A model generated the notes under the pieces. The model saw nothing but the letters and a program-made list of their open reading frames with translations. It was not told where the DNA came from and searched no databases. Below, in pieces: positions 1-53,665 of a DNA stretch of 53,665 nt. The stretch spans positions 1 through 53,665 of the forward strand of contig JAUWPM010000002.1 in NCBI GenBank assembly GCA_030611585.1, read 5' to 3'. Origin of the DNA: Methanosarcinales archaeon. GTDB taxonomy: Archaea; Halobacteriota; Syntropharchaeia; Alkanophagales; Methanospirareceae. The position numbers were made by a program, and so were the translations under genes. How positions within the stretch are numbered: position 1 is the stretch's first letter; every line of letters starts with the position of its first letter.

Positions 1-140
1 TCCATGCTCCCCATAAATTCATGTAGGGGACATACAAATAAAAAGCTTTTCGGTTTTTATTGTCTCGTTAAATCATAAAAGCAGGCTTTATATTGCAGTT
101 GGTAATTATATGTTCCCTATGATTTGACGGAGTTAAGGTT

Positions 141-164
141 AAAAAAAGAAAACCTGTGCTAAAA
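141..164 (-). repeat. partial copy (hairpin core) of the 128-bp MITE-like repeat family
   Basis: AAAAAGAAAACCTGTGCTAAAA is the reverse complement of TTTTAGCACAGGTTTTCTTTTT, which occurs in the full copies at 9911-10038 and 49201-49328. Confidence 0.5.
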
Positions 165-201
165 CTTTTTCGCAAGCAAAAACCTTTGCTAAAAAATATA
201 C

Positions 202-240
202 GTTTCTTTGGTCAAGCTTTTCTTTGTAAGAAAAGGTTTG
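202..240. repeat. A/T-rich palindromic intergenic repeat (related copy at 3698-3735)
   Basis: GTTTCTTTGGTCAAGCTTTTCTTTGTAAGAAAAGGTTTG compared with GTTTCTTTGATCAAACTTTCTTTGTGAAAGAAAGTTTG. Both contain an internal CTTT..AAAG hairpin. Confidence 0.4.
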
Positions 241-251
241 TTATGCAATTT

Positions 252-668
252 TTACTCTTCCCAGTGAAGTTCAATCTTCTCGCCCTTTGAGAAGTTTGCT
301 TCAAATAGGTCCAAACCTTTAACTCTGCCAAATATGGACGGGACATCATCCGAATCCGCTATGGCAACAAGGGTGTCAAATTCCTTTTCAACGAGTTTGA
401 TTTTCAAATCGTGAATATATGCTATCAATCTTGCACCAGGGACTACGCCCTTTATTTCAACATACTTGCCAGTTGTTATGTCATCAACAAAGAAGTTCCC
501 TAAATATCTTGGCAACACGCAAAAATCCGCCCCTGTATCAGCCAATACCTCATCTACCCAGATCCATTTATTTTTCTTTTTTGAAAAGATTTGCATCTGT
601 ATTCTTGGTCTTTTGACACCACCAAATATATCGCTTTCTTCCGGTTTATAATCGAATTCTTTTTCCAT
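252..668 (-). CDS. retropepsin-like (clan AA) aspartic protease
   Basis: 138-aa ORF with a D-T-G-A catalytic signature (VLADTGADFCVLP) and a size typical of single-domain retropepsin-like proteases. Confidence 0.7.
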   Translation of the reverse strand: MEKEFDYKPEESDIFGGVKRPRIQMQIFSKKKNKWIWVDEVLADTGADFCVLPRYLGNFFVDDITTGKYVEIKGVVPGARLIAYIHDLKIKLVEKEFDTLVAIADSDDVPSIFGRVKGLDLFEANFSKGEKIELHWEE

Positions 669-675
669 GTTCAGT

Positions 676-843
676 TTAACATATTAAAACCTTTTCATGT
701 GTCCGCCATGCCACGGAAATCTTTTTTTTAGGGTTCTTTGCCATTATTTCATCAAACATTTCCTCAGGATTCAGTCCATGCCAGACATCCTTTCCATCAA
801 TCTTTATTACATATTCAAACCTTTTTTCCATTTCCTTTTTCAT
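676..843 (-). CDS. small hypothetical protein (55 aa) immediately upstream of the protease gene
   Basis: Hand-translated ORF MKKEMEKRFEYVIKIDGKDVWHGLNPEEMFDEIMAKNPKKKISVAWRTHEKVLIC. Its stop lies 7 nt before the protease ATG. It is below the ORF-track size cutoff. Confidence 0.35.
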   Translation of the reverse strand: MKKEMEKRFEYVIKIDGKDVWHGLNPEEMFDEIMAKNPKKKISVAWRTHEKVLIC

Positions 844-919
844 TTTTCCATCACCGATTGTTCATGTAATAACTATGTCATGAGACTATAAATAAGTTCG
901 TTCGTATTTTTTATACTCA

Positions 920-1113
920 GGAATCGAAATAAAGAAGTTGCCAGAGAGACTTTTCGGGATTTTCCGTGGAAAGGATTTATTGAAGCTCTTAGAGGAAACC
1001 GAAGATGAATGGGATATTTAATCGCAGCAACATGCAAGCATTACGGGATAAAGAAAATAGCTACATTCGACCCGGATTTTAAAAGGGTTGATTTCTTGGA
1101 GATAATTACGTAA
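920..1113 (+). pseudogene. degraded vapBC-like toxin-antitoxin remnant (antitoxin C-terminus plus PIN-domain C-terminal fragment)
   Basis: One frame reads ..LPERLFGIFRGKDLLKLLEETEDEWDI*, which resembles the tail of the VapB-like protein at 43399-43710. A second frame (1009-1113) reads MGYLIAATCKHYGIKKIATFDPDFKRVDFLEIIT*, typical of the last ~35 aa of PIN/VapC proteins (..T.D.DF..). Confidence 0.4.
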
Positions 1114-1225
1114 ACCACAAGATTACACGGATTTTCACGATAGATTTTTTTTAGACACAGATTAACGCTCGTGGGCTCTGCCCACGTAGAGTAGGAGGAG
1201 GTCTTTCGACCACCGTCCCCTCATC

Positions 1226-1258
1226 GAACCGCACGTACGGATTTCCCGTATACGGCTC
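1226..1258 (-). ncRNA. group II intron domain V (outer intron)
   Basis: Minus strand reads GAGCCGTATACGGGAAATCCGTACGTGCGGTTC: an AGC catalytic triad, a 2-nt bulge geometry and a GAAA tetraloop. Confidence 0.85.
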
Positions 1259-1291
1259 TCCTTTGGCGTTGCCCCATTGCAGGGAGTGAGA

Positions 1292-1761
1292 TCACCACTT
1301 AGGGTTCAAGAGCGTTGACAACGATTTCAAGCCCAGATTTTTCAAAAATGCATTTAATATACGCCGATTACTGTTGTAGCTCTTCCTCTTCTCTTTGAAT
1401 GCCCGCAACCTCATTCTTGTCCATTCATCGAGTCCTTTGTATAGCCAATTGACGTTTGCTATCTTGAAGTAGTTTCCCCATCCGATAACAATTGGATTGA
1501 GCCCCCGAATTACCATTTCAAGATTAATCGGCAGATTTCTGCGCGTAGCACGCCTAACAGCATCCTTGTATTTTCTGACAGCCTCTTTTCGTGGCACTTT
1601 GTGGCTTATATAAACCGTAAATCCAAGAAAATCAACGCCTTCAGAAAAATTCTTTATCTTTGTCTTCTCTGGATGCAGCGTAAGTTCCAGATCCTCTAAG
1701 ATTTCTCTCACATGATTGTATGCCTCTCTTGCCTCTTCTTCATTTTCGCAAAGCACTAAGA
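1292..1761 (-). CDS. group II intron reverse transcriptase/maturase, C-terminal part (RT6-7 and X/thumb domain)
   Basis: (F)LVLCENEEEAREAY..LTLHPEKTKI..GVDFLGF..GWGNYF.. continues the RT directly after the YADD motif that ends the upstream segment. Confidence 0.8.
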
Positions 1762-2384
1762 GGTGAGTAATGCAGGGGAACCGCCCCCCTACGTCCTCTC
1801 AGAACCCGGCGTGAACCTCTCAGCTCACCGGGCTCCCATCATCCAGCCGTAAATGGCTTTGCTTTCATCAAAGATTCCTCCCATCTCCTGGTTGATCTTT
1901 AAATCAAGCGGATGACCCAACCCCTTCGCTCTATCTCCATTACAGAGACTTCATCACTAATACGAGCTGGTCCGTCCCTATTCCCCCACATCGGTACTCT
2001 CCCACTTGTGGGGTCCTCCCACTTGTGTTTCTCCCTTAACATCGGGGGATAGGTTCCCACGTTCCACACGAGAGCCTGGATCATGTTCACGCCGCCTTTA
2101 TGCCGGACGCCATCTGGGCAGTAAGCAGGTTTTCCCCCAGACTTATCCCAGGTCAACGACCAGCCCCTGGTTTTGACGCCGTCCATACGCTTTCGACACT
2201 TCCTCAGCGGTTCACTTACGTTCGTTTCCATGATCTACACCTGATCCCATCTTGTGGGACCTTTTCCTTAACGCTCACCACCATGGCTTTTAACCACAGC
2301 AGCTTAAGGCGGTTTGAAGCCTGCTTCCTGCAAGCCGGCTTCGAGGGACCAAACCCTCATCTCTCGTGCAGCCTCGTGGCGCAC
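1762..2384 (-). mobile_element. ORF-less group II intron nested inside the RT ORF of the outer intron (twintron); 3' boundary uncertain (1762-1767)
   Basis: The minus strand starts with canonical GTGCG one nt after the YADD codons. It has its own domain V at 1802-1835. The RT reading frame resumes about 620 nt later. Confidence 0.65.
1802..1835 (-). ncRNA. group II intron domain V (nested intron)
   Basis: Minus strand reads GAGCCCGGTGAGCTGAGAGGTTCACGCCGGGTTC, a 34-nt hairpin with an AGC triad and a GAGA tetraloop. Confidence 0.8.
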
Positions 2385-3207
2385 AATCATCTGCATATCT
2401 AACTACTTCATAGCCAAGTCCTGCCATCTTTTCATCGAAATAATGCAGATAGATATTGGCTAAGAGCGGAGATATAACTCCACCTTGCGGCGTGCCGATG
2501 ACGTTCTTCGCCAGTCCCTGTCCCTGTTCCATTATATCCGCCTCGAGAAAAGACCTTATCAATCTCAAGACTCTGCCATCGCTTATTCGTTCTGCCACCG
2601 CATCAATGAGCTTTTCGTGGTTCACCGTATCAAAGAAGGCTTTTATGTCCGCGTCTACCACCCATTCGTGTCCTTCATCCTTGACATCTTCTATTCGCTC
2701 TATCGCCTGTTTCGCACTCTTTCCCGGTCGGTATCCAAAGCTTGAGTCCAGAAACTCGGCTTCAAATATCGGCTCGATGACGTTCTTCAACGCTTGCTGC
2801 ACTACTCTATCTCTGATTGTTGGAATGCCCAGCGGTCGCTGTTTACCGTCTGGCTTTGGTATACATACTCTTTTCACTGGATTAGGCTTGTACATGTCCT
2901 GCCGTAGCAGTCGCTGAATCTCATTGAGATTCTGCTCCAGATTCCGCTCGAACTCATCAATAGTCACATCGTCTATTCCACCTGCTCCTCTGTTCTGCTT
3001 CACTTTTTCCCACGCTTCGTTGAGATTCCGCCAGTTCCAGACCTTGTCAATCAAGGAATGCCACTTCCTCTTTTCCTTTCGCTCTTTTCTCACCAACCCC
3101 CAACAAGCTGTTTCAATACACAAACCACCAGCCAAACCTTTTCGGCAACTTGCGTAGCGTCTTTCTCCTGAGCCTACTTTCGCCGCGTTCCTACTTGATT
3201 TGTGCAT
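2385..3207 (-). CDS. group II intron reverse transcriptase, N-terminal part (RT0-RT5, ends at YADD)
   Basis: ..NRGAGGIDD..KPDGKQRPLGIPTIRDRVVQQA..FGYRPG..DADIKAFFDTVNH..TPQGGVISPLLANIYL..VRYADD. The text after YADD in the track ORF is intron RNA read through. Confidence 0.85.
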
Positions 3208-3697
3208 CTATCTCACCCATTGTTCGATTTCGCCAAAGCAGGATTCCTTCGCATAGTCGGTGTTTTGTCCTCCCGGCTGTTACCAACCTTTCACTGGCAC
3301 CGACATCATCGCTACTATGAATCCGTCCGACTTCTCGTAGCGAAGCATTTTGATCAAACTTTCTTAAAGTTTGTCGCATCATTCCGGCTTTCCCATCCAA
3401 GTTATACCTTCCTTACCTCAAAACTGAGGGCGATACGAGACCTCCCCCGGTCACCCAACCGACCATTCATCTTCATCCCGACCCTAAACAGACATGCTAA
3501 CCCTCTATGGTAATCTCCCGTTTTTGGGCTGCGTTTGCATACGGTAAGTCCCCATAGAGGCATCGAACTTCCCCTATCAAAAGGAGGGTCGTTGTTAGCA
3601 TATCCCACCTCTGGTTCGCTATCCCCCTCACGAGGGACACCTTGCCACTGTTGGCTTCTGCATAAAACTTTTTAGAAAAAAGTTTTATCAAAAACCA

Positions 3698-3735
3698 GTT
3701 TCTTTGATCAAACTTTCTTTGTGAAAGAAAGTTTG
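3698..3735. repeat. A/T-rich palindromic intergenic repeat (related copy at 202-240)
   Basis: Contains the perfect palindrome AACTTTCTTT-GTG-AAAGAAAGTT. It lies in the 5' exon side flank of the group II intron. Confidence 0.4.
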
Positions 3736-3874
3736 ATGGTCTGGCCCCTTATTCGGAGTAGACTTTACTTAACAACAACGGCTTTAGACACAAATAACAC
3801 AAATCAAATAAAGTACTGTAACGTAACATATCTTACATAAATAATGTGAGATATATAGAGACCCATAGACTAAA

Positions 3875-3948
3875 GGGGTCGTGGCCTAGTCCGGAAGGGC
3901 AGCGGGCTCCAGACTCGCCGATCGTGCGTTCGAATCGCACCGACCCCA
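3875..3948 (+). tRNA. tRNA-Trp (anticodon CCA), no intron, CCA not encoded
   Basis: Acceptor GGGGTCG/CGACCCC, anticodon arm GCGGG-CTCCAGA-CTCGC, T arm GTGCG-TTCGAAT-CGCAC, discriminator A. Confidence 0.85.
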
Positions 3949-3950
3949 TT

Positions 3951-4490
3951 TCATTCCCGCACATGCTTCATTATATGTGCGATCTCAGGCATGATTATCC
4001 CGGTAAGTGCTAATTTCACCGCGGCTGGCGAGCCGGGCAGGCAGAAAATAGCACGTTGATTTATTACGCCCGCAATCGCACGGCTTAATACCGATGCAGT
4101 ACCTATTTCCTCGTAACTCTTCAGCCTGAAGAGTTCGCCAAATCCCGTTATCTCCTTCTTCAGCAGTTTCGATACCACCTCTATGGTAACGTCATTTTTC
4201 GTCAATCCCGTGCCGCCGGACATGATAACGAAATCAGCATCGGCGTTCAGGGCGTTTGATATACCTTCATGTATCTTATCCTCATCATCTGGTAGCACGT
4301 TGTAATACACGACTTCATGCCCGCTTTTCCGCACGAGTTCCTGCGCGATTTCGCCTGATAGATCGCCGATGTCCGTTTCACCTTTCTCTCTATTCCAGTA
4401 TTTGGAGGTGCTTATCGTGAGTATTGCGCATTTGTAATGCTTCTGTGCGCCGCTCTTATGCTTTTCCGGGACGGTCATTTTTTCTTCCAT
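3951..4490 (-). CDS. moaB: molybdenum cofactor biosynthesis protein MoaB/MogA family
   Basis: 179 aa with MSGGTGLTKND and CLPGSPAAV motifs characteristic of the MoaB/MogA fold. Confidence 0.8.
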   Translation of the reverse strand: MEEKMTVPEKHKSGAQKHYKCAILTISTSKYWNREKGETDIGDLSGEIAQELVRKSGHEVVYYNVLPDDEDKIHEGISNALNADADFVIMSGGTGLTKNDVTIEVVSKLLKKEITGFGELFRLKSYEEIGTASVLSRAIAGVINQRAIFCLPGSPAAVKLALTGIIMPEIAHIMKHVRE

Positions 4491-4547
4491 GTTGTTCTAT
4501 ATATACTCAAATCACAGTATACATAGAATTAAAAGAGGTGATAAAAA

Positions 4548-5339
4548 ATGGCTTTTGAATGGCTAATTGGAGTAGTATTTTTTGCAGTGATCGTATTGGC
4601 ATCTTCGATAAAGGTAGTGAAAGAATACGAACGAGGCGTAATCTTCAGGCTTGGACGTTTGGTGGGCGCGAGAGGACCGGGGCTGTTCTTAATCATACCC
4701 ATCTTCGAGACCATGGTAAAAATAGACTTACGAGTGTCTGTCTTCGATATTCCACCGCAAGAGGTCATAACCAAGGATAACGTCACCACGAAAGTGAATG
4801 CAGTAGTTTATTACCGAGTGCTCGATCCCGAGAAGGCAGTAACCGAGGTAGAGCAGTACCAGTATGCCACTGCTCAAATCGCTCTGACCACGATAAGGGG
4901 CGTGATAGGGCAGTCGGAGCTGGATGAGTTACTCTCCGAACGAGACAAGATCAACAAACACTTGCAGGTCATAATAGACGAAGCGACCGACCCCTGGGGT
5001 ATAAAAATCTCCGCCGTGGAGATAAAAGACGTTGAACTGCCGAAAGAGATGCAGCGTGCAATGGCGGCACAGGCAGAAGCAGAGCGGAATAGAAGAGCTC
5101 GTGTTATTGATGCAGATGCCGAGTTCCAGGCGGCGAAGAAGATTGCAGAAGCTGCGAACGTCCTTCAAAAAGAAGAAGGTGGGATGTTCATCCGAATGTT
5201 ACAAACGATAAAAGAGGCAACGGAGGAGAAAGCTACTACCGTGGTCATTCCGTTCCCGGTAGAAATGCTCGAGGCTTTGGGATACCGATCTGAGAGCAAG
5301 TCTAAATCGAAAGAAGAACCCGTGGAGACAACGGAATAA
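4548..5339 (+). CDS. SPFH/band-7 (stomatin-like) membrane protein
   Basis: N-terminal TM segment followed by an SPFH core (VKEYERGVIFRLGR.., GIKISAVEIKDVELP) and an A/E-rich coiled-coil tail. Confidence 0.85.
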   Translation: MAFEWLIGVVFFAVIVLASSIKVVKEYERGVIFRLGRLVGARGPGLFLIIPIFETMVKIDLRVSVFDIPPQEVITKDNVTTKVNAVVYYRVLDPEKAVTEVEQYQYATAQIALTTIRGVIGQSELDELLSERDKINKHLQVIIDEATDPWGIKISAVEIKDVELPKEMQRAMAAQAEAERNRRARVIDADAEFQAAKKIAEAANVLQKEEGGMFIRMLQTIKEATEEKATTVVIPFPVEMLEALGYRSESKSKSKEEPVETTE

Positions 5340-5357
5340 AATTTTAAAGAAAGTTAG

Positions 5358-6677
5358 ATGGGGAGGCAATTCTTAGAAATCACCGAGAAGAAGGAAGTGG
5401 ACGCGATAATCTCGCACGTCGCCGCAGAAGTGGCAAGGGCACGAGCGAAAACAAGCACGTCCGTAGAAAAAGTGAACGTAAATGAGGCACTCGGTAGAAT
5501 TGCTTCCGCGGATATTTTTTCCGCACTTAATGTTCCACCGTTCGATCGGGCGATCATGGACGGCTACGCAGTTGTAGCCTCGGATACGTTCTACGCCGAT
5601 GAAAATAATCCCGCTTCTTTGATTATAACCGGCTCTATATTTGCTGGCGAGTTCCCTTCGCACGCCGTAGACAAGGGCTCGTGCATGGGCATATCCACCG
5701 GTGCACCACTGCCAAAAGGAGCAACCGCCACGGTAAAAGTCGAGAACACCGCGGAGTATACGGAGGTAGTCGAAGGTAAAAAGCTAAAAAAGGTGAGGGT
5801 ATACAAGCCCGTCGCTCCGGGTGAAAATATCATGCTTGCGGGCTCGGATATAAAGCGAGGCGAGCGAATAGTAAGGAGTGGAACTACGCTCACGCCACGT
5901 GAGACCGGTGTCCTGGCTGCTTGCGGGCTAAACGTAGTTCTTGTTCGTAAAAAGCCGACTGTGGCGATCATATCCACGGGCAATGAACTAATAGCGCCGG
6001 GAGCAGACCTCGAGCCCGCGGAAATATACGACGTTAACACGCAGACACTCAGCGATTCCGTTCGAGAATGCGGTTGCATCCCGTATTTCCTTGGTATTGT
6101 TAGTGACGACGTAGAAGAAATATCGGGGAAGCTGAAACAGTCGTTGGAAGCAGGCGCAGACGTTATAATCGCGTCTGGCGGGACCTCTGCGGGCGTTGGT
6201 GACTTACTGCCCAAAGTGATAGAAGAGCTTGGCGAGATTCTCGTGCACGGCGTGGACATAAAACCCGGGAAGCCGTTCATCTTCGGAACTATCCGGGGTA
6301 AGCCCTTTTTCGGCTTGCCTGGTAATCCGACGTCCGCATTGGTTACCTTCAACCTTTTCGGCGCTCCGTTGCTTCGCACGATATCGGGTATTTCCGCACA
6401 AAATCATGAAGAATGCGGAAGAAGAGAGGAAAAGAGAACAAAGGCTAAGGTAGCGCAGAGAATCTTCTCCGAGCGTGGACGGAATGAATACGTACTTGTC
6501 AATCTCGTTGCAATGAAAAAGCCAGAGGAGGAAGCGCCATTTCTTGCGTATCCTATTCTCACCGGCTCTGGTGCAATCACAACGCTATCAAAAGCAGATG
6601 GCTACATATTCATGGAGAAGGGAAAGGAGATAATAGAAGAAGGGGAAGCGGTGGACGTTGAATTATTTATTGACTGA
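5358..6677 (+). CDS. moeA: molybdopterin molybdenumtransferase MoeA
   Basis: 439 aa with RAIMDGYAV, ASGGTSAGVGD and GLPGNPTSA motifs. Confidence 0.85.
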   Translation: MGRQFLEITEKKEVDAIISHVAAEVARARAKTSTSVEKVNVNEALGRIASADIFSALNVPPFDRAIMDGYAVVASDTFYADENNPASLIITGSIFAGEFPSHAVDKGSCMGISTGAPLPKGATATVKVENTAEYTEVVEGKKLKKVRVYKPVAPGENIMLAGSDIKRGERIVRSGTTLTPRETGVLAACGLNVVLVRKKPTVAIISTGNELIAPGADLEPAEIYDVNTQTLSDSVRECGCIPYFLGIVSDDVEEISGKLKQSLEAGADVIIASGGTSAGVGDLLPKVIEELGEILVHGVDIKPGKPFIFGTIRGKPFFGLPGNPTSALVTFNLFGAPLLRTISGISAQNHEECGRREEKRTKAKVAQRIFSERGRNEYVLVNLVAMKKPEEEAPFLAYPILTGSGAITTLSKADGYIFMEKGKEIIEEGEAVDVELFID

Positions 6678-6722
6678 ACTACCAGGAACACTGAAAACTA
6701 AACTCTATTATTCTTCTCTCGT

Positions 6723-6810
6723 GGAATAAGCCCTTTCAGGGCTTGCGGGTAAGCCCCTCCTGGGCTTGCGGGGGCACGGGCGGAGCCCGTGATGGGCAGA
6801 GCCCACGATG
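6723..6810. repeat. cluster of four short GC-rich hairpins (AAGCCCT-TTC-AGGGCTT, AAGCCC-CTCC-TGGGCTT, CACGGGC-GGA-GCCCGTG, TGGGC-AGA-GCCCA)
   Basis: Read directly from the sequence. The leading GGAATAAGCCCTTNCAGGGCTTGCGGG is shared with 52871-52898 inside guaA. The GTGGGCAGAGCCCAC-type hairpin also occurs at 1170-1186. Confidence 0.7.
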
Positions 6811-6880
6811 TGTAATCTGGTGGTTAATACTTTTCGGAGTGACTATATTTATATTCGACTTTTTTATATGTACATACTAT

Positions 6881-7002
6881 CCCGCCTTAACTCAGTTTGG
6901 AAGAGTGCGCGGCTGTAGAGTAGCGTTTTAGATCACCTCCCAAAGATCTTATTACCGCGCGCGGATACCGTGCTGTCCCCGGTTCAAATCCGGGAGGCGG
7001 GA
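6881..7002 (+). tRNA. tRNA-Tyr (anticodon GTA) with a 48-nt intron at the canonical 37/38 position (intron 6919-6966)
   Basis: Acceptor CCCGCCT/AGGCGGG with the C1:G72 pair typical of archaeal tRNA-Tyr, discriminator A. Anticodon stem CGCGG, loop CTGTAG|intron|A, 3' stem CCGTG, variable loop CTGTC, T arm CCCGG-TTCAAAT-CCGGG. Confidence 0.8.
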
Positions 7003-7014
7003 TTTTAAAAATAA

Positions 7015-8061
7015 ATGACCGAACTAAAAGAACTGCTGAAAAAGTTAGCGGAGGCACAGGGCATTTCGGGCTACGAAGGGGAGATACAGAGCATCGTCAA
7101 AGCCGAGTTGGAGGATTATGTAGACGAAATAAAAATCGACCAGTTAGGGAATTTGATAGCCACGAAGCACGGTAAAAAACCTTCCGTTATGGTTGCTGCA
7201 CACACCGATGAGATCGGGCTTATGGTGAAGCAAATAACGGACGAGGGTTTCCTGAGGTTCTCGACCATCGGCGGCTGGTTTGACCAAACGCTGTTAAATC
7301 AACGGGTGATTGTACACGTGGAGAGTGGCGGTTTGTACGGCGTTATCGGATCGAAACCACCGCATAAAATGAAGAAAGAGGAGCGCGAGAAGGTAGTAAA
7401 AGCAGAGGATATGTTTGTGGACGTGGGTGCGCAGAGCAGCGAAGAAGTGGAGCAGATGGGAATTTTCATCGGAACGCCAATCACCACCGATCGGCACTTT
7501 GTGAGTCTCGGAAACGACCGGGTTACCTGTAAAGCTTTTGATAATCGGTCCGGCGTTGCAGTGATGATAGAGGCACTGAAGAGGGCGAATACCGAATTCG
7601 AGGTCTACGCCGTAGGGACAGTGCAAGAGGAAGTAGGGCTGAAAGGTGCACGGATAGCATCGTTCGGGCTCGACCCCGACGTGGCGATCGCACTCGATAC
7701 CGATATAGCTGGGGGGCATCCGGGAATAGAGAAGAAAGACACGACAATAGAGATAGGTAAAGGGCCGGTGATTACCGTTTCCGACGCTTCGGGTCGCGGC
7801 ATAATAACGCCGCCCTCTGTATTGAAATGGCTGAAAGAGACTGCGGCTCGTTATAAAATCGGATACCAGCTCAGCGTATCGGAAGGTGGCATGACCGACG
7901 CGGCTATAATTCATCTCACACGGAGCGGTATACCTACCGGTGTGGTCGGCGTGCCCACGAGATACATCCACTCGCCGGTAGAATTGCTGAGCTTAAGCGA
8001 CCTTGATAACTGCGCGGAACTCGTTGCACGAGCCATCGAGCGAGTGGGGGATTTCTTCTAA
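7015..8061 (+). CDS. M42 family metallopeptidase (FrvX/TET aminopeptidase-like)
   Basis: 348 aa with the metal-ligand motifs AAHTDEIG, AFDNRSG and QEEVGLKGA. Confidence 0.85.
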   Translation: MTELKELLKKLAEAQGISGYEGEIQSIVKAELEDYVDEIKIDQLGNLIATKHGKKPSVMVAAHTDEIGLMVKQITDEGFLRFSTIGGWFDQTLLNQRVIVHVESGGLYGVIGSKPPHKMKKEEREKVVKAEDMFVDVGAQSSEEVEQMGIFIGTPITTDRHFVSLGNDRVTCKAFDNRSGVAVMIEALKRANTEFEVYAVGTVQEEVGLKGARIASFGLDPDVAIALDTDIAGGHPGIEKKDTTIEIGKGPVITVSDASGRGIITPPSVLKWLKETAARYKIGYQLSVSEGGMTDAAIIHLTRSGIPTGVVGVPTRYIHSPVELLSLSDLDNCAELVARAIERVGDFF

Positions 8062-8103
8062 GTCCTGTCTGTCCTGTCTTGTACCGTAGCGTAAAGAGCT
8101 ATT

Positions 8104-8871
8104 TTGGAAAGAAAAATGCCTTTAAAAGTGAACTTCGGTGGCACCGTTCCCTTCTCCACCATTGACTGGCGCGGGAAAGCCTCGATGGTGATATTCCTCA
8201 GAGGCTGCCCGCTCCGGTGCATCTATTGCCATAATTACAAACTCCTGGAAGACCCGAACTACGTTGAGCAGGAAGAGATAGAAGCGGAAATCCTAAAAAA
8301 CGTGGGTTTCATAGACGCCGTGGTTATCTCCGGCGGTGAACCCTTTATGCAACCGCACGCAATAGAAGCGATCGCGGAATTCGTAAAGAAGCGCTCGTTG
8401 TTCGTTGCCGTGCAGACAAATGGGTTTTATCCCGCGGTTGTCGAAGCCATGCTAAAGAAGAATCTCATTAACAAGATCTTCCTGGACGTCAAAGCACCAC
8501 TATCGGATGAAACGCTGTACGAGAAACTAACGAAAGTCGCGGGTGTAGCAGAACGGGTGAAGAATACGCTCGCAGTTTGCATTCGGGCAGGCGTAGACCT
8601 TGAACTGGTAACGACAGTATTCAAGAACCTCGTTGGCACGGAAGAGGTGAAGCGCATAGCAAAAGAGATTGAAGAGGCGGGTGTTGCAAACTGCTCATAC
8701 GTAATACAACAGGGTAGACCTGAACTCGTTCCGGAGCGCGTAATAGCCGATGAAGACGAGTTCAGCCGCGAGGAGCTGAAGGAACTCGCAGCAGGTGCGT
8801 ATCATGCCGCGGGTCTGAAGAAGGTCAGGATCAGAATCAGAACCAGAGAACACGGCGAAGAAGCGGTTTAA
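8104..8871 (+). CDS. radical SAM activating enzyme (anaerobic ribonucleotide reductase/PFL activase-like)
   Basis: CPLRCIYCHN is a CxxxCxxC cluster motif near the N-terminus, followed by ISGGEP. The ATG at 8116 is a likelier start than the TTG at 8104. Confidence 0.7.
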   Translation: MERKMPLKVNFGGTVPFSTIDWRGKASMVIFLRGCPLRCIYCHNYKLLEDPNYVEQEEIEAEILKNVGFIDAVVISGGEPFMQPHAIEAIAEFVKKRSLFVAVQTNGFYPAVVEAMLKKNLINKIFLDVKAPLSDETLYEKLTKVAGVAERVKNTLAVCIRAGVDLELVTTVFKNLVGTEEVKRIAKEIEEAGVANCSYVIQQGRPELVPERVIADEDEFSREELKELAAGAYHAAGLKKVRIRIRTREHGEEAV

Positions 8872-8876
8872 GGTGG

Positions 8877-9233
8877 TTGGTGGGGAGTCAAGTCAAAATG
8901 GTAAGCATCTTTCTTGATGCCGTTCCCGCAAACCTGCTCGTTGCACGGGCGGTGTGCGGAGATAACGAGGCTAACAATGCAACTTTCTTCTGCCTCGGGC
9001 TGTTGATTCGGATACGGGGGGATAAGAAGCTCGTTCTGAATCGAGAGATTATCGAGCGGGCAATTGGCCGGGAGTTGACCGAAAACGAATGGCAGAGCGT
9101 TACCTGGAATTACATCGGTGTAATATCTAAAGCGGCGCAAAACGAGCTGGTATTTGAGGATTCAGAAGAATCAAAAGTCATGGACGAATATTGGGACAAA
9201 CGGTTAGAAAGTTGCAAAAACCACGAGTTGTGA
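8877..9233 (+). CDS. hypothetical protein
   Basis: 118-aa ORF, co-directional and tightly spaced with its neighbours, with protein-like composition. It competes with an antisense ORF at 8868-9140. Confidence 0.45.
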   Translation: MVGSQVKMVSIFLDAVPANLLVARAVCGDNEANNATFFCLGLLIRIRGDKKLVLNREIIERAIGRELTENEWQSVTWNYIGVISKAAQNELVFEDSEESKVMDEYWDKRLESCKNHEL

Positions 9234-9285
9234 ACATATTTTATGCTGCATTAGAGCTAAGGCTTGCACGAGGAGCTGTGGAAAA

Positions 9286-9873
9286 GTGACTGCAAGAGAG
9301 GTACAGGTATTAGCATTTGTCGGTGCGCCGGCGGCGGGTAAGACCGAAGCGGCATCAGTAGCAAAAGAGCTGGGTATTCCTGTCGTTACGATGGGAGACG
9401 TGGTACGGGAGGAGTTAAGAAGGCGGAATCTTCCGTTAAGTGACGCGAATGCGGGCAGCATTGCAAATGAGCTGCGAGAGCGAGAAGGGATGGATGCAAT
9501 TGCAAAACGGTGCATCCCGCTTATAAAAGGTATAACCCTAACTGACACAGAGAGGGGAAAATCGGCAAAAGCAGTTATTGTGATAGATGGAATACGAGGC
9601 GTAGCAGAAGTAGAAACGTTCAAAAAAGCATTTGGCACGGATTTCGTTCTCGTTCGGATCGAGGCACCTCTTGACCTCAGGTATGAGCGGATAAAAACCC
9701 GTGGTCGGGGTGATGATTCGTTAAATACCGAGGAGTTCAAGGAGCGTGAGGAAAGAGAAAACCGGTGGGGTATGGGCGAAGCAATGGAAAAAGCCGATAA
9801 GATTGTTAAGAACGAAGGCTCTTTGAAGGGGTTAAAAGAGCAGATAAAACGGATTTTAGACTGCCAAAACTGA
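9286..9873 (+). CDS. P-loop nucleotide/nucleoside kinase family protein (archaeal UPF0200-like)
   Basis: GTG start. Walker A motif FVGAPAAGKT. Size and layout resemble small NMP/dephospho-CoA kinase-like proteins. Confidence 0.65.
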   Translation: MTAREVQVLAFVGAPAAGKTEAASVAKELGIPVVTMGDVVREELRRRNLPLSDANAGSIANELREREGMDAIAKRCIPLIKGITLTDTERGKSAKAVIVIDGIRGVAEVETFKKAFGTDFVLVRIEAPLDLRYERIKTRGRGDDSLNTEEFKEREERENRWGMGEAMEKADKIVKNEGSLKGLKEQIKRILDCQN

Positions 9874-9910
9874 TTTTTTCATTGTATATAAAGTATAACT
9901 GCCTTCTCTT

Positions 9911-10038
9911 TAAGACACGGATTAACACACAACTTTTTTACCTTCGGTAAAAACCTTGACTAAAATATTCCTGATGTTTTTCTTTTAGCACAGGTTTTCT
10001 TTTTGTAAAAAAGAAAAAGTGTTGTGTCAACGATTTAG
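9911..10038 (+). repeat. 128-bp MITE-like intergenic repeat, copy 1
   Basis: 121 of 128 positions are identical to 49201-49328 (hand aligned, no gaps). Imperfect terminal inverted repeats (ACACACAAC...GTTGTGT) and an internal hairpin TTTTCTTTTTGTAAAAAAGAAAA. Confidence 0.85.
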
Positions 10039-10053
10039 TTTGTTCCGAGTTAT

Positions 10054-10500
10054 TTATACCATATTTACCGCACTTGCAGCTTCCGTGCTCCCTGTGGAGA
10101 CCAACCGGTATTGTCTCTTCGCTCTGCTGCCCTTTCTCTCCAAACTACCCCCGGAATGCATGCTCGCCAGATACGTTGATACAGTGGTCAGCCGCAAATT
10201 CTCCTCGAATACGGCTTCGTATATTCTCCTTATCTGTGAAGAAGTGAACCAACCCTTCGGTGCTCGTTCGTCAAAGCGTAAAAAAGAAGCCAGTCTTTCT
10301 TTAATCGTGAGATCTCCCCCTTCGTAATCGTAAGCATTCCTAACCGGTAGGGGAGAAAGCTGCGCCTCTAAAAACTTTGCTACGTCTCTTATCGTAAGCT
10401 GTCGGAGCATTTCAATCTGTAAATCGCCCTCCTTCTCTATGGATGATTTCACTCCTTCTTCATCCGTCACTTCCACTCGCACCTTCATTCCCGCCTTCAC
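10054..10500 (-). CDS. hypothetical protein, possible C-terminal winged-helix domain
   Basis: 148-aa ORF with no recognisable catalytic motif. The C-terminal STYLASMHSGGSLERKGSRAKRQYRL looks wHTH-like. Confidence 0.5.
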   Translation of the reverse strand: MKAGMKVRVEVTDEEGVKSSIEKEGDLQIEMLRQLTIRDVAKFLEAQLSPLPVRNAYDYEGGDLTIKERLASFLRFDERAPKGWFTSSQIRRIYEAVFEENLRLTTVSTYLASMHSGGSLERKGSRAKRQYRLVSTGSTEAASAVNMV

Positions 10501-10691
10501 CCCTTCACCTGTTCACTGAACAAATGAAACAAAAGCAGAGGTACTATATAAAGGTATATGGAAACGGCACGTAAAACCCGCTTATTTCCATTGGAGCGAA
10601 CGAATGAATAAGTGAATCACAAGCGGGGGTTAAAAACTTTATACCCTAAAAGATAAAATCTTTAGATAGCGAAGAAAGGGGCAAGCCGAAA

Positions 10692-11942
10692 TTGGCAGAG
10701 AAGAGAGATTACTACACTATTTTAGGTGTGGATAAAGGATCGTCGAAGGATGAAATAAAGCGTGCTTATCGTAGATTAGCGAAGAAATACCATCCCGATT
10801 TGAATAGGGAGAACCCAAAAGAGGCGGAAGAGAAGTTTAAGGAGATATCCGAAGCTTATGAGGTGTTATCCGATCCGCAGAAGCGGGCGAATTACGATAG
10901 ATTCGGGCATTCAGGTGTTAATTTTGGTCCTGGAGGATTTGAATGGTCTGATTTCACAAGATATGGCGACGTAGAGGATATACTTGGGGATTTACTCAGG
11001 AATTTATTTGGTGGTAATTTCGGATTCGGTGGAAGTAGAGGTGGTGCTCGAGCGAACGTGGGGTCTTCGCCGTTTGACGTCTTCTTCGGCGGCGGGGGAC
11101 CGGGTTATACAAGGGCAGAGGAAAGATACGGACCAGAAAGAGGAAGCGACGTCAGGTATGACCTTGAGATAGACCTTGAAGACACAGCGAAGGGAATGGA
11201 GAAAGAGATAGACCTCGTTAAAGAAGAGAGTTGCCCTTCGTGTAACGGCACGGGTGCGAGTGCAGGAGGATTAGAGACTTGCTCTGTGTGCGGCGGGTCG
11301 GGGCAGGTACGAAAATCGCAAAGCATGGGCTTTGCTCAGTTCATGTCCATCTCCGCTTGTCCGCGTTGTGGCGGTAGTGGACACGTGATAACGAAACCGT
11401 GCAAGAATTGTAAGGGCACCGGAAAAATCGGAGTGAACAAGCAAATATCAGTGAGGATACCGCCGGGTGTGGATACCGGGAGTAGATTACGGATTGCAGG
11501 TGAAGGAGGCGCGGGGGAACGAGGAGGACCGCCGGGCGATCTGTACGTGATAATGCATGTGAAAGAGCACGAATTCTTCAAAAGAGCGGGTAACGACCTA
11601 TTTTGTGAAGTCCCGGTTCGCTTCGCGCAAGCGGCATTTGGTGATGAGATAGAGGTAAGGACGGTCGAAGGTGGCAGTGCACGGATAAAGATACCCGCCG
11701 GCACGCAATCGGGCACGGGCTTCCGGTTGAAGAACAAGGGAATGCAGGATTTAAAGGGATATGGCATAGGGAACATGCTGGTGCGAGTGAAGGTCGTAAC
11801 GCCAAAGAAACTGAGTAAAAAGCAGAAAGAATTGCTGTATGAATTTGATAAAGAGGAACAAGGACAAGAGCAAGAACAAGAAGAGGGAGGAGTAAAGCAG
11901 AAGAAAAGTTTCTCCTGGTGGAGCAAGAACAAACAGAAGTAG
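10692..11942 (+). CDS. dnaJ: molecular chaperone DnaJ (Hsp40)
   Basis: J domain with HPD (KKYHPDLN), a G/F-rich linker and four CxxCxG zinc-finger repeats ([32 protein letters not shown]). TTG start. Confidence 0.95.
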
Positions 11943-11968
11943 AAGTGAATAATATATGAACGAGGAAG

Positions 11969-13765
11969 GTGAGCGGTATGAGCGCGAAGAGCGAAATACG
12001 GACCCCGATACTATCGGTTGTGGGACACATAGACCATGGTAAGACCACATTACTTGATACACTACGGGGCACGGCAATAGCAGAGAAGGAAGCAGGTCGA
12101 GTTACACAGCATATAGGCGCAACCGAGATTCCTATCAGTACGATAAAGAAGATCTGTGAACCCTTGAGACGGGACTGGAGGGGAATAGACGTGCCAGGTT
12201 TGCTTGTCATTGACACTCCGGGTCATCATGCCTTTGCATCATTGAGGAAAAGAGGAAGTGCGTTAGCTGACGTGGCGGTTATTGTGGTGGACGTGATGGA
12301 GGGCTTTCAGCCTCAGACCTACGAATCGTTGAACATTTTACGATTATTAAAAACCCCGTTTGTCGTGGTGTTGAACAAAATAGACCGGATAAAAGGGTGG
12401 CAATCAAGGAATAAGCCGTTCCTTATTAATTATACTGATCAGCCGGAATATGCGCGTAAGGAAGTGGATGCGCGGGTATACCAGATTGTAGGCGATCTTT
12501 ACGATAAAGGTTTCTCGGCGGATCGGTACGACCGGATAACGGACTTCGCAAGGAATGTGAGTATCGTGCCGGTGAGTGCGAAGACTGGAGAGGGGATTGC
12601 GGATTTGCTGCTCGTGCTTATCGGCTTATCGCAGAAGTACTTTGAACGAACCTTGCAGCTTCATTTAGAAGCCGCGGGCGTCGGCACGATATTGGAGAGG
12701 AAGGAGGAGAAAGGTCTCGGAACCACGATTGACGTGATTTTATACGATGGGAAGCTCAGCGTGGGGGATACGATCGTTGTTGGCAGTGCAGAGGAGGAGC
12801 CAATAGTTACAAAAGTGAAGGCGTTGTTGAAGCCACGCATTCTGCAAGAGATAAGAATGGAGCAGAGATTTGAGCGAGTGAAAACGGTGAATGCCGCTTC
12901 GGGTGTGAAAATAGTTGCTCCTGATTTAGAACTGGCGCTTCCGGGGTCGCAGGTGCGAGTAGTGATGGCGAAAGAAGACGCTGCGACGCTTGACCGCGTG
13001 ATGAACGAGGTGAAGAGCGAGATAGCAGAACTGAAGCTGGAGAAAAGTCCGGAAGGGATAATCATAAAGGCAGATACCATGGGCTCTTTGGAAGCACTTG
13101 CTCTGGAGCTGAAGGATAAAGGAATAGAGGCGATAAAAAGAGCAGAAGTGGGTAATATATCCAAACATGACGTAATCGAAGCTACTACGGTTAGGAATCC
13201 TTATTTCAGGGTTGTTTTAGGCTTTACCGTTGGTATACTTCCGGACGCAAAAGAAGCGGCGTTGCAAGCTGGGATGCCGGTTTTTATAAACGACGTTATT
13301 TACCGATTGATCGAAGATTATGAGAATTGGGTGAAGGGCGGGAAGGAGAGAGAGAAGCGGGAGCTTATGGAACGGGTGAGCACACCGGCGAAGATAAGGC
13401 TACTGCCGGGATGCGTGTTCAGGCAGAGCAAGCCGGCTGTTGTGGGTGTCGAAGTGCTCTCGGGGAAGATAAAGACTGGTGTGGAATTGATAAAAGCGGA
13501 CGGGACAAACGTCGGGGCAATAAACGAGATACAGGATAAAGGAAAGAGCATAAAAAGCGCAGAGCAGGGTATGCAGGTGGCAATTGCACTGAAAAAGCCA
13601 ACCGTGGGACGGCACATCAACGAGAACGACGTGTTGTATGTTAATATAAGTGAAGACGCAGCGAAAGAGCTAAAAAAACTAAGCGGGGTGCTGTCACCTG
13701 ATGAAGAGGAAGTGTTGGAGGAGTTGGCGGAGATTAGGAGGAAAAGGCAAATCGGGTTGGGGTGA
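11969..13765 (+). CDS. infB: translation initiation factor aIF5B (IF-2 homologue)
   Basis: 598 aa. GTPase motifs GHIDHGKT, DTPGH, NKID and SAKTG, plus the characteristic domains II-IV. Confidence 0.95.
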   Translation: MSGMSAKSEIRTPILSVVGHIDHGKTTLLDTLRGTAIAEKEAGRVTQHIGATEIPISTIKKICEPLRRDWRGIDVPGLLVIDTPGHHAFASLRKRGSALADVAVIVVDVMEGFQPQTYESLNILRLLKTPFVVVLNKIDRIKGWQSRNKPFLINYTDQPEYARKEVDARVYQIVGDLYDKGFSADRYDRITDFARNVSIVPVSAKTGEGIADLLLVLIGLSQKYFERTLQLHLEAAGVGTILERKEEKGLGTTIDVILYDGKLSVGDTIVVGSAEEEPIVTKVKALLKPRILQEIRMEQRFERVKTVNAASGVKIVAPDLELALPGSQVRVVMAKEDAATLDRVMNEVKSEIAELKLEKSPEGIIIKADTMGSLEALALELKDKGIEAIKRAEVGNISKHDVIEATTVRNPYFRVVLGFTVGILPDAKEAALQAGMPVFINDVIYRLIEDYENWVKGGKEREKRELMERVSTPAKIRLLPGCVFRQSKPAVVGVEVLSGKIKTGVELIKADGTNVGAINEIQDKGKSIKSAEQGMQVAIALKKPTVGRHINENDVLYVNISEDAAKELKKLSGVLSPDEEEVLEELAEIRRKRQIGLG

Positions 13766-13846
13766 ATGACATGTGGTCGTTTTGGATATGCACCGAAAGT
13801 TTTATATGGCTCCGTGAGATAAAAAGATGTAGTGTAAATACAAGGG

Positions 13847-14113
13847 GTGATATGCATGCAGATGTTGGGATTTGGAATGCCTGGAGCAGCAGAAATAACT
13901 GTAATTTTAGTTTTTATTGTTCTTCCGATTGTCGTAATAACAGTGATTCTGCTTGCCATCAGATTCATAATTAGAGCAGCGAAGGAGAAGCCCAAGGAAG
14001 ACTCAAAGCAGACGGAAATAGCGGACGAACTTAAAAAATTGGCAGAGTTGCATGATCAAGGAGTTATCACAGATGAGGAATTTAATGAGCAGAAAAAGAA
14101 ACTGCTTCGATAG
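13847..14113 (+). CDS. small membrane protein with a C-terminal SHOCT domain
   Basis: One hydrophobic TM segment followed by ELKKLAELHDQGVITDEEFNEQKKKLL, a SHOCT-type motif. Confidence 0.65.
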   Translation: MICMQMLGFGMPGAAEITVILVFIVLPIVVITVILLAIRFIIRAAKEKPKEDSKQTEIADELKKLAELHDQGVITDEEFNEQKKKLLR

Positions 14114-14150
14114 CATTTTTGCTCAGATTCGATTTTAAATCGTTATCAAA

Positions 14151-14351
14151 GTGCATGAAGGGGCGAAGAAATTGACGCGAAAATATGGTTATAAACCAAA
14201 AGCACCGTTGCTGGAAGATTTAAGAAATACCTGGCCAAACATGAGCGACGATGAAATAATAGAGGAAATGAGAAGAAACGGTTATGTACCTTTCCGTTTA
14301 TCTTTTGGATATAACTACCAAAAAATTGCCTTTAGAAGAAAGAGGACGTAA
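14151..14351 (+). CDS. hypothetical protein (66 aa)
   Basis: ORF only, GTG start, no recognised motif. Confidence 0.35.
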   Translation: MHEGAKKLTRKYGYKPKAPLLEDLRNTWPNMSDDEIIEEMRRNGYVPFRLSFGYNYQKIAFRRKRT

Positions 14352-14391
14352 GTGAGGTGGTCGAAATGTGGAAGGATAAAGGGAGTGAAAG

Positions 14392-15084
14392 ATGAATATC
14401 TCGCTGGATGATCTCATGGGGAGTGATGAAGAAGCAATGGCTGTTTGTCTGGCGATTTTGTATCTTAGATATCATCCTTCGTATCGAATTAATTTTTTTA
14501 TCCACCCTTCTACCACTCCAAGTGAGATACTCACCGTTTATTTTAGCACATCATCTCCAGAGGGATTAGAAAAGGTGAAAAATACAATGATTGCGTTTCA
14601 TCGCAGGTTTGACCAAGCTTTAGCTTTAGATTCGGGACAAATAAATCACTGGGATATAGGCGTATCCTCTGAGCCATCTGAAAGAGATAGACCTAGAAGA
14701 TTGGAGACAAGAAATGAGTGGTTAGAAGAGTTAGAGGCAAGATATTTCACAAGGTTCAAAGAGGCTTTTGAGGTATTTGTCAAAGTAGATAAAATTCCAA
14801 ATGATTATCGGATAGTCATTAAGAAATTCCTGCAGCTTGCCAACAGTAGAATAATTGGTAAGGAATTTACGAGCGCCGGGAGTGTAAAAATCCCTTATAA
14901 TCAAATATCGGTAGTGGGTGAGAGATTAAGAGGAAACGAAGCCGAGTTTATAGATATTCTTCGCGAGAGTAGAATAGCTTACAGAGGGCCTCAAAGTATA
15001 ACTGCTTCCCGGGGTGTCCTTTCCGAGTCCCCATCTAATATTATCATTCCATCTGTTGCTGCTGCCCTCCACGAGGATTTGTAG
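14392..15084 (+). CDS. hypothetical protein (230 aa)
   Basis: ORF with protein-like composition, no recognised motif. Confidence 0.5.
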   Translation: MNISLDDLMGSDEEAMAVCLAILYLRYHPSYRINFFIHPSTTPSEILTVYFSTSSPEGLEKVKNTMIAFHRRFDQALALDSGQINHWDIGVSSEPSERDRPRRLETRNEWLEELEARYFTRFKEAFEVFVKVDKIPNDYRIVIKKFLQLANSRIIGKEFTSAGSVKIPYNQISVVGERLRGNEAEFIDILRESRIAYRGPQSITASRGVLSESPSNIIIPSVAAALHEDL

Positions 15085-15110
15085 ACAAGCTGCTTTAAAC
15101 TCAAGACTTT

Positions 15111-15641
15111 TTAAAGATCCCCTCGTGTCGTCCATTCGTCCATTTGCGTTTTTCTTAATTGTTTCTCTAACTTATCTATCAGTTCGTCTCTCTTTTTTAG
15201 TTTCTTTTCCTTTTTTTCGCCTTTGAAATAATCTATGTTGTCGTCTATACTTTCGGCGTATGCTTCTTCAATTAAATCCCAGTGGGAGATCTGTCGATCT
15301 GTTAACCTCTCAAAACCAGTCTTCTTAAATTCCTTCTCTGCATCAGGGTTATATTTAAATGCCCATAATGCATCATCCTCGTCTTCTTTGCTTTCTATTT
15401 CAGGTAAGAAGCGTATTGGAAAGAGTAGCAAAGCCATCTGCTTGGCGTATGTCTCAACAAACTGCTTGTTTAAAATCGCAGCTATATCCCTTATTGTAAT
15501 CCACACGGTAGGTCTGTCACGCAGTATATTCAAAACAGCATCTAAAAAATCAAAGGCGTATTCGTCCTCTACCCAATCAAAAAAATCATCCAAATTCTCT
15601 ACTTCTGACATTTTATCACTATATAAATCGTACACCTCCAA
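15111..15641 (-). CDS. hypothetical acidic protein (176 aa)
   Basis: ORF convergent with 14392-15084, D/E-rich, no recognised motif. Confidence 0.5.
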   Translation of the reverse strand: MEVYDLYSDKMSEVENLDDFFDWVEDEYAFDFLDAVLNILRDRPTVWITIRDIAAILNKQFVETYAKQMALLLFPIRFLPEIESKEDEDDALWAFKYNPDAEKEFKKTGFERLTDRQISHWDLIEEAYAESIDDNIDYFKGEKKEKKLKKRDELIDKLEKQLRKTQMDEWTTRGDL

Positions 15642-15936
15642 GTTTTAAAAAACCACAGTAATCAACAGCTCATTTTCATCTCTTCTTTATTAGAGGGGTA
15701 AAGGACGGCAAGATGGAGAAGTGGATAGAGAGCCTGCAAGGGGAGATTGCGGAAGACTATCTCTATACGATTTCATTAATGCAAATAAAGGTTTGATGAG
15801 GGGAATATTTCTATGCCAATCTTCAAAAGTCTCTTAACCGCAAGCCACCCAAGAATCACGAAAAGATATAAAGAGCACGAAAAGAGTATTAAGAAGAAGG
15901 TGTAACATAATATAGAAAGGAGAAGGTAAGACCAAA

Positions 15937-16323
15937 ATGCAGATTGTGATAAGCGATTCAAAAACGGGTAAGGCGTATAAAGTCGAGGGTAAGGACACGG
16001 AAGCGAATGCGTTGTTCATTGGTAAACGGATAGGGGAGGTTGTGGATGCGGACATTCTCGGTCTGGGCGGATATGCACTGGAGATAACGGGCGGCTCGGA
16101 TAAGCAGGGAATGCCAATGCGAAAAGACGTTGCGGGTACCGCGCGGAAACGGATTTTAATCACGGATCCTCCGGGCTACCAGCTAAAAGAGCGTGGTAAA
16201 AGAAGAAGAAAATCCGTTCGCGGTAACGAGATCTCCACGGAACTCTCGCAGATCAACGTGGTCGTGAAGGAATACGGGAAGAAGCCGATTGGGGAGCTAT
16301 TGGTGAAAGCGGAAGAGGCGTGA
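15937..16323 (+). CDS. rps6e: 30S ribosomal protein S6e
   Basis: 128 aa, MQIVISDSKTGKAYKVE..GGSDKQGMPMR..RKRIL.., typical of archaeal S6e. Confidence 0.9.
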   Translation: MQIVISDSKTGKAYKVEGKDTEANALFIGKRIGEVVDADILGLGGYALEITGGSDKQGMPMRKDVAGTARKRILITDPPGYQLKERGKRRRKSVRGNEISTELSQINVVVKEYGKKPIGELLVKAEEA

Positions 16324-16370
16324 TATTAGCTCAACGCTATGCTATTTGAAAACGGTATGCAAATTGAAAC

Positions 16371-18542
16371 TCACGTCCAAAGCGTAATCGCAGGAATCCA
16401 GTCATCGTATTCCTCGCCATTGGCGTCTATGAAATCCTCGCAGGTAATTAAACTACCATCTAAAGCTGTGTGATTTTGTTTGTGAATTATCTGCGGATAT
16501 GAGCCTGTTATTATGGTGTAGTTGTACGTTTCATCTTTTAAAAGTGTGAACGGCTCATCGAAAGAGATATTATGCCAATCGCCTTTGTAGCCGTTCCAAG
16601 TTGCTGTTACATTCCAATCGGTGGTATTCCAAATCCTTACGTATTCTGAATGTCCGCCTGTACCGGAGCATGGATAAGTGTACATTTTATAAACAGTAAT
16701 CGTTTGATTCGGTGTTATCGTCCCGTTGTGTATTCCAGAGATGCTCGGATATGTTCCGGGACCTGTGTCAAATACAGCTTTTACTGGTGAATACCAGTCG
16801 TAAAAGAACACATCAGTATAATATTCAGCTACGTCTTCATTTTCGATGATCAGCCCAACTTCCCTGTTGTTTGTTGGACTGTACTCGTTCCAGTTGATGC
16901 TCGAAATCAAAACTTCACGGCAATCAACAATCACACCTTTGTTGTGCGTTTTGTTAAGCCCTGTGCTTTCAATATCAATAAATTTGGCATCTAAGTTTAG
17001 TCCTTCGTTTGTTGCAATGCCCCTGACATAATCGATTGTAGCTTGGTTACGCTCAAAACTATACGTTGGGTTCAGTAATATCTTCACTTCACAGCCGCTC
17101 CTCGACGCGTTGATCACAGCCTCTAAGAACGGATTCGGTTTTGGCTCTGCATAAGTTCCCCAATCCTTGTAAATATAAAGCTGCTCGACGTAAACAGAAT
17201 TCTTTGCTCTTTTTATCATCCCGATAATAGACTCCGTCTGCATCAATGCGGTATCCGGAGCTAAGACCGGCGAAACATTAAAATCACCGGAAACAACTTC
17301 GCTGTCGAACGGATGCGAGTAATTGCCAGTCGGGATTGTGCGATTTGGCACGAAATCAAGAGGCGGGCAGCCATATTTATCCCCGTAGATCGAATCGTTT
17401 GCGGTGAAAGGGAAACTGTCCCTGCTTGCGGGCTTCCAGTCTTCAAAGAATACCTCGCGGAAATAATCCGTTACAGCCGGATTGTTTATAATAACGCCCC
17501 AGCCCCTGTTCCCAAAAGTATTGTTGACCGGCACACCCGTATTTTTCCAGTTCTCTGACATTACCATCGTCGTTTCATTGTCTATAAGTGCGTATTTCGC
17601 ATGATTGAACGCATATCTGTCATGAATACCTCTGTCTCCATCGTTTATCATAAACCGGACCTCTCCGCCTGCGGTAACGGTTTCGTTTGCAATATATCTC
17701 TCTTCATCGTCAATCCCATTTACCGGGTCGCCTTCAAGCATTATTTTGACTTCAATGCCTCTTTCTATCGCATCTATTATGTGATCCATCAGATAGAAAT
17801 TATGGAATTGATAAACATTGAGGTAAATTGATTCCTGTGCGTCATCAATTGCATTTCCAATCGCGCTAAAGCTGCTGTCCGGCGATGTGAATACCGTTAC
17901 ATTTCCGTTAAAACGGAATGTCTCGTAAGGGAAGTGCGATTGCCCGACAACGTATACTCGATAGTCATCCCAGTCTGCAGAGGTATTTGTATCTTCGTAT
18001 TGCCCAGTGGTCTCGTTTCTGTCACGCTCTAAGATGACACCTTCATGTACGTCTTTCACTGGAGCGCCGCTCCAACAAGCACCGGCATAACCAGAATTGC
18101 CGTAAATCACGACGTCTATTGTCTCGCCTTCACTGTTATTCATGATTACTTCATCTCCCGTATTGGCTAATTTTAGACTGCCCGATTTTATCATGTTTGG
18201 TGTGGAGTTGTCAGAATTAACACAGTATTCAAAATCCGCTCCCAGAAGCATCTCTTCGTAAAATGCTGTTGCGTTGTATGCGAGGTATAGGCTGCCCTCA
18301 GCATTTATATTCGCCCATTCCGGGAACGTAATAACGCCTTCCGTATCTGTTATCTGCCATCCACCTACGTTGATAGAACTCTCGGTGGGATTGTGTATCC
18401 TTATAAACTCACCATTGGTATCCCCAGCCAGATATGTATCATAATATACTTCGGTAATGATAGGTGCGGGACTCGTTGCCGTGGCAGAGCATCCAAAGCA
18501 CACAAACGCTATTGTTGCGAATACAAGAACCGCGAATAGCAA
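16371..18542 (-). CDS. secreted phospholipase D-family protein with an N-terminal lamin-tail-like domain
   Basis: Signal/TM segment, an LTD-like ITEVYYDT..GEFIRIHNP..GWQITD segment, and two HKD motifs (NHAKYALIDN and THNKGVIVDC). Confidence 0.8.
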   Translation of the reverse strand: MLFAVLVFATIAFVCFGCSATATSPAPIITEVYYDTYLAGDTNGEFIRIHNPTESSINVGGWQITDTEGVITFPEWANINAEGSLYLAYNATAFYEEMLLGADFEYCVNSDNSTPNMIKSGSLKLANTGDEVIMNNSEGETIDVVIYGNSGYAGACWSGAPVKDVHEGVILERDRNETTGQYEDTNTSADWDDYRVYVVGQSHFPYETFRFNGNVTVFTSPDSSFSAIGNAIDDAQESIYLNVYQFHNFYLMDHIIDAIERGIEVKIMLEGDPVNGIDDEERYIANETVTAGGEVRFMINDGDRGIHDRYAFNHAKYALIDNETTMVMSENWKNTGVPVNNTFGNRGWGVIINNPAVTDYFREVFFEDWKPASRDSFPFTANDSIYGDKYGCPPLDFVPNRTIPTGNYSHPFDSEVVSGDFNVSPVLAPDTALMQTESIIGMIKRAKNSVYVEQLYIYKDWGTYAEPKPNPFLEAVINASRSGCEVKILLNPTYSFERNQATIDYVRGIATNEGLNLDAKFIDIESTGLNKTHNKGVIVDCREVLISSINWNEYSPTNNREVGLIIENEDVAEYYTDVFFYDWYSPVKAVFDTGPGTYPSISGIHNGTITPNQTITVYKMYTYPCSGTGGHSEYVRIWNTTDWNVTATWNGYKGDWHNISFDEPFTLLKDETYNYTIITGSYPQIIHKQNHTALDGSLITCEDFIDANGEEYDDWIPAITLWT

Positions 18543-18634
18543 TGCCTTTCTAAATTCTATTTTTACACTTATCGTTTTTTCTCACTCCAATCCTTCAGTT
18601 TTATCCCTTTTTATATTATTCACCATCGCCACTT

Positions 18635-19897
18635 TTAACCCCACAACACCTCTTCTGCAGCCTTCTTCACTTCCGCTCGGTACTTTTCCGGCGTATAGAC
18701 CCCGATTTTATAAATCTCCTGGAACGCCTGGCTGAGCATTGACACAAGCGATGATACTTCCCGCAGACTCTTGAATTCGTTCCCGATAACAACTTTCGCC
18801 GCACTCTCTTCTAACTCCTCGCCTTCGCGACTTTGGAAATCCAGTAAGACGTATTTTCTATCTACACCCGTTCGCTTGCTTATTTCCTCTTCTACTTCCC
18901 TTAACCTTTGTTCTTCGCTTAATTCTTCTGCTACTTCTGCGTCCAGCGTGTTTATGTTCGCATATACCGCCCGTTTGAACAATCGGCGCTCATTTATCCG
19001 CATCATCATCTCTTTTGGATAGCCTATCGCATTCCTTAGTGCAGTGTTTATTTCGGCATCGTCCATTCTTCTTAATGCGGCTGCATAGACCTTCGATTCC
19101 GATTCTGACTTGTATTCCGAAGCGATAAAAGCTTCAAGCGCATTCAAAAACATCAACTGCACTATCCGACCCGTGTGATGATTATAAACCGTGGGGTGCA
19201 TCAAGAATCGTGAAAAGAGCAGATATTCCGCAGGTAGTATCCCTTTCTCAGTTATGACCAGTTCTTCGTTGAAGAAATCCAGCCCTTGAATGAGTCTGAT
19301 ATTGTCAACAACGCCGTATGCCACGCCGGTATAATACGAGTCCCGGACTAAATAATCCATCTTGTCCACGTCTATCTCGCCATTTAAAATCCTCGAAATA
19401 TCTCGCTTATACCGATTTTCAGTCCGTTCTCCTTTTATGTAGCCCTGTATCTTTCGCCTGTCCAAGCGATATTCTTCTATGACTTCCGCAATAGTCGGTG
19501 CCGATGAGTCGCCGTCTTTTGCCTTTTCCCGATTATTGTCATGCGCAAAAAGCACGTATTCAACGTCTTCGTGCCCTTTTTCCGTGAACTTCTGTATCAG
19601 TGGCTCTGTCACGTGCGAATACGGGCCGTGGCCAACGTCATGGATCAACGAAGCAACAAGAAGCTCCTGCTCTTCCTCTTTCGCTACGCCAAGCCTGTCA
19701 AGCAGAACGTTCATCAGGTGGTACGTGCCAAGCGAATGCTCAAACCGCGTATGATTCGCACCGGGATAAACTAAATAGGAGAACCCAAGTTGCCTTATTC
19801 GCCGCAATCGCTGCATTTCTACGGTGTCTACGATCGCACAGGCAAGCTCGTCCAATTCTATATATCCGTGCAGGGGGTCTCTTATTACCTTACGCAT
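18635..19897 (-). CDS. HD-domain phosphohydrolase (dNTP triphosphohydrolase/SAMHD1-like)
   Basis: RFEHSLGTY.. and IHDVGHGPYSH HD-superfamily motifs. 420 aa. Confidence 0.8.
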   Translation of the reverse strand: MRKVIRDPLHGYIELDELACAIVDTVEMQRLRRIRQLGFSYLVYPGANHTRFEHSLGTYHLMNVLLDRLGVAKEEEQELLVASLIHDVGHGPYSHVTEPLIQKFTEKGHEDVEYVLFAHDNNREKAKDGDSSAPTIAEVIEEYRLDRRKIQGYIKGERTENRYKRDISRILNGEIDVDKMDYLVRDSYYTGVAYGVVDNIRLIQGLDFFNEELVITEKGILPAEYLLFSRFLMHPTVYNHHTGRIVQLMFLNALEAFIASEYKSESESKVYAAALRRMDDAEINTALRNAIGYPKEMMMRINERRLFKRAVYANINTLDAEVAEELSEEQRLREVEEEISKRTGVDRKYVLLDFQSREGEELEESAAKVVIGNEFKSLREVSSLVSMLSQAFQEIYKIGVYTPEKYRAEVKKAAEEVLWG

Positions 19898-19935
19898 TGG
19901 ACTTTCTTTATTTACTTAAAGTTAATCGAATATAT

Positions 19936-21279
19936 TTACTTTAAATTCCCTACAATCCTATTCACTTTTTCCGCAACTTCAACAGCAGTATTGCCAAAAA
20001 TTCGCACCATTGGCTCCTTTCCCATCGCACCGAGATCGAAGATCACGTCCGGGACGAAATTAAACTTGCCGCTTGCGGCTCGTACACCCCAGTCCATGGT
20101 TTTTACATTCTTCGGTTCTTTATCCCGGTCAAACGAAGCGACACTCATCCCCAACGATTTGCAAGCCTCAACTATCTCTGGCGAGTATTTCACGTTAATC
20201 GCGCTTCTGCGCGCTTTATCCTGTTCCATCATTGCCAATATCAGCCGTGCAACGTGGCTACTGACGCCGAAATCCACACAACCAGCAGTTACAACACCTT
20301 CCCTCGTAGGAACTATTCGACCGTTCACCGCTGCAACTTCTTTCTCGCTTGCTACACCCGCGATTGCCATACCTATGTTCGTGCCAACCTCAGGAATGAC
20401 CGTTTCAAAACCGTCTATCTTTAATAACATTCTGACGGCTTCCTTTACGTTTCCCAGCGTCCAATACCGGTCAGCGTCGTTCCGCAATCTCTGCACCTGG
20501 TCTACCACGATCATCGTGGACACTTCCGCACCACTGATTATAGCATCATGCACGAACTTTTTTGCTGATGCTGCGGCATCCTGCAACGTTTTACCCTTCG
20601 CCAGTTCAGCAGCCAAAGCCGCGGAAAAGGAACATCCAGCACCGTGCACCACTTTCCCTGTTTTTATGATGGGAGAGCTCATTTCCGTGAATTTGCCACC
20701 ATTGTAAAGCAAATCCGTTGCTTTCCCGGCTGATATTTCCGACTCGAGATGTCCGCCTTTTATAATTACTGCCGCTGCGCCCAGTTGGTGTATTTTAAGA
20801 GCGGCTTCTTTTACATCCTTCTTTGTCCTTATCTCCACACCGGAAATAGCGCCTGCTTCGGGCACGTTTGGCGTTACAACCGTGCAGAGCGGTAAAAGCT
20901 GCTCGATGAGCGAGTTCAAAGCGTTCTCTTCGAGTAAAACGCCGCCTGAGCCAGCCATCATCACGGGATCTAAAACAAACGGGATTTTGTATCGCCTGAG
21001 CGCCTTTGCTACTACGCCTATCATTGCCGTGGAATACAGCATGCCGGTTTTTGCATAATCCGCCGAAAAGCCGTTATCACTCATAATGGCTGCTATCTGT
21101 GCATCTACAACTTCAACAGGCACTTCGTGTACCTCGTGCACGCCATACGTGTTCTGAGCGGTGATAGCAGTAAGCACCGACGTGCCGTAAACGCCCAATG
21201 CCGCAAACGTTTTTATATCCGCCTGTATCCCTGCGCCACCACTGCAATCCGAGCCCCCGACGGTCATTACTCTTTTCAT
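19936..21279 (-). CDS. thiDN: bifunctional hydroxymethylpyrimidine/phosphomethylpyrimidine kinase plus thiamine-phosphate synthase (ThiD-ThiN fusion)
   Basis: N-terminal ThiD ([25 protein letters not shown]) fused to a ~170-aa ThiN-like C-terminal domain, the archaeal arrangement. Confidence 0.85.
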
Positions 21280-21281
21280 TT

Positions 21282-21827
21282 TTACTTTACTTTTATCACG
21301 CTGTACTTCTCCCGCATCTCTCTCGTAATAAAACTAAGTCCGCATCTATTCCCTACGATCTCTATTGTAATCAGCTTATCCGGATTCTTAAGGTTCACTT
21401 TTGGCTTCCTTCCATGCACCTTCTCGACCAGATCGTAGAAATATCCGCCAACTTCTCGTTCTACCTTTTGGCTTGAGATTTCTTCTTTCATACCCCTTCG
21501 TTCAACCCGGAATCCGAACGTCTCACCGGGCTCGATTTCGTCTATATATTGCCCTACACGCTTCTTCAGCATATCTATCAGGTTCTCTGGGGACGCAAAG
21601 AACGCATCATCTATAGGGATTACTCGCTTCAAGTAGGGGTATTTATTATGCTCTGCATCCTCTAAGAACTCCACGATGTCTTCCACACTCCCGATCACGA
21701 CATCCCTGAATCCAGAACGTTCAAACTCGCCGTCCTTTTCTAAATTCTCTAATAGCCCCTCCTCTCTATCTCTATCTCCGTCCCCATCTCCTATCACCAC
21801 TACGTTCCAATCATCCAACATTTTCAT
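21282..21827 (-). CDS. THUMP domain-containing protein
   Basis: 181 aa. The C-terminal half ([36 protein letters not shown]) matches the THUMP RNA-binding domain pattern. Confidence 0.7.
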
Positions 21828-21998
21828 CCCTCGTGTTTTAAAAGTGCAAGCTAAAAATAAATTTTATCTTTTTGCGTGAAGATGTCAGGCCAATATTTAG
21901 CATACGTCGAGGACAATATATTTAAAGCATTGGATATGGTATATACTATTCAGTGCTCAGAGGGTTTGGAATGAATAATCATTCTTGAGGAACATCTG

Positions 21999-24710
21999 AT
22001 GAAGACCGAAGATGCCAAACTGCGGATAAAAGAACTTATTGACAAATACACTCAACTCGTTGAAGAGAAGAGACTTGGCGAATATAACGAAGAGCTGACT
22101 AAAAAAGACTTTATCCTACCGCTATTCGAGGCTTTGGGATGGAATGTTTATAACAACCCCAACAAAACCGATAGTGTGTCCGCAGAAGAAACGATATCTA
22201 AAAAACGAGTTGATTATGGGTTCAGAATCAATGGCATACCAAAATTCTTGCTTGAAGCAAAAGCAATACCAGTGGATTTAAACAAAGCGAAGTTTGCAGA
22301 GCAGGCAATAAACTATTCATGGCACAAAGGCTGCACATGGGCGGTTCTTACGGATTTTGAAGGGATAAAGGTTTTCAATGCGGAATGGAAATCAAAAACC
22401 GTGAGGGAAAATCTGTTTTTAAACATCATTTGGAGTGATTATCTTGACCGCTTTGATAAATTGTGGTGGTTATCGAAAGAAAGCTTTGAGAAGGGGCTGT
22501 TAGACAAAGAAGCCGAACTTGTCGGAAAGAAAAGCAAAAAGATTCCGGTAGATAAACAGCTTTTAGCGGATTTCACGAGATTCCGAGAGATGCTTTCCAA
22601 GGACATAACGAAATTAAATCTGGATAAAGGATTAACAGAAGAAGAACTTGATGAATCGGTGCAGAGAATCCTAGACAGGTTGATTTTCATAAGAAACTGC
22701 GAGGATAGAGAGTTAGAAGCCCGAAAGTTAATGCCCGCACTGAGAGAATGGGAAAGCGTAGGAAAAAAGGGACAATTACTGAAACAGCTCAGAGCGATTT
22801 TTAATTATTTTAACGACCAATACAACAGCAAATTATTCCAAAAGCACTTATGCGATACGTTAGACATCAGCGATAACGTGCTCAATGAAGTGGTCTATGG
22901 GCTGTACCAAACAAAAGACAAAACGGTTTATTACGATTTTTCCGCTATTGAAGCGGATGTTTTGGGTACTATTTACGAGCAGTATTTAGGGCATATCCTG
23001 AGGAAAACAGCGAAAAGAGCAAAGGTTACGGAAAGCCATGCGAGAAGAAAAGAACAGGGGATTTATTATACCCCTCCTTATATCGTTGACTATATTGTTC
23101 GGAACACCTTAGGGGAAGTATTAAAACGCAAAAGACCGGAGGAAATAGAAAAAATCAGAGTTTTGGATCCTGCTTGTGGCTCAGGCTCTTTTCTCATCAA
23201 GTCTTTTGACCTGTTGAACGAATATTGGAAAGAGAAGGACAAGGATTACGCCCAAGCACAACTGGATACAACGGGTCAAGGCACGACATTTACAAGAAAG
23301 GCAAAGATTTTGCACAATAATATCTTTGGCGTTGATCTGGATAAACAAGCGGTAGAAATTGCTCAACTAAATCTTTTATTGAAGATTGCGGAGAAAGGGC
23401 ATAGATTGCCTTTGCTACAGCAGAACATCAAATGCGGTAATTCTTTAATTGATGATGAAGGAATCGCAGGAGACAAAGCATTCTACTGGGAAGAAGAATT
23501 TAAAGAGATAATGGATGAAGGTGGATTTGATGTAGTGGTGGGCAATCCGCCTTATATCCAATTATCTATGGAACCAGCTATATCACAAGTTTGGAAAGAA
23601 TATTTCATAACCCGTTTTAAATCATCAATGGGTAGATTGAACACTTTTGGATTTTTTATAAAACTTGGAATCGATTTATTAAAAGAAAATGGACGTTTGG
23701 GCTATATAATTCCAAATACGATTCTTACACAGGAGTATTATGAACAACTACGTGAAATGATACTAAATTCTTGCAAAATCGAACACATCGTTCACTTTTC
23801 AGATTTGCCTTTCAAGGATGCAGTTGTAGAAAATGTAATAATAGTTTTGAGAAAATCAAAGTCAGCAAAAGGAAGATTATCAAATCGTATCAAAATTATT
23901 GGAGTTAATGAGCGCTTAGATTTTGTAGAACAAAAACAAATATTGCAAAGTTATTTTATCCAAAATTACAAAAAAGGCTTTAATATTTTTTTAGATGGAA
24001 ATACAATACAACTAAAGAAAAAAATAGAGCAGGATACAAAACCATTAGGCGAATTTCTTGAAGTTAATCAAGCAATAGCTTTAAAACATGATCGTGCAAA
24101 ATACTTAAGTGAGAAGAAGATAGATAGCACCTACAAGAAAGTGATTGACGGTAGACATATAAACCGTTATTCTTTGAAATGGGATGGCCATTATTTGAAG
24201 TATGATGTTAAGGCAATACATAGTTGCAAGAGAGAGGATATTTTTCTTTCGACTGAAAAGTTATTTTTCCGTCGTGTGGGAGATAAATTGATAGCCACTT
24301 TAGACAATCAGAAATTCTATGCTCTCAATACACTTGTAGTGATGAATAAAAAACAGTATATTAATTTGGGTATACAATATTTTCTTGCTCTCTTTAATTC
24401 AAAGCTTATGAATTACTATTATCAAAATTTTCTTAAGTCTACAAAGCGGGTTTTCTCAGAGATCCAAGCAAGACAAGTTAAAAATCTTCCAATCAAACAA
24501 ATTCCAGAATCCCAACAAGAAATAATAATTAAACTTGTAGATAAAATGCTTTCCTTAAACAAACGGCTAAATGAATTTGGTGACAAGAAAACAGATGAAA
24601 GAGCAAGAATAGAGGAAGAAATAAAGAAGACAGATAAAGAAATTGATGAACTCGTTTACAAGTTATATGACATAACTGAAGAGGAGAAAAAGATTATTGA
24701 GGGGTGCTAG
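21999..24710 (+). CDS. type IIG restriction-modification enzyme (Eco57I-family N6-adenine methyltransferase fused to an N-terminal PD-(D/E)xK nuclease domain)
   Basis: HsdR_N-like nuclease motif VDYGF...FLLEAK, SAM motif I VLDPACGSGSF, catalytic motif IV NPPY (23544-23555), and a TaqI-like C-terminal specificity region (LALFNSKLMNYYY). Confidence 0.85.
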   Translation: MKTEDAKLRIKELIDKYTQLVEEKRLGEYNEELTKKDFILPLFEALGWNVYNNPNKTDSVSAEETISKKRVDYGFRINGIPKFLLEAKAIPVDLNKAKFAEQAINYSWHKGCTWAVLTDFEGIKVFNAEWKSKTVRENLFLNIIWSDYLDRFDKLWWLSKESFEKGLLDKEAELVGKKSKKIPVDKQLLADFTRFREMLSKDITKLNLDKGLTEEELDESVQRILDRLIFIRNCEDRELEARKLMPALREWESVGKKGQLLKQLRAIFNYFNDQYNSKLFQKHLCDTLDISDNVLNEVVYGLYQTKDKTVYYDFSAIEADVLGTIYEQYLGHILRKTAKRAKVTESHARRKEQGIYYTPPYIVDYIVRNTLGEVLKRKRPEEIEKIRVLDPACGSGSFLIKSFDLLNEYWKEKDKDYAQAQLDTTGQGTTFTRKAKILHNNIFGVDLDKQAVEIAQLNLLLKIAEKGHRLPLLQQNIKCGNSLIDDEGIAGDKAFYWEEEFKEIMDEGGFDVVVGNPPYIQLSMEPAISQVWKEYFITRFKSSMGRLNTFGFFIKLGIDLLKENGRLGYIIPNTILTQEYYEQLREMILNSCKIEHIVHFSDLPFKDAVVENVIIVLRKSKSAKGRLSNRIKIIGVNERLDFVEQKQILQSYFIQNYKKGFNIFLDGNTIQLKKKIEQDTKPLGEFLEVNQAIALKHDRAKYLSEKKIDSTYKKVIDGRHINRYSLKWDGHYLKYDVKAIHSCKREDIFLSTEKLFFRRVGDKLIATLDNQKFYALNTLVVMNKKQYINLGIQYFLALFNSKLMNYYYQNFLKSTKRVFSEIQARQVKNLPIKQIPESQQEIIIKLVDKMLSLNKRLNEFGDKKTDERARIEEEIKKTDKEIDELVYKLYDITEEEKKIIEGC

Positions 24711-24712
24711 AA

Positions 24713-24793
24713 AGTGAAATTAATGAGTTGGTTTATGAGATTTACGGGGTTACGGGAGAGGAGATAGAAATTGTGGAGGCGGCGGATAATTGA
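24713..24793 (+). pseudogene. orphan C-terminal tail of a second Eco57I-family methyltransferase gene
   Basis: Reads ..EINELVYEIYGVTGEEIEIVEAADN*, paralogous to the genuine tail EIDELVYKLYDITEEEKKIIEGC* that ends 3 nt upstream. Confidence 0.6.
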
Positions 24794-25907
24794 AAAAATG
24801 AAGGAAAAAGGTAGAAAAGAAAAAATGGATTTGGAAAGGGAATACTTTACCTATTTTAGTGAATTTTTTGAGAATGTAAAAGAGCAATTTAGGAAATCAG
24901 TTGGTTTAAAAGAAGTTGATGAATTATCTTCAGGAGAGTTAGCTTTTAGAGATGCTATAAGCTCATTGCCATGCCCAGTTAGTATTATAAGGTTAAAAAT
25001 CGATATTACGAAGCATGAAAAGGCTAAAAATAACGTATACCATCTGATTACATACGATTTCTCTAATTTTGGAGAATCCTCAATAAAGTATTATGGCGAA
25101 GTTGACTTAGATGAAATTGAGAAATATAGAGAGTTGCTGGAAGACTTTAATATTGATAAACAAAAAATAGAATGGCTAAGAGATTTTAAAACACTCGGTT
25201 ATGGCGATCCTGATCAGTGGTATTGGGTTTGGATTATACCGTATGATATTTTAGAAAATGCTGAAGAGTACGTCAGAGATTTCTTGTATCATCCCACAAA
25301 TTCATTTTTGATGATTTTTGAAAACAAAATCCTCCAGAAATTTGAGAGAAAAATTGATTATAATTCCAAATATGGATTAAAAAATGACCCGGTACTTCCG
25401 TTATCTGAACTATTGAAAAAAGATAAAAGATTTAGCTCGTCTGTTAAAGTTGATAAATCGGGAAGGGTTCGTGAAAAAACAATAGAGGATCTGCAAAAAA
25501 GTATCTGTGGTATTCAATTAATTCCAAATGTGCCTGAAGAAGTGAAAAAAGTTTTTAATGGTGCTAAAAGACTCCGTATCTTTGGGTACTTCGAATATTA
25601 TTTTTTCACTATTTCCGAACATTATGCATATCTTGCATTGGAATCTGCTCTAAGGAACAGATACAATGAGATATACGGTAAACCCAAGAACCATATTAGC
25701 CTTTACAAAGTTATTCAAAAATTAGTGAAAAAAGGAATTATTCCAAAAGGTGAAACCAAGGCTTATGATTATGGAAGATATTTCAGAAACGTTCTTTCAC
25801 ATTTAACTGAGCCATCAATAATGCTGCCAAGTTCTGTTACACTTGAAAGAGTAGCGTATCAAATAAATCAAATATACGATAGAGGAAATGAGGAAATAAA
25901 AAATTAA
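24771..25907 (+). CDS. uncharacterised protein with a C-terminal HEPN-like (RNxxxH) domain; the true start is probably the ATG at 24798 or 24825
   Basis: The helical C-terminal ~120 aa include YFRNVLSHL (R339-x4-H344, nt 25785-25802). The N-terminal ~250 aa match no family I recognise. The stop overlaps the next ATG (TAATG). Confidence 0.6.
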   Translation: MWRRRIIEKMKEKGRKEKMDLEREYFTYFSEFFENVKEQFRKSVGLKEVDELSSGELAFRDAISSLPCPVSIIRLKIDITKHEKAKNNVYHLITYDFSNFGESSIKYYGEVDLDEIEKYRELLEDFNIDKQKIEWLRDFKTLGYGDPDQWYWVWIIPYDILENAEEYVRDFLYHPTNSFLMIFENKILQKFERKIDYNSKYGLKNDPVLPLSELLKKDKRFSSSVKVDKSGRVREKTIEDLQKSICGIQLIPNVPEEVKKVFNGAKRLRIFGYFEYYFFTISEHYAYLALESALRNRYNEIYGKPKNHISLYKVIQKLVKKGIIPKGETKAYDYGRYFRNVLSHLTEPSIMLPSSVTLERVAYQINQIYDRGNEEIKN

Positions 25908-26737
25908 TGCCGATGCTAAAAGATAAAGAGAAAATAAAGATAGCAGTTGCAGGAAAAGGGGATGTGGGTGAAGGTAGTGGAAGAGGAAGAATGAACAAAA
26001 CAATAACTCTTAAAGAACATATAATCAATTACGCAAAGAATAAACGTTATTTCAATATAAACGATTTGCGGAAGTATTTTGATGAAATAGGAATTGATTT
26101 CAAAAATGGCACACTGAAAAAATATCTCTATCTCCTGAAAAGAGAAAACGTTATCTATGGCGCAGGCAGAGGCTGGTATTCCACAATAAAACCGGTTTTT
26201 GTATTGGATACAAAGCCCGTAGAAGAAATTAGAGCTTTAATAAAAGACAAGTTCCAACTCCTTGATTTCTCTTGCTGGGGCACCGAGCAGATAAAAGGTT
26301 TCTTTCACCACTTGCCAAGCCAATTTGTCACTTTCGTTTATGCTGATAAAGATTTTCTACAAGCCCTAAAAGATTTCCTGTCAGATAACGGATACAATAC
26401 ATATCAAAATCCCCGCAAAAGTGAAGCGGAAAAATATGTGGATTTAAAAAAACGAACGGTTGTATTAAGACCTTCCATTTCTTCGCGTGAGCCTAAAAAT
26501 CAGTGTTTTGCAAAAATAGAGAAGATAATTGTGGATTTGTTTATGGAGACGAAAAAGGTCAATCTCATGGATAGGGAAGAGTGCCAGAAAATTATTTCCA
26601 ATATAATCCTTAATTACCGCATAAATATGGCTGAGATGTTCGACTACGCGGAAAGGAGAAAAATAAAAGAGAAGATGCGGAAGATGTGTACAAACCAAAA
26701 TCCACCTATGTCACATTTTTGTAAAACGTGGCAATAG
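25907..26737 (+). CDS. AbiEi-like type IV antitoxin/transcriptional regulator (N-terminal wHTH); alternative start at 25991
   Basis: N-terminal wHTH-like FNINDLRKYF..GTLKKYLYLLKRENVIYGAGRGWYS, ~250-aa size, and a position directly upstream of an AbiEii nucleotidyltransferase. Confidence 0.6.
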   Translation: MPMLKDKEKIKIAVAGKGDVGEGSGRGRMNKTITLKEHIINYAKNKRYFNINDLRKYFDEIGIDFKNGTLKKYLYLLKRENVIYGAGRGWYSTIKPVFVLDTKPVEEIRALIKDKFQLLDFSCWGTEQIKGFFHHLPSQFVTFVYADKDFLQALKDFLSDNGYNTYQNPRKSEAEKYVDLKKRTVVLRPSISSREPKNQCFAKIEKIIVDLFMETKKVNLMDREECQKIISNIILNYRINMAEMFDYAERRKIKEKMRKMCTNQNPPMSHFCKTWQ

Positions 26738-26755
26738 TAGAATACTCGGCGAAAG

Positions 26756-27817
26756 ATGATTGACAGAACATGTTTTGAAAGAAAATGGATAACGAATAAA
26801 CATAGAGAAACAAACGCAGACCCAATATTGATAGAAAAAGCAATATATGCCTTTGAATTACTTGGGAATTTGGTTGAAAACGGCACTAATCTGATTTTTA
26901 AAGGTGGCACAGGTTTGATGCTGCTCATTCCTGAGTTGAAAAGACTCTCCATTGACATCGACATAATAACGGAGGAGAAAGATATAGCATTGTATGAAAC
27001 ATTCGATAAAATAGTAAGAGGAGGGGTATTCAAGAAGTGGGAGGAGGATAAAAGACTTGCAGAGCATAAAATCCAAAAAAGTCATTTTAAATTCTACTAC
27101 TACTCTTCAATAGAAAATAGGATAGCATATATCATGCTTGATATTGTAAAAATGCCGTCTCCCTTTTCCAAAACAATCGAAAAGCCAATTATTATACCAT
27201 TGTTTGAAGTTGAAAAAGAAGTGAAAGTACCAATCCCTACAGTAAATGGATTTACCGGAGACAAGTTGAGCGCTTTTGCTCCTACGACTATAGGAATTCC
27301 CTATGGTAAAGACAAGTCAATGGAAATAATAAAACAACTATTTGACCTTGGAATTTTATTTGAATACATAACTGACCTGAAGGAAGTCAGTCAGTCGTAT
27401 AAAAGAATTGCTGAAATTGAAGCTTCTTATCGTAATATGAGTTTGCCTGCCGATGAATTTTTGCGTGATTCAATACGGGCTTCATTTCTCATCTCTCAGT
27501 TAGACTTTCGGGGGAGTATTAAGAACGATTATACAAGAGAACTAAGAAATGGAATAAGTAGGATTAGAAGTCACATAATAGGTGGTAGCTACTCTTTTTC
27601 CCGTGCTAAAGAGGATGCGTCAAAAGTTGCCTGCCTTGCTTTTTTAATTAAGGATGGTCGTTTGGATACGGATATAGAAAGACTGAAGCAAAATAGGGGA
27701 GATGTGGAGAAAATAGCGGATGTTCTTCTTCCAGGGGAATTCGTTATTCTAAATAAGCTAAAGGCGATTTCACCAGAAAGTTTTTATTTGTGGGCGATAG
27801 CTACTAAAGTAATATAG
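26756..27817 (+). CDS. AbiEii/AbiGii-family nucleotidyltransferase toxin (DUF1814)
   Basis: LIFKGGTGLMLL..LKRLSIDIDI matches the pol-beta NTase G[ST]x..DxD signature of the AbiEii family. 353 aa. Confidence 0.75.
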   Translation: MIDRTCFERKWITNKHRETNADPILIEKAIYAFELLGNLVENGTNLIFKGGTGLMLLIPELKRLSIDIDIITEEKDIALYETFDKIVRGGVFKKWEEDKRLAEHKIQKSHFKFYYYSSIENRIAYIMLDIVKMPSPFSKTIEKPIIIPLFEVEKEVKVPIPTVNGFTGDKLSAFAPTTIGIPYGKDKSMEIIKQLFDLGILFEYITDLKEVSQSYKRIAEIEASYRNMSLPADEFLRDSIRASFLISQLDFRGSIKNDYTRELRNGISRIRSHIIGGSYSFSRAKEDASKVACLAFLIKDGRLDTDIERLKQNRGDVEKIADVLLPGEFVILNKLKAISPESFYLWAIATKVI

Positions 27818-27862
27818 AAGCAGATACGAAAAGATAAAATCCCATCAGTGGACTAATAGATA

Positions 27863-28033
27863 GTGAAGGAAAATGAACAGAGAAAAATTATCTCAATCCT
27901 TGTACGATCTAACGCAAAAAAGATAGCGATTGTTGGCTCTTACGCAAGAGGTGAAGCGAAAACAGAGAGTGATATTGACATTCTTGTGAAATTTTCGGGA
28001 AGAAAGAGTTTGCTTGACCCTGTGGGAAAATAA
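27863..28033 (+). pseudogene. truncated minimal nucleotidyltransferase (MNT antitoxin of HEPN/MNT modules)
   Basis: GTG-started 56-codon ORF ..IAIVGSYARGEAKTESDIDILVKF.. (GSxxRG..DxD). It lacks the C-terminal half of MNT proteins and has no HEPN partner downstream. Confidence 0.6.
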
Positions 28034-28035
28034 CA

Positions 28036-29757
28036 TTAAAATACCCACCCATCCAACCACCTTAAACTATCCTTATATTCGACCGCGACGGGATAACCCG
28101 ATATTACGGGATAGAAGAGGCAGAATAGAACGGCGGCTAAAGTAAGAACAACTGCAATGACCGCAACGAATTTCCCCGTTGACACCTTCTGTTGCAGTTC
28201 CTTCATTCCGTACGTGATTGCGAATATCATAAATGGCACTGCAGGAACGAAATGATAGATGAACAGAGTTCTGGTGATCAGTGCATAAGGAATCCAGAGC
28301 AGTATAAAAGAGATCAGAATGAAGGGGCACCGGTAATCGTAATCCTGCTCCTGCACCCTTGCCTTCATCGCACCACGCAGAAACTTCGCTGCAACTACAA
28401 TTAAAGCGAGAATGCCACCCCACCATATCGCGGGATTGCCCATTAACACAATTGTTGAAACCGTGCCATTCACAGTATTGGAAAACAGCCAGAGTGGTTT
28501 AAGCATGAGCGGCCAGCTCCACCAGGGAGAAGAGAAAGGATGTGTCGCTCCAACCACGCTCCATGCGTGATAGCCAAACATTCCGAACTGTTTCATGCCA
28601 ACATCCAGAAGACCATGACCGGTTCCGGAGAGCATGTACGGAATGTACGCTGCAATATAAATGGCAGCGGAAACGAACAGCCCCGCCAGAACTATTTTAT
28701 AGTCGCTATAAAACGGTCTTTTATTCCTTAAATTGCTGATTAACAGAAGAATTAAAATCGCAGCTAAACCAAAAGCAGCAGTCCATTTTGTCGCGAACCA
28801 GAGTCCAAAGCAGACAATGCAGATGAAAAGTGGCTTTTCCGGGCTTCTCGCCTCTTCACCATCATTTACGATGCGAAGATAGTCGAAGAAGAAGTAGAAC
28901 ATCAATAAAGAGAAGAGTGCGATATATGTCTCCCCGGTTGCCAATCGGGCTATAGCGAAATGTGCGAAATCAAAGGTCAGAAGAGAAGCCGCGAATAAAC
29001 CCGCTACGGTGCTCTTGAACATGCGTTTACCAAACAGGAACATTATGGGGATCATCGCAGTTGCGGCTAAAACGCCCAAAATCCGCCATCCAAATGGATT
29101 CATGCCGAAGCACACTATGCCACCCGCGATTATGAGCTTCCCAAGTGGCGGATGCGATGTTTCATACGGGTCCTTGAGATTTAAATGCTCCCAAGCAGTT
29201 CGCACAAAATAAATCTCGTCGAAATAAGTGCCGTATTTATATGATTGTACAAGCGGAACTTCTATTATATCCTGCTCATCTATTAGCCGCTCAATATCTC
29301 CGCTCTCGCTATCCGATTCTCCTTCTGCATACACGCAGCGTATCGGCACGATTCTTTTATTCTCGCCTGATACCGCCACAATCTCACCGATTTTACCTTT
29401 TGATTCCGACACGTCAAACGCGAATTTGAGGAATCTTGTACTCGTGTTGCCCAAATTGAGTTTCTCCCACGAGCAATAATGCGTATTGTCATACGAGGAG
29501 AGCAACCTCCATTTGCCTGGTTCACCGCCATAAACGTCAAATTTTGTTCGTTTCTCATCCCCCAGGAAGACATAAACCTCTTTCACCTGTTGAACCTGAT
29601 CGAAATCGAAGATGATTTGGTTATCCCCGGAAGTACTCCCGGGTACCCAACAGGAAGAAGGCATGCTGAGAGAACCTACGTTAATAAGAGCAAGAACTAA
29701 GAACAGTATTGTAAGCGCCGAGACAGAGGCTATTTCTAACTTTCTTATCTTTTCCAT
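28036..29757 (-). CDS. PMT/GT39-family dolichyl-phosphate-mannose-dependent glycosyltransferase with an N-terminal discoidin-like domain
   Basis: DEIYF..SHPPLGKLIIA loop-1 motif, more than 10 TM segments, and a ~120-aa beta-rich segment (IIFDFDQVQQVKEVYVF..STRFLKFAF) between TM1 and the PMT core. Confidence 0.75.
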   Translation of the reverse strand: MEKIRKLEIASVSALTILFLVLALINVGSLSMPSSCWVPGSTSGDNQIIFDFDQVQQVKEVYVFLGDEKRTKFDVYGGEPGKWRLLSSYDNTHYCSWEKLNLGNTSTRFLKFAFDVSESKGKIGEIVAVSGENKRIVPIRCVYAEGESDSESGDIERLIDEQDIIEVPLVQSYKYGTYFDEIYFVRTAWEHLNLKDPYETSHPPLGKLIIAGGIVCFGMNPFGWRILGVLAATAMIPIMFLFGKRMFKSTVAGLFAASLLTFDFAHFAIARLATGETYIALFSLLMFYFFFDYLRIVNDGEEARSPEKPLFICIVCFGLWFATKWTAAFGLAAILILLLISNLRNKRPFYSDYKIVLAGLFVSAAIYIAAYIPYMLSGTGHGLLDVGMKQFGMFGYHAWSVVGATHPFSSPWWSWPLMLKPLWLFSNTVNGTVSTIVLMGNPAIWWGGILALIVVAAKFLRGAMKARVQEQDYDYRCPFILISFILLWIPYALITRTLFIYHFVPAVPFMIFAITYGMKELQQKVSTGKFVAVIAVVLTLAAVLFCLFYPVISGYPVAVEYKDSLRWLDGWVF

Positions 29758-29805
29758 CTTATTTATGCATTCAAGTTCAATTTAGCGGAAACAAATATAA
29801 AGAAG

Positions 29806-30570
29806 ATGCGAGAAAAAAAAAGAACCATCGAAATCTCCATAGTGCTCCCGGCGCATAACGAAGCGGATAAAATACGGGCTGCGGTACGGCAGACGAAGCA
29901 AGCGTTAGCTGAGTTCTCTTCCTCCTATGAGATCCTCATTGCGGAAGACGGTAGCACTGACGGTACGGCGGATATAGCAAATCGAGTAGCAGCCGCAGAT
30001 TCCTCTGTCCGGCATATTCACAGCGATACGAGATTGGGCAGAGGGAAGGCACTCAATCACGCCTTTAAACTCGCTCAGGGCGATATTTTAGCGTACATGG
30101 ACGTTGACCTCTCCACCGATCTGTCGTATCTGAAACCGTTAATAAACGCGATAAAGGAAGAGGAGTACGATTTCGCAACGGGTTCGAGGATGCTGAAAGA
30201 TAGCACTGTGAAGCGGTCTTTAAAGCGAAAAACGATGAGCACGGTTTTTAATCTCCTTGTTCGAATAATCTTGCGATCACCGATCCGGGACCATCAATGC
30301 GGGTTCAAATCTTTCCGCAAAGATGCATTAATGCGTATTCTGACTGAAATAGAGGATGAGCACTGGTTCTGGGATACCGAGCTGCTTGTCCGAGCACAGA
30401 GGAGCAGGTACAAAGTAAAGGAGATACCAGTGACCTGGGTGGACAAAGGCGGCGCAGGCACGAAAGTGAACGCGTTCACAGATAGCACGGCAATGTTCTC
30501 TAAAATAATAAAGTTGTACTTTAATTTGAGGATAGGAGCGAAAAATGAGAGTTATCTTTTACACCGGTAA
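29806..30570 (+). CDS. GT2-family glycosyltransferase (dolichol-phosphate mannosyltransferase-like)
   Basis: SIVLPAHNEA, AEDGSTDGT and YMDVDLSTD (DxD) motifs. Confidence 0.85.
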   Translation: MREKKRTIEISIVLPAHNEADKIRAAVRQTKQALAEFSSSYEILIAEDGSTDGTADIANRVAAADSSVRHIHSDTRLGRGKALNHAFKLAQGDILAYMDVDLSTDLSYLKPLINAIKEEEYDFATGSRMLKDSTVKRSLKRKTMSTVFNLLVRIILRSPIRDHQCGFKSFRKDALMRILTEIEDEHWFWDTELLVRAQRSRYKVKEIPVTWVDKGGAGTKVNAFTDSTAMFSKIIKLYFNLRIGAKNESYLLHR

Positions 30571-31747
30571 AGGCGGCGCGGGTAAATCGGTCATCTCAAG
30601 TGCAACGGCATTAAAACTATCTGAGCTGGGTTACGAGACTCTGATTATCTCTTCAGACCCGGCGCATACCCTTTCGGATGCGCTTGAGACCGCGGTGCAC
30701 TATACGCCGACGAAAATCGTGGACCAGCTCTGGGCGATCCAGATAGACCCTGTACGAGAAGCACGAGAGTCGTACGGAGTGATACAGGAATACGTAGTCT
30801 CTCTGTTCAAGTCGAAAGGGGTTGACGAAGTGCTGGCATACGAAATAGCTGCGTTGCCGAACATGACTGAGTTCGTATCGCTGCTAAAGGTGGTTGAGTT
30901 CGTGGAATCGAATAACTACGAGGTCATTGTGCTCGACACCGTGCCGTCGGGCGACGCACTTAAGAACATTTATCTACCTACGCTCATCGGATCCACGGCT
31001 TCGAAAGTCATCAAATTCGTAGCGCCTCTTGTCAACATCGCGCGAATAGCAGAGCCCATCGTTGGGTTGCCATCACCGGGCAAAGAGGTAATAAAGCAGG
31101 ACCTCAAGCTATTGGAGATTCTCAAAAAGCTCAAGAATATCATTGCGGACCGAAAAGTCACCAGTTTACGGTTGATTGCCAATCCCGAGGCGTTCAGCAT
31201 ACAGAACCTGAAAAGAACGTACCTCATTGCAAATCTATACGACATCAACGTTGATCTCGCTGTAATGAACAAGATAATCCCGGAAGAGGTGAGCGATTCG
31301 TATTTTAAGGAGTGGAAGAAGGCGCAGGGAGAATATATGGCAGATTTGGAGGCTGCGGTTCATCCACTGCCACTAAAAAAGCTCAGGCTATTCCAGTCGG
31401 AAGTAAAAGGGTTGAAGCTCCTATCCGCGGTTGGCGATGAATTGTTCGGCGATGAAGACCCTGCTCAGATTTACTTCGAGGGTAAGGCAATCAACGTACG
31501 GGAGTCAGAGCGAGGGATAGAAGTCGTCGTTCCGCTTCCTTCTGCAAGCAAACACAAGGAGGTATGCGAGGTGGAGAGAGAGGGTGAAGACCTGTCAGTG
31601 GTTATTTCTACGGATATCGGCGAGGTTAGAAACTTCATCCCGCTTCCTGCGATTGCACACACGATGAAGCTGGACAAGGCGAAAGTTTTAAATGATGAAC
31701 TGCACATATACTTCATTGATGAGCGATGGAAGAAGGGAAGAAAATGA
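30545..31747 (+). CDS. ArsA/GET3-family ATPase
   Basis: Deviant Walker A GKGGAGKS, SSDPAHTLSDA and VLDTVPSGDAL motifs. 400 aa. Confidence 0.8.
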   Translation: MRVIFYTGKGGAGKSVISSATALKLSELGYETLIISSDPAHTLSDALETAVHYTPTKIVDQLWAIQIDPVREARESYGVIQEYVVSLFKSKGVDEVLAYEIAALPNMTEFVSLLKVVEFVESNNYEVIVLDTVPSGDALKNIYLPTLIGSTASKVIKFVAPLVNIARIAEPIVGLPSPGKEVIKQDLKLLEILKKLKNIIADRKVTSLRLIANPEAFSIQNLKRTYLIANLYDINVDLAVMNKIIPEEVSDSYFKEWKKAQGEYMADLEAAVHPLPLKKLRLFQSEVKGLKLLSAVGDELFGDEDPAQIYFEGKAINVRESERGIEVVVPLPSASKHKEVCEVEREGEDLSVVISTDIGEVRNFIPLPAIAHTMKLDKAKVLNDELHIYFIDERWKKGRK

Positions 31748-32031
31748 ATTGGGAAGAGGATGATTTAGTGAAGGCGTTGAAAATCCTTGCTGGAACAACG
31801 GCTATTCCATTGAAGGTTGCTGCCGATATAGCGGGTGGCGTAGTGAGCTCTTTAGGGGATTATGTTCCGAAACCATCGAAGCTCGCTTCAAGTCTCATTG
31901 ATCTGCGAATAGGCACGCTAAAAACGATAACTAATGCAATAGAGAAAGAGGTAGCGTTGTTAGAGCAGTATAAGGAAGACCTCGAAGCAGGGGAAGAAGA
32001 AGAGAAGAAGGAGAAAGTCAAGGTGGAATAG
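31726..32031 (+). CDS. small hypothetical protein (the likely start, ATG 31744, overlaps the ArsA stop as ATGA)
   Basis: ORF coupled to the ArsA-family gene. E/K-rich tail, no recognised motif. Confidence 0.5.
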   Translation: MEEGKKMNWEEDDLVKALKILAGTTAIPLKVAADIAGGVVSSLGDYVPKPSKLASSLIDLRIGTLKTITNAIEKEVALLEQYKEDLEAGEEEEKKEKVKVE

Positions 32032-32157
32032 TGTAAATATTAGATACGATTTTTTCCGCATCCTCTGCCGGAGGATCTAAAACTATGAATATATATATTA
32101 CATTCCGTTAGTGATCGTTAAGGTATTTATATAGGTATTGTATAGTAGTATTTAATC

Positions 32158-32937
32158 ATGTTATCGTTAGAAAAGAAGATCCTATGCCTTTTGTTGAGAG
32201 AGGGAGAAGTACCGGTAGAAAGGCTAATAAAGATACTAAGGAACTTCAAAGAGTCCGAGGCGTCAGTAAGAACCGCCTTATCGAGATTAAAGAAGGAAGG
32301 ATTTGTAGAAAGTAAAAAGAGCGGTAAAAAAGCCTCTTATTCCCTTACCGACCTCGGAAAGGATGCAATCGTGTTTAAAGAATACAAGCTGCTCATGCGT
32401 GATAGGAACTGGGATGGTCAGTGGCACATCGTAACCTTTGACATACCTGAGAAATTCAGGTACAGCAGGGATGTTTTGCGAAAGATGCTTCTTTCACTTG
32501 GTTATGGAACCCTCCATTCCTCTGTTATGATCTCCCCATACGATAGAGGAGAAGAGATAAAGGAGACGGTGCGTGAATACGGAATTGAAGATTATGTGGA
32601 GTTTTTTACCGCGAAATACGAGAGTAACAAGGATATAAAGGATATAGTGCCAAAAATATGGGACTTTAAGTGGTTGGAGAGGCAGTACAATAAATTTATC
32701 TTGATTTACAAGAATGAACTGGAAGAATTAAAAAAGAAAGTGGAAGAAGGAGATGGCATAGACCCAAGTTATGCGTTCTTGAAGGGAATTGAATTGAATG
32801 AATACTTTTCACGCATTATTTCTGCGGATCCTCATCTCCCATGGGAACTCCTCCCGGATGACTGGATAGAATTTAAGGCAGAGCGAGTATGCGATGAATA
32901 TCTTCAATTTTTGGAGAGTATGGAAAAGGAAAAATGA
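32158..32937 (+). CDS. PaaX-family transcriptional regulator
   Basis: N-terminal wHTH followed by the WDGQWHIVTFDIPE..RD.LRK.L..LGYG pattern diagnostic of the PaaX family. Confidence 0.75.
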   Translation: MLSLEKKILCLLLREGEVPVERLIKILRNFKESEASVRTALSRLKKEGFVESKKSGKKASYSLTDLGKDAIVFKEYKLLMRDRNWDGQWHIVTFDIPEKFRYSRDVLRKMLLSLGYGTLHSSVMISPYDRGEEIKETVREYGIEDYVEFFTAKYESNKDIKDIVPKIWDFKWLERQYNKFILIYKNELEELKKKVEEGDGIDPSYAFLKGIELNEYFSRIISADPHLPWELLPDDWIEFKAERVCDEYLQFLESMEKEK

Positions 32938-34412
32938 GAAAAGGAGTTTTGGTAAAGCCGTATGAGAGATTGGAAAAAGCACAGATAGAGAAGATACACG
33001 AAGCATCCCTTTCTATTTTAAGGGACCCCGGGATAATATCATATAACAGGGAAGCAGCGGAAATATTCGCGGATAATGGAGCGGAGATTTCTTCCAACAA
33101 TGGCTACTGGCGAATAAGTATTCCTGAGGGGCTTATAGAGGAAAGTGTAAAGCACGCGCCTTCAGTGGTAAAATTGGGTGCGAGAGAGAAAGAGAATAGT
33201 TTAGTTCTGGATGGCAAAGAGCCAAGGGTGAGATTTGGCACTGGCTCAGAAGCGAATGTGATTCTGGATATGGATGTAGAGGATTTTGTAAGCGAGAAAT
33301 CGGGTATTGAAAGACGATTTCCTGTTTTTCAGCGAAGAAGAGGAACTGTTAAAGATCTTTGTCAGTCAGCGCATTTGTGCGAACTTTTGGAGAACGTGGA
33401 TTTCTTTCTCCGAAACGTGAATATACAGGACGATGACATCACGGATGATAACAAAGACGTGAACAAGTTCTATGCTTCGTTGAACAATACGACGAAGCAC
33501 GTGATGGCGGGATTGACGAATTTGGAAAAATTAGATGATGTAATAAGGATGGCAGAGCTTGTTTCTGGTGGTAGGAAAGAGCCGATAATATCTTTCATCG
33601 CTTGTGTAACTAAGAGTCCGCTACAATTTATCAAGGAAAGCACGCAGAACTTGATAGAAATGACAAAGCGGAATTATCCGGTGGTGATCTCAGTCTCGCC
33701 CCAGGGAGGTTCCACAGCACCCATTCAAGAGGCTGGAACGGTAGCACAACAGAATGCGGAGATTTTAGCAGGGGTTGTGCTCAGCCAGTTAGTGCGTGAG
33801 GGGGCTCCCGTATTATACGGCAGCAATCCGCTTCGCGTGAGGATGGATAACTTAGATAATATGTATGGAGCGCCGGAAACAAACCAATATTACATAGGCG
33901 GCGTTCAAATGGCTCGGTTCTACGGGATACCGTGCTATTCGGCTGCGGGCGTTGGAGATTCAAAATTCCCGGGAATAGAAGCTACGGCGGAAAAGATGAT
34001 GTCTCATCTATTTAGCTCACTCTCCGGTGCTCAATACGTGCATTACGCATTTGGATTGCTTGAAGGGACGAATACTCTCTCTTTTGAACAGCTCGTACTG
34101 GATGACCTGCATGTAGGGTTTTGTAAATCAATGTTAAGGGGACAGAGGATAGAAGAGGAGCTGCGAGATAGTTTGGAAGATATCCGAGAAGTAATGGGTA
34201 CATCTCATAAGATGTTCACGAGATATGCGAGGAAATATCTGCGTGCTGGCGAAGTTATCCCTTTCTATCCTTTTGATGGAGATGCGAATGAGACATTGAT
34301 AAAGGCAAGAGAGAGGAAGGGGGATTTGCTCGCTGCTCCGGTGGAAGAGATCCCGGGGGATATAAAGAAGGGGGTATTTCAGGAATTCGACGTGCTGGAG
34401 CGGATAAGATAA
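32934..34412 (+). CDS. MttB-superfamily (trimethylamine methyltransferase-like) substrate:corrinoid methyltransferase, non-pyrrolysine
   Basis: 492-aa uninterrupted ORF with no in-frame TAG. Paralogous to 37146-38609 (shared blocks such as FYA.LNNTTKHVM.G, P.....S.P..G.T.PI, GAP..YG). Confidence 0.8.
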   Translation: MRKGVLVKPYERLEKAQIEKIHEASLSILRDPGIISYNREAAEIFADNGAEISSNNGYWRISIPEGLIEESVKHAPSVVKLGAREKENSLVLDGKEPRVRFGTGSEANVILDMDVEDFVSEKSGIERRFPVFQRRRGTVKDLCQSAHLCELLENVDFFLRNVNIQDDDITDDNKDVNKFYASLNNTTKHVMAGLTNLEKLDDVIRMAELVSGGRKEPIISFIACVTKSPLQFIKESTQNLIEMTKRNYPVVISVSPQGGSTAPIQEAGTVAQQNAEILAGVVLSQLVREGAPVLYGSNPLRVRMDNLDNMYGAPETNQYYIGGVQMARFYGIPCYSAAGVGDSKFPGIEATAEKMMSHLFSSLSGAQYVHYAFGLLEGTNTLSFEQLVLDDLHVGFCKSMLRGQRIEEELRDSLEDIREVMGTSHKMFTRYARKYLRAGEVIPFYPFDGDANETLIKARERKGDLLAAPVEEIPGDIKKGVFQEFDVLERIR

Positions 34413-34422
34413 AGAAAAAGGG

Positions 34423-35112
34423 GTGATAAAAATTTCAGAGGAATTGTTTGCGAAGATAAAAGAGAACGTGATAAAAGGAAGAAGGAATGAAAAAGACGAG
34501 GACCTTGAAGGAGGTAGTGTTGGAGAACCAGGAGTGAAGGAACTCATAGAAGAGGCATTGGAAGGAGGAATTGAGCCTAAAAGATTAATAGAGTGCATTA
34601 ACGATGCGATGGTGACGGTGGGCAAGAAATTCGAGACGGGTGAATACTTCGTTCCTGATATGCTGGCGTCGGCAGAGGCGGTATCGGTGGGTATGGATGT
34701 TTTAGAGCCCCAGCTTTCGAAAGGAGGAATAAAGAAGGAGAAGTTTGTTGTTGCCACCGTAGAAGGTGACATACATGACATCGGGAAGAACATATTCGCG
34801 ATGATGCTAAAAGGTGCGGGGTTCGATGTGATAGACCTGGGTACAGATGTCTCTGCGGATGAGATCGTTAAGACAGTAAAGAACGAAGATGCAGAAATTG
34901 TGGGTATAGGACTTTCTGCTTTGCTGACTACGACGATGGAAAACATGGGAGTAGTAATAGAGAAATTAAGAGAAGAAAAGCTGGAGAAAGAGGTTTTAGT
35001 TGGTGGAGTAGCGGTTTCAAATGAGTATGCAGATAAAATTTGTGCTATTTACTGTGCTGATGCTTTTGAGGGCGTAGATAAGGCTAAGGAGTTGGCGAAG
35101 AAAAGGGGTTGA
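34423..35112 (+). CDS. cobalamin-binding corrinoid protein (MtmC/MttC/MtgC-like)
   Basis: B12-binding DxHxxG motif (EGDIHDIGKN) with an N-terminal helical cap domain. 229 aa. Confidence 0.9.
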   Translation: MIKISEELFAKIKENVIKGRRNEKDEDLEGGSVGEPGVKELIEEALEGGIEPKRLIECINDAMVTVGKKFETGEYFVPDMLASAEAVSVGMDVLEPQLSKGGIKKEKFVVATVEGDIHDIGKNIFAMMLKGAGFDVIDLGTDVSADEIVKTVKNEDAEIVGIGLSALLTTTMENMGVVIEKLREEKLEKEVLVGGVAVSNEYADKICAIYCADAFEGVDKAKELAKKRG

Positions 35113-36314
35113 TGGAAATGGGTATGAGTGACGCGTATGATTATGCGATAAGAAGTGGGAGATATACGAATGGAAGTGAGATAATAGGGAAATATGATAA
35201 TGTGAGAGTTTTGTGGGAAGATGAAATAACGAGGATGGTCTTGAAAACACATATCCAGAGATTGATACGAGGAAGAGACAAGATAAGAATACTGGACATG
35301 GGCTGTGGATACGGGGACGGATATGAGTTGTTGAGGGGTATAAGAGAAGAAAATGGAGATAATTGCAAGTATTTGATTACCGATGAGGAGATAGAATACA
35401 AAGGATTTGACATAAATGAGAGTTTTATAAAGGAAGCGAGTGGAAGATACGGGGGGCATAAAAACACGTCCTTTGAAGTTGCAGACTTCAGCAAAGGTTT
35501 TTCCTTTAAAGACGATGAATCATACGACATTTACTTCACGTCGTATGGCACGCTATCGCACAATGAAGACGAGGCAAATGCAAGGCTATTGGCAGATATT
35601 GCGGAGCATAGCAGTAATAATGGTTGTAAGAGCACAATTGTATGCGATTGGCTGGGAAGATATTCTTATGAATGGCAGAGTTTATGGGCGGATAAGGGCG
35701 ACCCGAATTCAGGAGAAGAAGAAGATTGGATAGATTACAGGATTTCGTATTTCGGTGACAGGAACGTTAAGAGTTTTCCATTGAGGCTAATGGGCAGGGA
35801 TGAGGTAGAAGAGGTGGTGAAAAGGGCGAATGAAATTTCGTCAAGGAGAATAAGGATAAAAGGCTTTTTTGACCGGTCTATTTTAGTTGGCAGGCACATG
35901 GAGACCGGGGAATACAACCGATACTGTGTGCCAATACGGAGAGTGGTGAACTCGTTGTTTGAGAGGAATGTCGTAACAGATTTAGAGCAACTGTTGATAG
36001 ACTATCACAAGAAAGAGGGTACGGGCTTCAATAGGTTGAACAGATTCTTTGAAGAGTTTTGTATGCGCTGGAATGGCGTGATACGCTATACACACGAGTT
36101 GCTTTCTCCGGATAGTAGAGTAGTAAGCCCGCGCTCGAAAGCGGAAGAGGAGATAGAAGAAATCGTAGATAGCGAGATGTGGGGAGAAAATAGCAATCCA
36201 CGTGCTAACCTAATAGAACCGCAACTGGGTTATTTGCTGAGAGAACTTGAAATTGACTTGCAAGAGGGTATTGGTGCTGCTCACGGCTTCATCGCCATAC
36301 TGAATGTAAGTTGA
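35109..36314 (+). CDS. class I SAM-dependent methyltransferase (401 aa, extended C-terminal region)
   Basis: Motif I ILDMGCGYGDG. The start overlaps the corrinoid-protein stop (ATGA-type overlap). Confidence 0.7.
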   Translation: MMEMGMSDAYDYAIRSGRYTNGSEIIGKYDNVRVLWEDEITRMVLKTHIQRLIRGRDKIRILDMGCGYGDGYELLRGIREENGDNCKYLITDEEIEYKGFDINESFIKEASGRYGGHKNTSFEVADFSKGFSFKDDESYDIYFTSYGTLSHNEDEANARLLADIAEHSSNNGCKSTIVCDWLGRYSYEWQSLWADKGDPNSGEEEDWIDYRISYFGDRNVKSFPLRLMGRDEVEEVVKRANEISSRRIRIKGFFDRSILVGRHMETGEYNRYCVPIRRVVNSLFERNVVTDLEQLLIDYHKKEGTGFNRLNRFFEEFCMRWNGVIRYTHELLSPDSRVVSPRSKAEEEIEEIVDSEMWGENSNPRANLIEPQLGYLLRELEIDLQEGIGAAHGFIAILNVS

Positions 36315-36394
36315 GTGGCACATGCATACTTAAAATTCTGCGGATATTTACTTAACTTAAAGCTACTGGAGGTTTAGTAATTACTGAGGCGCTT

Positions 36395-37159
36395 ATGCTG
36401 GTCATCAGTGAGAGGATAAATCAGTTAATAAAGGGAGTAGGGGAAGCGATAAAAGCGCGAGATAGAACTTACGTGCAGGAATTTGCGAAGAAACAGATAG
36501 AGAGTGGAGCGAGTTGCTTAGATGTCCATGTTGAAGATGCAGAAAGGATGAAATGGACAATAGCAACAATAAAAGAGGCTATGGATGTCAGTATCTGTAT
36601 AGACACAACGGATACAGGGGTTTTAAAAGCTGCTCTTTCTGGATGTGATGAGAATAAAGACAAGACGATAGTGAATTCGATAGATTTGGGGAAGAGGTTG
36701 GAGCCTTTTTTAGAGCTGATAAGAGCGCATGAATGTGAATGCGTGGCACTGGCAATAGATGAAAAGGCAGGAATCCCGGATTCCGCAGAGGAGAGATTAG
36801 AAGTATGCAAGAAGATTCTTGATGCGACTTCAAAAGAAGGAATAGGGAAAGACAAGATATATTTCGACCCTCTGGTTTTGCCTGTATCGGTAAATAGCGA
36901 GAACGGATTGATAGCTCTGGAGACATTAGAGTTATTAAAGAGAGAAGGGATGAAAACAACAATTGGACTGACGAATATATCTCAAGACCTGCCAAATAGA
37001 GGTTTATTAGAGGCTGCATATCTCGTGTCATGCCTCAGATATTTGGATGCGGTTATGTTGAATCCGCTGGATAAGCAGGTGATGTCCGTGTTGAAGGCTG
37101 GGGAAGCGGTTTTGGGAATGGATAAGCGTTGCCGTCATTACTTACGTGATTACCGGTGA
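36395..37159 (+). CDS. pterin-binding methyltransferase (methylcorrinoid:tetrahydrofolate/tetrahydromethanopterin methyltransferase, MtgA/MtrH/MeTr-like)
   Basis: 254-aa DHPS-like TIM barrel pattern (GASCLDVHV, ICIDTTD, VNSI, GLTNIS). Confidence 0.7.
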   Translation: MLVISERINQLIKGVGEAIKARDRTYVQEFAKKQIESGASCLDVHVEDAERMKWTIATIKEAMDVSICIDTTDTGVLKAALSGCDENKDKTIVNSIDLGKRLEPFLELIRAHECECVALAIDEKAGIPDSAEERLEVCKKILDATSKEGIGKDKIYFDPLVLPVSVNSENGLIALETLELLKREGMKTTIGLTNISQDLPNRGLLEAAYLVSCLRYLDAVMLNPLDKQVMSVLKAGEAVLGMDKRCRHYLRDYR

Positions 37160-38609
37160 AATAATGGCAAGAGAGATAAAAAAAGGCTTCATGGGGGGGC
37201 AATATAAACCGCTCTCAGCCTATGATGTGGGAAGAATACATGAAACCGCGTTCAGGATTTTAGAAGAGATTGGTGTTCAGGTGGAGCTGAAAGAGGCGTT
37301 GGACATCTTCGAGCGTGGTGGAGCAAAAGTTGATCGTGGAGAGAAGATAGTGAAGATTTCCTCTGAATTAGTAGAAGAGATGGTGGAATCAGCGCCTTCA
37401 AAGATTGTTTTAGGTGGGCGGGAGAAGGAAAACGATCTCGTGCTCGAGGGCACGCGTGTACACATGGGAACTGGCGGTGCAGCACTGAATGTTATTGATG
37501 TGGACAGCGGGGAAAAGAGAAAAGGGACACTCAGGGATATAGCAGATATAGCAAAGCTGACGGATGCCCTTGATAATATACACTTTTTCGTAAGACCCTG
37601 TATAGCGCAAGATATACCTATTGATGATCTCATTGTAAACCAGTTCTATGCTGCTCTTTCTAACACCACCAAGCACGTGATGTCGGGATGTGATAGAGTG
37701 GAGAAAGTGGAAGAAGTAGTAGAGATGGCGGAACTCATAGCTGGCGGAGAATTACGAGACCGACCACCCCTATCGTTCATAACGAGCTGGATGGACAGTC
37801 CTCTCTGTTTCGCCACGGATATTACAAAAGTGCTGATTGAAGTAGTGAAGGAGGGGTTACCCGTGATTCTTTCTTCGGCACCAATGACCGGACTGACATC
37901 CCCTATTACGCTTGCAGGAACTCTGACTCAGTTGCATGCTGAAGAACTATCAGGGATTGTATTAACGCAACTTATAAATCCGGGCGCACCCGTGGTTTAC
38001 GGCGGAATACCCTCTATGGTGGATATGCATAATCTGAGATTTATAGCAGGGGGTGTGGAGTTTGGGATGATGAACGCGGCTATATCTCAGTTGTCTCAGT
38101 CTATCGGACTTCCCAACTACAATTCTGCTGGAATTACCGACGCCTCAATACCCGACATACAGGCAGTATACGAGAAAGCATATTCTATATGCCAGTGTGC
38201 ACTCTCGGGGTCCAATCTTATCCACCATGCGGCAGGTATGCTTGAGTCTTTGCTCACCGTGGATTATGGACTGTACGTCATAGATAACGAGATAATAGGA
38301 ATGGCTATGAGGGGTGTGCGGGGGATAGAAGTGAACGAAGACACACTGGCTCTGGACGAGATAAAGAAGGTTGGACCTGGCGGAGATTATTTGCGTTCTA
38401 AACACACACGTGGACACATGAGGACTGAGTTCTTTGAACCCATGCTCGCAAGCAGGGAAGAGCGAGGAGATAAGGCTATACAAGGACTTGGCGGCATAAG
38501 GGAATTAGCAAAGTCGAAAGCAAAGGAGATACTTAATACGCATACGCCCACAGGTATAGATCCAGAAGTAGATAAAAGAATAAGGGAGAGATTAAATATC
38601 CTTATGTAG
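37146..38609 (+). CDS. MttB-superfamily substrate:corrinoid methyltransferase, second paralogue, non-pyrrolysine
   Basis: 487-aa uninterrupted ORF, paralogous to 32934-34412. The start overlaps the preceding gene. Confidence 0.8.
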   Translation: MITGEIMAREIKKGFMGGQYKPLSAYDVGRIHETAFRILEEIGVQVELKEALDIFERGGAKVDRGEKIVKISSELVEEMVESAPSKIVLGGREKENDLVLEGTRVHMGTGGAALNVIDVDSGEKRKGTLRDIADIAKLTDALDNIHFFVRPCIAQDIPIDDLIVNQFYAALSNTTKHVMSGCDRVEKVEEVVEMAELIAGGELRDRPPLSFITSWMDSPLCFATDITKVLIEVVKEGLPVILSSAPMTGLTSPITLAGTLTQLHAEELSGIVLTQLINPGAPVVYGGIPSMVDMHNLRFIAGGVEFGMMNAAISQLSQSIGLPNYNSAGITDASIPDIQAVYEKAYSICQCALSGSNLIHHAAGMLESLLTVDYGLYVIDNEIIGMAMRGVRGIEVNEDTLALDEIKKVGPGGDYLRSKHTRGHMRTEFFEPMLASREERGDKAIQGLGGIRELAKSKAKEILNTHTPTGIDPEVDKRIRERLNILM

Positions 38610-38625
38610 ATATAGGATATGTATG

Positions 38626-39720
38626 TTACCGATTTCTGAAGTAAGGGATTATTTCCCGCGAATATCGCAGTAAGATGCGCATAGGGTCTGGTCCAACGGG
38701 TACAAAGGCGAAATGAGTAACACCAGCCTTGATATATTCTGCAATTTGCTCAATGCAATCATCCACCGTGCCAGCGATTGAAAAATCTTCTACCACTTCC
38801 ATGGGGACAAACTCTCCGTATTCCTTGAATTTCTTCTCTCCTTCTTCATTTACCATTATCTTCGAATACAGGTCGGGTTCAACAATTGCAAGAGGTTCTG
38901 TCGTATAGCCGCCCTCCTCAAGAATTTTTGGCCAGAGAACAATAGAAGATTTGTAAGGCTCAAGCTTTTTAAGCGCGGACTCGTGGTCTTTTCCTATTGT
39001 AGTATAAACATATAATACGCGGTCTATTTCGTCCATTGACCTCCCGGCTTTTCTTGCTCCTTCTTTTACTTCTTCGAGATGCTTCTTATATAACGCTGGG
39101 CTCATAGAACAGGGTATCCAGCCATCAGCCATCTTGCCCGTTAATTCTCTCGTGCGAGGACCGTTAGCGCCGAAGTATATCGGAATGGACTCCTGAAGCG
39201 GATTGATCTGCAAAAATGCGTTCTTCAACTGCCAAAATTCCCCTTCATAGCTAAATACCTCGCCGGACCATAGTTTACGCATTATCTCAACAGCCTCGAT
39301 AAGACGAGAAACAGGCTTCTTCCACGGAATGCCAAATTGCTCGAGATTCATCATCTCACCCGCACCCATTCCCAGGTTTATACGTCCATTAGAAAGGCAA
39401 TCGAGTGTTGCTAACTTCTGTGCAAAAACGCTTGGATGACGTCTAAAAGAATCCGAGACACACGTACCCATTCTAATATGTCTTGTTGTTCCGGCGATAG
39501 CGGTGAACATCGTCCAAACTTCGGGAACTTTTCCTCCTGAAGGCACGGTTAACAGGTGATCAGCCGCCCATAACGAGTCAAAACCCATCTGCTCTGCTCT
39601 TTGTGCATCTACAATGTAAGCGCTCGTCGCCGGTGTAGGAGTTGATAGATACATTCCGAATTTCACTCCTTTCACTTTCATCGTCTTTTCACCTCTCCTT
39701 TGCTTTGCTTCGCTTTCCAT
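38626..39720 (-). CDS. LLM-class F420-dependent oxidoreductase (Mer-like)
   Basis: Luciferase-like monooxygenase fold blocks recalled from methylene-H4MPT reductase (..DHL.., GMGAGE..FGIPWKKP.., IPIYFGANGPR..). 364 aa. Confidence 0.7.
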   Translation of the reverse strand: MESEAKQRRGEKTMKVKGVKFGMYLSTPTPATSAYIVDAQRAEQMGFDSLWAADHLLTVPSGGKVPEVWTMFTAIAGTTRHIRMGTCVSDSFRRHPSVFAQKLATLDCLSNGRINLGMGAGEMMNLEQFGIPWKKPVSRLIEAVEIMRKLWSGEVFSYEGEFWQLKNAFLQINPLQESIPIYFGANGPRTRELTGKMADGWIPCSMSPALYKKHLEEVKEGARKAGRSMDEIDRVLYVYTTIGKDHESALKKLEPYKSSIVLWPKILEEGGYTTEPLAIVEPDLYSKIMVNEEGEKKFKEYGEFVPMEVVEDFSIAGTVDDCIEQIAEYIKAGVTHFAFVPVGPDPMRILLRYSREIIPYFRNR

Positions 39721-39728
39721 TTGTGTTT

Positions 39729-39740
39729 TTAGTATATAAG
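39729..39740 (+). promoter_or_regulatory. putative archaeal TATA box for the activase-AOR operon (would give a near-leaderless transcript)
   Basis: TTAGTATATAAG is centred ~26 nt upstream of the ATG at 39763, in a 42-bp divergent intergenic region. Confidence 0.3.
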
Positions 39741-39762
39741 CCTTACATAAACTATTAGGATA

Positions 39763-41625
39763 ATGAAAGGAGATATTTGTACAGCGGTCTTCCTGCCCGA
39801 AGGTAAACGAGCAGAATTTAAACGCGGGTTTAGCATTTTAGAAGCTGCGGAAAGTATAGATCTGAAGATAGAATCTGCCTGCGGCGGGCAGCAAAAATGT
39901 GGCATGTGTAAAGTCATTCCTACGGGTAATTTAAGTAAACTAACACAGGACGAGCTGCGATTGCTAACGGAGGAAGAAGTTGAGCAGGGTTATAGATTAG
40001 CCTGTGCTGCGACTATTCAGGGAGATGTAAGAATAACAGTGCCGGTGGAGAGTAGAATAGGGGAACAGAGGCTGCAGATAGATGGAATTGAGCAAACTGT
40101 AAGTTTGGATCCCGCTGTGCGTAAGTATACAGTTGCACTTCCCGTAGCGACACTTGAGGATGTAAGAACAGATAAAGAGAGGATTTTGGAGAGAATAAAA
40201 GAAGTGTTCGGACTCGATTTGGAGGTTGAATACGGCGTGTATAAACAATTGCCGGGAGCAATAAGGGATGGTGAATGGACTGTTTCAGTGACGGTGTGGA
40301 ATGGAAAGAGAATATTGTCGGTTGAGCCAGGCGTGGTCAGGCATGCATACGGTGTTGCAGTGGATGTAGGGACGACGAAAATAGCGGTGTATCTTTTGAA
40401 TTTGAGGAATGGTGAAGTTATAGGAAAGGAGGCAATAGTAAATCCACAGATAAAATACGGCGAGGATGTTGTCTCCAGGATCAGTTACGCGACGGATGCG
40501 GATAAAAATTTAGAGAGACTGCAAACAAGCGTGATTGGGGCTATCGAGCAACTCATAAAAGACACTTGTGCGGAGGTCGGAGTGGAAACAAGACACATTT
40601 ATGAGATTGTAGTGGTTGGAAATACCGTTATGCAGCATTTATTACTTGGTGTCAGTCCAAAATACGTGGGCAGGTCGCCTTATTGTGCCGTATTAGGAAG
40701 TGGAGATTTTAGGGCATCCGATATAGGGCTAAAAGCAAATGTCAATGCCAATGCTTATCTCCATACATTCCCCGTAATAGGGGGGTTTGTAGGAGGAGAT
40801 CACGTATCCGCCATTTTAGCTACTAAGATGAACGAGTCGGAAGAAATGAGTATGTTAATGGACATAGGAACGAACACGGAAATAGCAATGGGAAACAAAG
40901 AGGATATGATTTCATGCTCCTGCGCTTCCGGTCCCGCATTTGAAGGATATTACATAAAACACGGAATGCGTGCATTGTCAGGTGCAATCGAGCATGTGGA
41001 GATAAATCCTGAGACGTTTGACGTGAGATACAGAACGATAGATGAAGTGCGAGCAAGAGGTTTATGCGGCTCGGGTTTAATAGATTTACTTGCAGAACTG
41101 CTGAAAACCGGTATGATGGACTCTACTGGGAAGTTAAACACCGAAATCGAGTCAAACAGAATAACAACAAATAAGGATGCAGTCGAATTCGTGGTGGCAT
41201 GGGAGAGAGAGACAGACATAGACTCGGACGTGGTGATAACGCAGCGAGATATACGGGAGTTACAATCGGCAAAGGCTGCTATGCGGGCTGGAGCGGAGAT
41301 TTTGATGCTGAAAAAAGGGCTAAAAGAAGAGGATATTGACGTTTTTTATATCGCAGGAGCATTTGGGAGTTACATTGAGCCGGAGAATGCGAGAATAATA
41401 GGTATGTATCCGGAAGTGGATTTGGAGCGAGTGAAGATAGTAGGAAATGCAGCGGGTTCTGGCGCAAAACTTGCGTTAATATCTGTAGAAGAGCGTACGC
41501 ATGCAGAAGAGATAGCGAAGAAGGTGCGATATGTAGAACTCGCTGCCGAACCGAAATTCACGAGATGTTATATGCTGTCACATTATTTCCCGTTTGGAGG
41601 AACTTTAGCAGACGTAAGGAGGTGA
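39763..41625 (+). CDS. ATP-dependent reductive activator of corrinoid proteins (RACo/AcsV-type; N-terminal 2Fe-2S ferredoxin plus ASKHA/DUF4445 domain)
   Basis: N-terminal Cys pattern CGGQQKCGMC...LAC, followed by an ASKHA ATPase-like region (VAVDVGTTKIAV, DIGTNTE, GNAAGSGA). Confidence 0.8.
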   Translation: MKGDICTAVFLPEGKRAEFKRGFSILEAAESIDLKIESACGGQQKCGMCKVIPTGNLSKLTQDELRLLTEEEVEQGYRLACAATIQGDVRITVPVESRIGEQRLQIDGIEQTVSLDPAVRKYTVALPVATLEDVRTDKERILERIKEVFGLDLEVEYGVYKQLPGAIRDGEWTVSVTVWNGKRILSVEPGVVRHAYGVAVDVGTTKIAVYLLNLRNGEVIGKEAIVNPQIKYGEDVVSRISYATDADKNLERLQTSVIGAIEQLIKDTCAEVGVETRHIYEIVVVGNTVMQHLLLGVSPKYVGRSPYCAVLGSGDFRASDIGLKANVNANAYLHTFPVIGGFVGGDHVSAILATKMNESEEMSMLMDIGTNTEIAMGNKEDMISCSCASGPAFEGYYIKHGMRALSGAIEHVEINPETFDVRYRTIDEVRARGLCGSGLIDLLAELLKTGMMDSTGKLNTEIESNRITTNKDAVEFVVAWERETDIDSDVVITQRDIRELQSAKAAMRAGAEILMLKKGLKEEDIDVFYIAGAFGSYIEPENARIIGMYPEVDLERVKIVGNAAGSGAKLALISVEERTHAEEIAKKVRYVELAAEPKFTRCYMLSHYFPFGGTLADVRR

Positions 41626-41632
41626 AGAGTAC

Positions 41633-43279
41633 ATGGGTGCAGACGAAATGAAAGTAGCGTACATAGATTTAAGCAAAGAAAAAGCAGAAGTGAGGGATAG
41701 AAGCGATCTATCGAGCTATTTCGGAGGTGCAGGAGTGGCTTTTAAGCTGCTGAACGAATACAAAGATGTATTGCGAACGAACGCACTACGGGTTGAGCAG
41801 CCTATAATATTCGCAAAAGGGTTCTTTACCGGTATTTACCCTTGTGCAACGAAAGTTACAGCGGCTTTCAAGTCGCCTCTTACCGGGGAACTGGGCGAGA
41901 GTCATGCAGGAGGGAATCTCTCTTACGCAATGGCGAGTGCAGGATTAGATGCAATCGTTATCGAAGGAGCATCAGAAACGCCGGTTCATATACGAATAGA
42001 TGAATCAGGCATAGAGATAAAAGAAGCGGAGAAGCTTTGGGGATTGTCGTGCTTTGAAGTTGAAAACCGATTGGATGGAAGAAGTAAAATGTATATCGGC
42101 AAAGCAGGAGAAATACAGATTCCTTTCGCTTGTGTTACCGTTGATAGATATAGACACTTCGGCAGATTGGGCTTGGGAACGTTATTCGGGTCAAAAAGAT
42201 TAAAAGCGCTAACAATATCGGGTAAAAAGCGAATCAGAGTAAAGAGCAGCTATTATCGAGAAATACTTAAGCGGATAAAAGAGGATAACGACCTTAAGAA
42301 ATACAGTGAGGGCTATGGCACTTCAGAGAACACCGTAATGATGAATGAAGTAGGTGGTTTACCTGCGGAAAACCTTCAAGCGAACAGGTTTAATGTGGAA
42401 GGATTAACAGAAGATGCATTCGCGAAGTTTCTGGTAGAGAAAAAGACATGCTCGGGTTGCCCAATAAGATGTATAAACGTAGCGAAGCGGGACGCAGATT
42501 CGCCGAGGATAGCTTACGACTATGAACTGATATACTCCTTAGGACCGCTGTTAGGGATAGGAGAAGCGAAAGAAGTTTTTAGACTGTTAGAGAAAGTAGA
42601 GAAATACGGTTTGGATGCAATAGCCACGGGGAACTTGTTAGCATGGGCAACGGAAGCGTATGAGAAAGGTTTAATTAAACTTTTAGTACCTTTAAAGTTT
42701 GGAGCAACGGAGAACTACTTGGAAACGATAGATAAGCTTGTAGAAGGAGAGGGGATTTACAAGGATTTGAGGAAGGGGACAGAGGAGGCTGCTTCGATAT
42801 ACGGAGGAAAAGATTTTGCTCTAACACTGGGGAAGAATGCAATGGCAGGGTATCATACAGGATATGCACTGATATTGGGGCAGGCGGCAGGACAGCGGCA
42901 TTCACACATGGATAATAACGCATGGTTTCTGGATTTTGAGAAATATCCGTCGGAAGAAGTGGTGGATGAGCTCATTTCAGACGAGAAGAAGAGATGTTTG
43001 ATGAATTCTATGGGGCTTTGCTTGTTCGCAATAAGCGTCTACGATCTCAAGACAATTTCTGAAGGACTTAACGCGATAGGGATAGATAAAAGCGAGGAAG
43101 AGCTTTTTGAAGTAGGAGCAGAGATATTCGAGATAAAGAAGGAGATAAAGCGAGTATGTGGGTTTGAATACGAGAAGTTAAGGTTTCCAGAGAGGTTGTT
43201 TGAGACAGAGAGCATGAACGGGTTTTTGAACAGAGAAACGTTGGATAAGATGCTGAAGAGGTATGTGGAGAGGATGTAG
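41633..43279 (+). CDS. aldehyde:ferredoxin oxidoreductase (AOR) family tungsto/molybdopterin enzyme
   Basis: AOR N-terminal domain (YIDLS.., GG.G....L) and a C-terminal domain with the CSGCPIRC cluster-ligand region. 548 aa. Confidence 0.8.
   Translation: MGADEMKVAYIDLSKEKAEVRDRSDLSSYFGGAGVAFKLLNEYKDVLRTNALRVEQPIIFAKGFFTGIYPCATKVTAAFKSPLTGELGESHAGGNLSYAMASAGLDAIVIEGASETPVHIRIDESGIEIKEAEKLWGLSCFEVENRLDGRSKMYIGKAGEIQIPFACVTVDRYRHFGRLGLGTLFGSKRLKALTISGKKRIRVKSSYYREILKRIKEDNDLKKYSEGYGTSENTVMMNEVGGLPAENLQANRFNVEGLTEDAFAKFLVEKKTCSGCPIRCINVAKRDADSPRIAYDYELIYSLGPLLGIGEAKEVFRLLEKVEKYGLDAIATGNLLAWATEAYEKGLIKLLVPLKFGATENYLETIDKLVEGEGIYKDLRKGTEEAASIYGGKDFALTLGKNAMAGYHTGYALILGQAAGQRHSHMDNNAWFLDFEKYPSEEVVDELISDEKKRCLMNSMGLCLFAISVYDLKTISEGLNAIGIDKSEEELFEVGAEIFEIKKEIKRVCGFEYEKLRFPERLFETESMNGFLNRETLDKMLKRYVERM
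43139..43278 (+). repeat. 140-bp direct repeat, copy 1 (functional 3' end of the AOR gene)
   Basis: Read as identical base for base to 43912-44051. Identity stops at the third base of the stop codon (TAG here, TAA in copy 2). Confidence 0.9.
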
Positions 43280-43325
43280 AGGGTGTGAAAAAAGATATTC
43301 TCGTTTTATCAACCTCACAGGATAT

Positions 43326-43445
43326 TCAGTATGTTTCGATTTTCAAATCCCGTATGCGGGAGAAGTGCTCAACATTTTTAGTGAGAACGACCTCACTATT
43401 ATGCAAAGCAATCCCTGCGATCATAGCATCTTCCGGATCTATCAT
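43326..43445 (-). pseudogene. PIN-domain (VapC) C-terminal fragment
   Basis: MIDPEDAMIAGIALHNSEVVLTKNVEHFSRIRDLKIETY* matches only the last ~40 aa of PIN toxins. The N-terminal ~90 aa are absent. Confidence 0.55.
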
Positions 43446-43710
43446 CTTTCCCTCTTTGATTAATTCTCAATGTTCTATCTCTGCTCTTTTCCCGCATTTC
43501 CTCGATAACATCCCACAGCTCCTCAGCATCTCCTTCTTTCAAAAATCCAACTATTCCCATCAATGATTTCTTTTTTGTTAACCGAGAGATAATACCGTTG
43601 AAAGTTTCTCCTTCTCTTCTCTCTGCATCCAATCTTGCATATACCTCTTCCGATATAGATATGCTCATACTGCTCATTTTTTCCACCACATATAAGTTAT
43701 AATCTTTCAA
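43399..43710 (-). CDS. VapB-like ribbon-helix-helix antitoxin (COG1753-like), 3' end fused into the decayed toxin region
   Basis: MSISISEEVYARLDAERREGETFNGIISRL..GDAEELWDVIEEMREK is typical of archaeal CopG-type antitoxins. The C-terminal ~25 aa read into the PIN remnant in another frame. Confidence 0.6.
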   Translation of the reverse strand: MKDYNLYVVEKMSSMSISISEEVYARLDAERREGETFNGIISRLTKKKSLMGIVGFLKEGDAEELWDVIEEMREKSRDRTLRINQRGKDDRSGRCYDRRDCFA

Positions 43711-43767
43711 TTTAAAGATATAATGCGAAAGTCTGGCGATTTTTACAAAAGCTGATGTTCAATTCAT

Positions 43768-43911
43768 CTATGCTTTCCTTTGTTCCCGCACAATCTCGGG
43801 TAGCGGCTCTCCTTCAGATAGTATCTTCCTAACACGCCCCAAATCGTTACTTCTTATCTTCCTGACTTTAATGCCCAGTTTTTTTGCTATTTCTTCGACC
43901 CCTCTGCTTTT
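43768..43911 (-). pseudogene. N-terminally truncated helix-turn-helix gene fragment
   Basis: ..KSRGVEEIAKKLGIKVRKIRSNDLGRVRKILSEGEPLPEIVREQRKA*. The recognisable coding sequence begins exactly at the edge of repeat copy 2. Confidence 0.4.
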
Positions 43912-44051
43912 AAGGAGATAAAGCGAGTATGTGGGTTTGAATACGAGAAGTTAAGGTTTCCAGAGAGGTTGTTTGAGACAGAGAGCATGAACGGGTTTTT
44001 GAACAGAGAAACGTTGGATAAGATGCTGAAGAGGTATGTGGAGAGGATGTA
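43912..44051 (+). repeat. 140-bp direct repeat, copy 2 (orphan duplicate of the AOR 3' end)
   Basis: Identical to 43139-43278. Encodes ..KEIKRVCGFEYEKLRFPERLFETESMNGFLNRETLDKMLKRYVERM* with no upstream gene body. Confidence 0.9.
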
Positions 44052-44053
44052 AA

Positions 44054-44104
44054 CACACTTTTTCTTTTTTGGGCAAAAAAGAAAACCTGTGCTAAAAGAA
44101 AAAA
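44054..44104 (-). repeat. half copy of the 128-bp MITE-like repeat
   Basis: CACACTTTTTCTTTTTTGGGCAAAAAAGAAAACCTGTGCTAAAAGAAAAA closely matches the reverse complement of 9975-10030. It supplies the last codons and the stop of the gene at 44092-44778. Confidence 0.7.
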
Positions 44105-44778
44105 GTTTGATGCATAGGAATAATATAATCAGCGATTTCTTTTAGCCGTGCCAAGCTGTCATAGGCTTCGAGTAAATTGGTGTGATAAGCAGGAGGGATG
44201 ATTTGTGGCTCGAAGTTCTCCTTAATACAGCATAGACCCTCTATTACCTCTTTACCTCGCGCTGTATTGATCAGTACAGATTGACTCCCGGGGCTGTGTC
44301 CGGGTGTTTTCAAAAGCTTCAGACCCGGGAATATCTCTTTATCTCCTTCAATCACTTCTATATCCTGTCTTTCTATTGCCTTCAGATTATACCAGGTGCG
44401 CACTGCAGGATGTGGGCTTTGTGCGAATTCTAACTCATCTTTTTGCAGAAAGAACCTCGCATTCGTATATTTGTAAGCTAAATCCACATGCCCGGTGTGA
44501 AGATGCGTTTGTATAACGATATCTATGTCCTGCGGAGCTAAGCCAAGCTTCCCCAGCCCTTCCTCTATACTTTGAACTTTATTTGCAGGATAACCCAACT
44601 TAGATAGTAGCTTTGGATCGCCTCCCGAATCCACCAATATATTTTCCCTTGCTCCTTCGATGTACCACACGTAGCCAGTAGTAGTTATTACATCATCGAA
44701 ATTGCGATGCATATAGAGGTGTTCTGCCTTTTTTACCTTCCCACTGAAAAGTGGCACGTAATGTATTTTGTATTTCAT
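44092..44778 (-). CDS. MBL-fold metallo-hydrolase (lactonase-like)
   Basis: THLHTGHVD (a variant of HxHxDH) and a downstream TPGHSPGS motif. 228 aa. Confidence 0.75.
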   Translation of the reverse strand: MKYKIHYVPLFSGKVKKAEHLYMHRNFDDVITTTGYVWYIEGARENILVDSGGDPKLLSKLGYPANKVQSIEEGLGKLGLAPQDIDIVIQTHLHTGHVDLAYKYTNARFFLQKDELEFAQSPHPAVRTWYNLKAIERQDIEVIEGDKEIFPGLKLLKTPGHSPGSQSVLINTARGKEVIEGLCCIKENFEPQIIPPAYHTNLLEAYDSLARLKEIADYIIPMHQTFFF

Positions 44779-44801
44779 TTCTTGTATCTTATTCTTTCAA
44801 T

Positions 44802-45830
44802 TCAAACCCTGCAAATCTCATATTCCTGTTCACCCAAGCCCAATCTATGTGCTTCTTTAACTTGAATGGTGGGGTCTCCTTCAAAGGAGTGCTTACCTAT
44901 CAAATCAATGGTGGCCTGGTCTATTGCAACTATGTCTTTAGAGGCTAAAATACCTATATCCGGGCACATGTACTCCGGCGAGAGGTCTTCACAATCGCAG
45001 AAAGGCGTAATATCAATCAGGAAATTGATGAAGATGCAATTGGAATAAGGAAGGCTTTTCAGAACCGTATTTGCAACTTCTGCAATTCGGAGCTGAAAAT
45101 TCTCTTTTGCTCCCACTTGCAAATGCAATGCGCCCGTTTCACACGCCGCGATACAACAACCGCAACCAACACATTTCTCGTTTATCAATTCCCGGTCATC
45201 CCGGTCACCATTTTCTTTTATTTCTATTGCATCGAATTTGCATTCCTCTATGCACGCATCACACTGAGTACACAGCTCGTTATCATACGTGGGCTTTGTC
45301 ACTTCGTGCTGATAAATCTTGCTCTTCTTAGTTACGCATCCCATTGCAACGTTTTTTATCGCGCCACCAAATGAAGCAGAGCCATGCCCCGTAGCATGCG
45401 AAAGAAGAAGCATCGCGTCACTGTCATATATGCTCCTCGCAATCTCCACTTTCTCGTTCACTTGCACACCTTCGTCTTTCAACCCATCGGCTATAATCAC
45501 CGGGCAGCCGAGATAAGACGGTAGGAACCCATGCTCGAATGCTGTTCTGTAATAGTCCATTGCATTATACCTCGCTAACTTGTATACGGTCGTAGTATCG
45601 GTAACAAAAGTGTCTCCGCCGTGCTTTTTCAACACTTCCACTATCTTCCTCACGTAAACAGGCTTGAGGAACGTCTTGTTCTTTCGCTCGCCCATGTGCA
45701 TCTTCAGAGCAACAACCCCGTTCAAGTTCCCAACGCCAACTCTTCCCAGTAGTGTTCCGAGCTTCTCTATAAGTAGAACGTTCTCATTTGCATTTGCGGG
45801 TATGAAGTATACTTTGCTCATTTTTATCAA
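44802..45830 (-). CDS. DUF362-domain protein with an inserted 2x[4Fe-4S] ferredoxin domain
   Basis: CTQCDACIEEC and CVGCGCCIAAC cluster motifs embedded in a DUF362-like scaffold. 342 aa. Confidence 0.7.
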   Translation of the reverse strand: MIKMSKVYFIPANANENVLLIEKLGTLLGRVGVGNLNGVVALKMHMGERKNKTFLKPVYVRKIVEVLKKHGGDTFVTDTTTVYKLARYNAMDYYRTAFEHGFLPSYLGCPVIIADGLKDEGVQVNEKVEIARSIYDSDAMLLLSHATGHGSASFGGAIKNVAMGCVTKKSKIYQHEVTKPTYDNELCTQCDACIEECKFDAIEIKENGDRDDRELINEKCVGCGCCIAACETGALHLQVGAKENFQLRIAEVANTVLKSLPYSNCIFINFLIDITPFCDCEDLSPEYMCPDIGILASKDIVAIDQATIDLIGKHSFEGDPTIQVKEAHRLGLGEQEYEICRV

Positions 45831-45867
45831 CCATTAAGATAAAAGGAAGGGTGCAATTAAAGTTCCA

Positions 45868-48800
45868 CTATATGCCGCTATGATATTCCTGAATAGACTT
45901 TACCTCTACATTCCCCGACTTTACCCTCTCTATTCCCGCTACGGTCGCCATCGCTGCCGCAGTCGTGGTAATATACGGGATTTTGTGCTGGATCGCCGCT
46001 ATTCTGATATAACTATCGTCGTGTTTACCTTTTCCACCAACCGGGGTGTTAATTACCAGTTGTATCTGGCCATTACGGATATCATCGGTTATATCTGGCC
46101 GTCCTTCGTGCAGCTTTAACGCTAATTCGGCGTTCACGCTATGTTCATCCAAAAACGACTTCGTACCTTTCGTTGCACGTATAGTAAACCCCAGCTTAGT
46201 GAGACGCGTTGCGACCTCAAGAATTTCTCTCTTATCGGTGTCTGTTGCGGAAATCAAAACTGTGCCCGCAGTGGGCAATCTCATACTCGCAGCTTCTTCC
46301 GCTTTGTAAAACGACAGTCCAAAGGAAGGCGCAATACCCAACACCTCTCCAGTACTCTTCATCTCAGGTCCCAACACCGGGTCAACGTCATGGAACATAT
46401 TGAACGGAAACACCGCTTCCTTTACACCAAAATACGGGAGTGTTTTATCACCCCTCTCCAACTTGACGACGAGGTCTCTCAACTTTTTGCCTACCATCAC
46501 CTTCGTTGCTACTTTGGCTATCGGGACGCCTGTAACCTTACTAACTAACGGGACGGTACGTGACGCACGGGGATTTGCTTCCAATATGTAAACCTTATCA
46601 TTGGCGATTGCATATTGGATATTCATCAGTCCAACGACTTTGACCGCATCGGCAATCTTCTTTGTATACTCCTCTATCTTTGCGAGATGCTGTGGTGAAA
46701 TCGTACGTGAAGGGATCACGCAGGCACTATCACCAGAGTGGATTCCAGCAAGCTCGATATGTTCCATTACCGCGGCGATATACACGTCCTCGCCATCTGC
46801 GATGGCGTCCACCTCAGCCTCAATCGCGTGCTCCAGGAATTTATCAATGAGCATTGGATATTCCGGGCTCACTTCGACCGCCGCTTTTGCATAATCCCGG
46901 AGCATCTTCTCATCATACACGATCTCCATGCCCCGACCGCCGAGCACAAACGACGGGCGCACCATCAACGGAAATCCTATTCCCTGTCCAACCGCAAGCG
47001 CCTCTTCTACTGACCGTGCGGTGCCGCTCTCAGGCTGTGGAATGCCGAGTTCATTCATCATCGCCCGGAAGAGTTCTCTATCCTCAGCTAAACGGATGCT
47101 CTCGTGACTCGTGCCCAGAATCTTTATACCTGCTTCATGAAGTTCTCGTGCTATGTTCAGAGGCGTTTGCCCGCCAAACTGCACGATTACACCCTCTGGT
47201 TTCTCCTTATCATAAATGCTTAACACATCCTCGAGAGTTAGAGGCTCGAAATAAAGTTTGTCGGAGGTATCATAATCGGTTGAGACCGTTTCGGGATTGC
47301 AATTGACCATTACCGACTCAAACCCCTCTTCTCGTAATGCGAAAGCTGCATGCACACAGGTATAATCAAATTCTATGCCCTGACCTATTCGATTAGGTCC
47401 ACCACCTAAAATCATTACCTTGCGCCTGGGCGATACACTAACTGAATCTTCGGCATTGTAGGTTGAGTAATAGTAGGCGGCGTCCGCACCGCTTACCGGT
47501 ACAGCTTCATATCCCCCCTTCTTCCCCGCATTGAGTCGCTGTGTGCGCATCTCCTCTTCTGTCTTGCCCAGTAGTTGTGCGAGGTATCTATCTGAGAAAC
47601 CATTCTCCTTCGCCTTCTTGAGCATCTCATTGGGCATGTCTTTACCGCGGAACTGCTTTAGCTCCTCCTCTAATTCTACCAGCTCTTTCATCTGGCTGAT
47701 AAACCATCTACCGATTTTTGTCATCTGGTAAAGTTCCTCAACCGACGTCCCCTTACGCAGGGCTTCATAGATCAAGAATATGCGCTCACTTGATGGGTAG
47801 ACCAATCTTGCCCTTAGTTCAGGAAGAGAAAGAGTCGCAAAATCATTCGCTCCGCCAGGACCGTACCTTTTGATCTCAAGAGAGCGAATAGCCTTTTGAA
47901 ACGCCTCTTTGAAATTCTTACCGATGCTCATCACCTCGCCCACGGCTTTCATCTGCGTCCCAAGTATGTCTTGCGTCTGCGGGAACTTCTCAAATGCCCA
48001 TCGGGCGAACTTCACCACTACATAATCTCCGCTTGGTTTATATCTGTCAAGCGTGCCCTCTTTCCAGTAAGGGAGTTCGTCAAGTGTTATACCAGTAGCG
48101 AGTTTCGCGGATATACGAGCGATAGGGAAACCAGTAGCTTTTGACGCTAATGCGGAGGACCGCGAAGTGCGGGGGTTGATCTCAATGACCACCACTCCAC
48201 CATCTTCGGGATTATGCGCAAATTGTATGTTCGTTCCACCAATTACACCGATAGCGTCAACAATCCTGTAAGAGAGTTCCTGTAACTTCTTCTGCAGCGC
48301 TTCATCTACCGTCAGCATCGGCGCCACACAGAAACTATCGCCTGTATGCACGCCCATAGGATCAACATTCTCAATAAAACAGACGGTAATCTTGTTGCCT
48401 TTTTTATCCCTGATCACCTCGAGTTCAAGCTCTTCCCAGCCCAGAACCGATTCCTCTATGAGCACCTGTCCTATTAGACTTGCAGAGATGCCACGGGTAA
48501 CAATAGTCCTCAGTTCATCTACGTTGTACGCAATCCCTCCGCCGGTTCCGCCCATGGTGTACGCAGGTCTGAGGACCACAGGATAGCCCAAGTCCTGTGC
48601 TATAGTCTCCGCTTCATCGGCAGAATAAGCGGGGGAACTCTTCGGCATTCGAATACCAAGTTCAGTCATAGTCTCTTTGAATGCAATACGGTCTTCACCG
48701 CGTTCAATCGCGTCCGCTTCTACGCCTATCATCTTAACGCCATATTTGGCCAGAATCCCTCTTTTATTGAGTTCCGCAGAGAGATTTAGCCCCGTCTGAC

Positions 48801-49074
48801 CGCCAAGGTTGGGCAGCAGAGCATCCGGGCGCTCCTTTGCTATTATCTTCTCCACGTTCTCCACGGTTAGCGGTTCGATGTATGTTCGGTCAGCCATTCC
48901 CGGATCGGTCATAATGGTGGCGGGATTGGAATTCACGAGAACGACCTCATAACCTTCCTCTTTTAGCGCCTTGCACGCCTGCGTACCCGAATAATCAAAT
49001 TCACATGCCTGGCCAATAATAATAGGGCCAGAGCCTATCACCAGCACCCTTCTGATGTTCTCGTCTTTCGGCAT
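45868..49074 (-). CDS. carB: carbamoyl-phosphate synthase large subunit
   Basis: 1068 aa. Two ATP-grasp halves (VLVIGSGPIIIGQACEFDYSG.. and VMILGGGPNRIGQGIEFDY..) and a C-terminal MGS-like domain. Confidence 0.97.
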   Translation of the reverse strand: MPKDENIRRVLVIGSGPIIIGQACEFDYSGTQACKALKEEGYEVVLVNSNPATIMTDPGMADRTYIEPLTVENVEKIIAKERPDALLPNLGGQTGLNLSAELNKRGILAKYGVKMIGVEADAIERGEDRIAFKETMTELGIRMPKSSPAYSADEAETIAQDLGYPVVLRPAYTMGGTGGGIAYNVDELRTIVTRGISASLIGQVLIEESVLGWEELELEVIRDKKGNKITVCFIENVDPMGVHTGDSFCVAPMLTVDEALQKKLQELSYRIVDAIGVIGGTNIQFAHNPEDGGVVVIEINPRTSRSSALASKATGFPIARISAKLATGITLDELPYWKEGTLDRYKPSGDYVVVKFARWAFEKFPQTQDILGTQMKAVGEVMSIGKNFKEAFQKAIRSLEIKRYGPGGANDFATLSLPELRARLVYPSSERIFLIYEALRKGTSVEELYQMTKIGRWFISQMKELVELEEELKQFRGKDMPNEMLKKAKENGFSDRYLAQLLGKTEEEMRTQRLNAGKKGGYEAVPVSGADAAYYYSTYNAEDSVSVSPRRKVMILGGGPNRIGQGIEFDYTCVHAAFALREEGFESVMVNCNPETVSTDYDTSDKLYFEPLTLEDVLSIYDKEKPEGVIVQFGGQTPLNIARELHEAGIKILGTSHESIRLAEDRELFRAMMNELGIPQPESGTARSVEEALAVGQGIGFPLMVRPSFVLGGRGMEIVYDEKMLRDYAKAAVEVSPEYPMLIDKFLEHAIEAEVDAIADGEDVYIAAVMEHIELAGIHSGDSACVIPSRTISPQHLAKIEEYTKKIADAVKVVGLMNIQYAIANDKVYILEANPRASRTVPLVSKVTGVPIAKVATKVMVGKKLRDLVVKLERGDKTLPYFGVKEAVFPFNMFHDVDPVLGPEMKSTGEVLGIAPSFGLSFYKAEEAASMRLPTAGTVLISATDTDKREILEVATRLTKLGFTIRATKGTKSFLDEHSVNAELALKLHEGRPDITDDIRNGQIQLVINTPVGGKGKHDDSYIRIAAIQHKIPYITTTAAAMATVAGIERVKSGNVEVKSIQEYHSGI

Positions 49075-49200
49075 TTTCTTGTTTTCCTAAATATTTTTCG
49101 TGCTAAAAAATTTGTTTACCGACACTATTTCTATTCTAACACCGTCTGTATCAATACTCCTTTCATCATCTGTGTTAATCTGTGTCAACAAAATATAATT

Positions 49201-49328
49201 TTAAGACACGGAGTTACACACAACTTTTTTACCTTCAGTAAAAACATTGGCTAAAATATTCCTGATGTTTTTCTTTTAGCACAGGTTTTCTTTTTGTAAA
49301 AAAGAAAACGTGTTGTGTCAACAATTTA
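49201..49328 (+). repeat. 128-bp MITE-like intergenic repeat, copy 2
   Basis: 121/128 identity to 9911-10038. It is preceded at 49172-49187 by an inverted copy of its own 5' terminus (TGTGTTAATCTGTGTC). Confidence 0.85.
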
Positions 49329-49716
49329 GGTTTTCTTGTTTATAATTCCATATACCTTGCTCATATCAATATTGCTTCGCACGAGGTCTGCTAATTTGTT
49401 GTATTCCCTATCCCAATCAATAGCACTCCTCCTGTCGCTTTTGTTTTCGTCTATACTCAACAGAGGCAGCCCTTTTTTCCGTCTTATGCAGTTCAGAAAA
49501 GCGTGTCGAAAGCCACCGTTGTCGAATATCCCGTGTATATAAGTCCCGATGACGTTGCCATCAGAAGAAACAGCGCCACCCTCATCGTCCGGAACCTTCT
49601 CCCCGGAACGGTGCGACTTTATAGCCATCCTGGGTGAATATGCGGCAAAGCGCTGCTACGATTACACTTTTGCCCACTCCTGAGCCCGTGCCTTGGACCA
49701 TTATTTTTTTCGCCAT
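49326..49716 (-). pseudogene. cobQ: cobyric acid synthase (cobQ/cbiP) internal-deletion remnant
   Basis: The N-terminal ~37 codons ([37 protein letters not shown]) are joined out of frame to the last ~85 codons (..DGNVIGTYIHGIFDNGGFRHAFLN..). The ~370 central codons are missing. Confidence 0.75.
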
Positions 49717-49911
49717 TTTATTCTCTCTTTACCTCAAACGGCGTACTTCAAGTCTTCGACGACGTAAAACTGAGATAAGCCCGATAGAAATTTCCCCACT
49801 CCGCTTTGCGTGCCAGCGACTACGAAAGCCGACTCATAGATTATTATTTGTTTATTTCTCGTAGAAAGAAAGTGTTTTCTAAAAAATAAAATGAGGAGGG
49901 AGGGGATACCC

Positions 49912-50250
49912 TCACAAAGCTTCTTCGCCCCTCTCCCCTGTTCTTACTCTTACCGCCTCTTCGACTGGCAGCACGAATATCTTACCGTCTCCGATATTAC
50001 CCGTATATGCGCGCTCTCTGATGATCTTTACCACCTTCTCCGCATCCTCGTCTCGCACGACCATGTCTATTCTCATCTTCGGCACCATCTCCATCAGGTA
50101 TTCAGTGCCGCGCCACGTGAGTTTTGCACCCTTTTGTCTGCCTCTGCCCCGTATCTCCGTTACGTTCATGCTCACCAAGTTCTCCTTCTCTAACGCGCTC
50201 TTCACCTCGTCCAGCTTCTCAGGTCTTATTATCGCCTCTATCTTTTTCAT
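49912..50250 (-). CDS. glnK: nitrogen regulatory protein P-II (GlnK/GlnB)
   Basis: 112 aa, MKKIEAIIRPEKLDEVK..TEIRGRGRQKG..GDGKIFV, located downstream of amt with a 4-nt overlap. Confidence 0.95.
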   Translation of the reverse strand: MKKIEAIIRPEKLDEVKSALEKENLVSMNVTEIRGRGRQKGAKLTWRGTEYLMEMVPKMRIDMVVRDEDAEKVVKIIRERAYTGNIGDGKIFVLPVEEAVRVRTGERGEEAL

Positions 50251-51752
50251 CCTCCTTTACCTCCCGTTTCTGAGTGCTCTTCGTTCATATTTCTCGATTC
50301 ACTCATGCGTATTACCCTCGTCGGTCTTGCTGGTTCGGTGTACACGAAATCAGGATACGTGACTATACCGTGCTCGCTGATGTCGAGACCCACAAGCTCC
50401 TCTTCCGGCGATACTCTGATTCCCACCGTATGCTTCAGCACATAAAATAGCAGGAAGCCAGTGCCGAAAGCCCATGCGAAGTTCACGACTACGCTTATGA
50501 GCTGACAGCCGAAGAACCCCGCGTTTCCGTAGAGCAATCCGGTAACAAGTGGTCCAGCAGTGGTGTAATTGCCGTAAGTCCCGTCTGCGAACAAGCCAAG
50601 TGCAATAAGTCCCCAGGTTCCGTTGAAGCCGTGCACCGGTATTGCACCAACGACGTCATCCACGCCACGCCGTTCGAGGAACCAGAAGCCGTAGCAGACG
50701 ATAAAGCCCGCTACTATTCCTATCACCACCGAAGCCCACGGCGCCACCCATGCACAGGGCGCGGTTATCGCAACCAGACCGGCAACCGCACCATTAACCG
50801 TCATCACCACGTCCGCTTTGCCAAACTTCTTCCAGGTGATGGACATCGCAGTCATGGCAGCCGCAGCCGCACACAGGTTCGTATTCATTGCTATTACTGA
50901 TATTCGCAGCTCGTGCGCGGAAAGCGTGCTACCCGGATTGAAGCCGAACCAGCCGAACCACAGGATGAACGCACCGAGCACTGCAAGCGTGATAGCGTGC
51001 CCCGGTATCGGTATGGGCTTGCCTTCTTTCGTGTATCTGCCTATTCTCGGTCCCAACAGCAAACATCCGGCGAGTGCTACGTATCCGCCAACCGCGTGAA
51101 CGACACCCGAACCCGCAAAGTCGAGTGCTCCGTATCCACCACCAAGTGCGGTCATGAAGCCTGCCGAACTCAGCCAGCCACCGCCCCAGAGCCAGTGTCC
51201 GTAGATCGGGAATATGATTGCGCTGATGACCGCACTATAAATGATATAAACGCGGAACTTCGGTCTTTCTGCAATCGCACCGCTTACTATCGTCGCCGCA
51301 GTCGCACAGAACATGAACATGAAGAACCACAAGAGGATCGTTCCAACGTCGTACGCCTCGCCCAACAAGAGAAAACCATCGGTTCCAACAAGCATGTATG
51401 CGGAAGTTCCGAGCATTAACGCACCGCCAAGCACGAAAAAGGCAATTGAGCCGACTGAAAAGTCCACCAGGTTCTTCATCAGCACGTTGGTAGTATTCTT
51501 CGCCCTTGAGAAGCCCGCTTCCAGCATTGCGAATCCCGGCTGCATGAACATCACCAAGAAACCGCAGATCAATACCCATACATAGTCCACCGGCGCCCCC
51601 GGATCATCTTCCAGCGTCCTTGCTCCCGTTGGGTCTCCAGCCATTGCCCCTGGCATCAGTGCCAGTATCGCGCTCAACGTCACGAGCGCAAGCACAAGCA
51701 CAACCGCGGCAGTCAATCGTCTACCTGATATTTCACTTTTCTCTTTTTCCAT
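50247..51752 (-). CDS. amt: ammonium transporter (Amt family)
   Basis: 501 aa, ~11 TM segments, conserved FAMLEAG, DFAGSGVVH and VHGFNGTWG blocks. Confidence 0.95.
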   Translation of the reverse strand: MEKEKSEISGRRLTAAVVLVLALVTLSAILALMPGAMAGDPTGARTLEDDPGAPVDYVWVLICGFLVMFMQPGFAMLEAGFSRAKNTTNVLMKNLVDFSVGSIAFFVLGGALMLGTSAYMLVGTDGFLLLGEAYDVGTILLWFFMFMFCATAATIVSGAIAERPKFRVYIIYSAVISAIIFPIYGHWLWGGGWLSSAGFMTALGGGYGALDFAGSGVVHAVGGYVALAGCLLLGPRIGRYTKEGKPIPIPGHAITLAVLGAFILWFGWFGFNPGSTLSAHELRISVIAMNTNLCAAAAAMTAMSITWKKFGKADVVMTVNGAVAGLVAITAPCAWVAPWASVVIGIVAGFIVCYGFWFLERRGVDDVVGAIPVHGFNGTWGLIALGLFADGTYGNYTTAGPLVTGLLYGNAGFFGCQLISVVVNFAWAFGTGFLLFYVLKHTVGIRVSPEEELVGLDISEHGIVTYPDFVYTEPARPTRVIRMSESRNMNEEHSETGGKGG

Positions 51753-51889
51753 TTTTTCCTTTTTTGTTTACCTCCTGCTCACACGTTGCTTAGACCCTCC
51801 TATTAGACTATTTGAGAACTCTGCACAAAGATTCAGAAAAAGTGTGAAAAGTCTTAAATAACAAAAACAAAAAGACTATTGATGCAGAA

Positions 51890-52435
51890 ATGAAAGCGCC
51901 GGAAAGAATTACGATAGCTATGGATCAAGAAACCTTCGCGGTGTTCAAAAAGATGAAGGAGGATTTAGGGATTTCGCAAAGTGAGCTAATGCGAGAAGCA
52001 TTGAAATTCTACAGCAAGCATAAAACGCTATTTGAATTCATCGAAGATAAGAAGGTTTATACCCATGCTGAGATGCTTTCCGCCGGCGAGCACATTATTT
52101 TAGATATAGACCACTGGCTTTTATTCCTGAACTTCATCGAATCGCATCCGGATAAGGAGAAATTCTGGGAGTTGCATCGGGAAGTGTGCCAGGCGCATGC
52201 AGAGCAGTTCAAACACAAATTTTATCGCGTAGAATATATTCTTAAACGACTCGACACGTGCAACTTATTTAAATTGAACAAAACGTCAAAAAACGAGTTT
52301 ACGCTGATCTTAGGCTCTGCGGTGCCGAAGAAATTCGTTAAAACGGAGCTTGAAGAGATATTCAAGGGGATGGGCTTCCAGGTAGAGATAAAAGAGGATT
52401 TTACAAAACTGAGGGTGAAGGTTTTGCATGAGTGA
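51890..52435 (+). CDS. ribbon-helix-helix (CopG-family) DNA-binding protein with an uncharacterised C-terminal domain
   Basis: N-terminal ITIAMDQETFAVFKKMKEDLGISQSELMREALKFY fits the RHH pattern. 181 aa. Confidence 0.55.
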   Translation: MKAPERITIAMDQETFAVFKKMKEDLGISQSELMREALKFYSKHKTLFEFIEDKKVYTHAEMLSAGEHIILDIDHWLLFLNFIESHPDKEKFWELHREVCQAHAEQFKHKFYRVEYILKRLDTCNLFKLNKTSKNEFTLILGSAVPKKFVKTELEEIFKGMGFQVEIKEDFTKLRVKVLHE

Positions 52436-52456
52436 TAATGCGATTGCTGACAAGAG

Positions 52457-53665
52457 ATGAACGCTAAAGACGGAGTAGTGGTGCTCGATTTCGGCGGGCA
52501 ATACAGCCATCTCATCGTGAGAAGGTGCAGAGATTTGGGCGTTTATGCTGAGCTTCTGCCGTATGACGTTGCAATAGAGGAGCTTAAGAGAGGAATAGAA
52601 GTAGGGGAAGGAGAAGGTAAGATTAAGGGGATTATCCTCTCCGGCAGCCCTTTTAGCGTTCACGAACCAGATAGCCCAAAATGCAGTTTTGAGATTATGG
52701 GGTTGGGCGTGCCCATTATCGGGATTTGTTACGGTGCACAGTTGATCGCGTACGTAAAAGGCGGAGTAGTGGGAAAAGGACGGAAAAGCGAATTTGGAAG
52801 GGCTGAGTTGTTATTTGAAGATTCTGAATTGTTTGCGGGGTTAATCGGAAGTGGGAGCGAGAGTGGTGGTGGAATAAGCCCTTACAGGGCTTGCGGGGTC
52901 GTGGGGCAGAGCCCCACAATAAACGTATGGATGTCGCATGGTGACGTGATAGAGCGGTTTGACGGTGCGGATATAATTGGCTATACGAGCAATTCACCGG
53001 TTGCGGCATTTCGTGTTGAGGGCGATATTTACGGTGTTCAATTTCATCCGGAGGTGCACCATACGGAAAAGGGAGATAAAATCCTGTGGAATTTCCTGTA
53101 TAAGATCTGCGGCTGCGAACGAAATTGGGCGATTGAATCGTTCGTTCGGGATAAGATAGAAGAGATAAAGAGAGAGGTGGGCAATGACGGAGGGGTGGTA
53201 TGCGGGCTCAGTGGTGGAATAGACTCTTCTACTACTGTGTTGCTCATTAACAAAGCGATAGGCGATAGACTTACGTGCATCTTCGTTGACAATGGATTAC
53301 TGCGCAAAGGCGAAAAAGAGAGAGTGCTGAACACGTTTGAGAAGAACTTCAAGATGAAACTGGTGTTCGTGGATGCGAAAGAGCGTTTCCTGAAGGGGTT
53401 GCGGGGCGTTACGGATGCCGAGGCGAAGCGGATGGTGATAGGCGAACTGTTCATAAACATCTTCGAGGAAGAGGCGAAGAAGCTTGGCAACGTGGATTTC
53501 CTCGCTCAGGGCACTATATATCCTGATAGAATAGAGAGTGCAGGGGCGAGTTCGAGCAAGGCGTCGCGGATAAAATCGCATCACAACGTGGGTGCGCTTC
53601 CCGAGAAGCTGTCGCTGAAGCTGATAGAGCCAATCAAGGATTTGTATAAGGATGAAGTGCGAGAA
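52457..53665 (+). CDS. guaA: GMP synthase (glutamine-hydrolysing), fused GATase plus ATP-pyrophosphatase form; 3' end beyond the window
   Basis: Hand-translated open frame: GICYGAQL (catalytic Cys), VWMSHGD, GVQFHPEV, P-loop GLSGGIDSS, then GTIYPDRIES..KSHHNVG. It is absent from the ORF track because it has no stop in the window. Confidence 0.95.
   Translation, partial: MNAKDGVVVLDFGGQYSHLIVRRCRDLGVYAELLPYDVAIEELKRGIEVGEGEGKIKGIILSGSPFSVHEPDSPKCSFEIMGLGVPIIGICYGAQLIAYVKGGVVGKGRKSEFGRAELLFEDSELFAGLIGSGSESGGGISPYRACGVVGQSPTINVWMSHGDVIERFDGADIIGYTSNSPVAAFRVEGDIYGVQFHPEVHHTEKGDKILWNFLYKICGCERNWAIESFVRDKIEEIKREVGNDGGVVCGLSGGIDSSTTVLLINKAIGDRLTCIFVDNGLLRKGEKERVLNTFEKNFKMKLVFVDAKERFLKGLRGVTDAEAKRMVIGELFINIFEEEAKKLGNVDFLAQGTIYPDRIESAGASSSKASRIKSHHNVGALPEKLSLKLIEPIKDLYKDEVRE
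52871..52917 (+). repeat. GC-rich double-hairpin repeat unit embedded in frame in guaA
   Basis: GGAATAAGCCCTTACAGGGCTTGCGGGGTCGTGGGGCAGAGCCCCAC. Its first 28 nt match 6723-6750 except for one loop base. Its second hairpin matches the GTGGGCAGAGCCCAC type at 6793-6806 and 1170-1186. Confidence 0.75.

What the first reader, a model, noticed from the sequence alone, without database searches (positions are those of the whole stretch)
24771..27817. HEPN-like protein translationally coupled to an AbiEi/AbiEii pair: candidate undescribed three-gene abortive-infection module
Seen in sequence: a 378-aa ORF ends in TAATG, sharing one base with the start of an AbiEi-like wHTH gene. That gene lies 18 nt upstream of an AbiEii (DUF1814) nucleotidyltransferase gene. 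All three genes are co-directional and share the same A+T-rich composition. The first protein has a helical C-terminal region containing YFRNVLSHL, an R-N-x3-H motif of the kind that forms the HEPN RNase active site. Its ~250-aa N-terminal part matches nothing I recognise. Established knowledge: canonical AbiE is a two-gene type IV TA/abortive-infection system, and HEPN RNases are typically partnered with pol-beta-fold nucleotidyltransferases (HEPN/MNT). Inference: this may be a hybrid in which an AbiEii NTase and an AbiEi regulator control a HEPN effector, or a new HEPN effector riding on AbiE.
Basis: partly seen in the sequence, partly recalled or inferred. Interest (0 to 1): 0.8.

Follow-up and report, generated by a model that had tools for sequence, protein, structure and literature searches.

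The report
Solo HEPN gene beside AbiE cassette
The 378-aa gene does encode a conserved HEPN-type (RNase-like) protein with an unfamiliar front half. It moves on its own between defence islands and only happens to sit next to an ordinary two-gene AbiE cassette here, so the proposed three-gene system is not supported.

Summary
The sequence features are mostly real. The ORF, the TAATG junction, the 18-nt AbiEi/AbiEii spacer and YFRNVLSHL (R339/H344) are all present.

The HEPN call holds. R-N-x2-S-H is invariant across the family. An AlphaFold model (pLDDT 89) matches almost only HEPN structures, weakly. Twelve of 34 members weakly hit Pfam DUF4145, a HEPN family.

The three-gene module does not hold. 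Among 101 related loci, AbiE lies beside the gene only in a 92%-identical sister lineage. There AbiEi is broken and AbiEii is replaced, yet the HEPN gene stays intact (dN/dS 0.35). Close AbiE cassettes elsewhere follow unrelated genes, and their DNA homology starts downstream of the HEPN stop. AbiEi homologues start at M29 (ATG 25991), so the TAATG "coupling" is probably an ORF-extension artefact.

The tighter local link is upstream. In sister contigs the type IIG R-M stop codon overlaps the HEPN gene's start. Family-wide there is no fixed partner.

Best reading: an unnamed single-gene family, made of a new ~235-aa N-domain plus a DUF4145-like HEPN domain. It is probably a sensor-gated defence RNase, sitting in a composite defence island of an ANME-1 archaeon. 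This is a new variant of a known kind, of modest interest.

The parts
21999..24710 (+). Type IIG restriction-modification enzyme (903 aa). First gene of the low-GC island and immediate upstream neighbour of the HEPN gene.
   Evidence: Pfam Eco57I 4.6e-41, N6_Mtase, TaqI_C, HSDR_N. PADLOC REase_MTase_IIG 1.8e-120. In sister contigs L004/L110/L114 its stop overlaps the HEPN gene's GTG start as GTGA.
24718..24792 (+). Relic of the C-terminal tail of a second Eco57I/TaqI_C-type enzyme (EINELVYEIYGVTGEEIEIVEAADN*). It lies inside an 89-nt segment (24718-24806) that is absent from sister contigs.
   Evidence: The tail motif occurs only 5 times in 833 kb across six frames, and 4 of those are directly upstream of HEPN-family genes.
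24825..25511 (+). N-terminal alpha/beta domain (~229 aa from the consensus start) of the HEPN-family protein. No known relatives; proposed sensor or regulatory domain.
   Evidence: Consensus start MDLE. AF2 model of the domain has pLDDT 87 and no PDB match, with Foldseek probability <=0.05. phmmer against 1.84e9 representatives gave 92 hits, always N-terminal in 340-420-aa proteins.
25512..25907 (+). C-terminal DUF4145-like HEPN domain, including the stop codon. R-N-V-L-S-H lies at 25785-25802 (R339/H344 in 378-aa numbering). The conserved HYAxLALES helix lies at 25620-25646.
   Evidence: R, S and H are invariant in 34 aligned members and present in ~51 of 53 distant full-length representatives. 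Foldseek top hits are HEPN proteins, with weak E-values. DUF4145 hits in 12/34 members. A stand-alone relative, P0348, carries PF13643.
25908..25990 (+). Probable intergenic and leader region of the AbiE cassette. It is purine-rich and open in frame, which creates the apparent TAATG-overlapping AbiEi start.
   Evidence: AbiEi homologues start at M29. Cassette homology in L105/L102/L104 starts at 25934-25967. L103 carries a ~97-nt insertion with a 9-bp duplication at 25907-25915, and AbiE is intact there.
25991..26737 (+). AbiEi-like wHTH antitoxin/regulator (248 aa from M29), DUF6577 type.
   Evidence: Pfam DUF6577 1.4e-42. PADLOC AbiEi 1.4e-43, with the match starting at residue 35 of the 276-aa ORF.
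26756..27817 (+). AbiEii (DUF1814) nucleotidyltransferase toxin, 353 aa.
   Evidence: PF08843 1.7e-14, 54.8 bits against a cut-off of 22.5. PADLOC AbiEii PDLC02299 4.1e-105. GGT at aa 50 and DID at aa 67.
27863..28033 (+). Truncated minimal nucleotidyltransferase (MNT) gene, 56 aa, at the right edge of the island. It belongs to the flank of the AbiE cassette.
   Evidence: NTP_transf_2 1.1e-9. A full 97-aa copy follows AbiEii in L105. Homology in all related loci ends at 28035.

Best explanation
The gene at 24825-25907 belongs to a small, so far unnamed family. About 90 clusters at 50% identity exist, scattered over archaea and bacteria. Each member has two domains: an N-terminal ~235-aa alpha/beta domain with no recognisable relatives, and a C-terminal ~130-aa DUF4145-type HEPN domain with an invariant R-N-x2-S-H motif.

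Shown here:
- The family behaves as an autonomous single-gene unit that lands in variable, defence-island-like neighbourhoods and has no fixed partner gene.
- In this ANME-1 lineage it is attached to the 3' end of a type IIG R-M gene.
- The AbiEi/AbiEii(+MNT) cassette next to it is a separate, independently mobile, canonical two-gene AbiE system.

Inferred, by analogy with DUF4145-HEPN single-protein systems such as RAZR/PD-T7-4 and BxaP:
- The N-domain keeps the HEPN domain inactive and senses an invader-derived cue.
- Activation lets HEPN domains pair and form the composite R/H active site.
- RNA is cut, translation stops, and infection is aborted. This would act as a second line behind the neighbouring restriction enzyme.
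For: HEPN domain:
- The motif is invariant in 34 aligned members and in ~51/53 distant representatives.
- The AF2 model has pLDDT 89.3. About 35 of its top Foldseek PDB hits are HEPN proteins: AF_0298 (probability 1.0, TM 0.61 normalised to the target), HepT toxins, and sacsin HEPN.
- DUF4145 hits occur in 12/34 members, best 7.4e-5.
- Stand-alone ~160-aa relatives exist, and one is annotated PF13643.
- DUF4145 is a HEPN family known from R-M operons (PMC3710099) and from the RNases RAZR (PMC13017515) and BxaP (PMC10799925).

Autonomy:
- Across 101 loci no neighbour family recurs.
- The neighbours seen are R-M types I, IIG and III, Dsr1, QatC and PDC candidates.
- Even homologues at 75-80% identity have different neighbours.

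Independence from AbiE:
- AbiE proteins were found only in L004/L110. There AbiEi carries a ~200-nt deletion and AbiEii is replaced.
- The HEPN gene in that lineage is still intact, with dN/dS 0.35.
- AbiE cassettes elsewhere follow a UvrD helicase gene or an Mrr/Zn-ribbon gene, or have only a divergently transcribed metallo-beta-lactamase-like gene upstream.
- The cassette boundary lies at 25934-25967.

Fixed architecture: the N-domain is found only fused to this HEPN domain.

Not viral: no relatives were found in IMG/VR or in phage records.
Against: - There is no functional evidence of any kind.
- PADLOC has no model for the protein.
- Foldseek E-values are weak, 0.26-2, and the window protein scores below Pfam's DUF4145 cut-off (19.7 vs 23.1 bits).
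- No trigger is known, and the N-domain's role is a guess.
- The defence-island context is qualitative. Many neighbours are unannotated or housekeeping genes.
- dN/dS of 0.35 shows only moderate constraint.
- One representative has H replaced by Y.
- The tight junction with the R-M gene in this lineage leaves room for a two-gene dependency.
Confidence: 0.6

Rival explanations
1. R-M accessory. The HEPN protein is functionally tied to the upstream type IIG restriction-modification enzyme as a two-gene operon. It would act as a suicide or RNA-degrading back-up, or as a regulator of restriction, rather than as a self-sufficient unit.
For: - In L004/L110 and L114 the R-M stop overlaps the HEPN gene's GTG start as GTGA.
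- The window keeps a relic of a second R-M C-terminus just upstream, which suggests the pairing arose or recombined more than once.
- The R-M plus HEPN pair survives in the lineage that lost AbiE.
- About one locus in ten has a type IIG, type I or type III R-M gene within two genes.
- In L095 the homologue sits inside a type I R-M operon, overlapping hsdS.
- DUF4145 is reported in R-M operons (PMC3710099).
Against: - About 90% of loci have no R-M gene next door.
- Homologues at 75-80% identity already have unrelated neighbours.
- The R-M types and their relative positions vary, both upstream and downstream.
- The R-M gene also occurs truncated and without the HEPN gene in L112/L113.
Confidence: 0.2
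2. One reading: a three-gene abortive-infection module in which AbiEi and/or the AbiEii nucleotidyltransferase control a HEPN effector, with the three genes translationally coupled.
For: - The genes are co-directional and closely spaced within one low-GC island.
- The extended AbiEi ORF with the TAATG overlap stays open in the window, in L004/L110 and in L103.
- HEPN toxins are known to be neutralised by nucleotidyltransferases in HepT/MntA systems (PMC7641770, listed).
Against: - The adjacency is confined to one lineage at >=92% identity among 101 loci.
- In that sister lineage AbiEi is broken and AbiEii is gone, yet the HEPN gene is intact under purifying selection.
- AbiE cassettes at 82-87% identity lie behind unrelated genes, and their homology starts downstream of the HEPN stop.
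- AbiEi homologues start at M29.
- L103 has a ~97-nt insertion at the very junction, with AbiE intact.
- Ten closely spaced downstream neighbours in other loci are not AbiE-like.
Confidence: 0.05
3. The protein is not a defence protein. It could be a toxin of an unrecognised toxin-antitoxin pair with a small, fast-evolving antitoxin. It could equally be a housekeeping or inactive HEPN-fold RNA- or nucleotide-binding protein carried passively on mobile DNA.
For: - The upstream gene is co-directional in 55 of 75 loci and is often small and unannotated.
- Many neighbours have no defence annotation.
- Some HEPN domains are non-catalytic (PMC3710099).
Against: - No upstream gene family recurs at BLAST level; the largest neighbour cluster is the R-M group, in 9 loci.
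- The catalytic-type R, N, S and H residues are invariant.
- The patchy distribution across distant phyla fits a mobile conflict gene.
Confidence: 0.15

Closest known systems
DUF4145 (PF13643) branch of the HEPN superfamily (Anantharaman et al. 2013, PMC3710099)
   Same: It has a helical C-terminal domain with a conserved R-x4-H motif and weak, recurrent PF13643 hits. It occurs in or next to R-M operons and is fused to varied accessory domains.
   Different: The window protein scores below Pfam's gathering cut-off. The N-terminal partner domain is not among the fusions listed for DUF4145 (REase, helicase, zinc ribbon, TM, TIR, AbiJ-NTD1, DpnII-NTD).
RAZR / PD-T7-4 (PMC13017515)
   Same: It is a single polypeptide with an N-terminal accessory domain and a C-terminal DUF4145-type HEPN RNase. 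The catalytic R and H are required. It works by abortive infection and has no partner gene.
   Different: RAZR has a Cys4 zinc-finger N-domain and is about half the size. Here the N-domain is a ~235-aa alpha/beta fold with one conserved Cys. No trigger, assembly or activity is known for this protein.
BxaP (BREX-associated DUF4145 protein, PMC10799925) and Ishtar (HEPN plus beta/alpha domain, bioRxiv 10.64898/2026.07.06.735840)
   Same: Both are single-gene DUF4145/HEPN defence proteins found beside methyltransferase-based systems or on their own in defence islands.
   Different: The domain order is reversed, with HEPN at the N-terminus in both. Their accessory domains are different, and no sequence similarity to either was detected here.
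HepT/MntA (HEPN/MNT) type VII toxin-antitoxin systems (PMC7641770)
   Same: They share the HEPN fold and R-x4-H motif. They are among the best structural matches (7ae6, 5yep, 6m6w, 7bxo).
   Different: HepT proteins are ~130-aa single-domain toxins encoded next to a small MNT gene. Here the HEPN domain is fused to a large N-domain. The only MNT in the island is a truncated fragment 1.9 kb away that belongs to the AbiE cassette.
AbiE (AbiEi/AbiEii) type IV toxin-antitoxin / abortive-infection system
   Same: Genes 25991-26737 and 26756-27817 form a regular AbiEi (wHTH, DUF6577 type) plus AbiEii (DUF1814 NTase) pair.
   Different: Nothing unusual was found in the pair. The upstream HEPN gene is not part of it.

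Membership tests
HEPN superfamily | Compact alpha-helical bundle fold | tested here: met
   The AF2 model has pLDDT 89.3, and residues ~247-360 are all helical. About 35 of the top Foldseek PDB hits are HEPN proteins, the best being 2hsb (probability 1.0, target TM 0.61). E-values are only 0.26-2.
HEPN superfamily | Conserved R-x4-6-H motif | tested here: met
   R-N-x2-S-H is invariant in 34 aligned members and present in ~51/53 distant representatives. In the window it is R339...H344.
HEPN superfamily | Metal-independent RNase activity from a dimeric composite active site | not testable with these tools
   This needs biochemistry. No oligomer modelling was done.
Pfam DUF4145 (PF13643) | Score at or above the Pfam gathering threshold (23.1 bits) | tested here: inconclusive
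   The window protein scores 19.7 bits, E = 8.9e-4, below the cut-off. Twelve of 34 members hit at E <= 0.1, best 7.4e-5. A stand-alone relative, P0348 (54% identical in the domain), carries PF13643 in the precomputed annotation.
AbiE (type IV TA / Abi) | AbiEii DUF1814 nucleotidyltransferase with G-G-[ST] and D-x-D motifs | tested here: met
   PF08843 scores 54.8 bits against a cut-off of 22.5. PADLOC AbiEii 4.1e-105. GGT at aa 50 and DID at aa 67.
AbiE (type IV TA / Abi) | AbiEi wHTH partner encoded immediately upstream, forming a two-gene operon | tested here: met
   PADLOC AbiEi 1.4e-43 and Pfam DUF6577 1.4e-42. The spacer is 18 nt. The same pair is found in L103 and L105.
Proposed three-gene HEPN-AbiEi-AbiEii module | Gene order conserved in other genomes | tested here: not met
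   From the HEPN side, AbiE is found only in the 92%-identical L004/L110 lineage out of 101 loci, and it is decayed there. From the AbiE side, four cassettes have unrelated upstream genes, and hhalign probability is <=0.3%.
Proposed three-gene HEPN-AbiEi-AbiEii module | Translational coupling of the HEPN gene and abiEi (TAATG) | tested here: not met
   AbiEi homologues are 234-254 aa and start at M29. Cassette homology begins at 25934-25967. An insertion at the junction in L103 is tolerated.
HEPN/MNT (HepT/MntA) type VII TA | Small HEPN toxin gene adjacent to a cognate MNT gene | tested here: not met
   The HEPN domain is fused to a 235-aa N-domain. The only MNT (27863-28033) is truncated, lies 1.9 kb away and travels with AbiE. 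An MNT gene was seen near a family member only in L095.
RAZR / PD-T7-4 | N-terminal Cys4 zinc-ribbon domain fused to DUF4145 | tested here: not met
There are no zinc-ribbon Pfam hits. PADLOC gives no hit.

The most novel reading that the evidence does not exclude
The family is a new single-gene abortive-infection or defence RNase. Its ~235-aa N-domain would be a new kind of invader sensor that gates a DUF4145-type HEPN nuclease. It would operate in ANME-1 and other uncultured archaea and bacteria, often as a back-up to restriction-modification enzymes.
Probability: 0.4. Interest if true: 0.5.

Novelty: new variant of a known kind. Interest (0 to 1): 0.3.

Why it matters
The headline claim, a hybrid three-gene HEPN/AbiE system, would have been a new architecture for abortive infection. 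The evidence says it is a chance neighbourhood inside a composite defence island, so that claim should be dropped.

What remains is useful but modest:
- It is a clean, small, unannotated protein family that adds one more accessory domain to the growing set of single-polypeptide DUF4145-HEPN immune proteins (RAZR, BxaP, Ishtar).
- It occurs in ANME-1 archaea, where almost no non-CRISPR, non-R-M defences have been characterised.
- Its high-confidence model and invariant catalytic residues make it directly testable in a heterologous host.
- The locus also illustrates cassette turnover in an archaeal defence island. The R-M tail relic, the repeated decay of AbiE and the truncated MNT all show this.

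Tried and rejected
- The three-gene module was rejected after surveying 101 loci from the HEPN side and 4 contexts from the AbiE side.
- A conserved partner gene was not found. All-against-all clustering of neighbours gave none, and the largest cluster was the R-M group in 9 loci. Pfam and PADLOC scans of 75 upstream and 114 downstream neighbours showed no family in more than 4 members. Those tables list only the top 25 families, so single divergent AbiE hits cannot be strictly excluded. This was partly covered by phmmer at E <= 1 and by a direct scan of 10 tightly linked downstream genes.
- The N-domain could not be identified. There were no Pfam, NCBIfam or PADLOC hits and no Foldseek PDB match. 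Only one BFVD hit appeared for the whole model (A0A482IIS2, E = 0.016, unnamed, not followed up).
- Sequence-profile searches of PDB chains, with the whole family and with the HEPN domain alone, gave nothing meaningful. The hits were an RNA polymerase fragment at E = 0.72 and a designed protein at E = 0.047.
- A viral origin was not supported. There were no relatives in IMG/VR or GenBank phage records. One weak HEPN-only hit was found on an Agrobacterium plasmid, to a 173-aa hypothetical protein.
- Bacterial-type promoter and terminator scans and repeat searches around the junctions were no better than chance and are of doubtful relevance in an archaeon.
- Literature searches found no described HEPN-AbiE three-gene system and no paper mentioning DUF6577.
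Full report
**Observation.** The window carries a 6-kb low-GC block (21999-28035) at 31-38% GC per gene (42% in the 83-nt spacer), against ~47% in the flanks. It holds five co-directional ORFs:
- a 903-aa type IIG restriction-modification enzyme at 21999-24710 (Eco57I, N6_Mtase, TaqI_C; PADLOC REase_MTase_IIG 1.8e-120);
- the 378-aa ORF at 24771-25907;
- an AbiEi-like ORF at 25907-26737 (Pfam DUF6577 1.4e-42; PADLOC AbiEi 1.4e-43);
- AbiEii at 26756-27817 (PF08843 1.7e-14; PADLOC 4.1e-105);
- a 56-aa N-terminal fragment of a minimal nucleotidyltransferase at 27863-28033.

The TAATG junction, the 18-nt AbiEi/AbiEii spacer and YFRNVLSHL (R339, N340, H344) are all present. The flanking housekeeping genes place the contig in an ANME-1 archaeon. 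Its ArsA/GET3-family ATPase falls in a >=90%-identity cluster with proteins from ANME-1 GoMg4 and Ca. Methanospirareceae.

**Start codons.** Two corrections matter.
- The TTG at 24771 lies inside an 89-nt segment (24718-24806) that encodes EINELVYEIYGVTGEEIEIVEAADN*. This is a relic of the C-terminal tail of another Eco57I/TaqI_C-type enzyme, and the segment is missing from sister contigs. Homologues begin at MDLE..., so ATG 24825 is the likely start, giving 360 aa.
- Of the 120 best AbiEi homologues, nearly all are 234-254 aa. They align from the window's M29, which is ATG 25991.
- At the DNA level, related AbiE cassettes become homologous to the window only from 25934 (L105), 25964 (L102) or 25967 (L104). 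All of these points lie downstream of the HEPN gene's stop.
- In L103 a ~97-nt insertion flanked by a 9-bp duplication (ATGCCGATG) sits exactly at the junction, yet AbiEi and AbiEii are intact.

The one-base overlap is therefore most likely an accident of an open, purine-rich leader. The real spacer is about 83 nt.

**What the 378-aa protein is.** A search of 5.8 billion proteins found 94 clusters, none with a Pfam domain and almost all from metagenomes. Genome-resolved hits come from many lineages:
- archaea: Thermoplasmatota, Methanosarcinales, Nitrosopumilales, Halobacteria and Nanoarchaeota;
- bacteria: Sedimentisphaerales, Nitrospirota, Thermodesulfobacteriota, Zixiibacteriota, Acidobacteriota and Patescibacteria.

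In an alignment of 34 members, R, S and H of R-N-x2-S-H are invariant. So is an upstream H-Y-x2-L-x2-E-S helix.

The AlphaFold model is confident (pLDDT 89.3). Its C-terminal third is an all-helical bundle. About 35 of the top Foldseek PDB hits are HEPN proteins, including AF_0298, HepT toxins and sacsin HEPN. The scores are weak, with E-values of 0.26-2 and target-normalised TM of 0.45-0.61.

Pfam DUF4145 is hit by the window protein just below threshold (19.7 vs 23.1 bits) and by 12 of 34 members. A profile of the C-terminal domain finds stand-alone ~160-aa relatives, some from DPANN archaea (Nanoarchaeota, Woesearchaeota), and one carries PF13643. DUF4145 is an established HEPN family, reported fused to REase and helicase modules and in operons with R-M systems (PMC3710099).

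The N-terminal ~235 aa fold confidently into an alpha/beta domain (pLDDT 87) with no PDB match. An exhaustive phmmer search of 1.84 billion representatives found only 92 hits. These hits always occupy the N-terminus of 340-420-aa proteins. About 51 of 53 full-length hits keep R-N-x2-S-H. The two-domain architecture is thus fixed and specific.

**Is there a three-gene module?** I collected 101 loci encoding family members.
- BLASTP and phmmer with the window's AbiEi and AbiEii found them only in L004, which is the same contig as L111. The later-fetched L110 contig of the same 92%-identical variant shows the same arrangement.
- In that lineage AbiEi carries a ~200-nt deletion and is split into two 86-aa ORFs. 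AbiEii is replaced by two unrelated minus-strand genes.
- The R-M gene and the HEPN gene there remain intact, with dN/dS of 0.13 and 0.35. A toxin that needed AbiE for neutralisation should not survive that loss.
- Clustering of all neighbours gave no recurrent family. The largest cluster is the R-M group, in 9 loci.
- Pfam and PADLOC scans of 75 upstream and 114 downstream neighbours showed only scattered families. These included type I, IIG and III R-M, Dsr1/SIR2, QatC, PDC candidates and many unannotated proteins.
- Ten tightly linked co-directional downstream genes are peptidases, HIT, HsdS or unknowns, not AbiE.
- From the AbiE side, cassettes 82-87% identical to the window's follow a UvrD helicase gene (L104) or an Mrr/zinc-ribbon gene (L105). 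In L102 the only upstream neighbour is a divergently transcribed metallo-beta-lactamase-like gene. The L104 and L105 upstream proteins showed no similarity to the family on hhalign, with probability <=0.3%.
- AbiEii itself is internally deleted in L102 and L104.

**A better local link: the R-M gene.** In L004/L110 and in L114 the R-M stop codon overlaps a GTG start of the HEPN gene as GTGA, 12 nt before the conserved ATG. The window's relic of a second R-M tail just upstream suggests recombination between two such R-M/HEPN junctions. In a Halobacteria MAG (L095) the homologue sits inside a type I R-M operon and overlaps hsdS. Roughly one locus in ten has an R-M gene within two genes. The other ~90% do not, and homologues at 75-80% identity already have unrelated neighbours. 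The upstream gene is co-directional in 55 of 75 loci and the downstream gene in 28 of 63. This fits a gene that tends to be appended at the 3' end of whatever unit it lands behind.

**Mechanism.**
- Shown: there is a conserved two-domain protein with a HEPN-type catalytic motif. It is autonomous and horizontally mobile, sits in variable island contexts and is independent of AbiE.
- Inferred by analogy with single-polypeptide DUF4145-HEPN immune proteins: the N-domain senses a cue or auto-inhibits. HEPN domains then pair to build the R/H active site, RNA is cleaved, and growth or infection is arrested. The analogues are RAZR/PD-T7-4, where R and H are essential and ssRNA is cleaved (PMC13017515), BxaP next to BREX (PMC10799925) and Ishtar.
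- The AbiEi/AbiEii pair is a regular type IV TA/Abi cassette that works on its own. The MNT fragment is debris from that cassette's flank, since a full 97-aa copy follows AbiEii in L105.

**Verdict.** The HEPN inference is right and the three-gene hybrid is not supported. What is left is an unannotated HEPN family with a new accessory domain, which is a new variant of a well-known kind, in a mosaic ANME-1 defence island. Interest is modest (0.3). The most novel reading that survives is a new sensor-gated single-gene defence RNase in archaea (probability ~0.4, interest ~0.5 if true).

Noticed in passing
window 24718-24806: An 89-nt insert between the R-M gene and the HEPN gene is absent from sister contigs. 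It encodes the relic tail EINELVYEIYGVTGEEIEIVEAADN* of a different Eco57I/TaqI_C-type enzyme, which hints at recombination between two R-M/HEPN junctions.
   Followed up: partly
window 27863-28033: A minimal nucleotidyltransferase (MntA-like) gene is truncated to 56 aa exactly at the island's right edge (28035). A full 97-aa copy follows AbiEii in L105, so AbiEi-AbiEii-MNT may travel as a unit.
   Followed up: partly
L103 1-125: A ~97-nt insertion flanked by a 9-bp direct duplication (ATGCCGATG) sits exactly at the HEPN-stop/AbiEi junction. It looks like a small mobile-element footprint. No terminal inverted repeats were checked.
   Followed up: no
L004 3952-5361 (also L110 6613-8013): In the sister lineage AbiEii is replaced by two adjacent minus-strand genes (243 aa and 213-216 aa) with no Pfam hits. 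These may be another, unknown defence cassette occupying the same slot.
   Followed up: partly
L102 5884-6117; L104 2452-2611: AbiEii is internally deleted in two otherwise well-conserved AbiE cassettes, with homology jumping from ~26810-26833 to ~27515-27590 of the window. This suggests frequent decay of the toxin gene.
   Followed up: no
L095 5120-13447: In a Halobacteria MAG the HEPN-family gene is embedded in a type I R-M operon. The order is an MTase-like gene, a 102-aa MNT gene plus a 121-aa ORF, a 168-aa ORF, the homologue, an overlapping hsdS and an hsdR-like gene.
   Followed up: partly
P0348, P0353, P0354, P0360; L093 4065-4553: Stand-alone ~160-aa versions of the same HEPN domain (~50% identical) exist, some of them in Nanoarchaeota and Woesearchaeota (a shorter 140-aa copy is seen in a Patescibacteria locus, L094). 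One is annotated DUF4145. The N-domain fusion therefore seems to be a derived state.
   Followed up: partly
L112 4591-7032; L113 586-3045: The same type IIG R-M gene (93% identical) occurs split by a frameshift and with its last ~100 codons replaced. The contigs end just downstream. This is either another decayed copy or an assembly break at a variable junction.
   Followed up: no
window 1-1000, 14001-16000, 32001-33000: There are further stretches at 36-39% GC in a ~45-50% GC contig. They may be additional horizontally acquired segments and were not examined.
   Followed up: no

What the first reader, a model, noticed from the sequence alone, without database searches (positions are those of the whole stretch)
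32158..43279. Eleven-kb corrinoid methyl-transfer cluster with two amber-free MttB paralogues and a pterin-binding methyltransferase in an archaeal context
Gene order: PaaX-like regulator, MttB-family 1, corrinoid protein, SAM methyltransferase, pterin-binding methyltransferase, MttB-family 2, (minus strand) Mer-like F420 oxidoreductase, RACo-type activase, AOR. Several starts overlap the previous stops. Neither MttB ORF contains an in-frame TAG, so both belong to the non-pyrrolysine branch. Characterised members of that branch demethylate quaternary amines (for example glycine betaine, proline betaine, carnitine). Together with a methylcorrinoid:pterin methyltransferase and an ATP-dependent activase, this is a complete MT1-CoP-MT2-activase system. 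It would feed methyl groups to H4F/H4MPT rather than to coenzyme M (no MtbA/MtaA-type gene is present). The substrates of the two paralogues, and the roles of the Mer-like enzyme and the AOR, are unknown. Inference: methyl-group oxidation or assimilation from an unidentified methylated compound.
Basis: partly seen in the sequence, partly recalled or inferred. Interest (0 to 1): 0.7.

Follow-up and report, generated by a model that had tools for sequence, protein, structure and literature searches.

The report
Corrinoid methyl-transfer operon, probably ANME-1
This is a real, conserved gene cluster for vitamin-B12-type methyl transfer in a probable methane-oxidising archaeon; it matters because these archaea were thought to lack such systems and because its core genes form a widespread, unstudied module shared with sediment bacteria.

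Summary
All nine genes exist as described. Both MttB ORFs are full length, with Val (MttB1) or Ile (MttB2) where pyrrolysine would sit.

The cluster recurs on at least 18 archaeal contigs. One is from the type MAG of ANME-1 genus QEXZ01.
- Conserved archaeal core: PaaX, MttB1, corrinoid protein, a class-I SAM methyltransferase, RACo, pterin MT, AOR.
- Accessory: MttB2 (one sub-clade only) and the Mer-like gene (absent or deleted in close relatives).

It is a small family, and in 73 of 73 genome loci it sits directly downstream of an MttB1-type gene. Bacteria of ten or more lineage labels carry the same module, with a MetH-type activation domain replacing RACo. They often add an AsnB-like gene and OpuAC transporters.

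Neither MttB keeps the glycine-betaine-binding residues of MtgB; the carboxylate-binding Arg is Tyr. Neighbouring genes point to compatible-solute metabolism.

Best reading (0.55): demethylation of a non-acidic methylated onium compound onto H4MPT. The substrate, the SAM-MT role and the direction of methyl flow remain open. I class it as a new variant of a known kind.

The parts
32158..32937 (+). PaaX-family transcriptional regulator; first gene of the archaeal operon, overlapping MttB1 by 4 nt
   Evidence: Pfam PaaX, PaaX_M and PaaX_C. TIGR02277 scores 146 bits, below its cut-off of 265. Present upstream of MttB1 on every archaeal locus that reaches that far, at 77-90% identity.
32934..34412 (+). 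MttB1: non-pyrrolysine MttB-superfamily methyltransferase (MT1) of the '513-type' clade; core gene of the module
   Evidence: PF06253 at 227 bits. Val at the Pyl position and S/Y/Y/T at MtgB positions Y97/R312/H348/F356. 74-87% identical to archaeal orthologues and 45-59% to the bacterial 513-type.
34423..35112 (+). Cognate corrinoid protein (cap domain plus B12-binding domain, DxHxxG)
   Evidence: PF02607 plus PF02310; TIGR02370 at 163 bits. DIHDIG motif in the translation. It follows MttB1 or the 513-type MttB in all archaeal loci and in most bacterial ones; the Planctomycetota-type loci have no corrinoid protein in the cluster.
35109..36314 (+). Dedicated class I SAM-dependent methyltransferase (likely start ATG 35118); substrate unknown
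   Evidence: Methyltransf_25/31 hits and no NCBIfam family. The family has only 475 representatives among 1.84 billion. An MttB1/513-type gene lies directly upstream in 73 of 73 genome loci. Fusions exist to the corrinoid protein and to AsnB-like enzymes. The AF2 model gives only generic class I matches.
36395..37159 (+). Methyl-corrinoid:pterin methyltransferase (MT2), MeTr/AcsE type
   Evidence: Pterin_bind 69 bits; NF005719 216 bits. PDB 2yci MeTr 125 bits, D. hafniense 4o0q 115 bits, full length.
37146..38609 (+). MttB2: second non-pyrrolysine MttB paralogue (likely start ATG 37164); accessory, found only in the window's sub-clade
   Evidence: PF06253 at 395 bits. Ile at the Pyl position and G/Y/H/L at the MtgB sites. 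36% identical to MttB1 and 57-62% to a third, mainly bacterial clade often next to OpuAC transporters. Absent from variant-B archaeal loci.
38626..39720 (-). Mer-like F420-type luciferase-like oxidoreductase; accessory and dispensable
   Evidence: Bac_luciferase 237 bits; F420_mer 200 bits against a cut-off of 349. Best solved match is Mer 8qq8 (171 bits, full length), at roughly 35-40% identity by my reading of the printed alignment. Absent in L001, 824-bp internal deletion in L002, absent in variant B.
39763..41625 (+). RACo-type ATP-dependent reductive activase of corrinoid proteins, with an N-terminal 2Fe-2S domain
   Evidence: Fer2, RACo_linker, RACo_middle and RACo_C_ter; AcsV model 492 bits. 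Variant B has a shorter RACo (about 460 aa, no Fer2, 37-42% identical). Bacteria carry a stand-alone Met_synt_B12 protein instead.
41633..43279 (+). Aldehyde:ferredoxin oxidoreductase family enzyme; last gene of the plus-strand run, 7 nt after RACo
   Evidence: AFOR_N plus AFOR_C; P. furiosus AOR 1aor 189 bits; CxxCxxxC motif. Follows the operon in every archaeal locus that reaches that far, at 79-90% identity. AOR-family genes occupy the position after the SAM-MT in Chloroflexota-type loci L023, L027 and L100.
44092..44778 (-). Metallo-beta-lactamase-fold protein; syntenic neighbour of uncertain membership
   Evidence: Lactamase_B. Follows AOR in L002, L003, L010, L012, L015 and L016.
44802..45830 (-). 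DUF362 protein with an inserted 2x[4Fe-4S] domain; syntenic neighbour and possible accessory redox partner
   Evidence: DUF362 plus Fer4. Syntenic in the archaeal loci. DUF362/Fer4 genes also lie inside or beside bacterial versions (L008, L020, L030, L033, L038, L060, L089).

Best explanation
The region is a functional operon for corrinoid-dependent methyl transfer in an archaeon that is most likely ANME-1 (Methanophagales).

Proposed mechanism:
1. MttB1, and in this sub-clade also MttB2, binds a methylated onium or amine compound and passes one methyl group to the Co(I) form of the adjacent corrinoid protein.
2. The MeTr-type MT2 passes the methyl group on to a pterin. In this host that is probably H4MPT.
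3. RACo uses ATP and a low-potential electron to re-reduce corrinoid that has slipped to Co(II).
4. The PaaX-like protein regulates the operon.

The substrate is probably not a carboxylate-anchored betaine of the MtgB, MtpB or MtcB kind, because the carboxylate-binding Arg is replaced by Tyr, as in the pyrrolysine TMA enzyme. Gene neighbourhoods place the module in compatible-solute (osmolyte) metabolism.

The dedicated SAM methyltransferase, and the carboxylate/aldehyde enzyme that follows the module (AOR here, AsnB-like in bacteria), most likely modify the substrate or the demethylated product. This would parallel the kinase MthK, which prepares choline for MthB.

Shown: gene identities, conservation, co-occurrence, active-site residues. 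Inferred: the direction of methyl flow, H4MPT as acceptor, the substrate class and the roles of the SAM-MT and AOR.
For: - A complete MT1 / CoP / MT2 / activase set with intact motifs.
- All characterised MttB-superfamily members are demethylases that methylate a cognate corrinoid protein, with a MeTr-like MT2 passing the methyl group to a folate (PMC13080624; PMC12155760).
- The operon is conserved on at least 18 archaeal contigs in two architectures.
- A homologous bacterial operon exists in ten or more lineage labels, frequently with in-operon OpuAC-type ABC importers; 22 of 73 genome loci have one. L010 carries an MFS transporter inside the archaeal operon.
- A ligand-responsive PaaX-type repressor is typical of catabolic operons (background knowledge).
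- Precedent for an accessory enzyme that makes the true MttB substrate: MthK.
- Precedent for archaeal MT2 enzymes delivering methyl groups to H4MPT: the Mto system (PMC8630106 and PMC8359953).
- ANME-1 lack H4F-dependent genes (PMC9012536).
- ANME-1 affiliation: L010 (84% nt identity over the cluster) is contig QEXZ01000012 of the MAG that names ANME-1 genus QEXZ01. L016 and L017 are labelled Methanophagales.
Against: - A catabolic demethylase has no obvious need for a SAM-dependent methyltransferase, yet that gene is the tightest partner of MttB1 and is even fused to the corrinoid protein in one representative.
- The bacterial versions use a MetH-type SAM-dependent activation domain, which is typical of the biosynthetic enzyme MetH.
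- Most archaeal loci carry no transporter.
- The host assignment rests on similarity of the cluster itself, which could have been transferred. No housekeeping marker in the window could be compared with a named genome.
- There is no expression or biochemical evidence.
Confidence: 0.55

Rival explanations
1. The module runs in the methylating direction and makes a betaine-type compatible solute cheaply. MT2 loads methyl groups from methyl-H4MPT or methyl-H4F onto the corrinoid protein, as AcsE and MetH do. The MttB paralogue(s) pass them to a primary or secondary amine. The SAM methyltransferase performs the energetically demanding final quaternisation.
For: - The SAM-MT is strictly linked to the MttB1/513-type gene, in 73 of 73 loci.
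- Typical bacterial operons hold two MttBs plus one SAM-MT, which equals three methylation steps.
- MT2 and the activase are closest to AcsE and AcsV.
- Bacteria use the MetH activation domain.
- Osmoadaptation genes sit beside the cluster: mannosylglycerate genes (MPGS-MPGP-GH38) directly upstream of PaaX in L012, L014, L094 and L095 and near bacterial L151 and L157; MscS in L010 and L061; TrkAH, MetK and AhcY in the isolate D. suflitae.
- The AsnB-like partner recalls AsnO, which amidates the osmolyte NAGGN (background knowledge). AsnB::SAM-MT fusions exist.
- The profile search gives a weak hit to phosphoethanolamine N-methyltransferase (E = 0.002).
Against: - No MttB-family enzyme is known to work physiologically in this direction.
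- OpuAC importers and a PaaX-type repressor fit catabolism better.
- 15 of 47 MttB513-seeded loci lack the SAM-MT.
- Archaeal variant B has only one MttB.
- MetK, AhcY and Trk adjacency was seen in a single locus.
- The SAM-MT does not resemble known glycine/sarcosine N-methyltransferases.
Confidence: 0.2
2. The SAM methyltransferase acts on the corrinoid protein itself, loading or re-methylating Co(I)/Co(II) from SAM. The module would then be a split, MetH-like methyl relay in which MttB-fold proteins replace the homocysteine domain.
For: - An in-frame CoP::SAM-MT fusion exists (P0423).
- The CoP and SAM-MT genes abut or overlap.
- The bacterial operons contain three of the four MetH modules: Pterin_bind, B12-binding and Met_synt_B12.
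- The methyl donor for methionine synthesis in methanogen relatives is thought to be an unidentified corrinoid protein (PMC9012536).
Against: - Bacterial operons already carry the canonical SAM-binding activation domain, and archaeal ones carry RACo, so a second reactivation device seems redundant.
- No class I Rossmann methyltransferase is known to me to methylate protein-bound cobalamin (background knowledge).
- Only one fusion representative was seen.
- The SAM-MT is also fused to AsnB-like enzymes, which points to a small-molecule substrate.
Confidence: 0.1
3. The genes are neighbours by history only: a laterally acquired remnant with no coherent function in this host. AOR, the MBL-fold gene and DUF362 would be unrelated backbone genes.
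For: - The middle of the cluster (CoP to RACo) is mosaic between archaeal variants, at 37-69% identity against 74-89% for the flanks.
- Upstream context differs between relatives.
- The Mer-like gene is decaying in L002.
- There is an insertion flanked by 140-nt repeats after AOR.
Against: - All ORFs are intact with catalytic motifs.
- The same order is kept on at least 18 archaeal contigs at only 74-90% protein identity, which indicates purifying selection.
- The core is kept across about 150 bacterial loci.
- Gene spacing is tight and the genes share one orientation.
Confidence: 0.05

Closest known systems
MtgB-MtgC-MtgA glycine betaine:THF methyltransferase system (Desulfitobacterium hafniense; PDB 2qne/9yce)
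   Same: It has a non-pyrrolysine MttB-fold MT1, a cognate corrinoid protein, a MeTr-like MT2 and a need for reductive activation. MttB2 aligns over the full length at 276 bits.
   Different: Identity is only 29% (MttB1) and 35% (MttB2). The substrate-binding residues Y97/R312/H348/F356 are S/Y/Y/T in MttB1 and G/Y/H/L in MttB2. The Mtg system as described in the papers read here has no SAM methyltransferase or AOR partner.
MthB-MthC-MthA-MthK phosphocholine/choline:THF system (Eubacterium limosum)
   Same: An MttB-family MT1 needs an accessory enzyme encoded in the same cluster to produce its true substrate (PMC12155760). This is the best functional analogy for a dedicated partner enzyme.
   Different: The accessory enzyme there is a kinase, not a SAM methyltransferase. 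That substrate is again acidic (phosphate).
Pyrrolysine-containing TMA methyltransferase MttB (Methanosarcina; PDB 7xcl)
   Same: Same fold. It shares Tyr at the MtgB-R312 column, and MttB1 also shares Tyr at the H348 column. It is the best PDB hit for MttB1, at 163 bits.
   Different: The window's genes have no in-frame UAG; Val or Ile replaces pyrrolysine. Methyl transfer here is to a pterin MT2 rather than to MtbA and CoM. Identity is 32-37%.
Mto methoxydotrophic system (Methermicoccus shengliensis, Archaeoglobus fulgidus)
   Same: It is an archaeal, bacteria-like MT1 / CoP / MT2 / activase cluster that delivers methyl groups to H4MPT instead of CoM (PMC8630106 and PMC8359953).
Predicted non-methanogenic methylotrophy with non-Pyl MttB in Brockarchaeota, Culexarchaeia and Asgard archaea
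   Same: These are genomic predictions of MttB-like plus corrinoid protein feeding the H4F or H4MPT branch (PMC8065059, PMC9723716, PMC11291895).
   Different: The lineages are different. The passages I read describe no linked SAM methyltransferase, RACo or AOR operon. The Asgard version is next to MtrH and GcvH.
Cobalamin-dependent methionine synthase MetH (modular)
   Same: The bacterial relatives of the cluster encode separate Pterin_bind, B12-cap/B12-binding and Met_synt_B12 activation modules. The window's MT2 matches the MetH pterin module at 73-77 bits.
   Different: There is no homocysteine-binding module; MttB-fold proteins stand in its place. The archaeal version uses RACo instead of the SAM-dependent activation domain.

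Membership tests
MttB superfamily (PF06253/COG5598) | Full-length match to the MTTB TIM-barrel profile | tested here: met
   MttB2 scores 395 bits over profile positions 30-490 of 500. MttB1 scores 227 bits over 29-423 of 500, and its C-terminal 70 aa or so is divergent. Both align over most (MttB1) or all (MttB2) of the length of the solved 2qne/9yce/7xcl chains.
Pyrrolysine TMA methyltransferase MttB (TIGR02369 equivalog) | In-frame UAG / pyrrolysine at the active-site position, and a score above the equivalog cut-off | tested here: not met
   There is no stop codon. Val (MttB1) and Ile (MttB2) align with the Pyl (X) of 7xcl. TIGR02369 scores 283 and 435 bits against a cut-off of 525.
MtgB glycine betaine methyltransferase | Substrate-binding residues Y97, R312, H348 and F356 (PMC13080624) | tested here: not met
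   MttB1 has S, Y, Y, T (0 of 4). MttB2 has G, Y, H, L (1 of 4). The pattern is constant within each clade.
Characterised acidic quaternary-amine MttB members (MtgB, MtpB, MtcB, MtyB) | A conserved Arg (MtgB R312) forming a salt bridge to the substrate acid group | tested here: not met
   Tyr occupies this column in MttB1, MttB2 and all 513-type and 485-type sequences sampled, and in all but one MttB2-type sequence, which has Phe.
Methyltransferase-cognate corrinoid proteins (TIGR02370) | B12-binding_2 cap plus a B12-binding Rossmann domain with DxHxxG | tested here: met
   PF02607 54 bits and PF02310 85 bits. DIHDIG in the sequence. TIGR02370 scores 163 bits, below its cut-off of 215.
MeTr/AcsE-type methyl-pterin:corrinoid methyltransferases (Pterin_bind) | A pterin-binding TIM barrel homologous over its full length to MeTr | tested here: met
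   PF00809 scores 69 bits, above its cut-off of 25.5. NF005719 scores 216 bits, below its cut-off of 259. 2yci scores 125 bits over residues 2-254. Pterin specificity (H4F or H4MPT) cannot be tested with these tools.
RACo/AcsV reductive activators of corrinoid enzymes | 2Fe-2S ferredoxin domain, linker, middle domain and ASKHA ATPase domain | tested here: met
   All four Pfam domains are above their cut-offs. The AcsV model scores 492 bits, below its exception cut-off of 800.
Mer (F420-dependent methylene-H4MPT reductase) | A score above the equivalog cut-offs of TIGR03555 and NF002619 | tested here: not met
   Scores are 200 bits against 349 and 199 bits against 276. Its best solved-structure matches are Mer chains (171 bits, full length; roughly 35-40% identity by my reading of the alignment). 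Scores to FGD (131 bits) and Adf (120 bits) are not far below. It is best called a Mer-related F420-type LLM oxidoreductase.
Tungsten/molybdenum aldehyde:ferredoxin oxidoreductase family | AFOR_N plus AFOR_C domains and a [4Fe-4S] Cys motif | tested here: met
   193 and 201 bits. CSGCPIRC motif. 1aor scores 189 bits over residues 17-544. The subfamily and substrate are not assignable.
PaaX phenylacetyl-CoA-responsive repressor (TIGR02277) | A score above the equivalog cut-off | tested here: not met
   146 bits against a cut-off of 265. All three PaaX Pfam domains are present. It is therefore a PaaX-family regulator with an unknown ligand.
ANME-1 (Methanophagales) genome | Housekeeping markers placing the contig in ANME-1 | tested here: inconclusive
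   Only cluster-based evidence is available. The cluster shows 84-88% nt identity and synteny with contigs of MAGs that include QEXZ01 (the type of an ANME-1 genus) and Methanophagales-labelled MAGs. No marker gene in the window could be compared with a named genome.

The most novel reading that the evidence does not exclude
The MttB1 / corrinoid protein / SAM-methyltransferase module is a SAM-sparing N-methylation pathway. Methyl groups from the Wood-Ljungdahl pool (methyl-H4MPT or methyl-H4F) would be passed through the corrinoid protein and a reversed MttB reaction to an amine. One SAM-dependent step would finish a betaine-type osmolyte. This would be the first biosynthetic use of the MttB superfamily. 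It would also be a new low-cost osmolyte route in energy-starved sediment anaerobes, including ANME-1.
Probability: 0.15. Interest if true: 0.85.

Novelty: new variant of a known kind. Interest (0 to 1): 0.6.

Why it matters
1. The main comparative study of ANME genomes (PMC9012536) reports that no ANME genome carries substrate-specific methylotrophic methyltransferases. It uses this to argue against methylated compounds in ANME metabolism, and it reports Mer as absent from all ANME-1. This cluster recurs on contigs of MAGs labelled Methanophagales or belonging to ANME-1 genus QEXZ01. It encodes a complete methyl-transfer system feeding a pterin, and in one sub-clade also a Mer-related enzyme. 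If it is expressed, ANME-1 can draw on, or make, methylated osmolytes. That bears on the debate over whether ANME-1 do anything besides methane oxidation.

2. The cluster exposes a widespread module with no description in the literature I could search. It consists of a 513-type MttB, a corrinoid protein and a private SAM methyltransferase, with or without an AsnB-like or AOR enzyme. It occurs in Desulfobacterota, Chloroflexota, Nitrospirota, Planctomycetota and other lineages. Many of these genes are currently annotated generically as trimethylamine methyltransferase family proteins.

3. One cultured isolate, Desulfoferrobacter suflitae DRH4, carries the bacterial version, so the question can be tested directly.

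Tried and rejected
- Bathyarchaeia 'MtgB' lignin O-demethylase. It is an unrelated protein of about 300 aa and not a member of the MttB family. Rejected as a relative.
- Foldseek of the AF2 model of the SAM-MT (pLDDT 74) against the PDB, and a profile search against PDB sequences. These gave only generic class I small-molecule methyltransferases (TM-score 0.41 or lower) and a weak phosphoethanolamine N-methyltransferase hit. No specific assignment was possible.
- ArsA_HSP20 ATPase plus a small ORF upstream of PaaX. A similar pair sits next to the bacterial loci L006 and L104, but the ATPases are only 33% identical and the small ORFs are not homologous. I treat this as coincidence.
- MetK, AhcY and TrkAH next to the D. 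suflitae operon. The arrangement was found in that locus only, so it carries little weight.
- Taxonomic placement of the window through exact-sequence cluster look-up and encoding-contig look-up. No names were returned.
- Literature searches for the MttB + SAM-MT + AsnB operon and for MttB or MtgB in ANME-1. Nothing relevant was found in the held library.
- True phylogeny against MtpB, MtcB, MtyB and MthB. Their sequences were not obtainable here. I used identities from a MAFFT alignment and active-site columns against MtgB and MttB instead.

Full report
OBSERVATION

The nine ORFs exist exactly as listed. Profile searches give the following:
- A PaaX-family regulator.
- An MttB-family protein of 492 aa (MttB1, PF06253 227 bits).
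- A corrinoid protein with cap and B12-binding domains and a DIHDIG (DxHxxG) motif.
- A 401-aa class I SAM methyltransferase (GCGYGDG motif; no NCBIfam family).
- A 254-aa Pterin_bind protein.
- A second MttB (MttB2, 395 bits).
- On the minus strand, a luciferase-like F420-type oxidoreductase whose best model is Mer (200 bits, cut-off 349).
- A four-domain RACo/AcsV-type activase.
- An AOR-family enzyme with a CxxCxxxC motif.

The 254-aa protein aligns over its full length with MeTr/AcsE (2yci, 125 bits) and with the MT2 of a D. hafniense demethylase (4o0q).

Both MttB ORFs align with the solved MttB and MtgB structures over all (MttB2) or most (MttB1) of their length. MttB1 has Val and MttB2 has Ile in the pyrrolysine column.

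None of the window ORFs I scanned with Pfam (those of 150 aa or more, plus two short ORFs beside the cluster, leaving out shadow ORFs nested in those genes) is a URO-D/MtaA-type methyltransferase.

Likely true starts are ATG 35118 for the SAM-MT and ATG 37164 for MttB2, judged from gene calls in relatives (lengths). With those starts, two of the three start/stop overlaps disappear.

CONSERVATION AND ANATOMY IN ARCHAEA

Close homologues of MttB1, MttB2 and the SAM-MT led to at least 18 archaeal contigs. They fall into two architectures.
- Variant A (window, L001, L002, L010, L012, L014; partial L011, L013): PaaX, MttB1, CoP, SAM-MT, pterin MT, MttB2, [Mer-like, minus strand], RACo (620 aa), AOR, then the MBL-fold gene and DUF362/Fer4 on the minus strand.
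- Variant B (L003-L005, L015-L018, L093-L095): PaaX, MttB1, CoP, SAM-MT, RACo (about 460 aa, no Fer2), pterin MT, AOR, the MBL-fold gene, DUF362. It has no MttB2 and no Mer-like gene.

The Mer-like gene is missing in L001. In L002, a strain with 93-97% DNA identity, it carries a clean 824-bp deletion (window 38662-39485).

Per-gene identities between the window and variant B are mosaic:

| Gene | Identity to variant B (%) |
|---|---|
| PaaX | 77-89 |
| MttB1 | 74-82 |
| AOR | 79-88 |
| MBL-fold gene (full-length copies) | 86-89 |
| DUF362 | 75-81 |
| CoP | 64-69 |
| SAM-MT | 53-56 |
| pterin MT | 47-50 |
| RACo | 37-42 |

The middle cassette has therefore been exchanged, while the flanks share one history. 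AOR follows the preceding gene by 7 nt here (28 nt in L003) on the same strand, whichever gene that is. I count it as part of the operon.

HOST

The nearest genome contigs are labelled Methanomicrobiales, Methanosarcinales, Methanobacteriota and Methanophagales.
- L010 shows 84% nt identity across the cluster. It is QEXZ01000012, from the MAG that gives its name to GTDB genus QEXZ01, an ANME-1a genus (PMC9576274, PMC13385816).
- L012 and L014 are 88% identical over window 32067-43266 only.
- Upstream flanks differ between relatives.

The window is thus most likely ANME-1. This rests on the cluster itself; I could not compare a housekeeping marker with a named genome.

THE MODULE IS SHARED WITH BACTERIA

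The SAM-MT is the informative gene.
- A profile of it finds only 475 representatives (E of 1e-3 or better) among 1.84 billion proteins.
- A scan of one genome per species found 408 relatives, and I annotated the 80 best loci.
- In 73 of 73 loci with enough upstream DNA, the SAM-MT lies directly downstream of an MttB1-type ('513-type') gene, usually with the corrinoid protein between them.

The typical bacterial operon runs: Met_synt_B12 (the MetH activation domain as a separate protein), MttB '485-type', pterin MT, MttB '513-type', CoP, SAM-MT, AsnB-like. It often includes an OpuAC-type ABC importer and sometimes a DUF362/Fer4 protein. It occurs in Nitrospirota, Chloroflexota, Desulfobacterota, Planctomycetota, Actinomycetota, Myxococcota, Spirochaetales, Hydrogenedentota and others. 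It also occurs in the isolate Desulfoferrobacter suflitae DRH4 (L061).

The reciprocal scan was seeded with MttB1. Among informative metagenome loci, 32 of 47 have the SAM-MT, and 15 of 47 go straight from CoP to an AsnB-like gene. The SAM-MT therefore depends on the MttB module, not the other way round.

Rosetta-stone fusions exist:
- AsnB-like::SAM-MT (P0399, P0405).
- Usp::SAM-MT (P0426).
- An in-frame CoP::SAM-MT (P0423).

In Chloroflexota-type loci L023, L027 and L100, an AOR-family gene takes the place after the SAM-MT where AsnB usually sits. Both enzyme types act on a carboxylate or aldehyde group. This hints that the pathway's small molecule carries such a group.

THE THREE MttB CLADES

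- MttB1 is 45-59% identical to the bacterial 513-type and 28-35% to the 485-type.
- MttB2 is only 38-45% identical to the 485-type. It is 57-62% identical to a third, large, mainly bacterial clade.
- That third clade sits next to OpuAC transporters. One member lies next to N-methylhydantoinase genes, and several lie beside the SAM-MT cluster itself.
- Identity to D. hafniense MtgB is 29% and 35%; identity to Methanosarcina MttB is 32% and 37%.

The residues shown to bind glycine betaine in MtgB are Y97, R312, H348 and F356 (PMC13080624). At the same columns:

| Protein or clade | Y97 | R312 | H348 | F356 |
|---|---|---|---|---|
| MttB1 / 513-type | S | Y | Y | T |
| MttB2-type | G | Y | H | L/M/I |
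| 485-type | G | Y | D | C/D/A |
| Pyl-MttB (7xcl) | V | Y | Y | G |

Arg312 is described as conserved among all characterised members, whose substrates are all acidic, and as the salt-bridge partner of the acid group. Tyr is present here instead, as in Pyl-MttB. This argues that the substrates are not carboxylate-anchored betaines.

NEIGHBOURHOODS

Compatible-solute genes recur beside the module.
- Mannosylglycerate synthase, its phosphatase and a GH38 enzyme lie directly upstream of PaaX in L012, L014, L094 and L095. GH38 or CN-hydrolase remnants occur in L005, L011, L018, L092 and L096. The same genes lie next to bacterial L151 and L157.
- MscS channels occur in L010 and L061, and an MFS transporter sits inside the L010 operon.
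- OpuAC importers occur in 22 of 73 genome loci.
- MscS, MetK, AhcY and TrkAH flank the D. suflitae operon, but that combination was seen only once.

The window itself has lost the mannosylglycerate context. An ArsA_HSP20 ATPase and a 101-aa ORF lie upstream instead, which I judge to be incidental.

MECHANISM

What is shown: a complete, intact and conserved MT1 / CoP / MT2 / activase set, with a private SAM-MT and a linked AOR.

What is inferred: direction, substrate and acceptor.

My best reading (0.55) is catabolic. A methylated onium or amine compound of the osmolyte world is demethylated by MttB1, with MttB2 possibly taking a second substrate or a second step. The methyl group passes through the corrinoid protein and MT2 to H4MPT; ANME-1 lack H4F enzymes. 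RACo repairs oxidised cofactor. The SAM-MT and AOR would prepare the substrate or process the product, as MthK does for MthB. One concrete but untested possibility is that AOR and the F420-type LLM enzyme interconvert betaine, betaine aldehyde and choline.

The main rival (0.2) reverses the flow: methyl-pterin to CoP to MttB to an amine, with the SAM-MT doing the final quaternisation. This explains the obligatory SAM-MT, the MetH-like parts list in bacteria and the osmoadaptation neighbours. However, it has no precedent in the family.

A third reading (0.1) has the SAM-MT acting on the corrinoid protein itself, as the fusion P0423 hints.

Mere historical adjacency (0.05) is contradicted by the conservation.

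COMPARISON WITH KNOWN SYSTEMS

The system works like the Mtg, Mtp, Mtc, Mty and Mth quaternary-amine systems. In delivering methyl groups to a pterin in an archaeon, it works like the Mto system. It fails the residue-based membership test for MtgB and the equivalog tests for Pyl-MttB, Mer and PaaX.

Genomic predictions of non-Pyl MttB methylotrophy exist for Brockarchaeota, Culexarchaeia and Asgard archaea. I found no paper describing this operon, the MttB-linked SAM-MT family, or any MttB system in ANME-1. The standard comparative study states that ANME lack methylotrophic methyltransferases and that ANME-1 lack Mer.

VERDICT

The feature is a new variant of a known kind. Interest is 0.6.

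Noticed in passing
window 1186-3207 (minus strand): A group II intron. Rfam finds domain D1-D4 at 2239-2358 and two Intron_gpII (domain V/VI) hits at 1186-1260 and 1762-1837. The reverse-transcriptase ORF (2290-3207) and a separate RT-tail/maturase ORF (1292-1756) suggest a disrupted or nested copy. In the near-identical contig L172, Trp-biosynthesis genes lie beyond the molybdopterin gene (MoCF_biosynth), where the window has tRNA-Trp and the intron.
   Followed up: partly
window 43139-43278 and 43912-44051: A perfect 140-nt direct repeat of the 3' end of the AOR gene brackets a 773-bp segment that carries a VapB-like antitoxin ORF (43399-43710, minus strand). The relatives L002, L012 and L014 have a single copy and no insert. 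It is either an insertion with duplication of the target or an assembly artefact.
   Followed up: partly
window 21999-27817: A low-GC island (32-37% against about 46% elsewhere). It holds a 903-aa Eco57I/MmeI-like type IIG restriction-modification enzyme, DUF4145 and DUF6577 proteins and an AbiEii toxin. It is probably a mobile defence island.
   Followed up: no
L002 4762-4774 compared with window 38662-39485: A clean 824-bp deletion inside the Mer-like gene in a strain with 93-97% DNA identity. Only a 92-aa remnant ORF is left.
   Followed up: yes
Bacterial loci, e.g. L006 10296-11816 and L061 13003-14526: The AsnB-like gene that follows the SAM-MT lacks the N-terminal catalytic Cys (it starts MSG...) in 43 of 43 cases, so it cannot hydrolyse glutamine. 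A second AsnB type (MCG...) is intact. Some proteins fuse an intact AsnB to the SAM-MT (P0399, P0405).
   Followed up: partly
L012 1611-6309, L014, L094, L095; bacterial L151 and L157: Mannosylglycerate genes (MPGS, MPGP and a GH38 hydrolase), often with a CN-hydrolase, lie directly upstream of the PaaX-MttB1 operon in several probable ANME-1 contigs and near two bacterial versions. AsnB-like and CN-hydrolase genes could relate to an amide form of that solute.
   Followed up: partly
L010 11848-13305: An MFS transporter gene is inserted between the pterin MT and MttB2 in the QEXZ01 (ANME-1a) version of the operon. It is the only transporter seen inside an archaeal version.
   Followed up: no
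L013 about 1900-3200 (minus strand): A second, divergent SAM-MT paralogue (177 bits) sits next to an AsnB-like fragment upstream of PaaX in an archaeal MAG. The AsnB / SAM-MT pair therefore also exists in these archaea.
   Followed up: no
window 30545-32031; L006 2572-4010: An ArsA_HSP20-type ATPase plus a small ORF lies immediately upstream of the cluster, both here and in the bacterial loci L006 and L104. The ATPases are 33% identical and the small ORFs are unrelated, so this is probably coincidence.
   Followed up: yes

Follow-up and report, generated by a model that had tools for sequence, protein, structure and literature searches.

A toxin-antitoxin islet between two copies of an AOR gene end in an ANME-1 archaeon: a strain-level insertion that probably needed no integrase

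The window studied here, the whole 53,665-nucleotide stretch of DNA from a Methanosarcinales archaeon, holds a small islet of toxin-antitoxin genes enclosed by two identical copies of the 3' end of an aldehyde:ferredoxin oxidoreductase (AOR) gene. The islet is a real insertion that varies between strains of one methane-oxidising ANME-1 species, and is an ordinary strain-level variant. Its most likely origin is a small piece of DNA with a copy of the AOR 3' end, which entered by homologous plus illegitimate recombination. More specifically, we think it somewhat probable that a small, integrase-less toxin-antitoxin islet was put at the end of AOR by a Campbell-type single reciprocal crossover. 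In insertions of this type a circular DNA is taken up by homologous recombination, and the homologous segment is left duplicated around the insert.

Results

The duplicated gene end

The geometry of the locus is defined by the following features.

41633..43279, + strand: AOR gene, 548 aa, intact, stop TAG (Pfam AFOR_N 7.6e-57, AFOR_C 3.9e-59)
43139..43278, + strand: repeat copy 1, the last 46 codons of AOR and the first two bases of its stop codon
43912..44051, + strand: repeat copy 2, an orphan AOR 3' end with an A (TAA) and the ancestral sequence after it
44052..44105, no strand assigned: A/T-rich hairpin where AOR and MBL converge, overlapping the stop codon of MBL
44092..44778, - strand: metallo-beta-lactamase-fold (lactonase-like) gene, MBL, intact (Pfam Lactamase_B 5.9e-11)

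An initial annotation of the window had claimed that the last 140 nt of AOR, to the second base of the stop codon, are repeated exactly 773 nt downstream. A repeat search confirmed this: the direct repeats at 43139-43278 and 43912-44051 lie 773 nt apart and are 100% identical, and a window-wide scan found just one other long repeat. Copy 1 ends at the second base of the AOR TAG stop, and copy 2 is followed by an A, giving TAA. The AOR frame is kept, with orthologues in ANME-1/Methanophagales genomes at 79-85% amino acid identity, and the orphan 3' end is present at the far junction, much as in the attL/attR-like picture that the annotation had drawn.

Assembly error does not account for the 140-nt repeat. 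In principle a de Bruijn-graph path that was collapsed or misjoined could pass twice through the AOR 3' end, and in favour of this the repeat length is near common maximum k-mer sizes, the contigs L068, L069 and L070 break within the repeat, and the related locus L004 does have an artefactual repeat. The latter, a perfect 121-nt repeat in the L004 MBL gene, was considered as a parallel case and rejected because it merely flanks a scaffold gap of 100 Ns. Against an artefact, a 7.6-kb ENA SPAdes contig (L001) crosses both copies with five substitutions only in its copy 2, and a unitig of run X2 that begins within copy 1, crosses the insert and enters copy 2 has the copy-2 SNPs as well. In run X1 the 140-nt unitig has a depth of 110, twice that of the flanks (50-57), with the insert at 68. 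Both junction sequences were found again in five studies or samples. The window junctions recur in L068, L069 and L070 and are common to four other assemblies, half of which have a 5-nt difference specific to copy 2. Given the spanning contig, the copy-2 SNPs and the recurrent junctions, we reject the artefact explanation as exceedingly improbable.

The empty site and the downstream genes

The initial annotation had proposed looking for an empty site in related genomes, and one is present within the species. A same-species scaffold of 116 kb (L093) is precisely empty, with one copy followed by TAA, the hairpin and MBL. Its nucleotide identity to the window is 98.3% upstream and 96.9% downstream, and both window copies align to its one copy. 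The site is also empty in L094 of the same species, in Logan contigs of runs X7 and X8 and in the other ANME-1 species L002, L003 and L006; the X7 contig skips the same 773 nt (depth 25). In run X5 the flanks have a depth of ~50 and the insert 12-17. The sequence 3' of copy 2 matches L093 and the orthologous loci L003, L004 and L010, and MBL directly adjoins AOR in L002, L003, L006 and L093. The comparison points to MBL as the ancestral convergent neighbour of AOR and supports reading the 773 nt as inserted into an AOR-hairpin-MBL order of ancestral type.

The hairpin folds at -11.5 kcal/mol with a z-score of -0.19. Its core is present in four copies in the window, where none is expected, as well as in other ANME-1 loci, and the hairpin belongs to a family of recurring intergenic elements. 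It is this recurrence, not the islet, that accounts for the very high depth at 44055-44104. Rfam and terminator scans of the region returned nothing.

Content of the islet

Between the two copies lie the following features.

43279..43325, no strand assigned: third base of the TAG stop and a 46-nt spacer, unlike the spacer after copy 2
43326..43462, - strand: remaining 3' part of vapC (PIN toxin), only its last ~46 codons (NCBIfam VapC 1.1e-7)
43399..43677, - strand: vapB antitoxin ORF, 92 aa (PF02697 7.7e-14)
43462..43463, no strand assigned: deletion scar, where 277 nt of L070 are absent, with a joint microhomology of 2-3 nt
43678..43741, - strand: vapB upstream region, ~32 nt from the mobile vapBC cassette, the remainder filler
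43742..43767, - strand: PIN toxin gene remnant, the first ~9 codons, reading MN*TSAFVKI; the partner gene normally found after the HTH gene
43768..43911, - strand: HTH antitoxin-like gene 3' fragment, 47 codons and the stop of a 69-70-aa gene

A VapB-like gene running into a PIN C-terminal stub and an HTH fragment at the repeat edge had been recognised in the initial annotation, and our profile matches (PF02697, NCBIfam VapC) and the frame from 43911 agree with it. Residues 1-72 of the vapB ORF are VapB, and the final 20 are out-of-frame vapC stub. The PIN stub read from the VapB-like ORF has 39 aa and matches NCBIfam VapC residues 91-128 of 130. The fullest islet found is that of a sister contig, L070, where the vapBC cassette is intact. 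It measures 910 nt, has the identical two junctions and contains only vapB (350-589), vapC (586-978, a 4-nt overlap) and the same truncated HTH gene; both Pfam families match (PIN 2e-11). The vapC stub has 95.6% nucleotide identity to the intact 130-aa PIN gene of L070, and the window VapB is 99% identical to an intact 79-aa VapB (P0001). In the alignment with L070, the 277-nt deletion removes 7 codons from the end of vapB and roughly 86 from the start of vapC. With its toxin truncated and its antitoxin tail altered, the VapBC system of the window is predicted to be dead. The cargo had been thought almost entirely deleted, a view that the comparison does not bear out, as the window lacks only 277 nt relative to the 910 nt of L070.

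The cassette itself has homology to other ANME-1 loci at 82-87% nucleotide identity over L070 positions 318-990, corresponding to the window from ~43709 down to ~43314, and this homology stops at ~43314-43321. In an alignment of AOR 3' ends, the first ~15 nt of the spacer at 43279..43325 are faintly like the AOR-downstream spacer of the L007 lineage.

The HTH fragment is without the first 22 codons and the promoter of the gene. The break is exactly at the edge of copy 2, where the 47-codon frame starts at 43911. Full-length homologues are found in P0053 (91% amino acid identity), lineage Z (83%) and L085-L088 (69-73%). An exhaustive search found only six relatives, and the 49-aa fragment gave no match in a word-index homology search. 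Family profiles gave only sub-threshold or weak matches (Sigma70_r4-type and HTH), there was no significant PDB or PHROG match, and an AlphaFold2 model of the family had a pLDDT of 52. The protein appears to belong to an uncharacterised antitoxin-like family of 69-70 aa. A PIN gene lies 3-4 nt 3' of the HTH gene in L085, L087, L088 and lineage J (L089-L091), and L086 has the HTH gene without a PIN partner. This is a two-gene module, with a small HTH gene immediately upstream of a PIN gene. The nucleotide homology between the window and J goes 26 nt beyond the HTH stop codon; the PIN partner protein starts MRIYLDTSALVKRY in L085 and, translated from the J sequence, MRIYLDTSAFVKRY in lineage J. 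Two other readings of the fragment were rejected: a C-terminal HTH of a resolvase or transposase, as the 69-aa family is complete and paired with PIN genes, and an SSV-type element gene spanning the att site, as the HTH frame is open for just 13 codons into the repeat.

Variants in the two copies

The empty allele reads 43182A/43189G/43198A/43253T/TAA. In L070, copy 1 reads 43198A/43253C/TAG and copy 2 reads 43182G/43189G/43198G/43253T, so each copy is host-like on its chromosome side and different on its islet side. L001 and L068 carry their 5-nt patch on the islet side of copy 2 as well, and it is identical to the AOR sequence of the L007 lineage. The same pattern, a duplicated homologous segment with host-like outer and donor-like inner sides, is seen in L070 against L093, in the L001 patch and in TAG against TAA, and these variants fit a single reciprocal (Campbell-type) crossover. 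They fit equally well an excision, the reverse reaction, and also a site-specific crossover within 43199-43252, so the pattern does not identify the enzyme. All window-type (W) contigs have one single junction pair, consistent with one event.

The initial annotation had offered a recent event, gene conversion or an assembly artefact as reasons for the perfect identity of the copies. The artefact fails on L001 and the recurrent junctions. Gene conversion after the insertion seems the best explanation, because L001, L068 and run X2, otherwise identical to the window, keep the 5-nt foreign patch in copy 2.

The other end of the insert is of a different kind. The joint that closes it breaks the 69-codon HTH gene at codon 22/23 and sets it against AOR position -140. 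Such a joint is illegitimate and unlike the border of a functional att site; no clear microhomology is present where HTH and AOR meet. In runs X1, X2 and X4 the insert is 1.2-1.5 times as deep as the flanks, but extra circles as the cause were rejected, as the repeat unitig depth does not agree with them, and the ratios were taken as noise. One X4 Logan contig reads HTH-repeat-TAG-vapC at ~5x coverage, an order that a k=31 graph with missing branches gives as well. No molecule, whether circle or donor, with precisely this make-up turned up, circles having been sought in Logan contigs, and in the W species neither did an occupied allele, or an islet beside AOR, without the duplication.

Related islets in lineages Z and J

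Relatives of the islet lie next to AOR sequence in two other lineages. The decayed locus of lineage Z has the order AOR 3' end, native spacer, vapC, vapB, HTH, and this vapC-vapB-HTH module is a candidate donor-type arrangement. In lineage J, 35 nt separate an intact HTH gene from an AOR 3' remnant that is longer (from ~-225), and MBL follows. The module is 87-94% identical between W and Z, where flanking genes are 83-86% identical; over the HTH fragment W and J share 96.5% identity, against 82-86% in the flanks. Among W, Z and J the junctions differ on both sides, which leaves no att core in common. Z at first seemed to break at 43911 as the window does, but both Z and J continue into the intact 5' part of the HTH gene.

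Discussion

Alternative explanations

The initial annotation saw the footprint of an element that had integrated into the gene end. The insertion and the recombination geometry are supported; a larger, integrase-bearing element is not, with L070 at 910 nt and no integrase. Such an origin would make the islet the remnant of a site-specific element (a provirus, plasmid or island) whose attP held the AOR 3' end, with an integrase either its own and since deleted or acting in trans, and with most of its cargo lost. The insert does lie between direct repeats, of which one completes the target gene, and relatives have an empty attB, precise in a same-species genome. The exact gene-end duplication leaves AOR intact, in both copies the non-host variants are found on the element side, one core in 43199-43252 could accommodate every informative crossover, and the present 140-nt limit and the loss of the HTH 5' part could both stem from a deletion that reached attR. 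However, the islets of the window, L070, Z and J contain neither genes nor gene fragments for an integrase, an excisionase, replication or structural proteins. The window repeats enclose nothing beyond VapB, the PIN stub and the HTH fragment, with no tyrosine or serine recombinase gene or remnant, and L070 adds just the rest of vapC. The full-length element with an integrase that the annotation had proposed looking for in relatives did not turn up, the versions in L070, Z and J all being integrase-less. The fullest version has its junctions unchanged, and the sole other islet remnant (43742-43767) is another toxin gene. Protein and DNA pattern scans of IMG/VR viral contigs found no AOR 3' end, HTH gene or relative of this VapB, and the islets of W, Z and J do not share an att core or junctions. 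The islet as the stump of a larger integrase-carrying element is not supported by these comparisons, and a site-specific origin seems unlikely to us. A transposon or IS insertion with target-site duplication was rejected: there is no transposase ORF, the insert ends have no inverted repeats, and 140 nt far exceeds the length of known target-site duplications.

The islets beside AOR 3' remnants in Z and J raise a different possibility, namely that the arrangement could be far older than it appears. An islet between AOR and a partial AOR 3' duplicate would then predate the split of W, Z and J, with gene conversion keeping the copies alike and the empty sites being secondary precise deletions. 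The Z module sits beside its AOR 3' remnant on the toxin side, the J HTH gene is close to a remnant that reaches beyond the W repeat and is followed by MBL, and the divergence of the module between W and Z is near that of the flanking genes. Conversion between copies is directly indicated, and precise loss is easy between direct repeats. That said, most lineages and a genome of 98% identity are empty, which would require many independent losses. The HTH identity of W and J, so far above that of the flanks, favours recent transfer over co-divergence, no junction is common to the three lineages, and two full AOR genes are found in no genome. We regard an old arrangement as improbable, roughly on a par with the site-specific element. 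It is quite doubtful that the ~1-kb unit of AOR 3' segment and toxin-antitoxin genes is a mobile cassette that looks autonomous but is enzyme-less, which loops out as a small circle when its flanking repeats recombine and re-enters the AOR of other strains or chromosome copies; re-entry would use host recombination or an integrase supplied in trans.

A probable Campbell-type origin

For the Campbell-type insertion that we favour, the incoming piece would have had ~1,050 nt in four parts: at least 140 nt of AOR end, the TAG stop with the other spacer, the vapBC cassette and the 5'-truncated HTH gene, its ends joined by an illegitimate break inside the HTH gene. The source was probably a related ANME-1 chromosome with the islet already downstream of AOR. 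Earlier still, to judge from the 26-nt remnant, the vapBC cassette may have overwritten the HTH gene's own PIN toxin partner. Entry could have been by a circle crossing with the resident AOR 3' end via host homologous recombination, or by one homologous and one illegitimate exchange between occupied and empty alleles, which would give the same product. In that product AOR is intact with a new stop, the islet is next, and the original AOR 3' end, the hairpin and MBL have moved 773 nt downstream. Later, gene conversion seems to have removed the 5-nt foreign patch from copy 2, leaving the perfect 140-nt identity, and a 277-nt deletion cost vapC its catalytic part and vapB its C-terminus. A reverse crossover between the repeats would recreate a perfect empty site, so presence and absence among strains may reflect both gain and loss.

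The movement of toxin-antitoxin cassettes without recombinases of their own is poorly understood. This locus is a natural example resolved to the base, with an occupied site, a precise empty site, a pre-conversion intermediate and a toxin-intact version. It suggests that a gene-end duplication of the attL/attR type can form and be homogenised with no visible integrase. Consequently, when elements are called in metagenome-assembled genomes from gene-end duplications, the repeat signature alone is no proof of an integrase-driven element. Were the unit a mobile cassette of the kind described above, toxin-antitoxin cassettes would have a tangible way to 'home' to one specific protein-gene end and to spread through ANME-1 populations.

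Comparison with known systems

There is precedent for elements that insert at the 3' end of a protein-coding gene and bring a replacement copy of it: phage 21 and e14 reportedly do so at E. coli icd. The present locus resembles these prophages, and islands at gene 3' ends, in the direct duplication of the gene 3' end that flanks the insert, in a gene left intact with an altered end (here TAG for TAA, and a foreign 5-nt patch in some strains) and in a precise empty site in relatives. It differs in that the islet has no integrase or other element gene, the whole insert being ~1 kb of toxin-antitoxin debris, that one junction lies inside a gene, and that no att core is conserved across lineages.

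As a type II VapBC system (PF02697 antitoxin, PF01850 PIN toxin), the L070 version is typical, its overlapping vapB and vapC matching both families; the window version differs, its toxin lacking the N-terminal ~86 residues and its antitoxin having an altered C-terminal tail.

In the same organism group and cold-seep habitat, ANME-1 strain diversity is reported to be concentrated in variable hotspots rich in toxin-antitoxin-type genes, and toxin-antitoxin operons are among the strain-level insertions and deletions, inserted or partly deleted between strains (Zhou et al. 2026, PMC13385816). A text search of that paper gave no hit for VapC, for aldehyde (AOR) or for direct repeats; what our locus contributes is junctions at base level and a mechanism that is likely.

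The locus is also like Campbell-type insertion and homology-facilitated illegitimate recombination. The homologous segment is duplicated, the SNPs of the two copies are reciprocally chimeric, and one homologous and one illegitimate junction would suffice with no dedicated recombinase. The difference is that here we see a natural polymorphism in an uncultured archaeon, whose donor and route of transfer we infer.

Repeat and gene content of the locus

A scan of the whole window recovered an exact direct repeat of 140 nt (43139-43278 and 43912-44051, spacing 773 nt) along with just one further long repeat. The AOR ORF closes with copy 1, which covers its 3′ end up to base 2 of the TAG stop. The A that follows copy 2 gives TAA, and this is followed by a hairpin rich in A/T and by a convergent gene, whose stop codon comes first. 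The initial annotation had described the repeat and the gene fragments between its copies, and the repeat scan, ORFs and domain matches show this description to be accurate. We call the stretch between the copies the islet.

Features of the locus
41633-43279: AOR, 548-aa ORF (Pfam AFOR_N 7.6e-57, AFOR_C 3.9e-59)
Between the copies, minus strand: VapB-family antitoxin ORF (PF02697, 7.7e-14)
Between the copies, minus strand: PIN C-terminal stub of 39 aa, entered by the VapB ORF (NCBIfam VapC, 1.1e-7)
Starting exactly at the copy 2 edge, minus strand: HTH-like frame of 47 codons
Downstream of copy 2, convergent with AOR: metallo-beta-lactamase-fold gene (MBL)

The contig with the fullest islet found, L070, has both repeat junctions and an insert of 910 nt, in which an intact vapB (79 aa) overlaps an intact 130-aa PIN gene (PF01850, 2e-11). 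Relative to L070 the window has lost 277 nt between 43462 and 43463, which takes the last 7 vapB codons and about 86 vapC codons. The vapBC cassette begins about 32 nt upstream of vapB, ends about 10 nt beyond vapC, and recurs in unrelated ANME-1 contexts with 82-87% nucleotide identity (L076-L084 against L070 318-990). These recurring cassettes adjoin NosD/beta-helix surface-protein genes and UPF0175 genes; their homology does not reach further than ~30 nt ahead of vapB or ~10 nt past vapC. The cassette looks like a minimal mobile unit without a visible recombinase.

The HTH fragment encodes only the last 47 residues of a protein that is 69-70 aa long and has full-length homologues in two other ANME-1 lineages, J (P0053, 91% amino-acid identity) and Z, and in four JGI contigs. 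The family is rare (6 matches among 1.84 billion representative proteins), searches of Pfam, PHROG and PDB gave no assignment, and the quality of an AlphaFold2 model was too low for use. In L085 (551-1234), L087, L088 (374-1083) and lineage J (L089-L091) a ~156-aa PIN-domain gene of the VapC family follows within 3-4 nt; the L085 partner matches Pfam PIN (7.4e-8) and its relatives carry VapC-family toxin names. Because a PIN gene directly follows it, the HTH protein would act as an antitoxin-like partner to a second PIN toxin. Together the two genes probably make up a type II toxin-antitoxin pair in which the antitoxin family is new, a module apparently undescribed so far. Window positions 43742-43767 retain the first codons of this PIN partner (TSAFVK), and therefore the vapBC cassette would have overwritten that gene. 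The islet is a layered record of toxin-antitoxin genes.

An insertion/deletion polymorphism in a natural population

The suspicion that the repeat is an assembly artefact can be set aside as extremely improbable. An independent 7.6-kb SPAdes contig from another sample (L001) covers the entire structure and differs from the window at five positions only, all substitutions in a 9-nt span close to the 5′ end of copy 2. The same five variants occur in a unitig of metagenome run X2 that links the interior of copy 1 to copy 2 across the insert. Three more contigs (L068, L069 and L070) share the window's junctions, and the 140-nt unitig of run X1 reaches a depth of 110, in the range of twice that of its flanks (50-57). 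A seemingly parallel case in a public MAG (L004, 10083-10424), a perfect 121-nt direct repeat in the MBL gene, brackets exactly 100 Ns; it reflects an overlap at a scaffold gap that was left unmerged and has no biological meaning.

AOR orthologues at 79-85% amino-acid identity all lie in ANME-1/Methanophagales genomes, and the source runs are cold-seep and marine-sediment metagenomes. In L002, L003 and L006 the convergent MBL gene lies about 40-70 nt beyond AOR, and the sequence after window copy 2, ACACACTTTTTCTT, is kept in L003, L004 and L010. An empty site had been predicted in relatives, and it exists in L093, a 116-kb same-species scaffold with full synteny (98.3% identity over 6.6 kb upstream, 96.9% over 5 kb downstream). 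Here the 140 nt occur once; both window copies align to this single copy, and TAA, the hairpin and MBL come after it. We take this alignment to be the decisive result. Logan contigs of run X7 make the same 773-nt skip at depth 25, those of run X8 show that a more distant lineage also has the site empty, and in run X5 flank depth is ~50 against 12-17 for the insert. It follows that a natural population is polymorphic for an insertion/deletion of these 773 nt.

Crossover signature and probable gene conversion

The empty allele (L093, L094) has 43182A, 43189G, 43198A, 43253T and TAA. In L070, copy 1 has 43198A, 43253C and TAG, and copy 2 has 43182G, 43189G, 43198G and 43253T, so that each copy is host-like toward the chromosome and different toward the islet. 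This is the pattern expected if one reciprocal, Campbell-type crossover had occurred between 43198 and 43253. The aligned alleles show this geometry; which enzyme acted, what the donor molecule was and whether the event was a gain or a loss are inferences.

The 5-nt patch in copy 2 of L001 and L068 lies on the islet side and is identical to the AOR of the L007 lineage. Gene conversion of copy 2 by copy 1 is the best explanation for the perfect identity of the window's copies, since the host version of the patch is found in copy 1 of every strain and in the empty allele, and in only some copies 2 (window, L069 and run X1).

Related islets in other lineages

Lineages Z and J carry HTH-containing islets at the AOR-MBL locus, and all their junctions differ from the window's.

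Gene order in the related islets
Lineage Z (L071-L075): CdhB-like gene; AOR 3′ remnant of ~175 nt with its own spacer; vapC; vapB; full HTH gene, fused to MBL codons 1-149
Lineage J (L089-L091): flanking sequence; shortened PIN gene; intact HTH gene; 35 nt; AOR 3′ remnant (from about -225, with an internal deletion); spacer; intact MBL

In lineage Z only the last ~175 nt of AOR are left, immediately after the CdhB-like gene, DUF362 has an internal deletion, and the fusion is in frame, giving a 220-aa chimeric MBL-HTH ORF (e.g. L073 1126-1788) whose joint sits in a ~13-nt microhomology (TTATCTCTTTATC). The entire neighbourhood is decaying. The motif GGAGATAAAG lies at the left edge of the AOR repeat (43123-43153) and, inverted, in MBL codons ~146-150 (44334-44364), where it coincides with the lineage-Z deletion joint; the pair forms a 31-nt inverted repeat, 74% complementary. 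Its placement could be coincidence or a preferred site of illegitimate joints.

Between the window's lineage and Z the module is 87-94% identical and the flanks 83-86%; against J the figures are 96.5% for the HTH fragment and 82-86% for the flanks. These identities indicate exchange between lineages, whatever the age of the arrangement.

Other repeats and fragments in the window

143-165 (minus), 9982-10004 (plus), 44076-44098 (minus), 49273-49295 (plus): copies of an intergenic hairpin element
49326-49628 (minus): 100-aa ORF, matching only the last ~30 positions of a CobB/CobQ-type glutamine amidotransferase domain (9.3e-6)

The hairpin core, CTTTTAGCACAGGTTTTCTTTTT-loop-AAAAAAGAAAAAGTGT, has four copies in 53 kb where chance predicts none. 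Two copies lie inside a 133-nt repeat with 94% identity (9909-10041 and 49200-49332), and the element is found elsewhere in ANME-1 (L002, L003 twice, L051 and L093). At 44055-44104 the Logan contig depth climbs to 10^3-10^4 in each of the eight metagenomes, and the flanks are many and varied. The element may be a terminator, or REP- or MITE-like. The 100-aa ORF, in a low-GC stretch (0.31) beside one 133-nt repeat copy, is probably a gene fragment.

Mechanism and comparison with known systems

We favour the insertion of a small piece, consisting of an AOR 3′ copy and toxin-antitoxin genes, by homologous plus illegitimate recombination, because a gene is broken at the right junction and a recombinase is lacking. 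The incoming piece could have been a circularised fragment; alternatively, an occupied and an empty allele could have recombined unequally to give the same arrangement. The initial annotation had read the duplication as the footprint of an integrated element. The insertion with gene-end duplication and the empty site stand, but the islet holds neither an integrase nor a transposase nor any other element gene, not even as a fragment, and there is no conserved core. It is thus unlikely that an integrase-borne element decayed here or that the element was mobilised in trans. That the arrangement is ancient and was precisely lost again and again is equally unlikely.

Toxin-antitoxin operons have already been reported in strain-level structural variants of ANME-1 (PMC13385816), and the locus is an ordinary but well-documented variant of this level. 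Its geometry is like that of elements that integrate into the 3′ end of a protein gene, although it differs from these in having neither integrase nor conserved core. It matches what is expected of a single-crossover homologous insertion.
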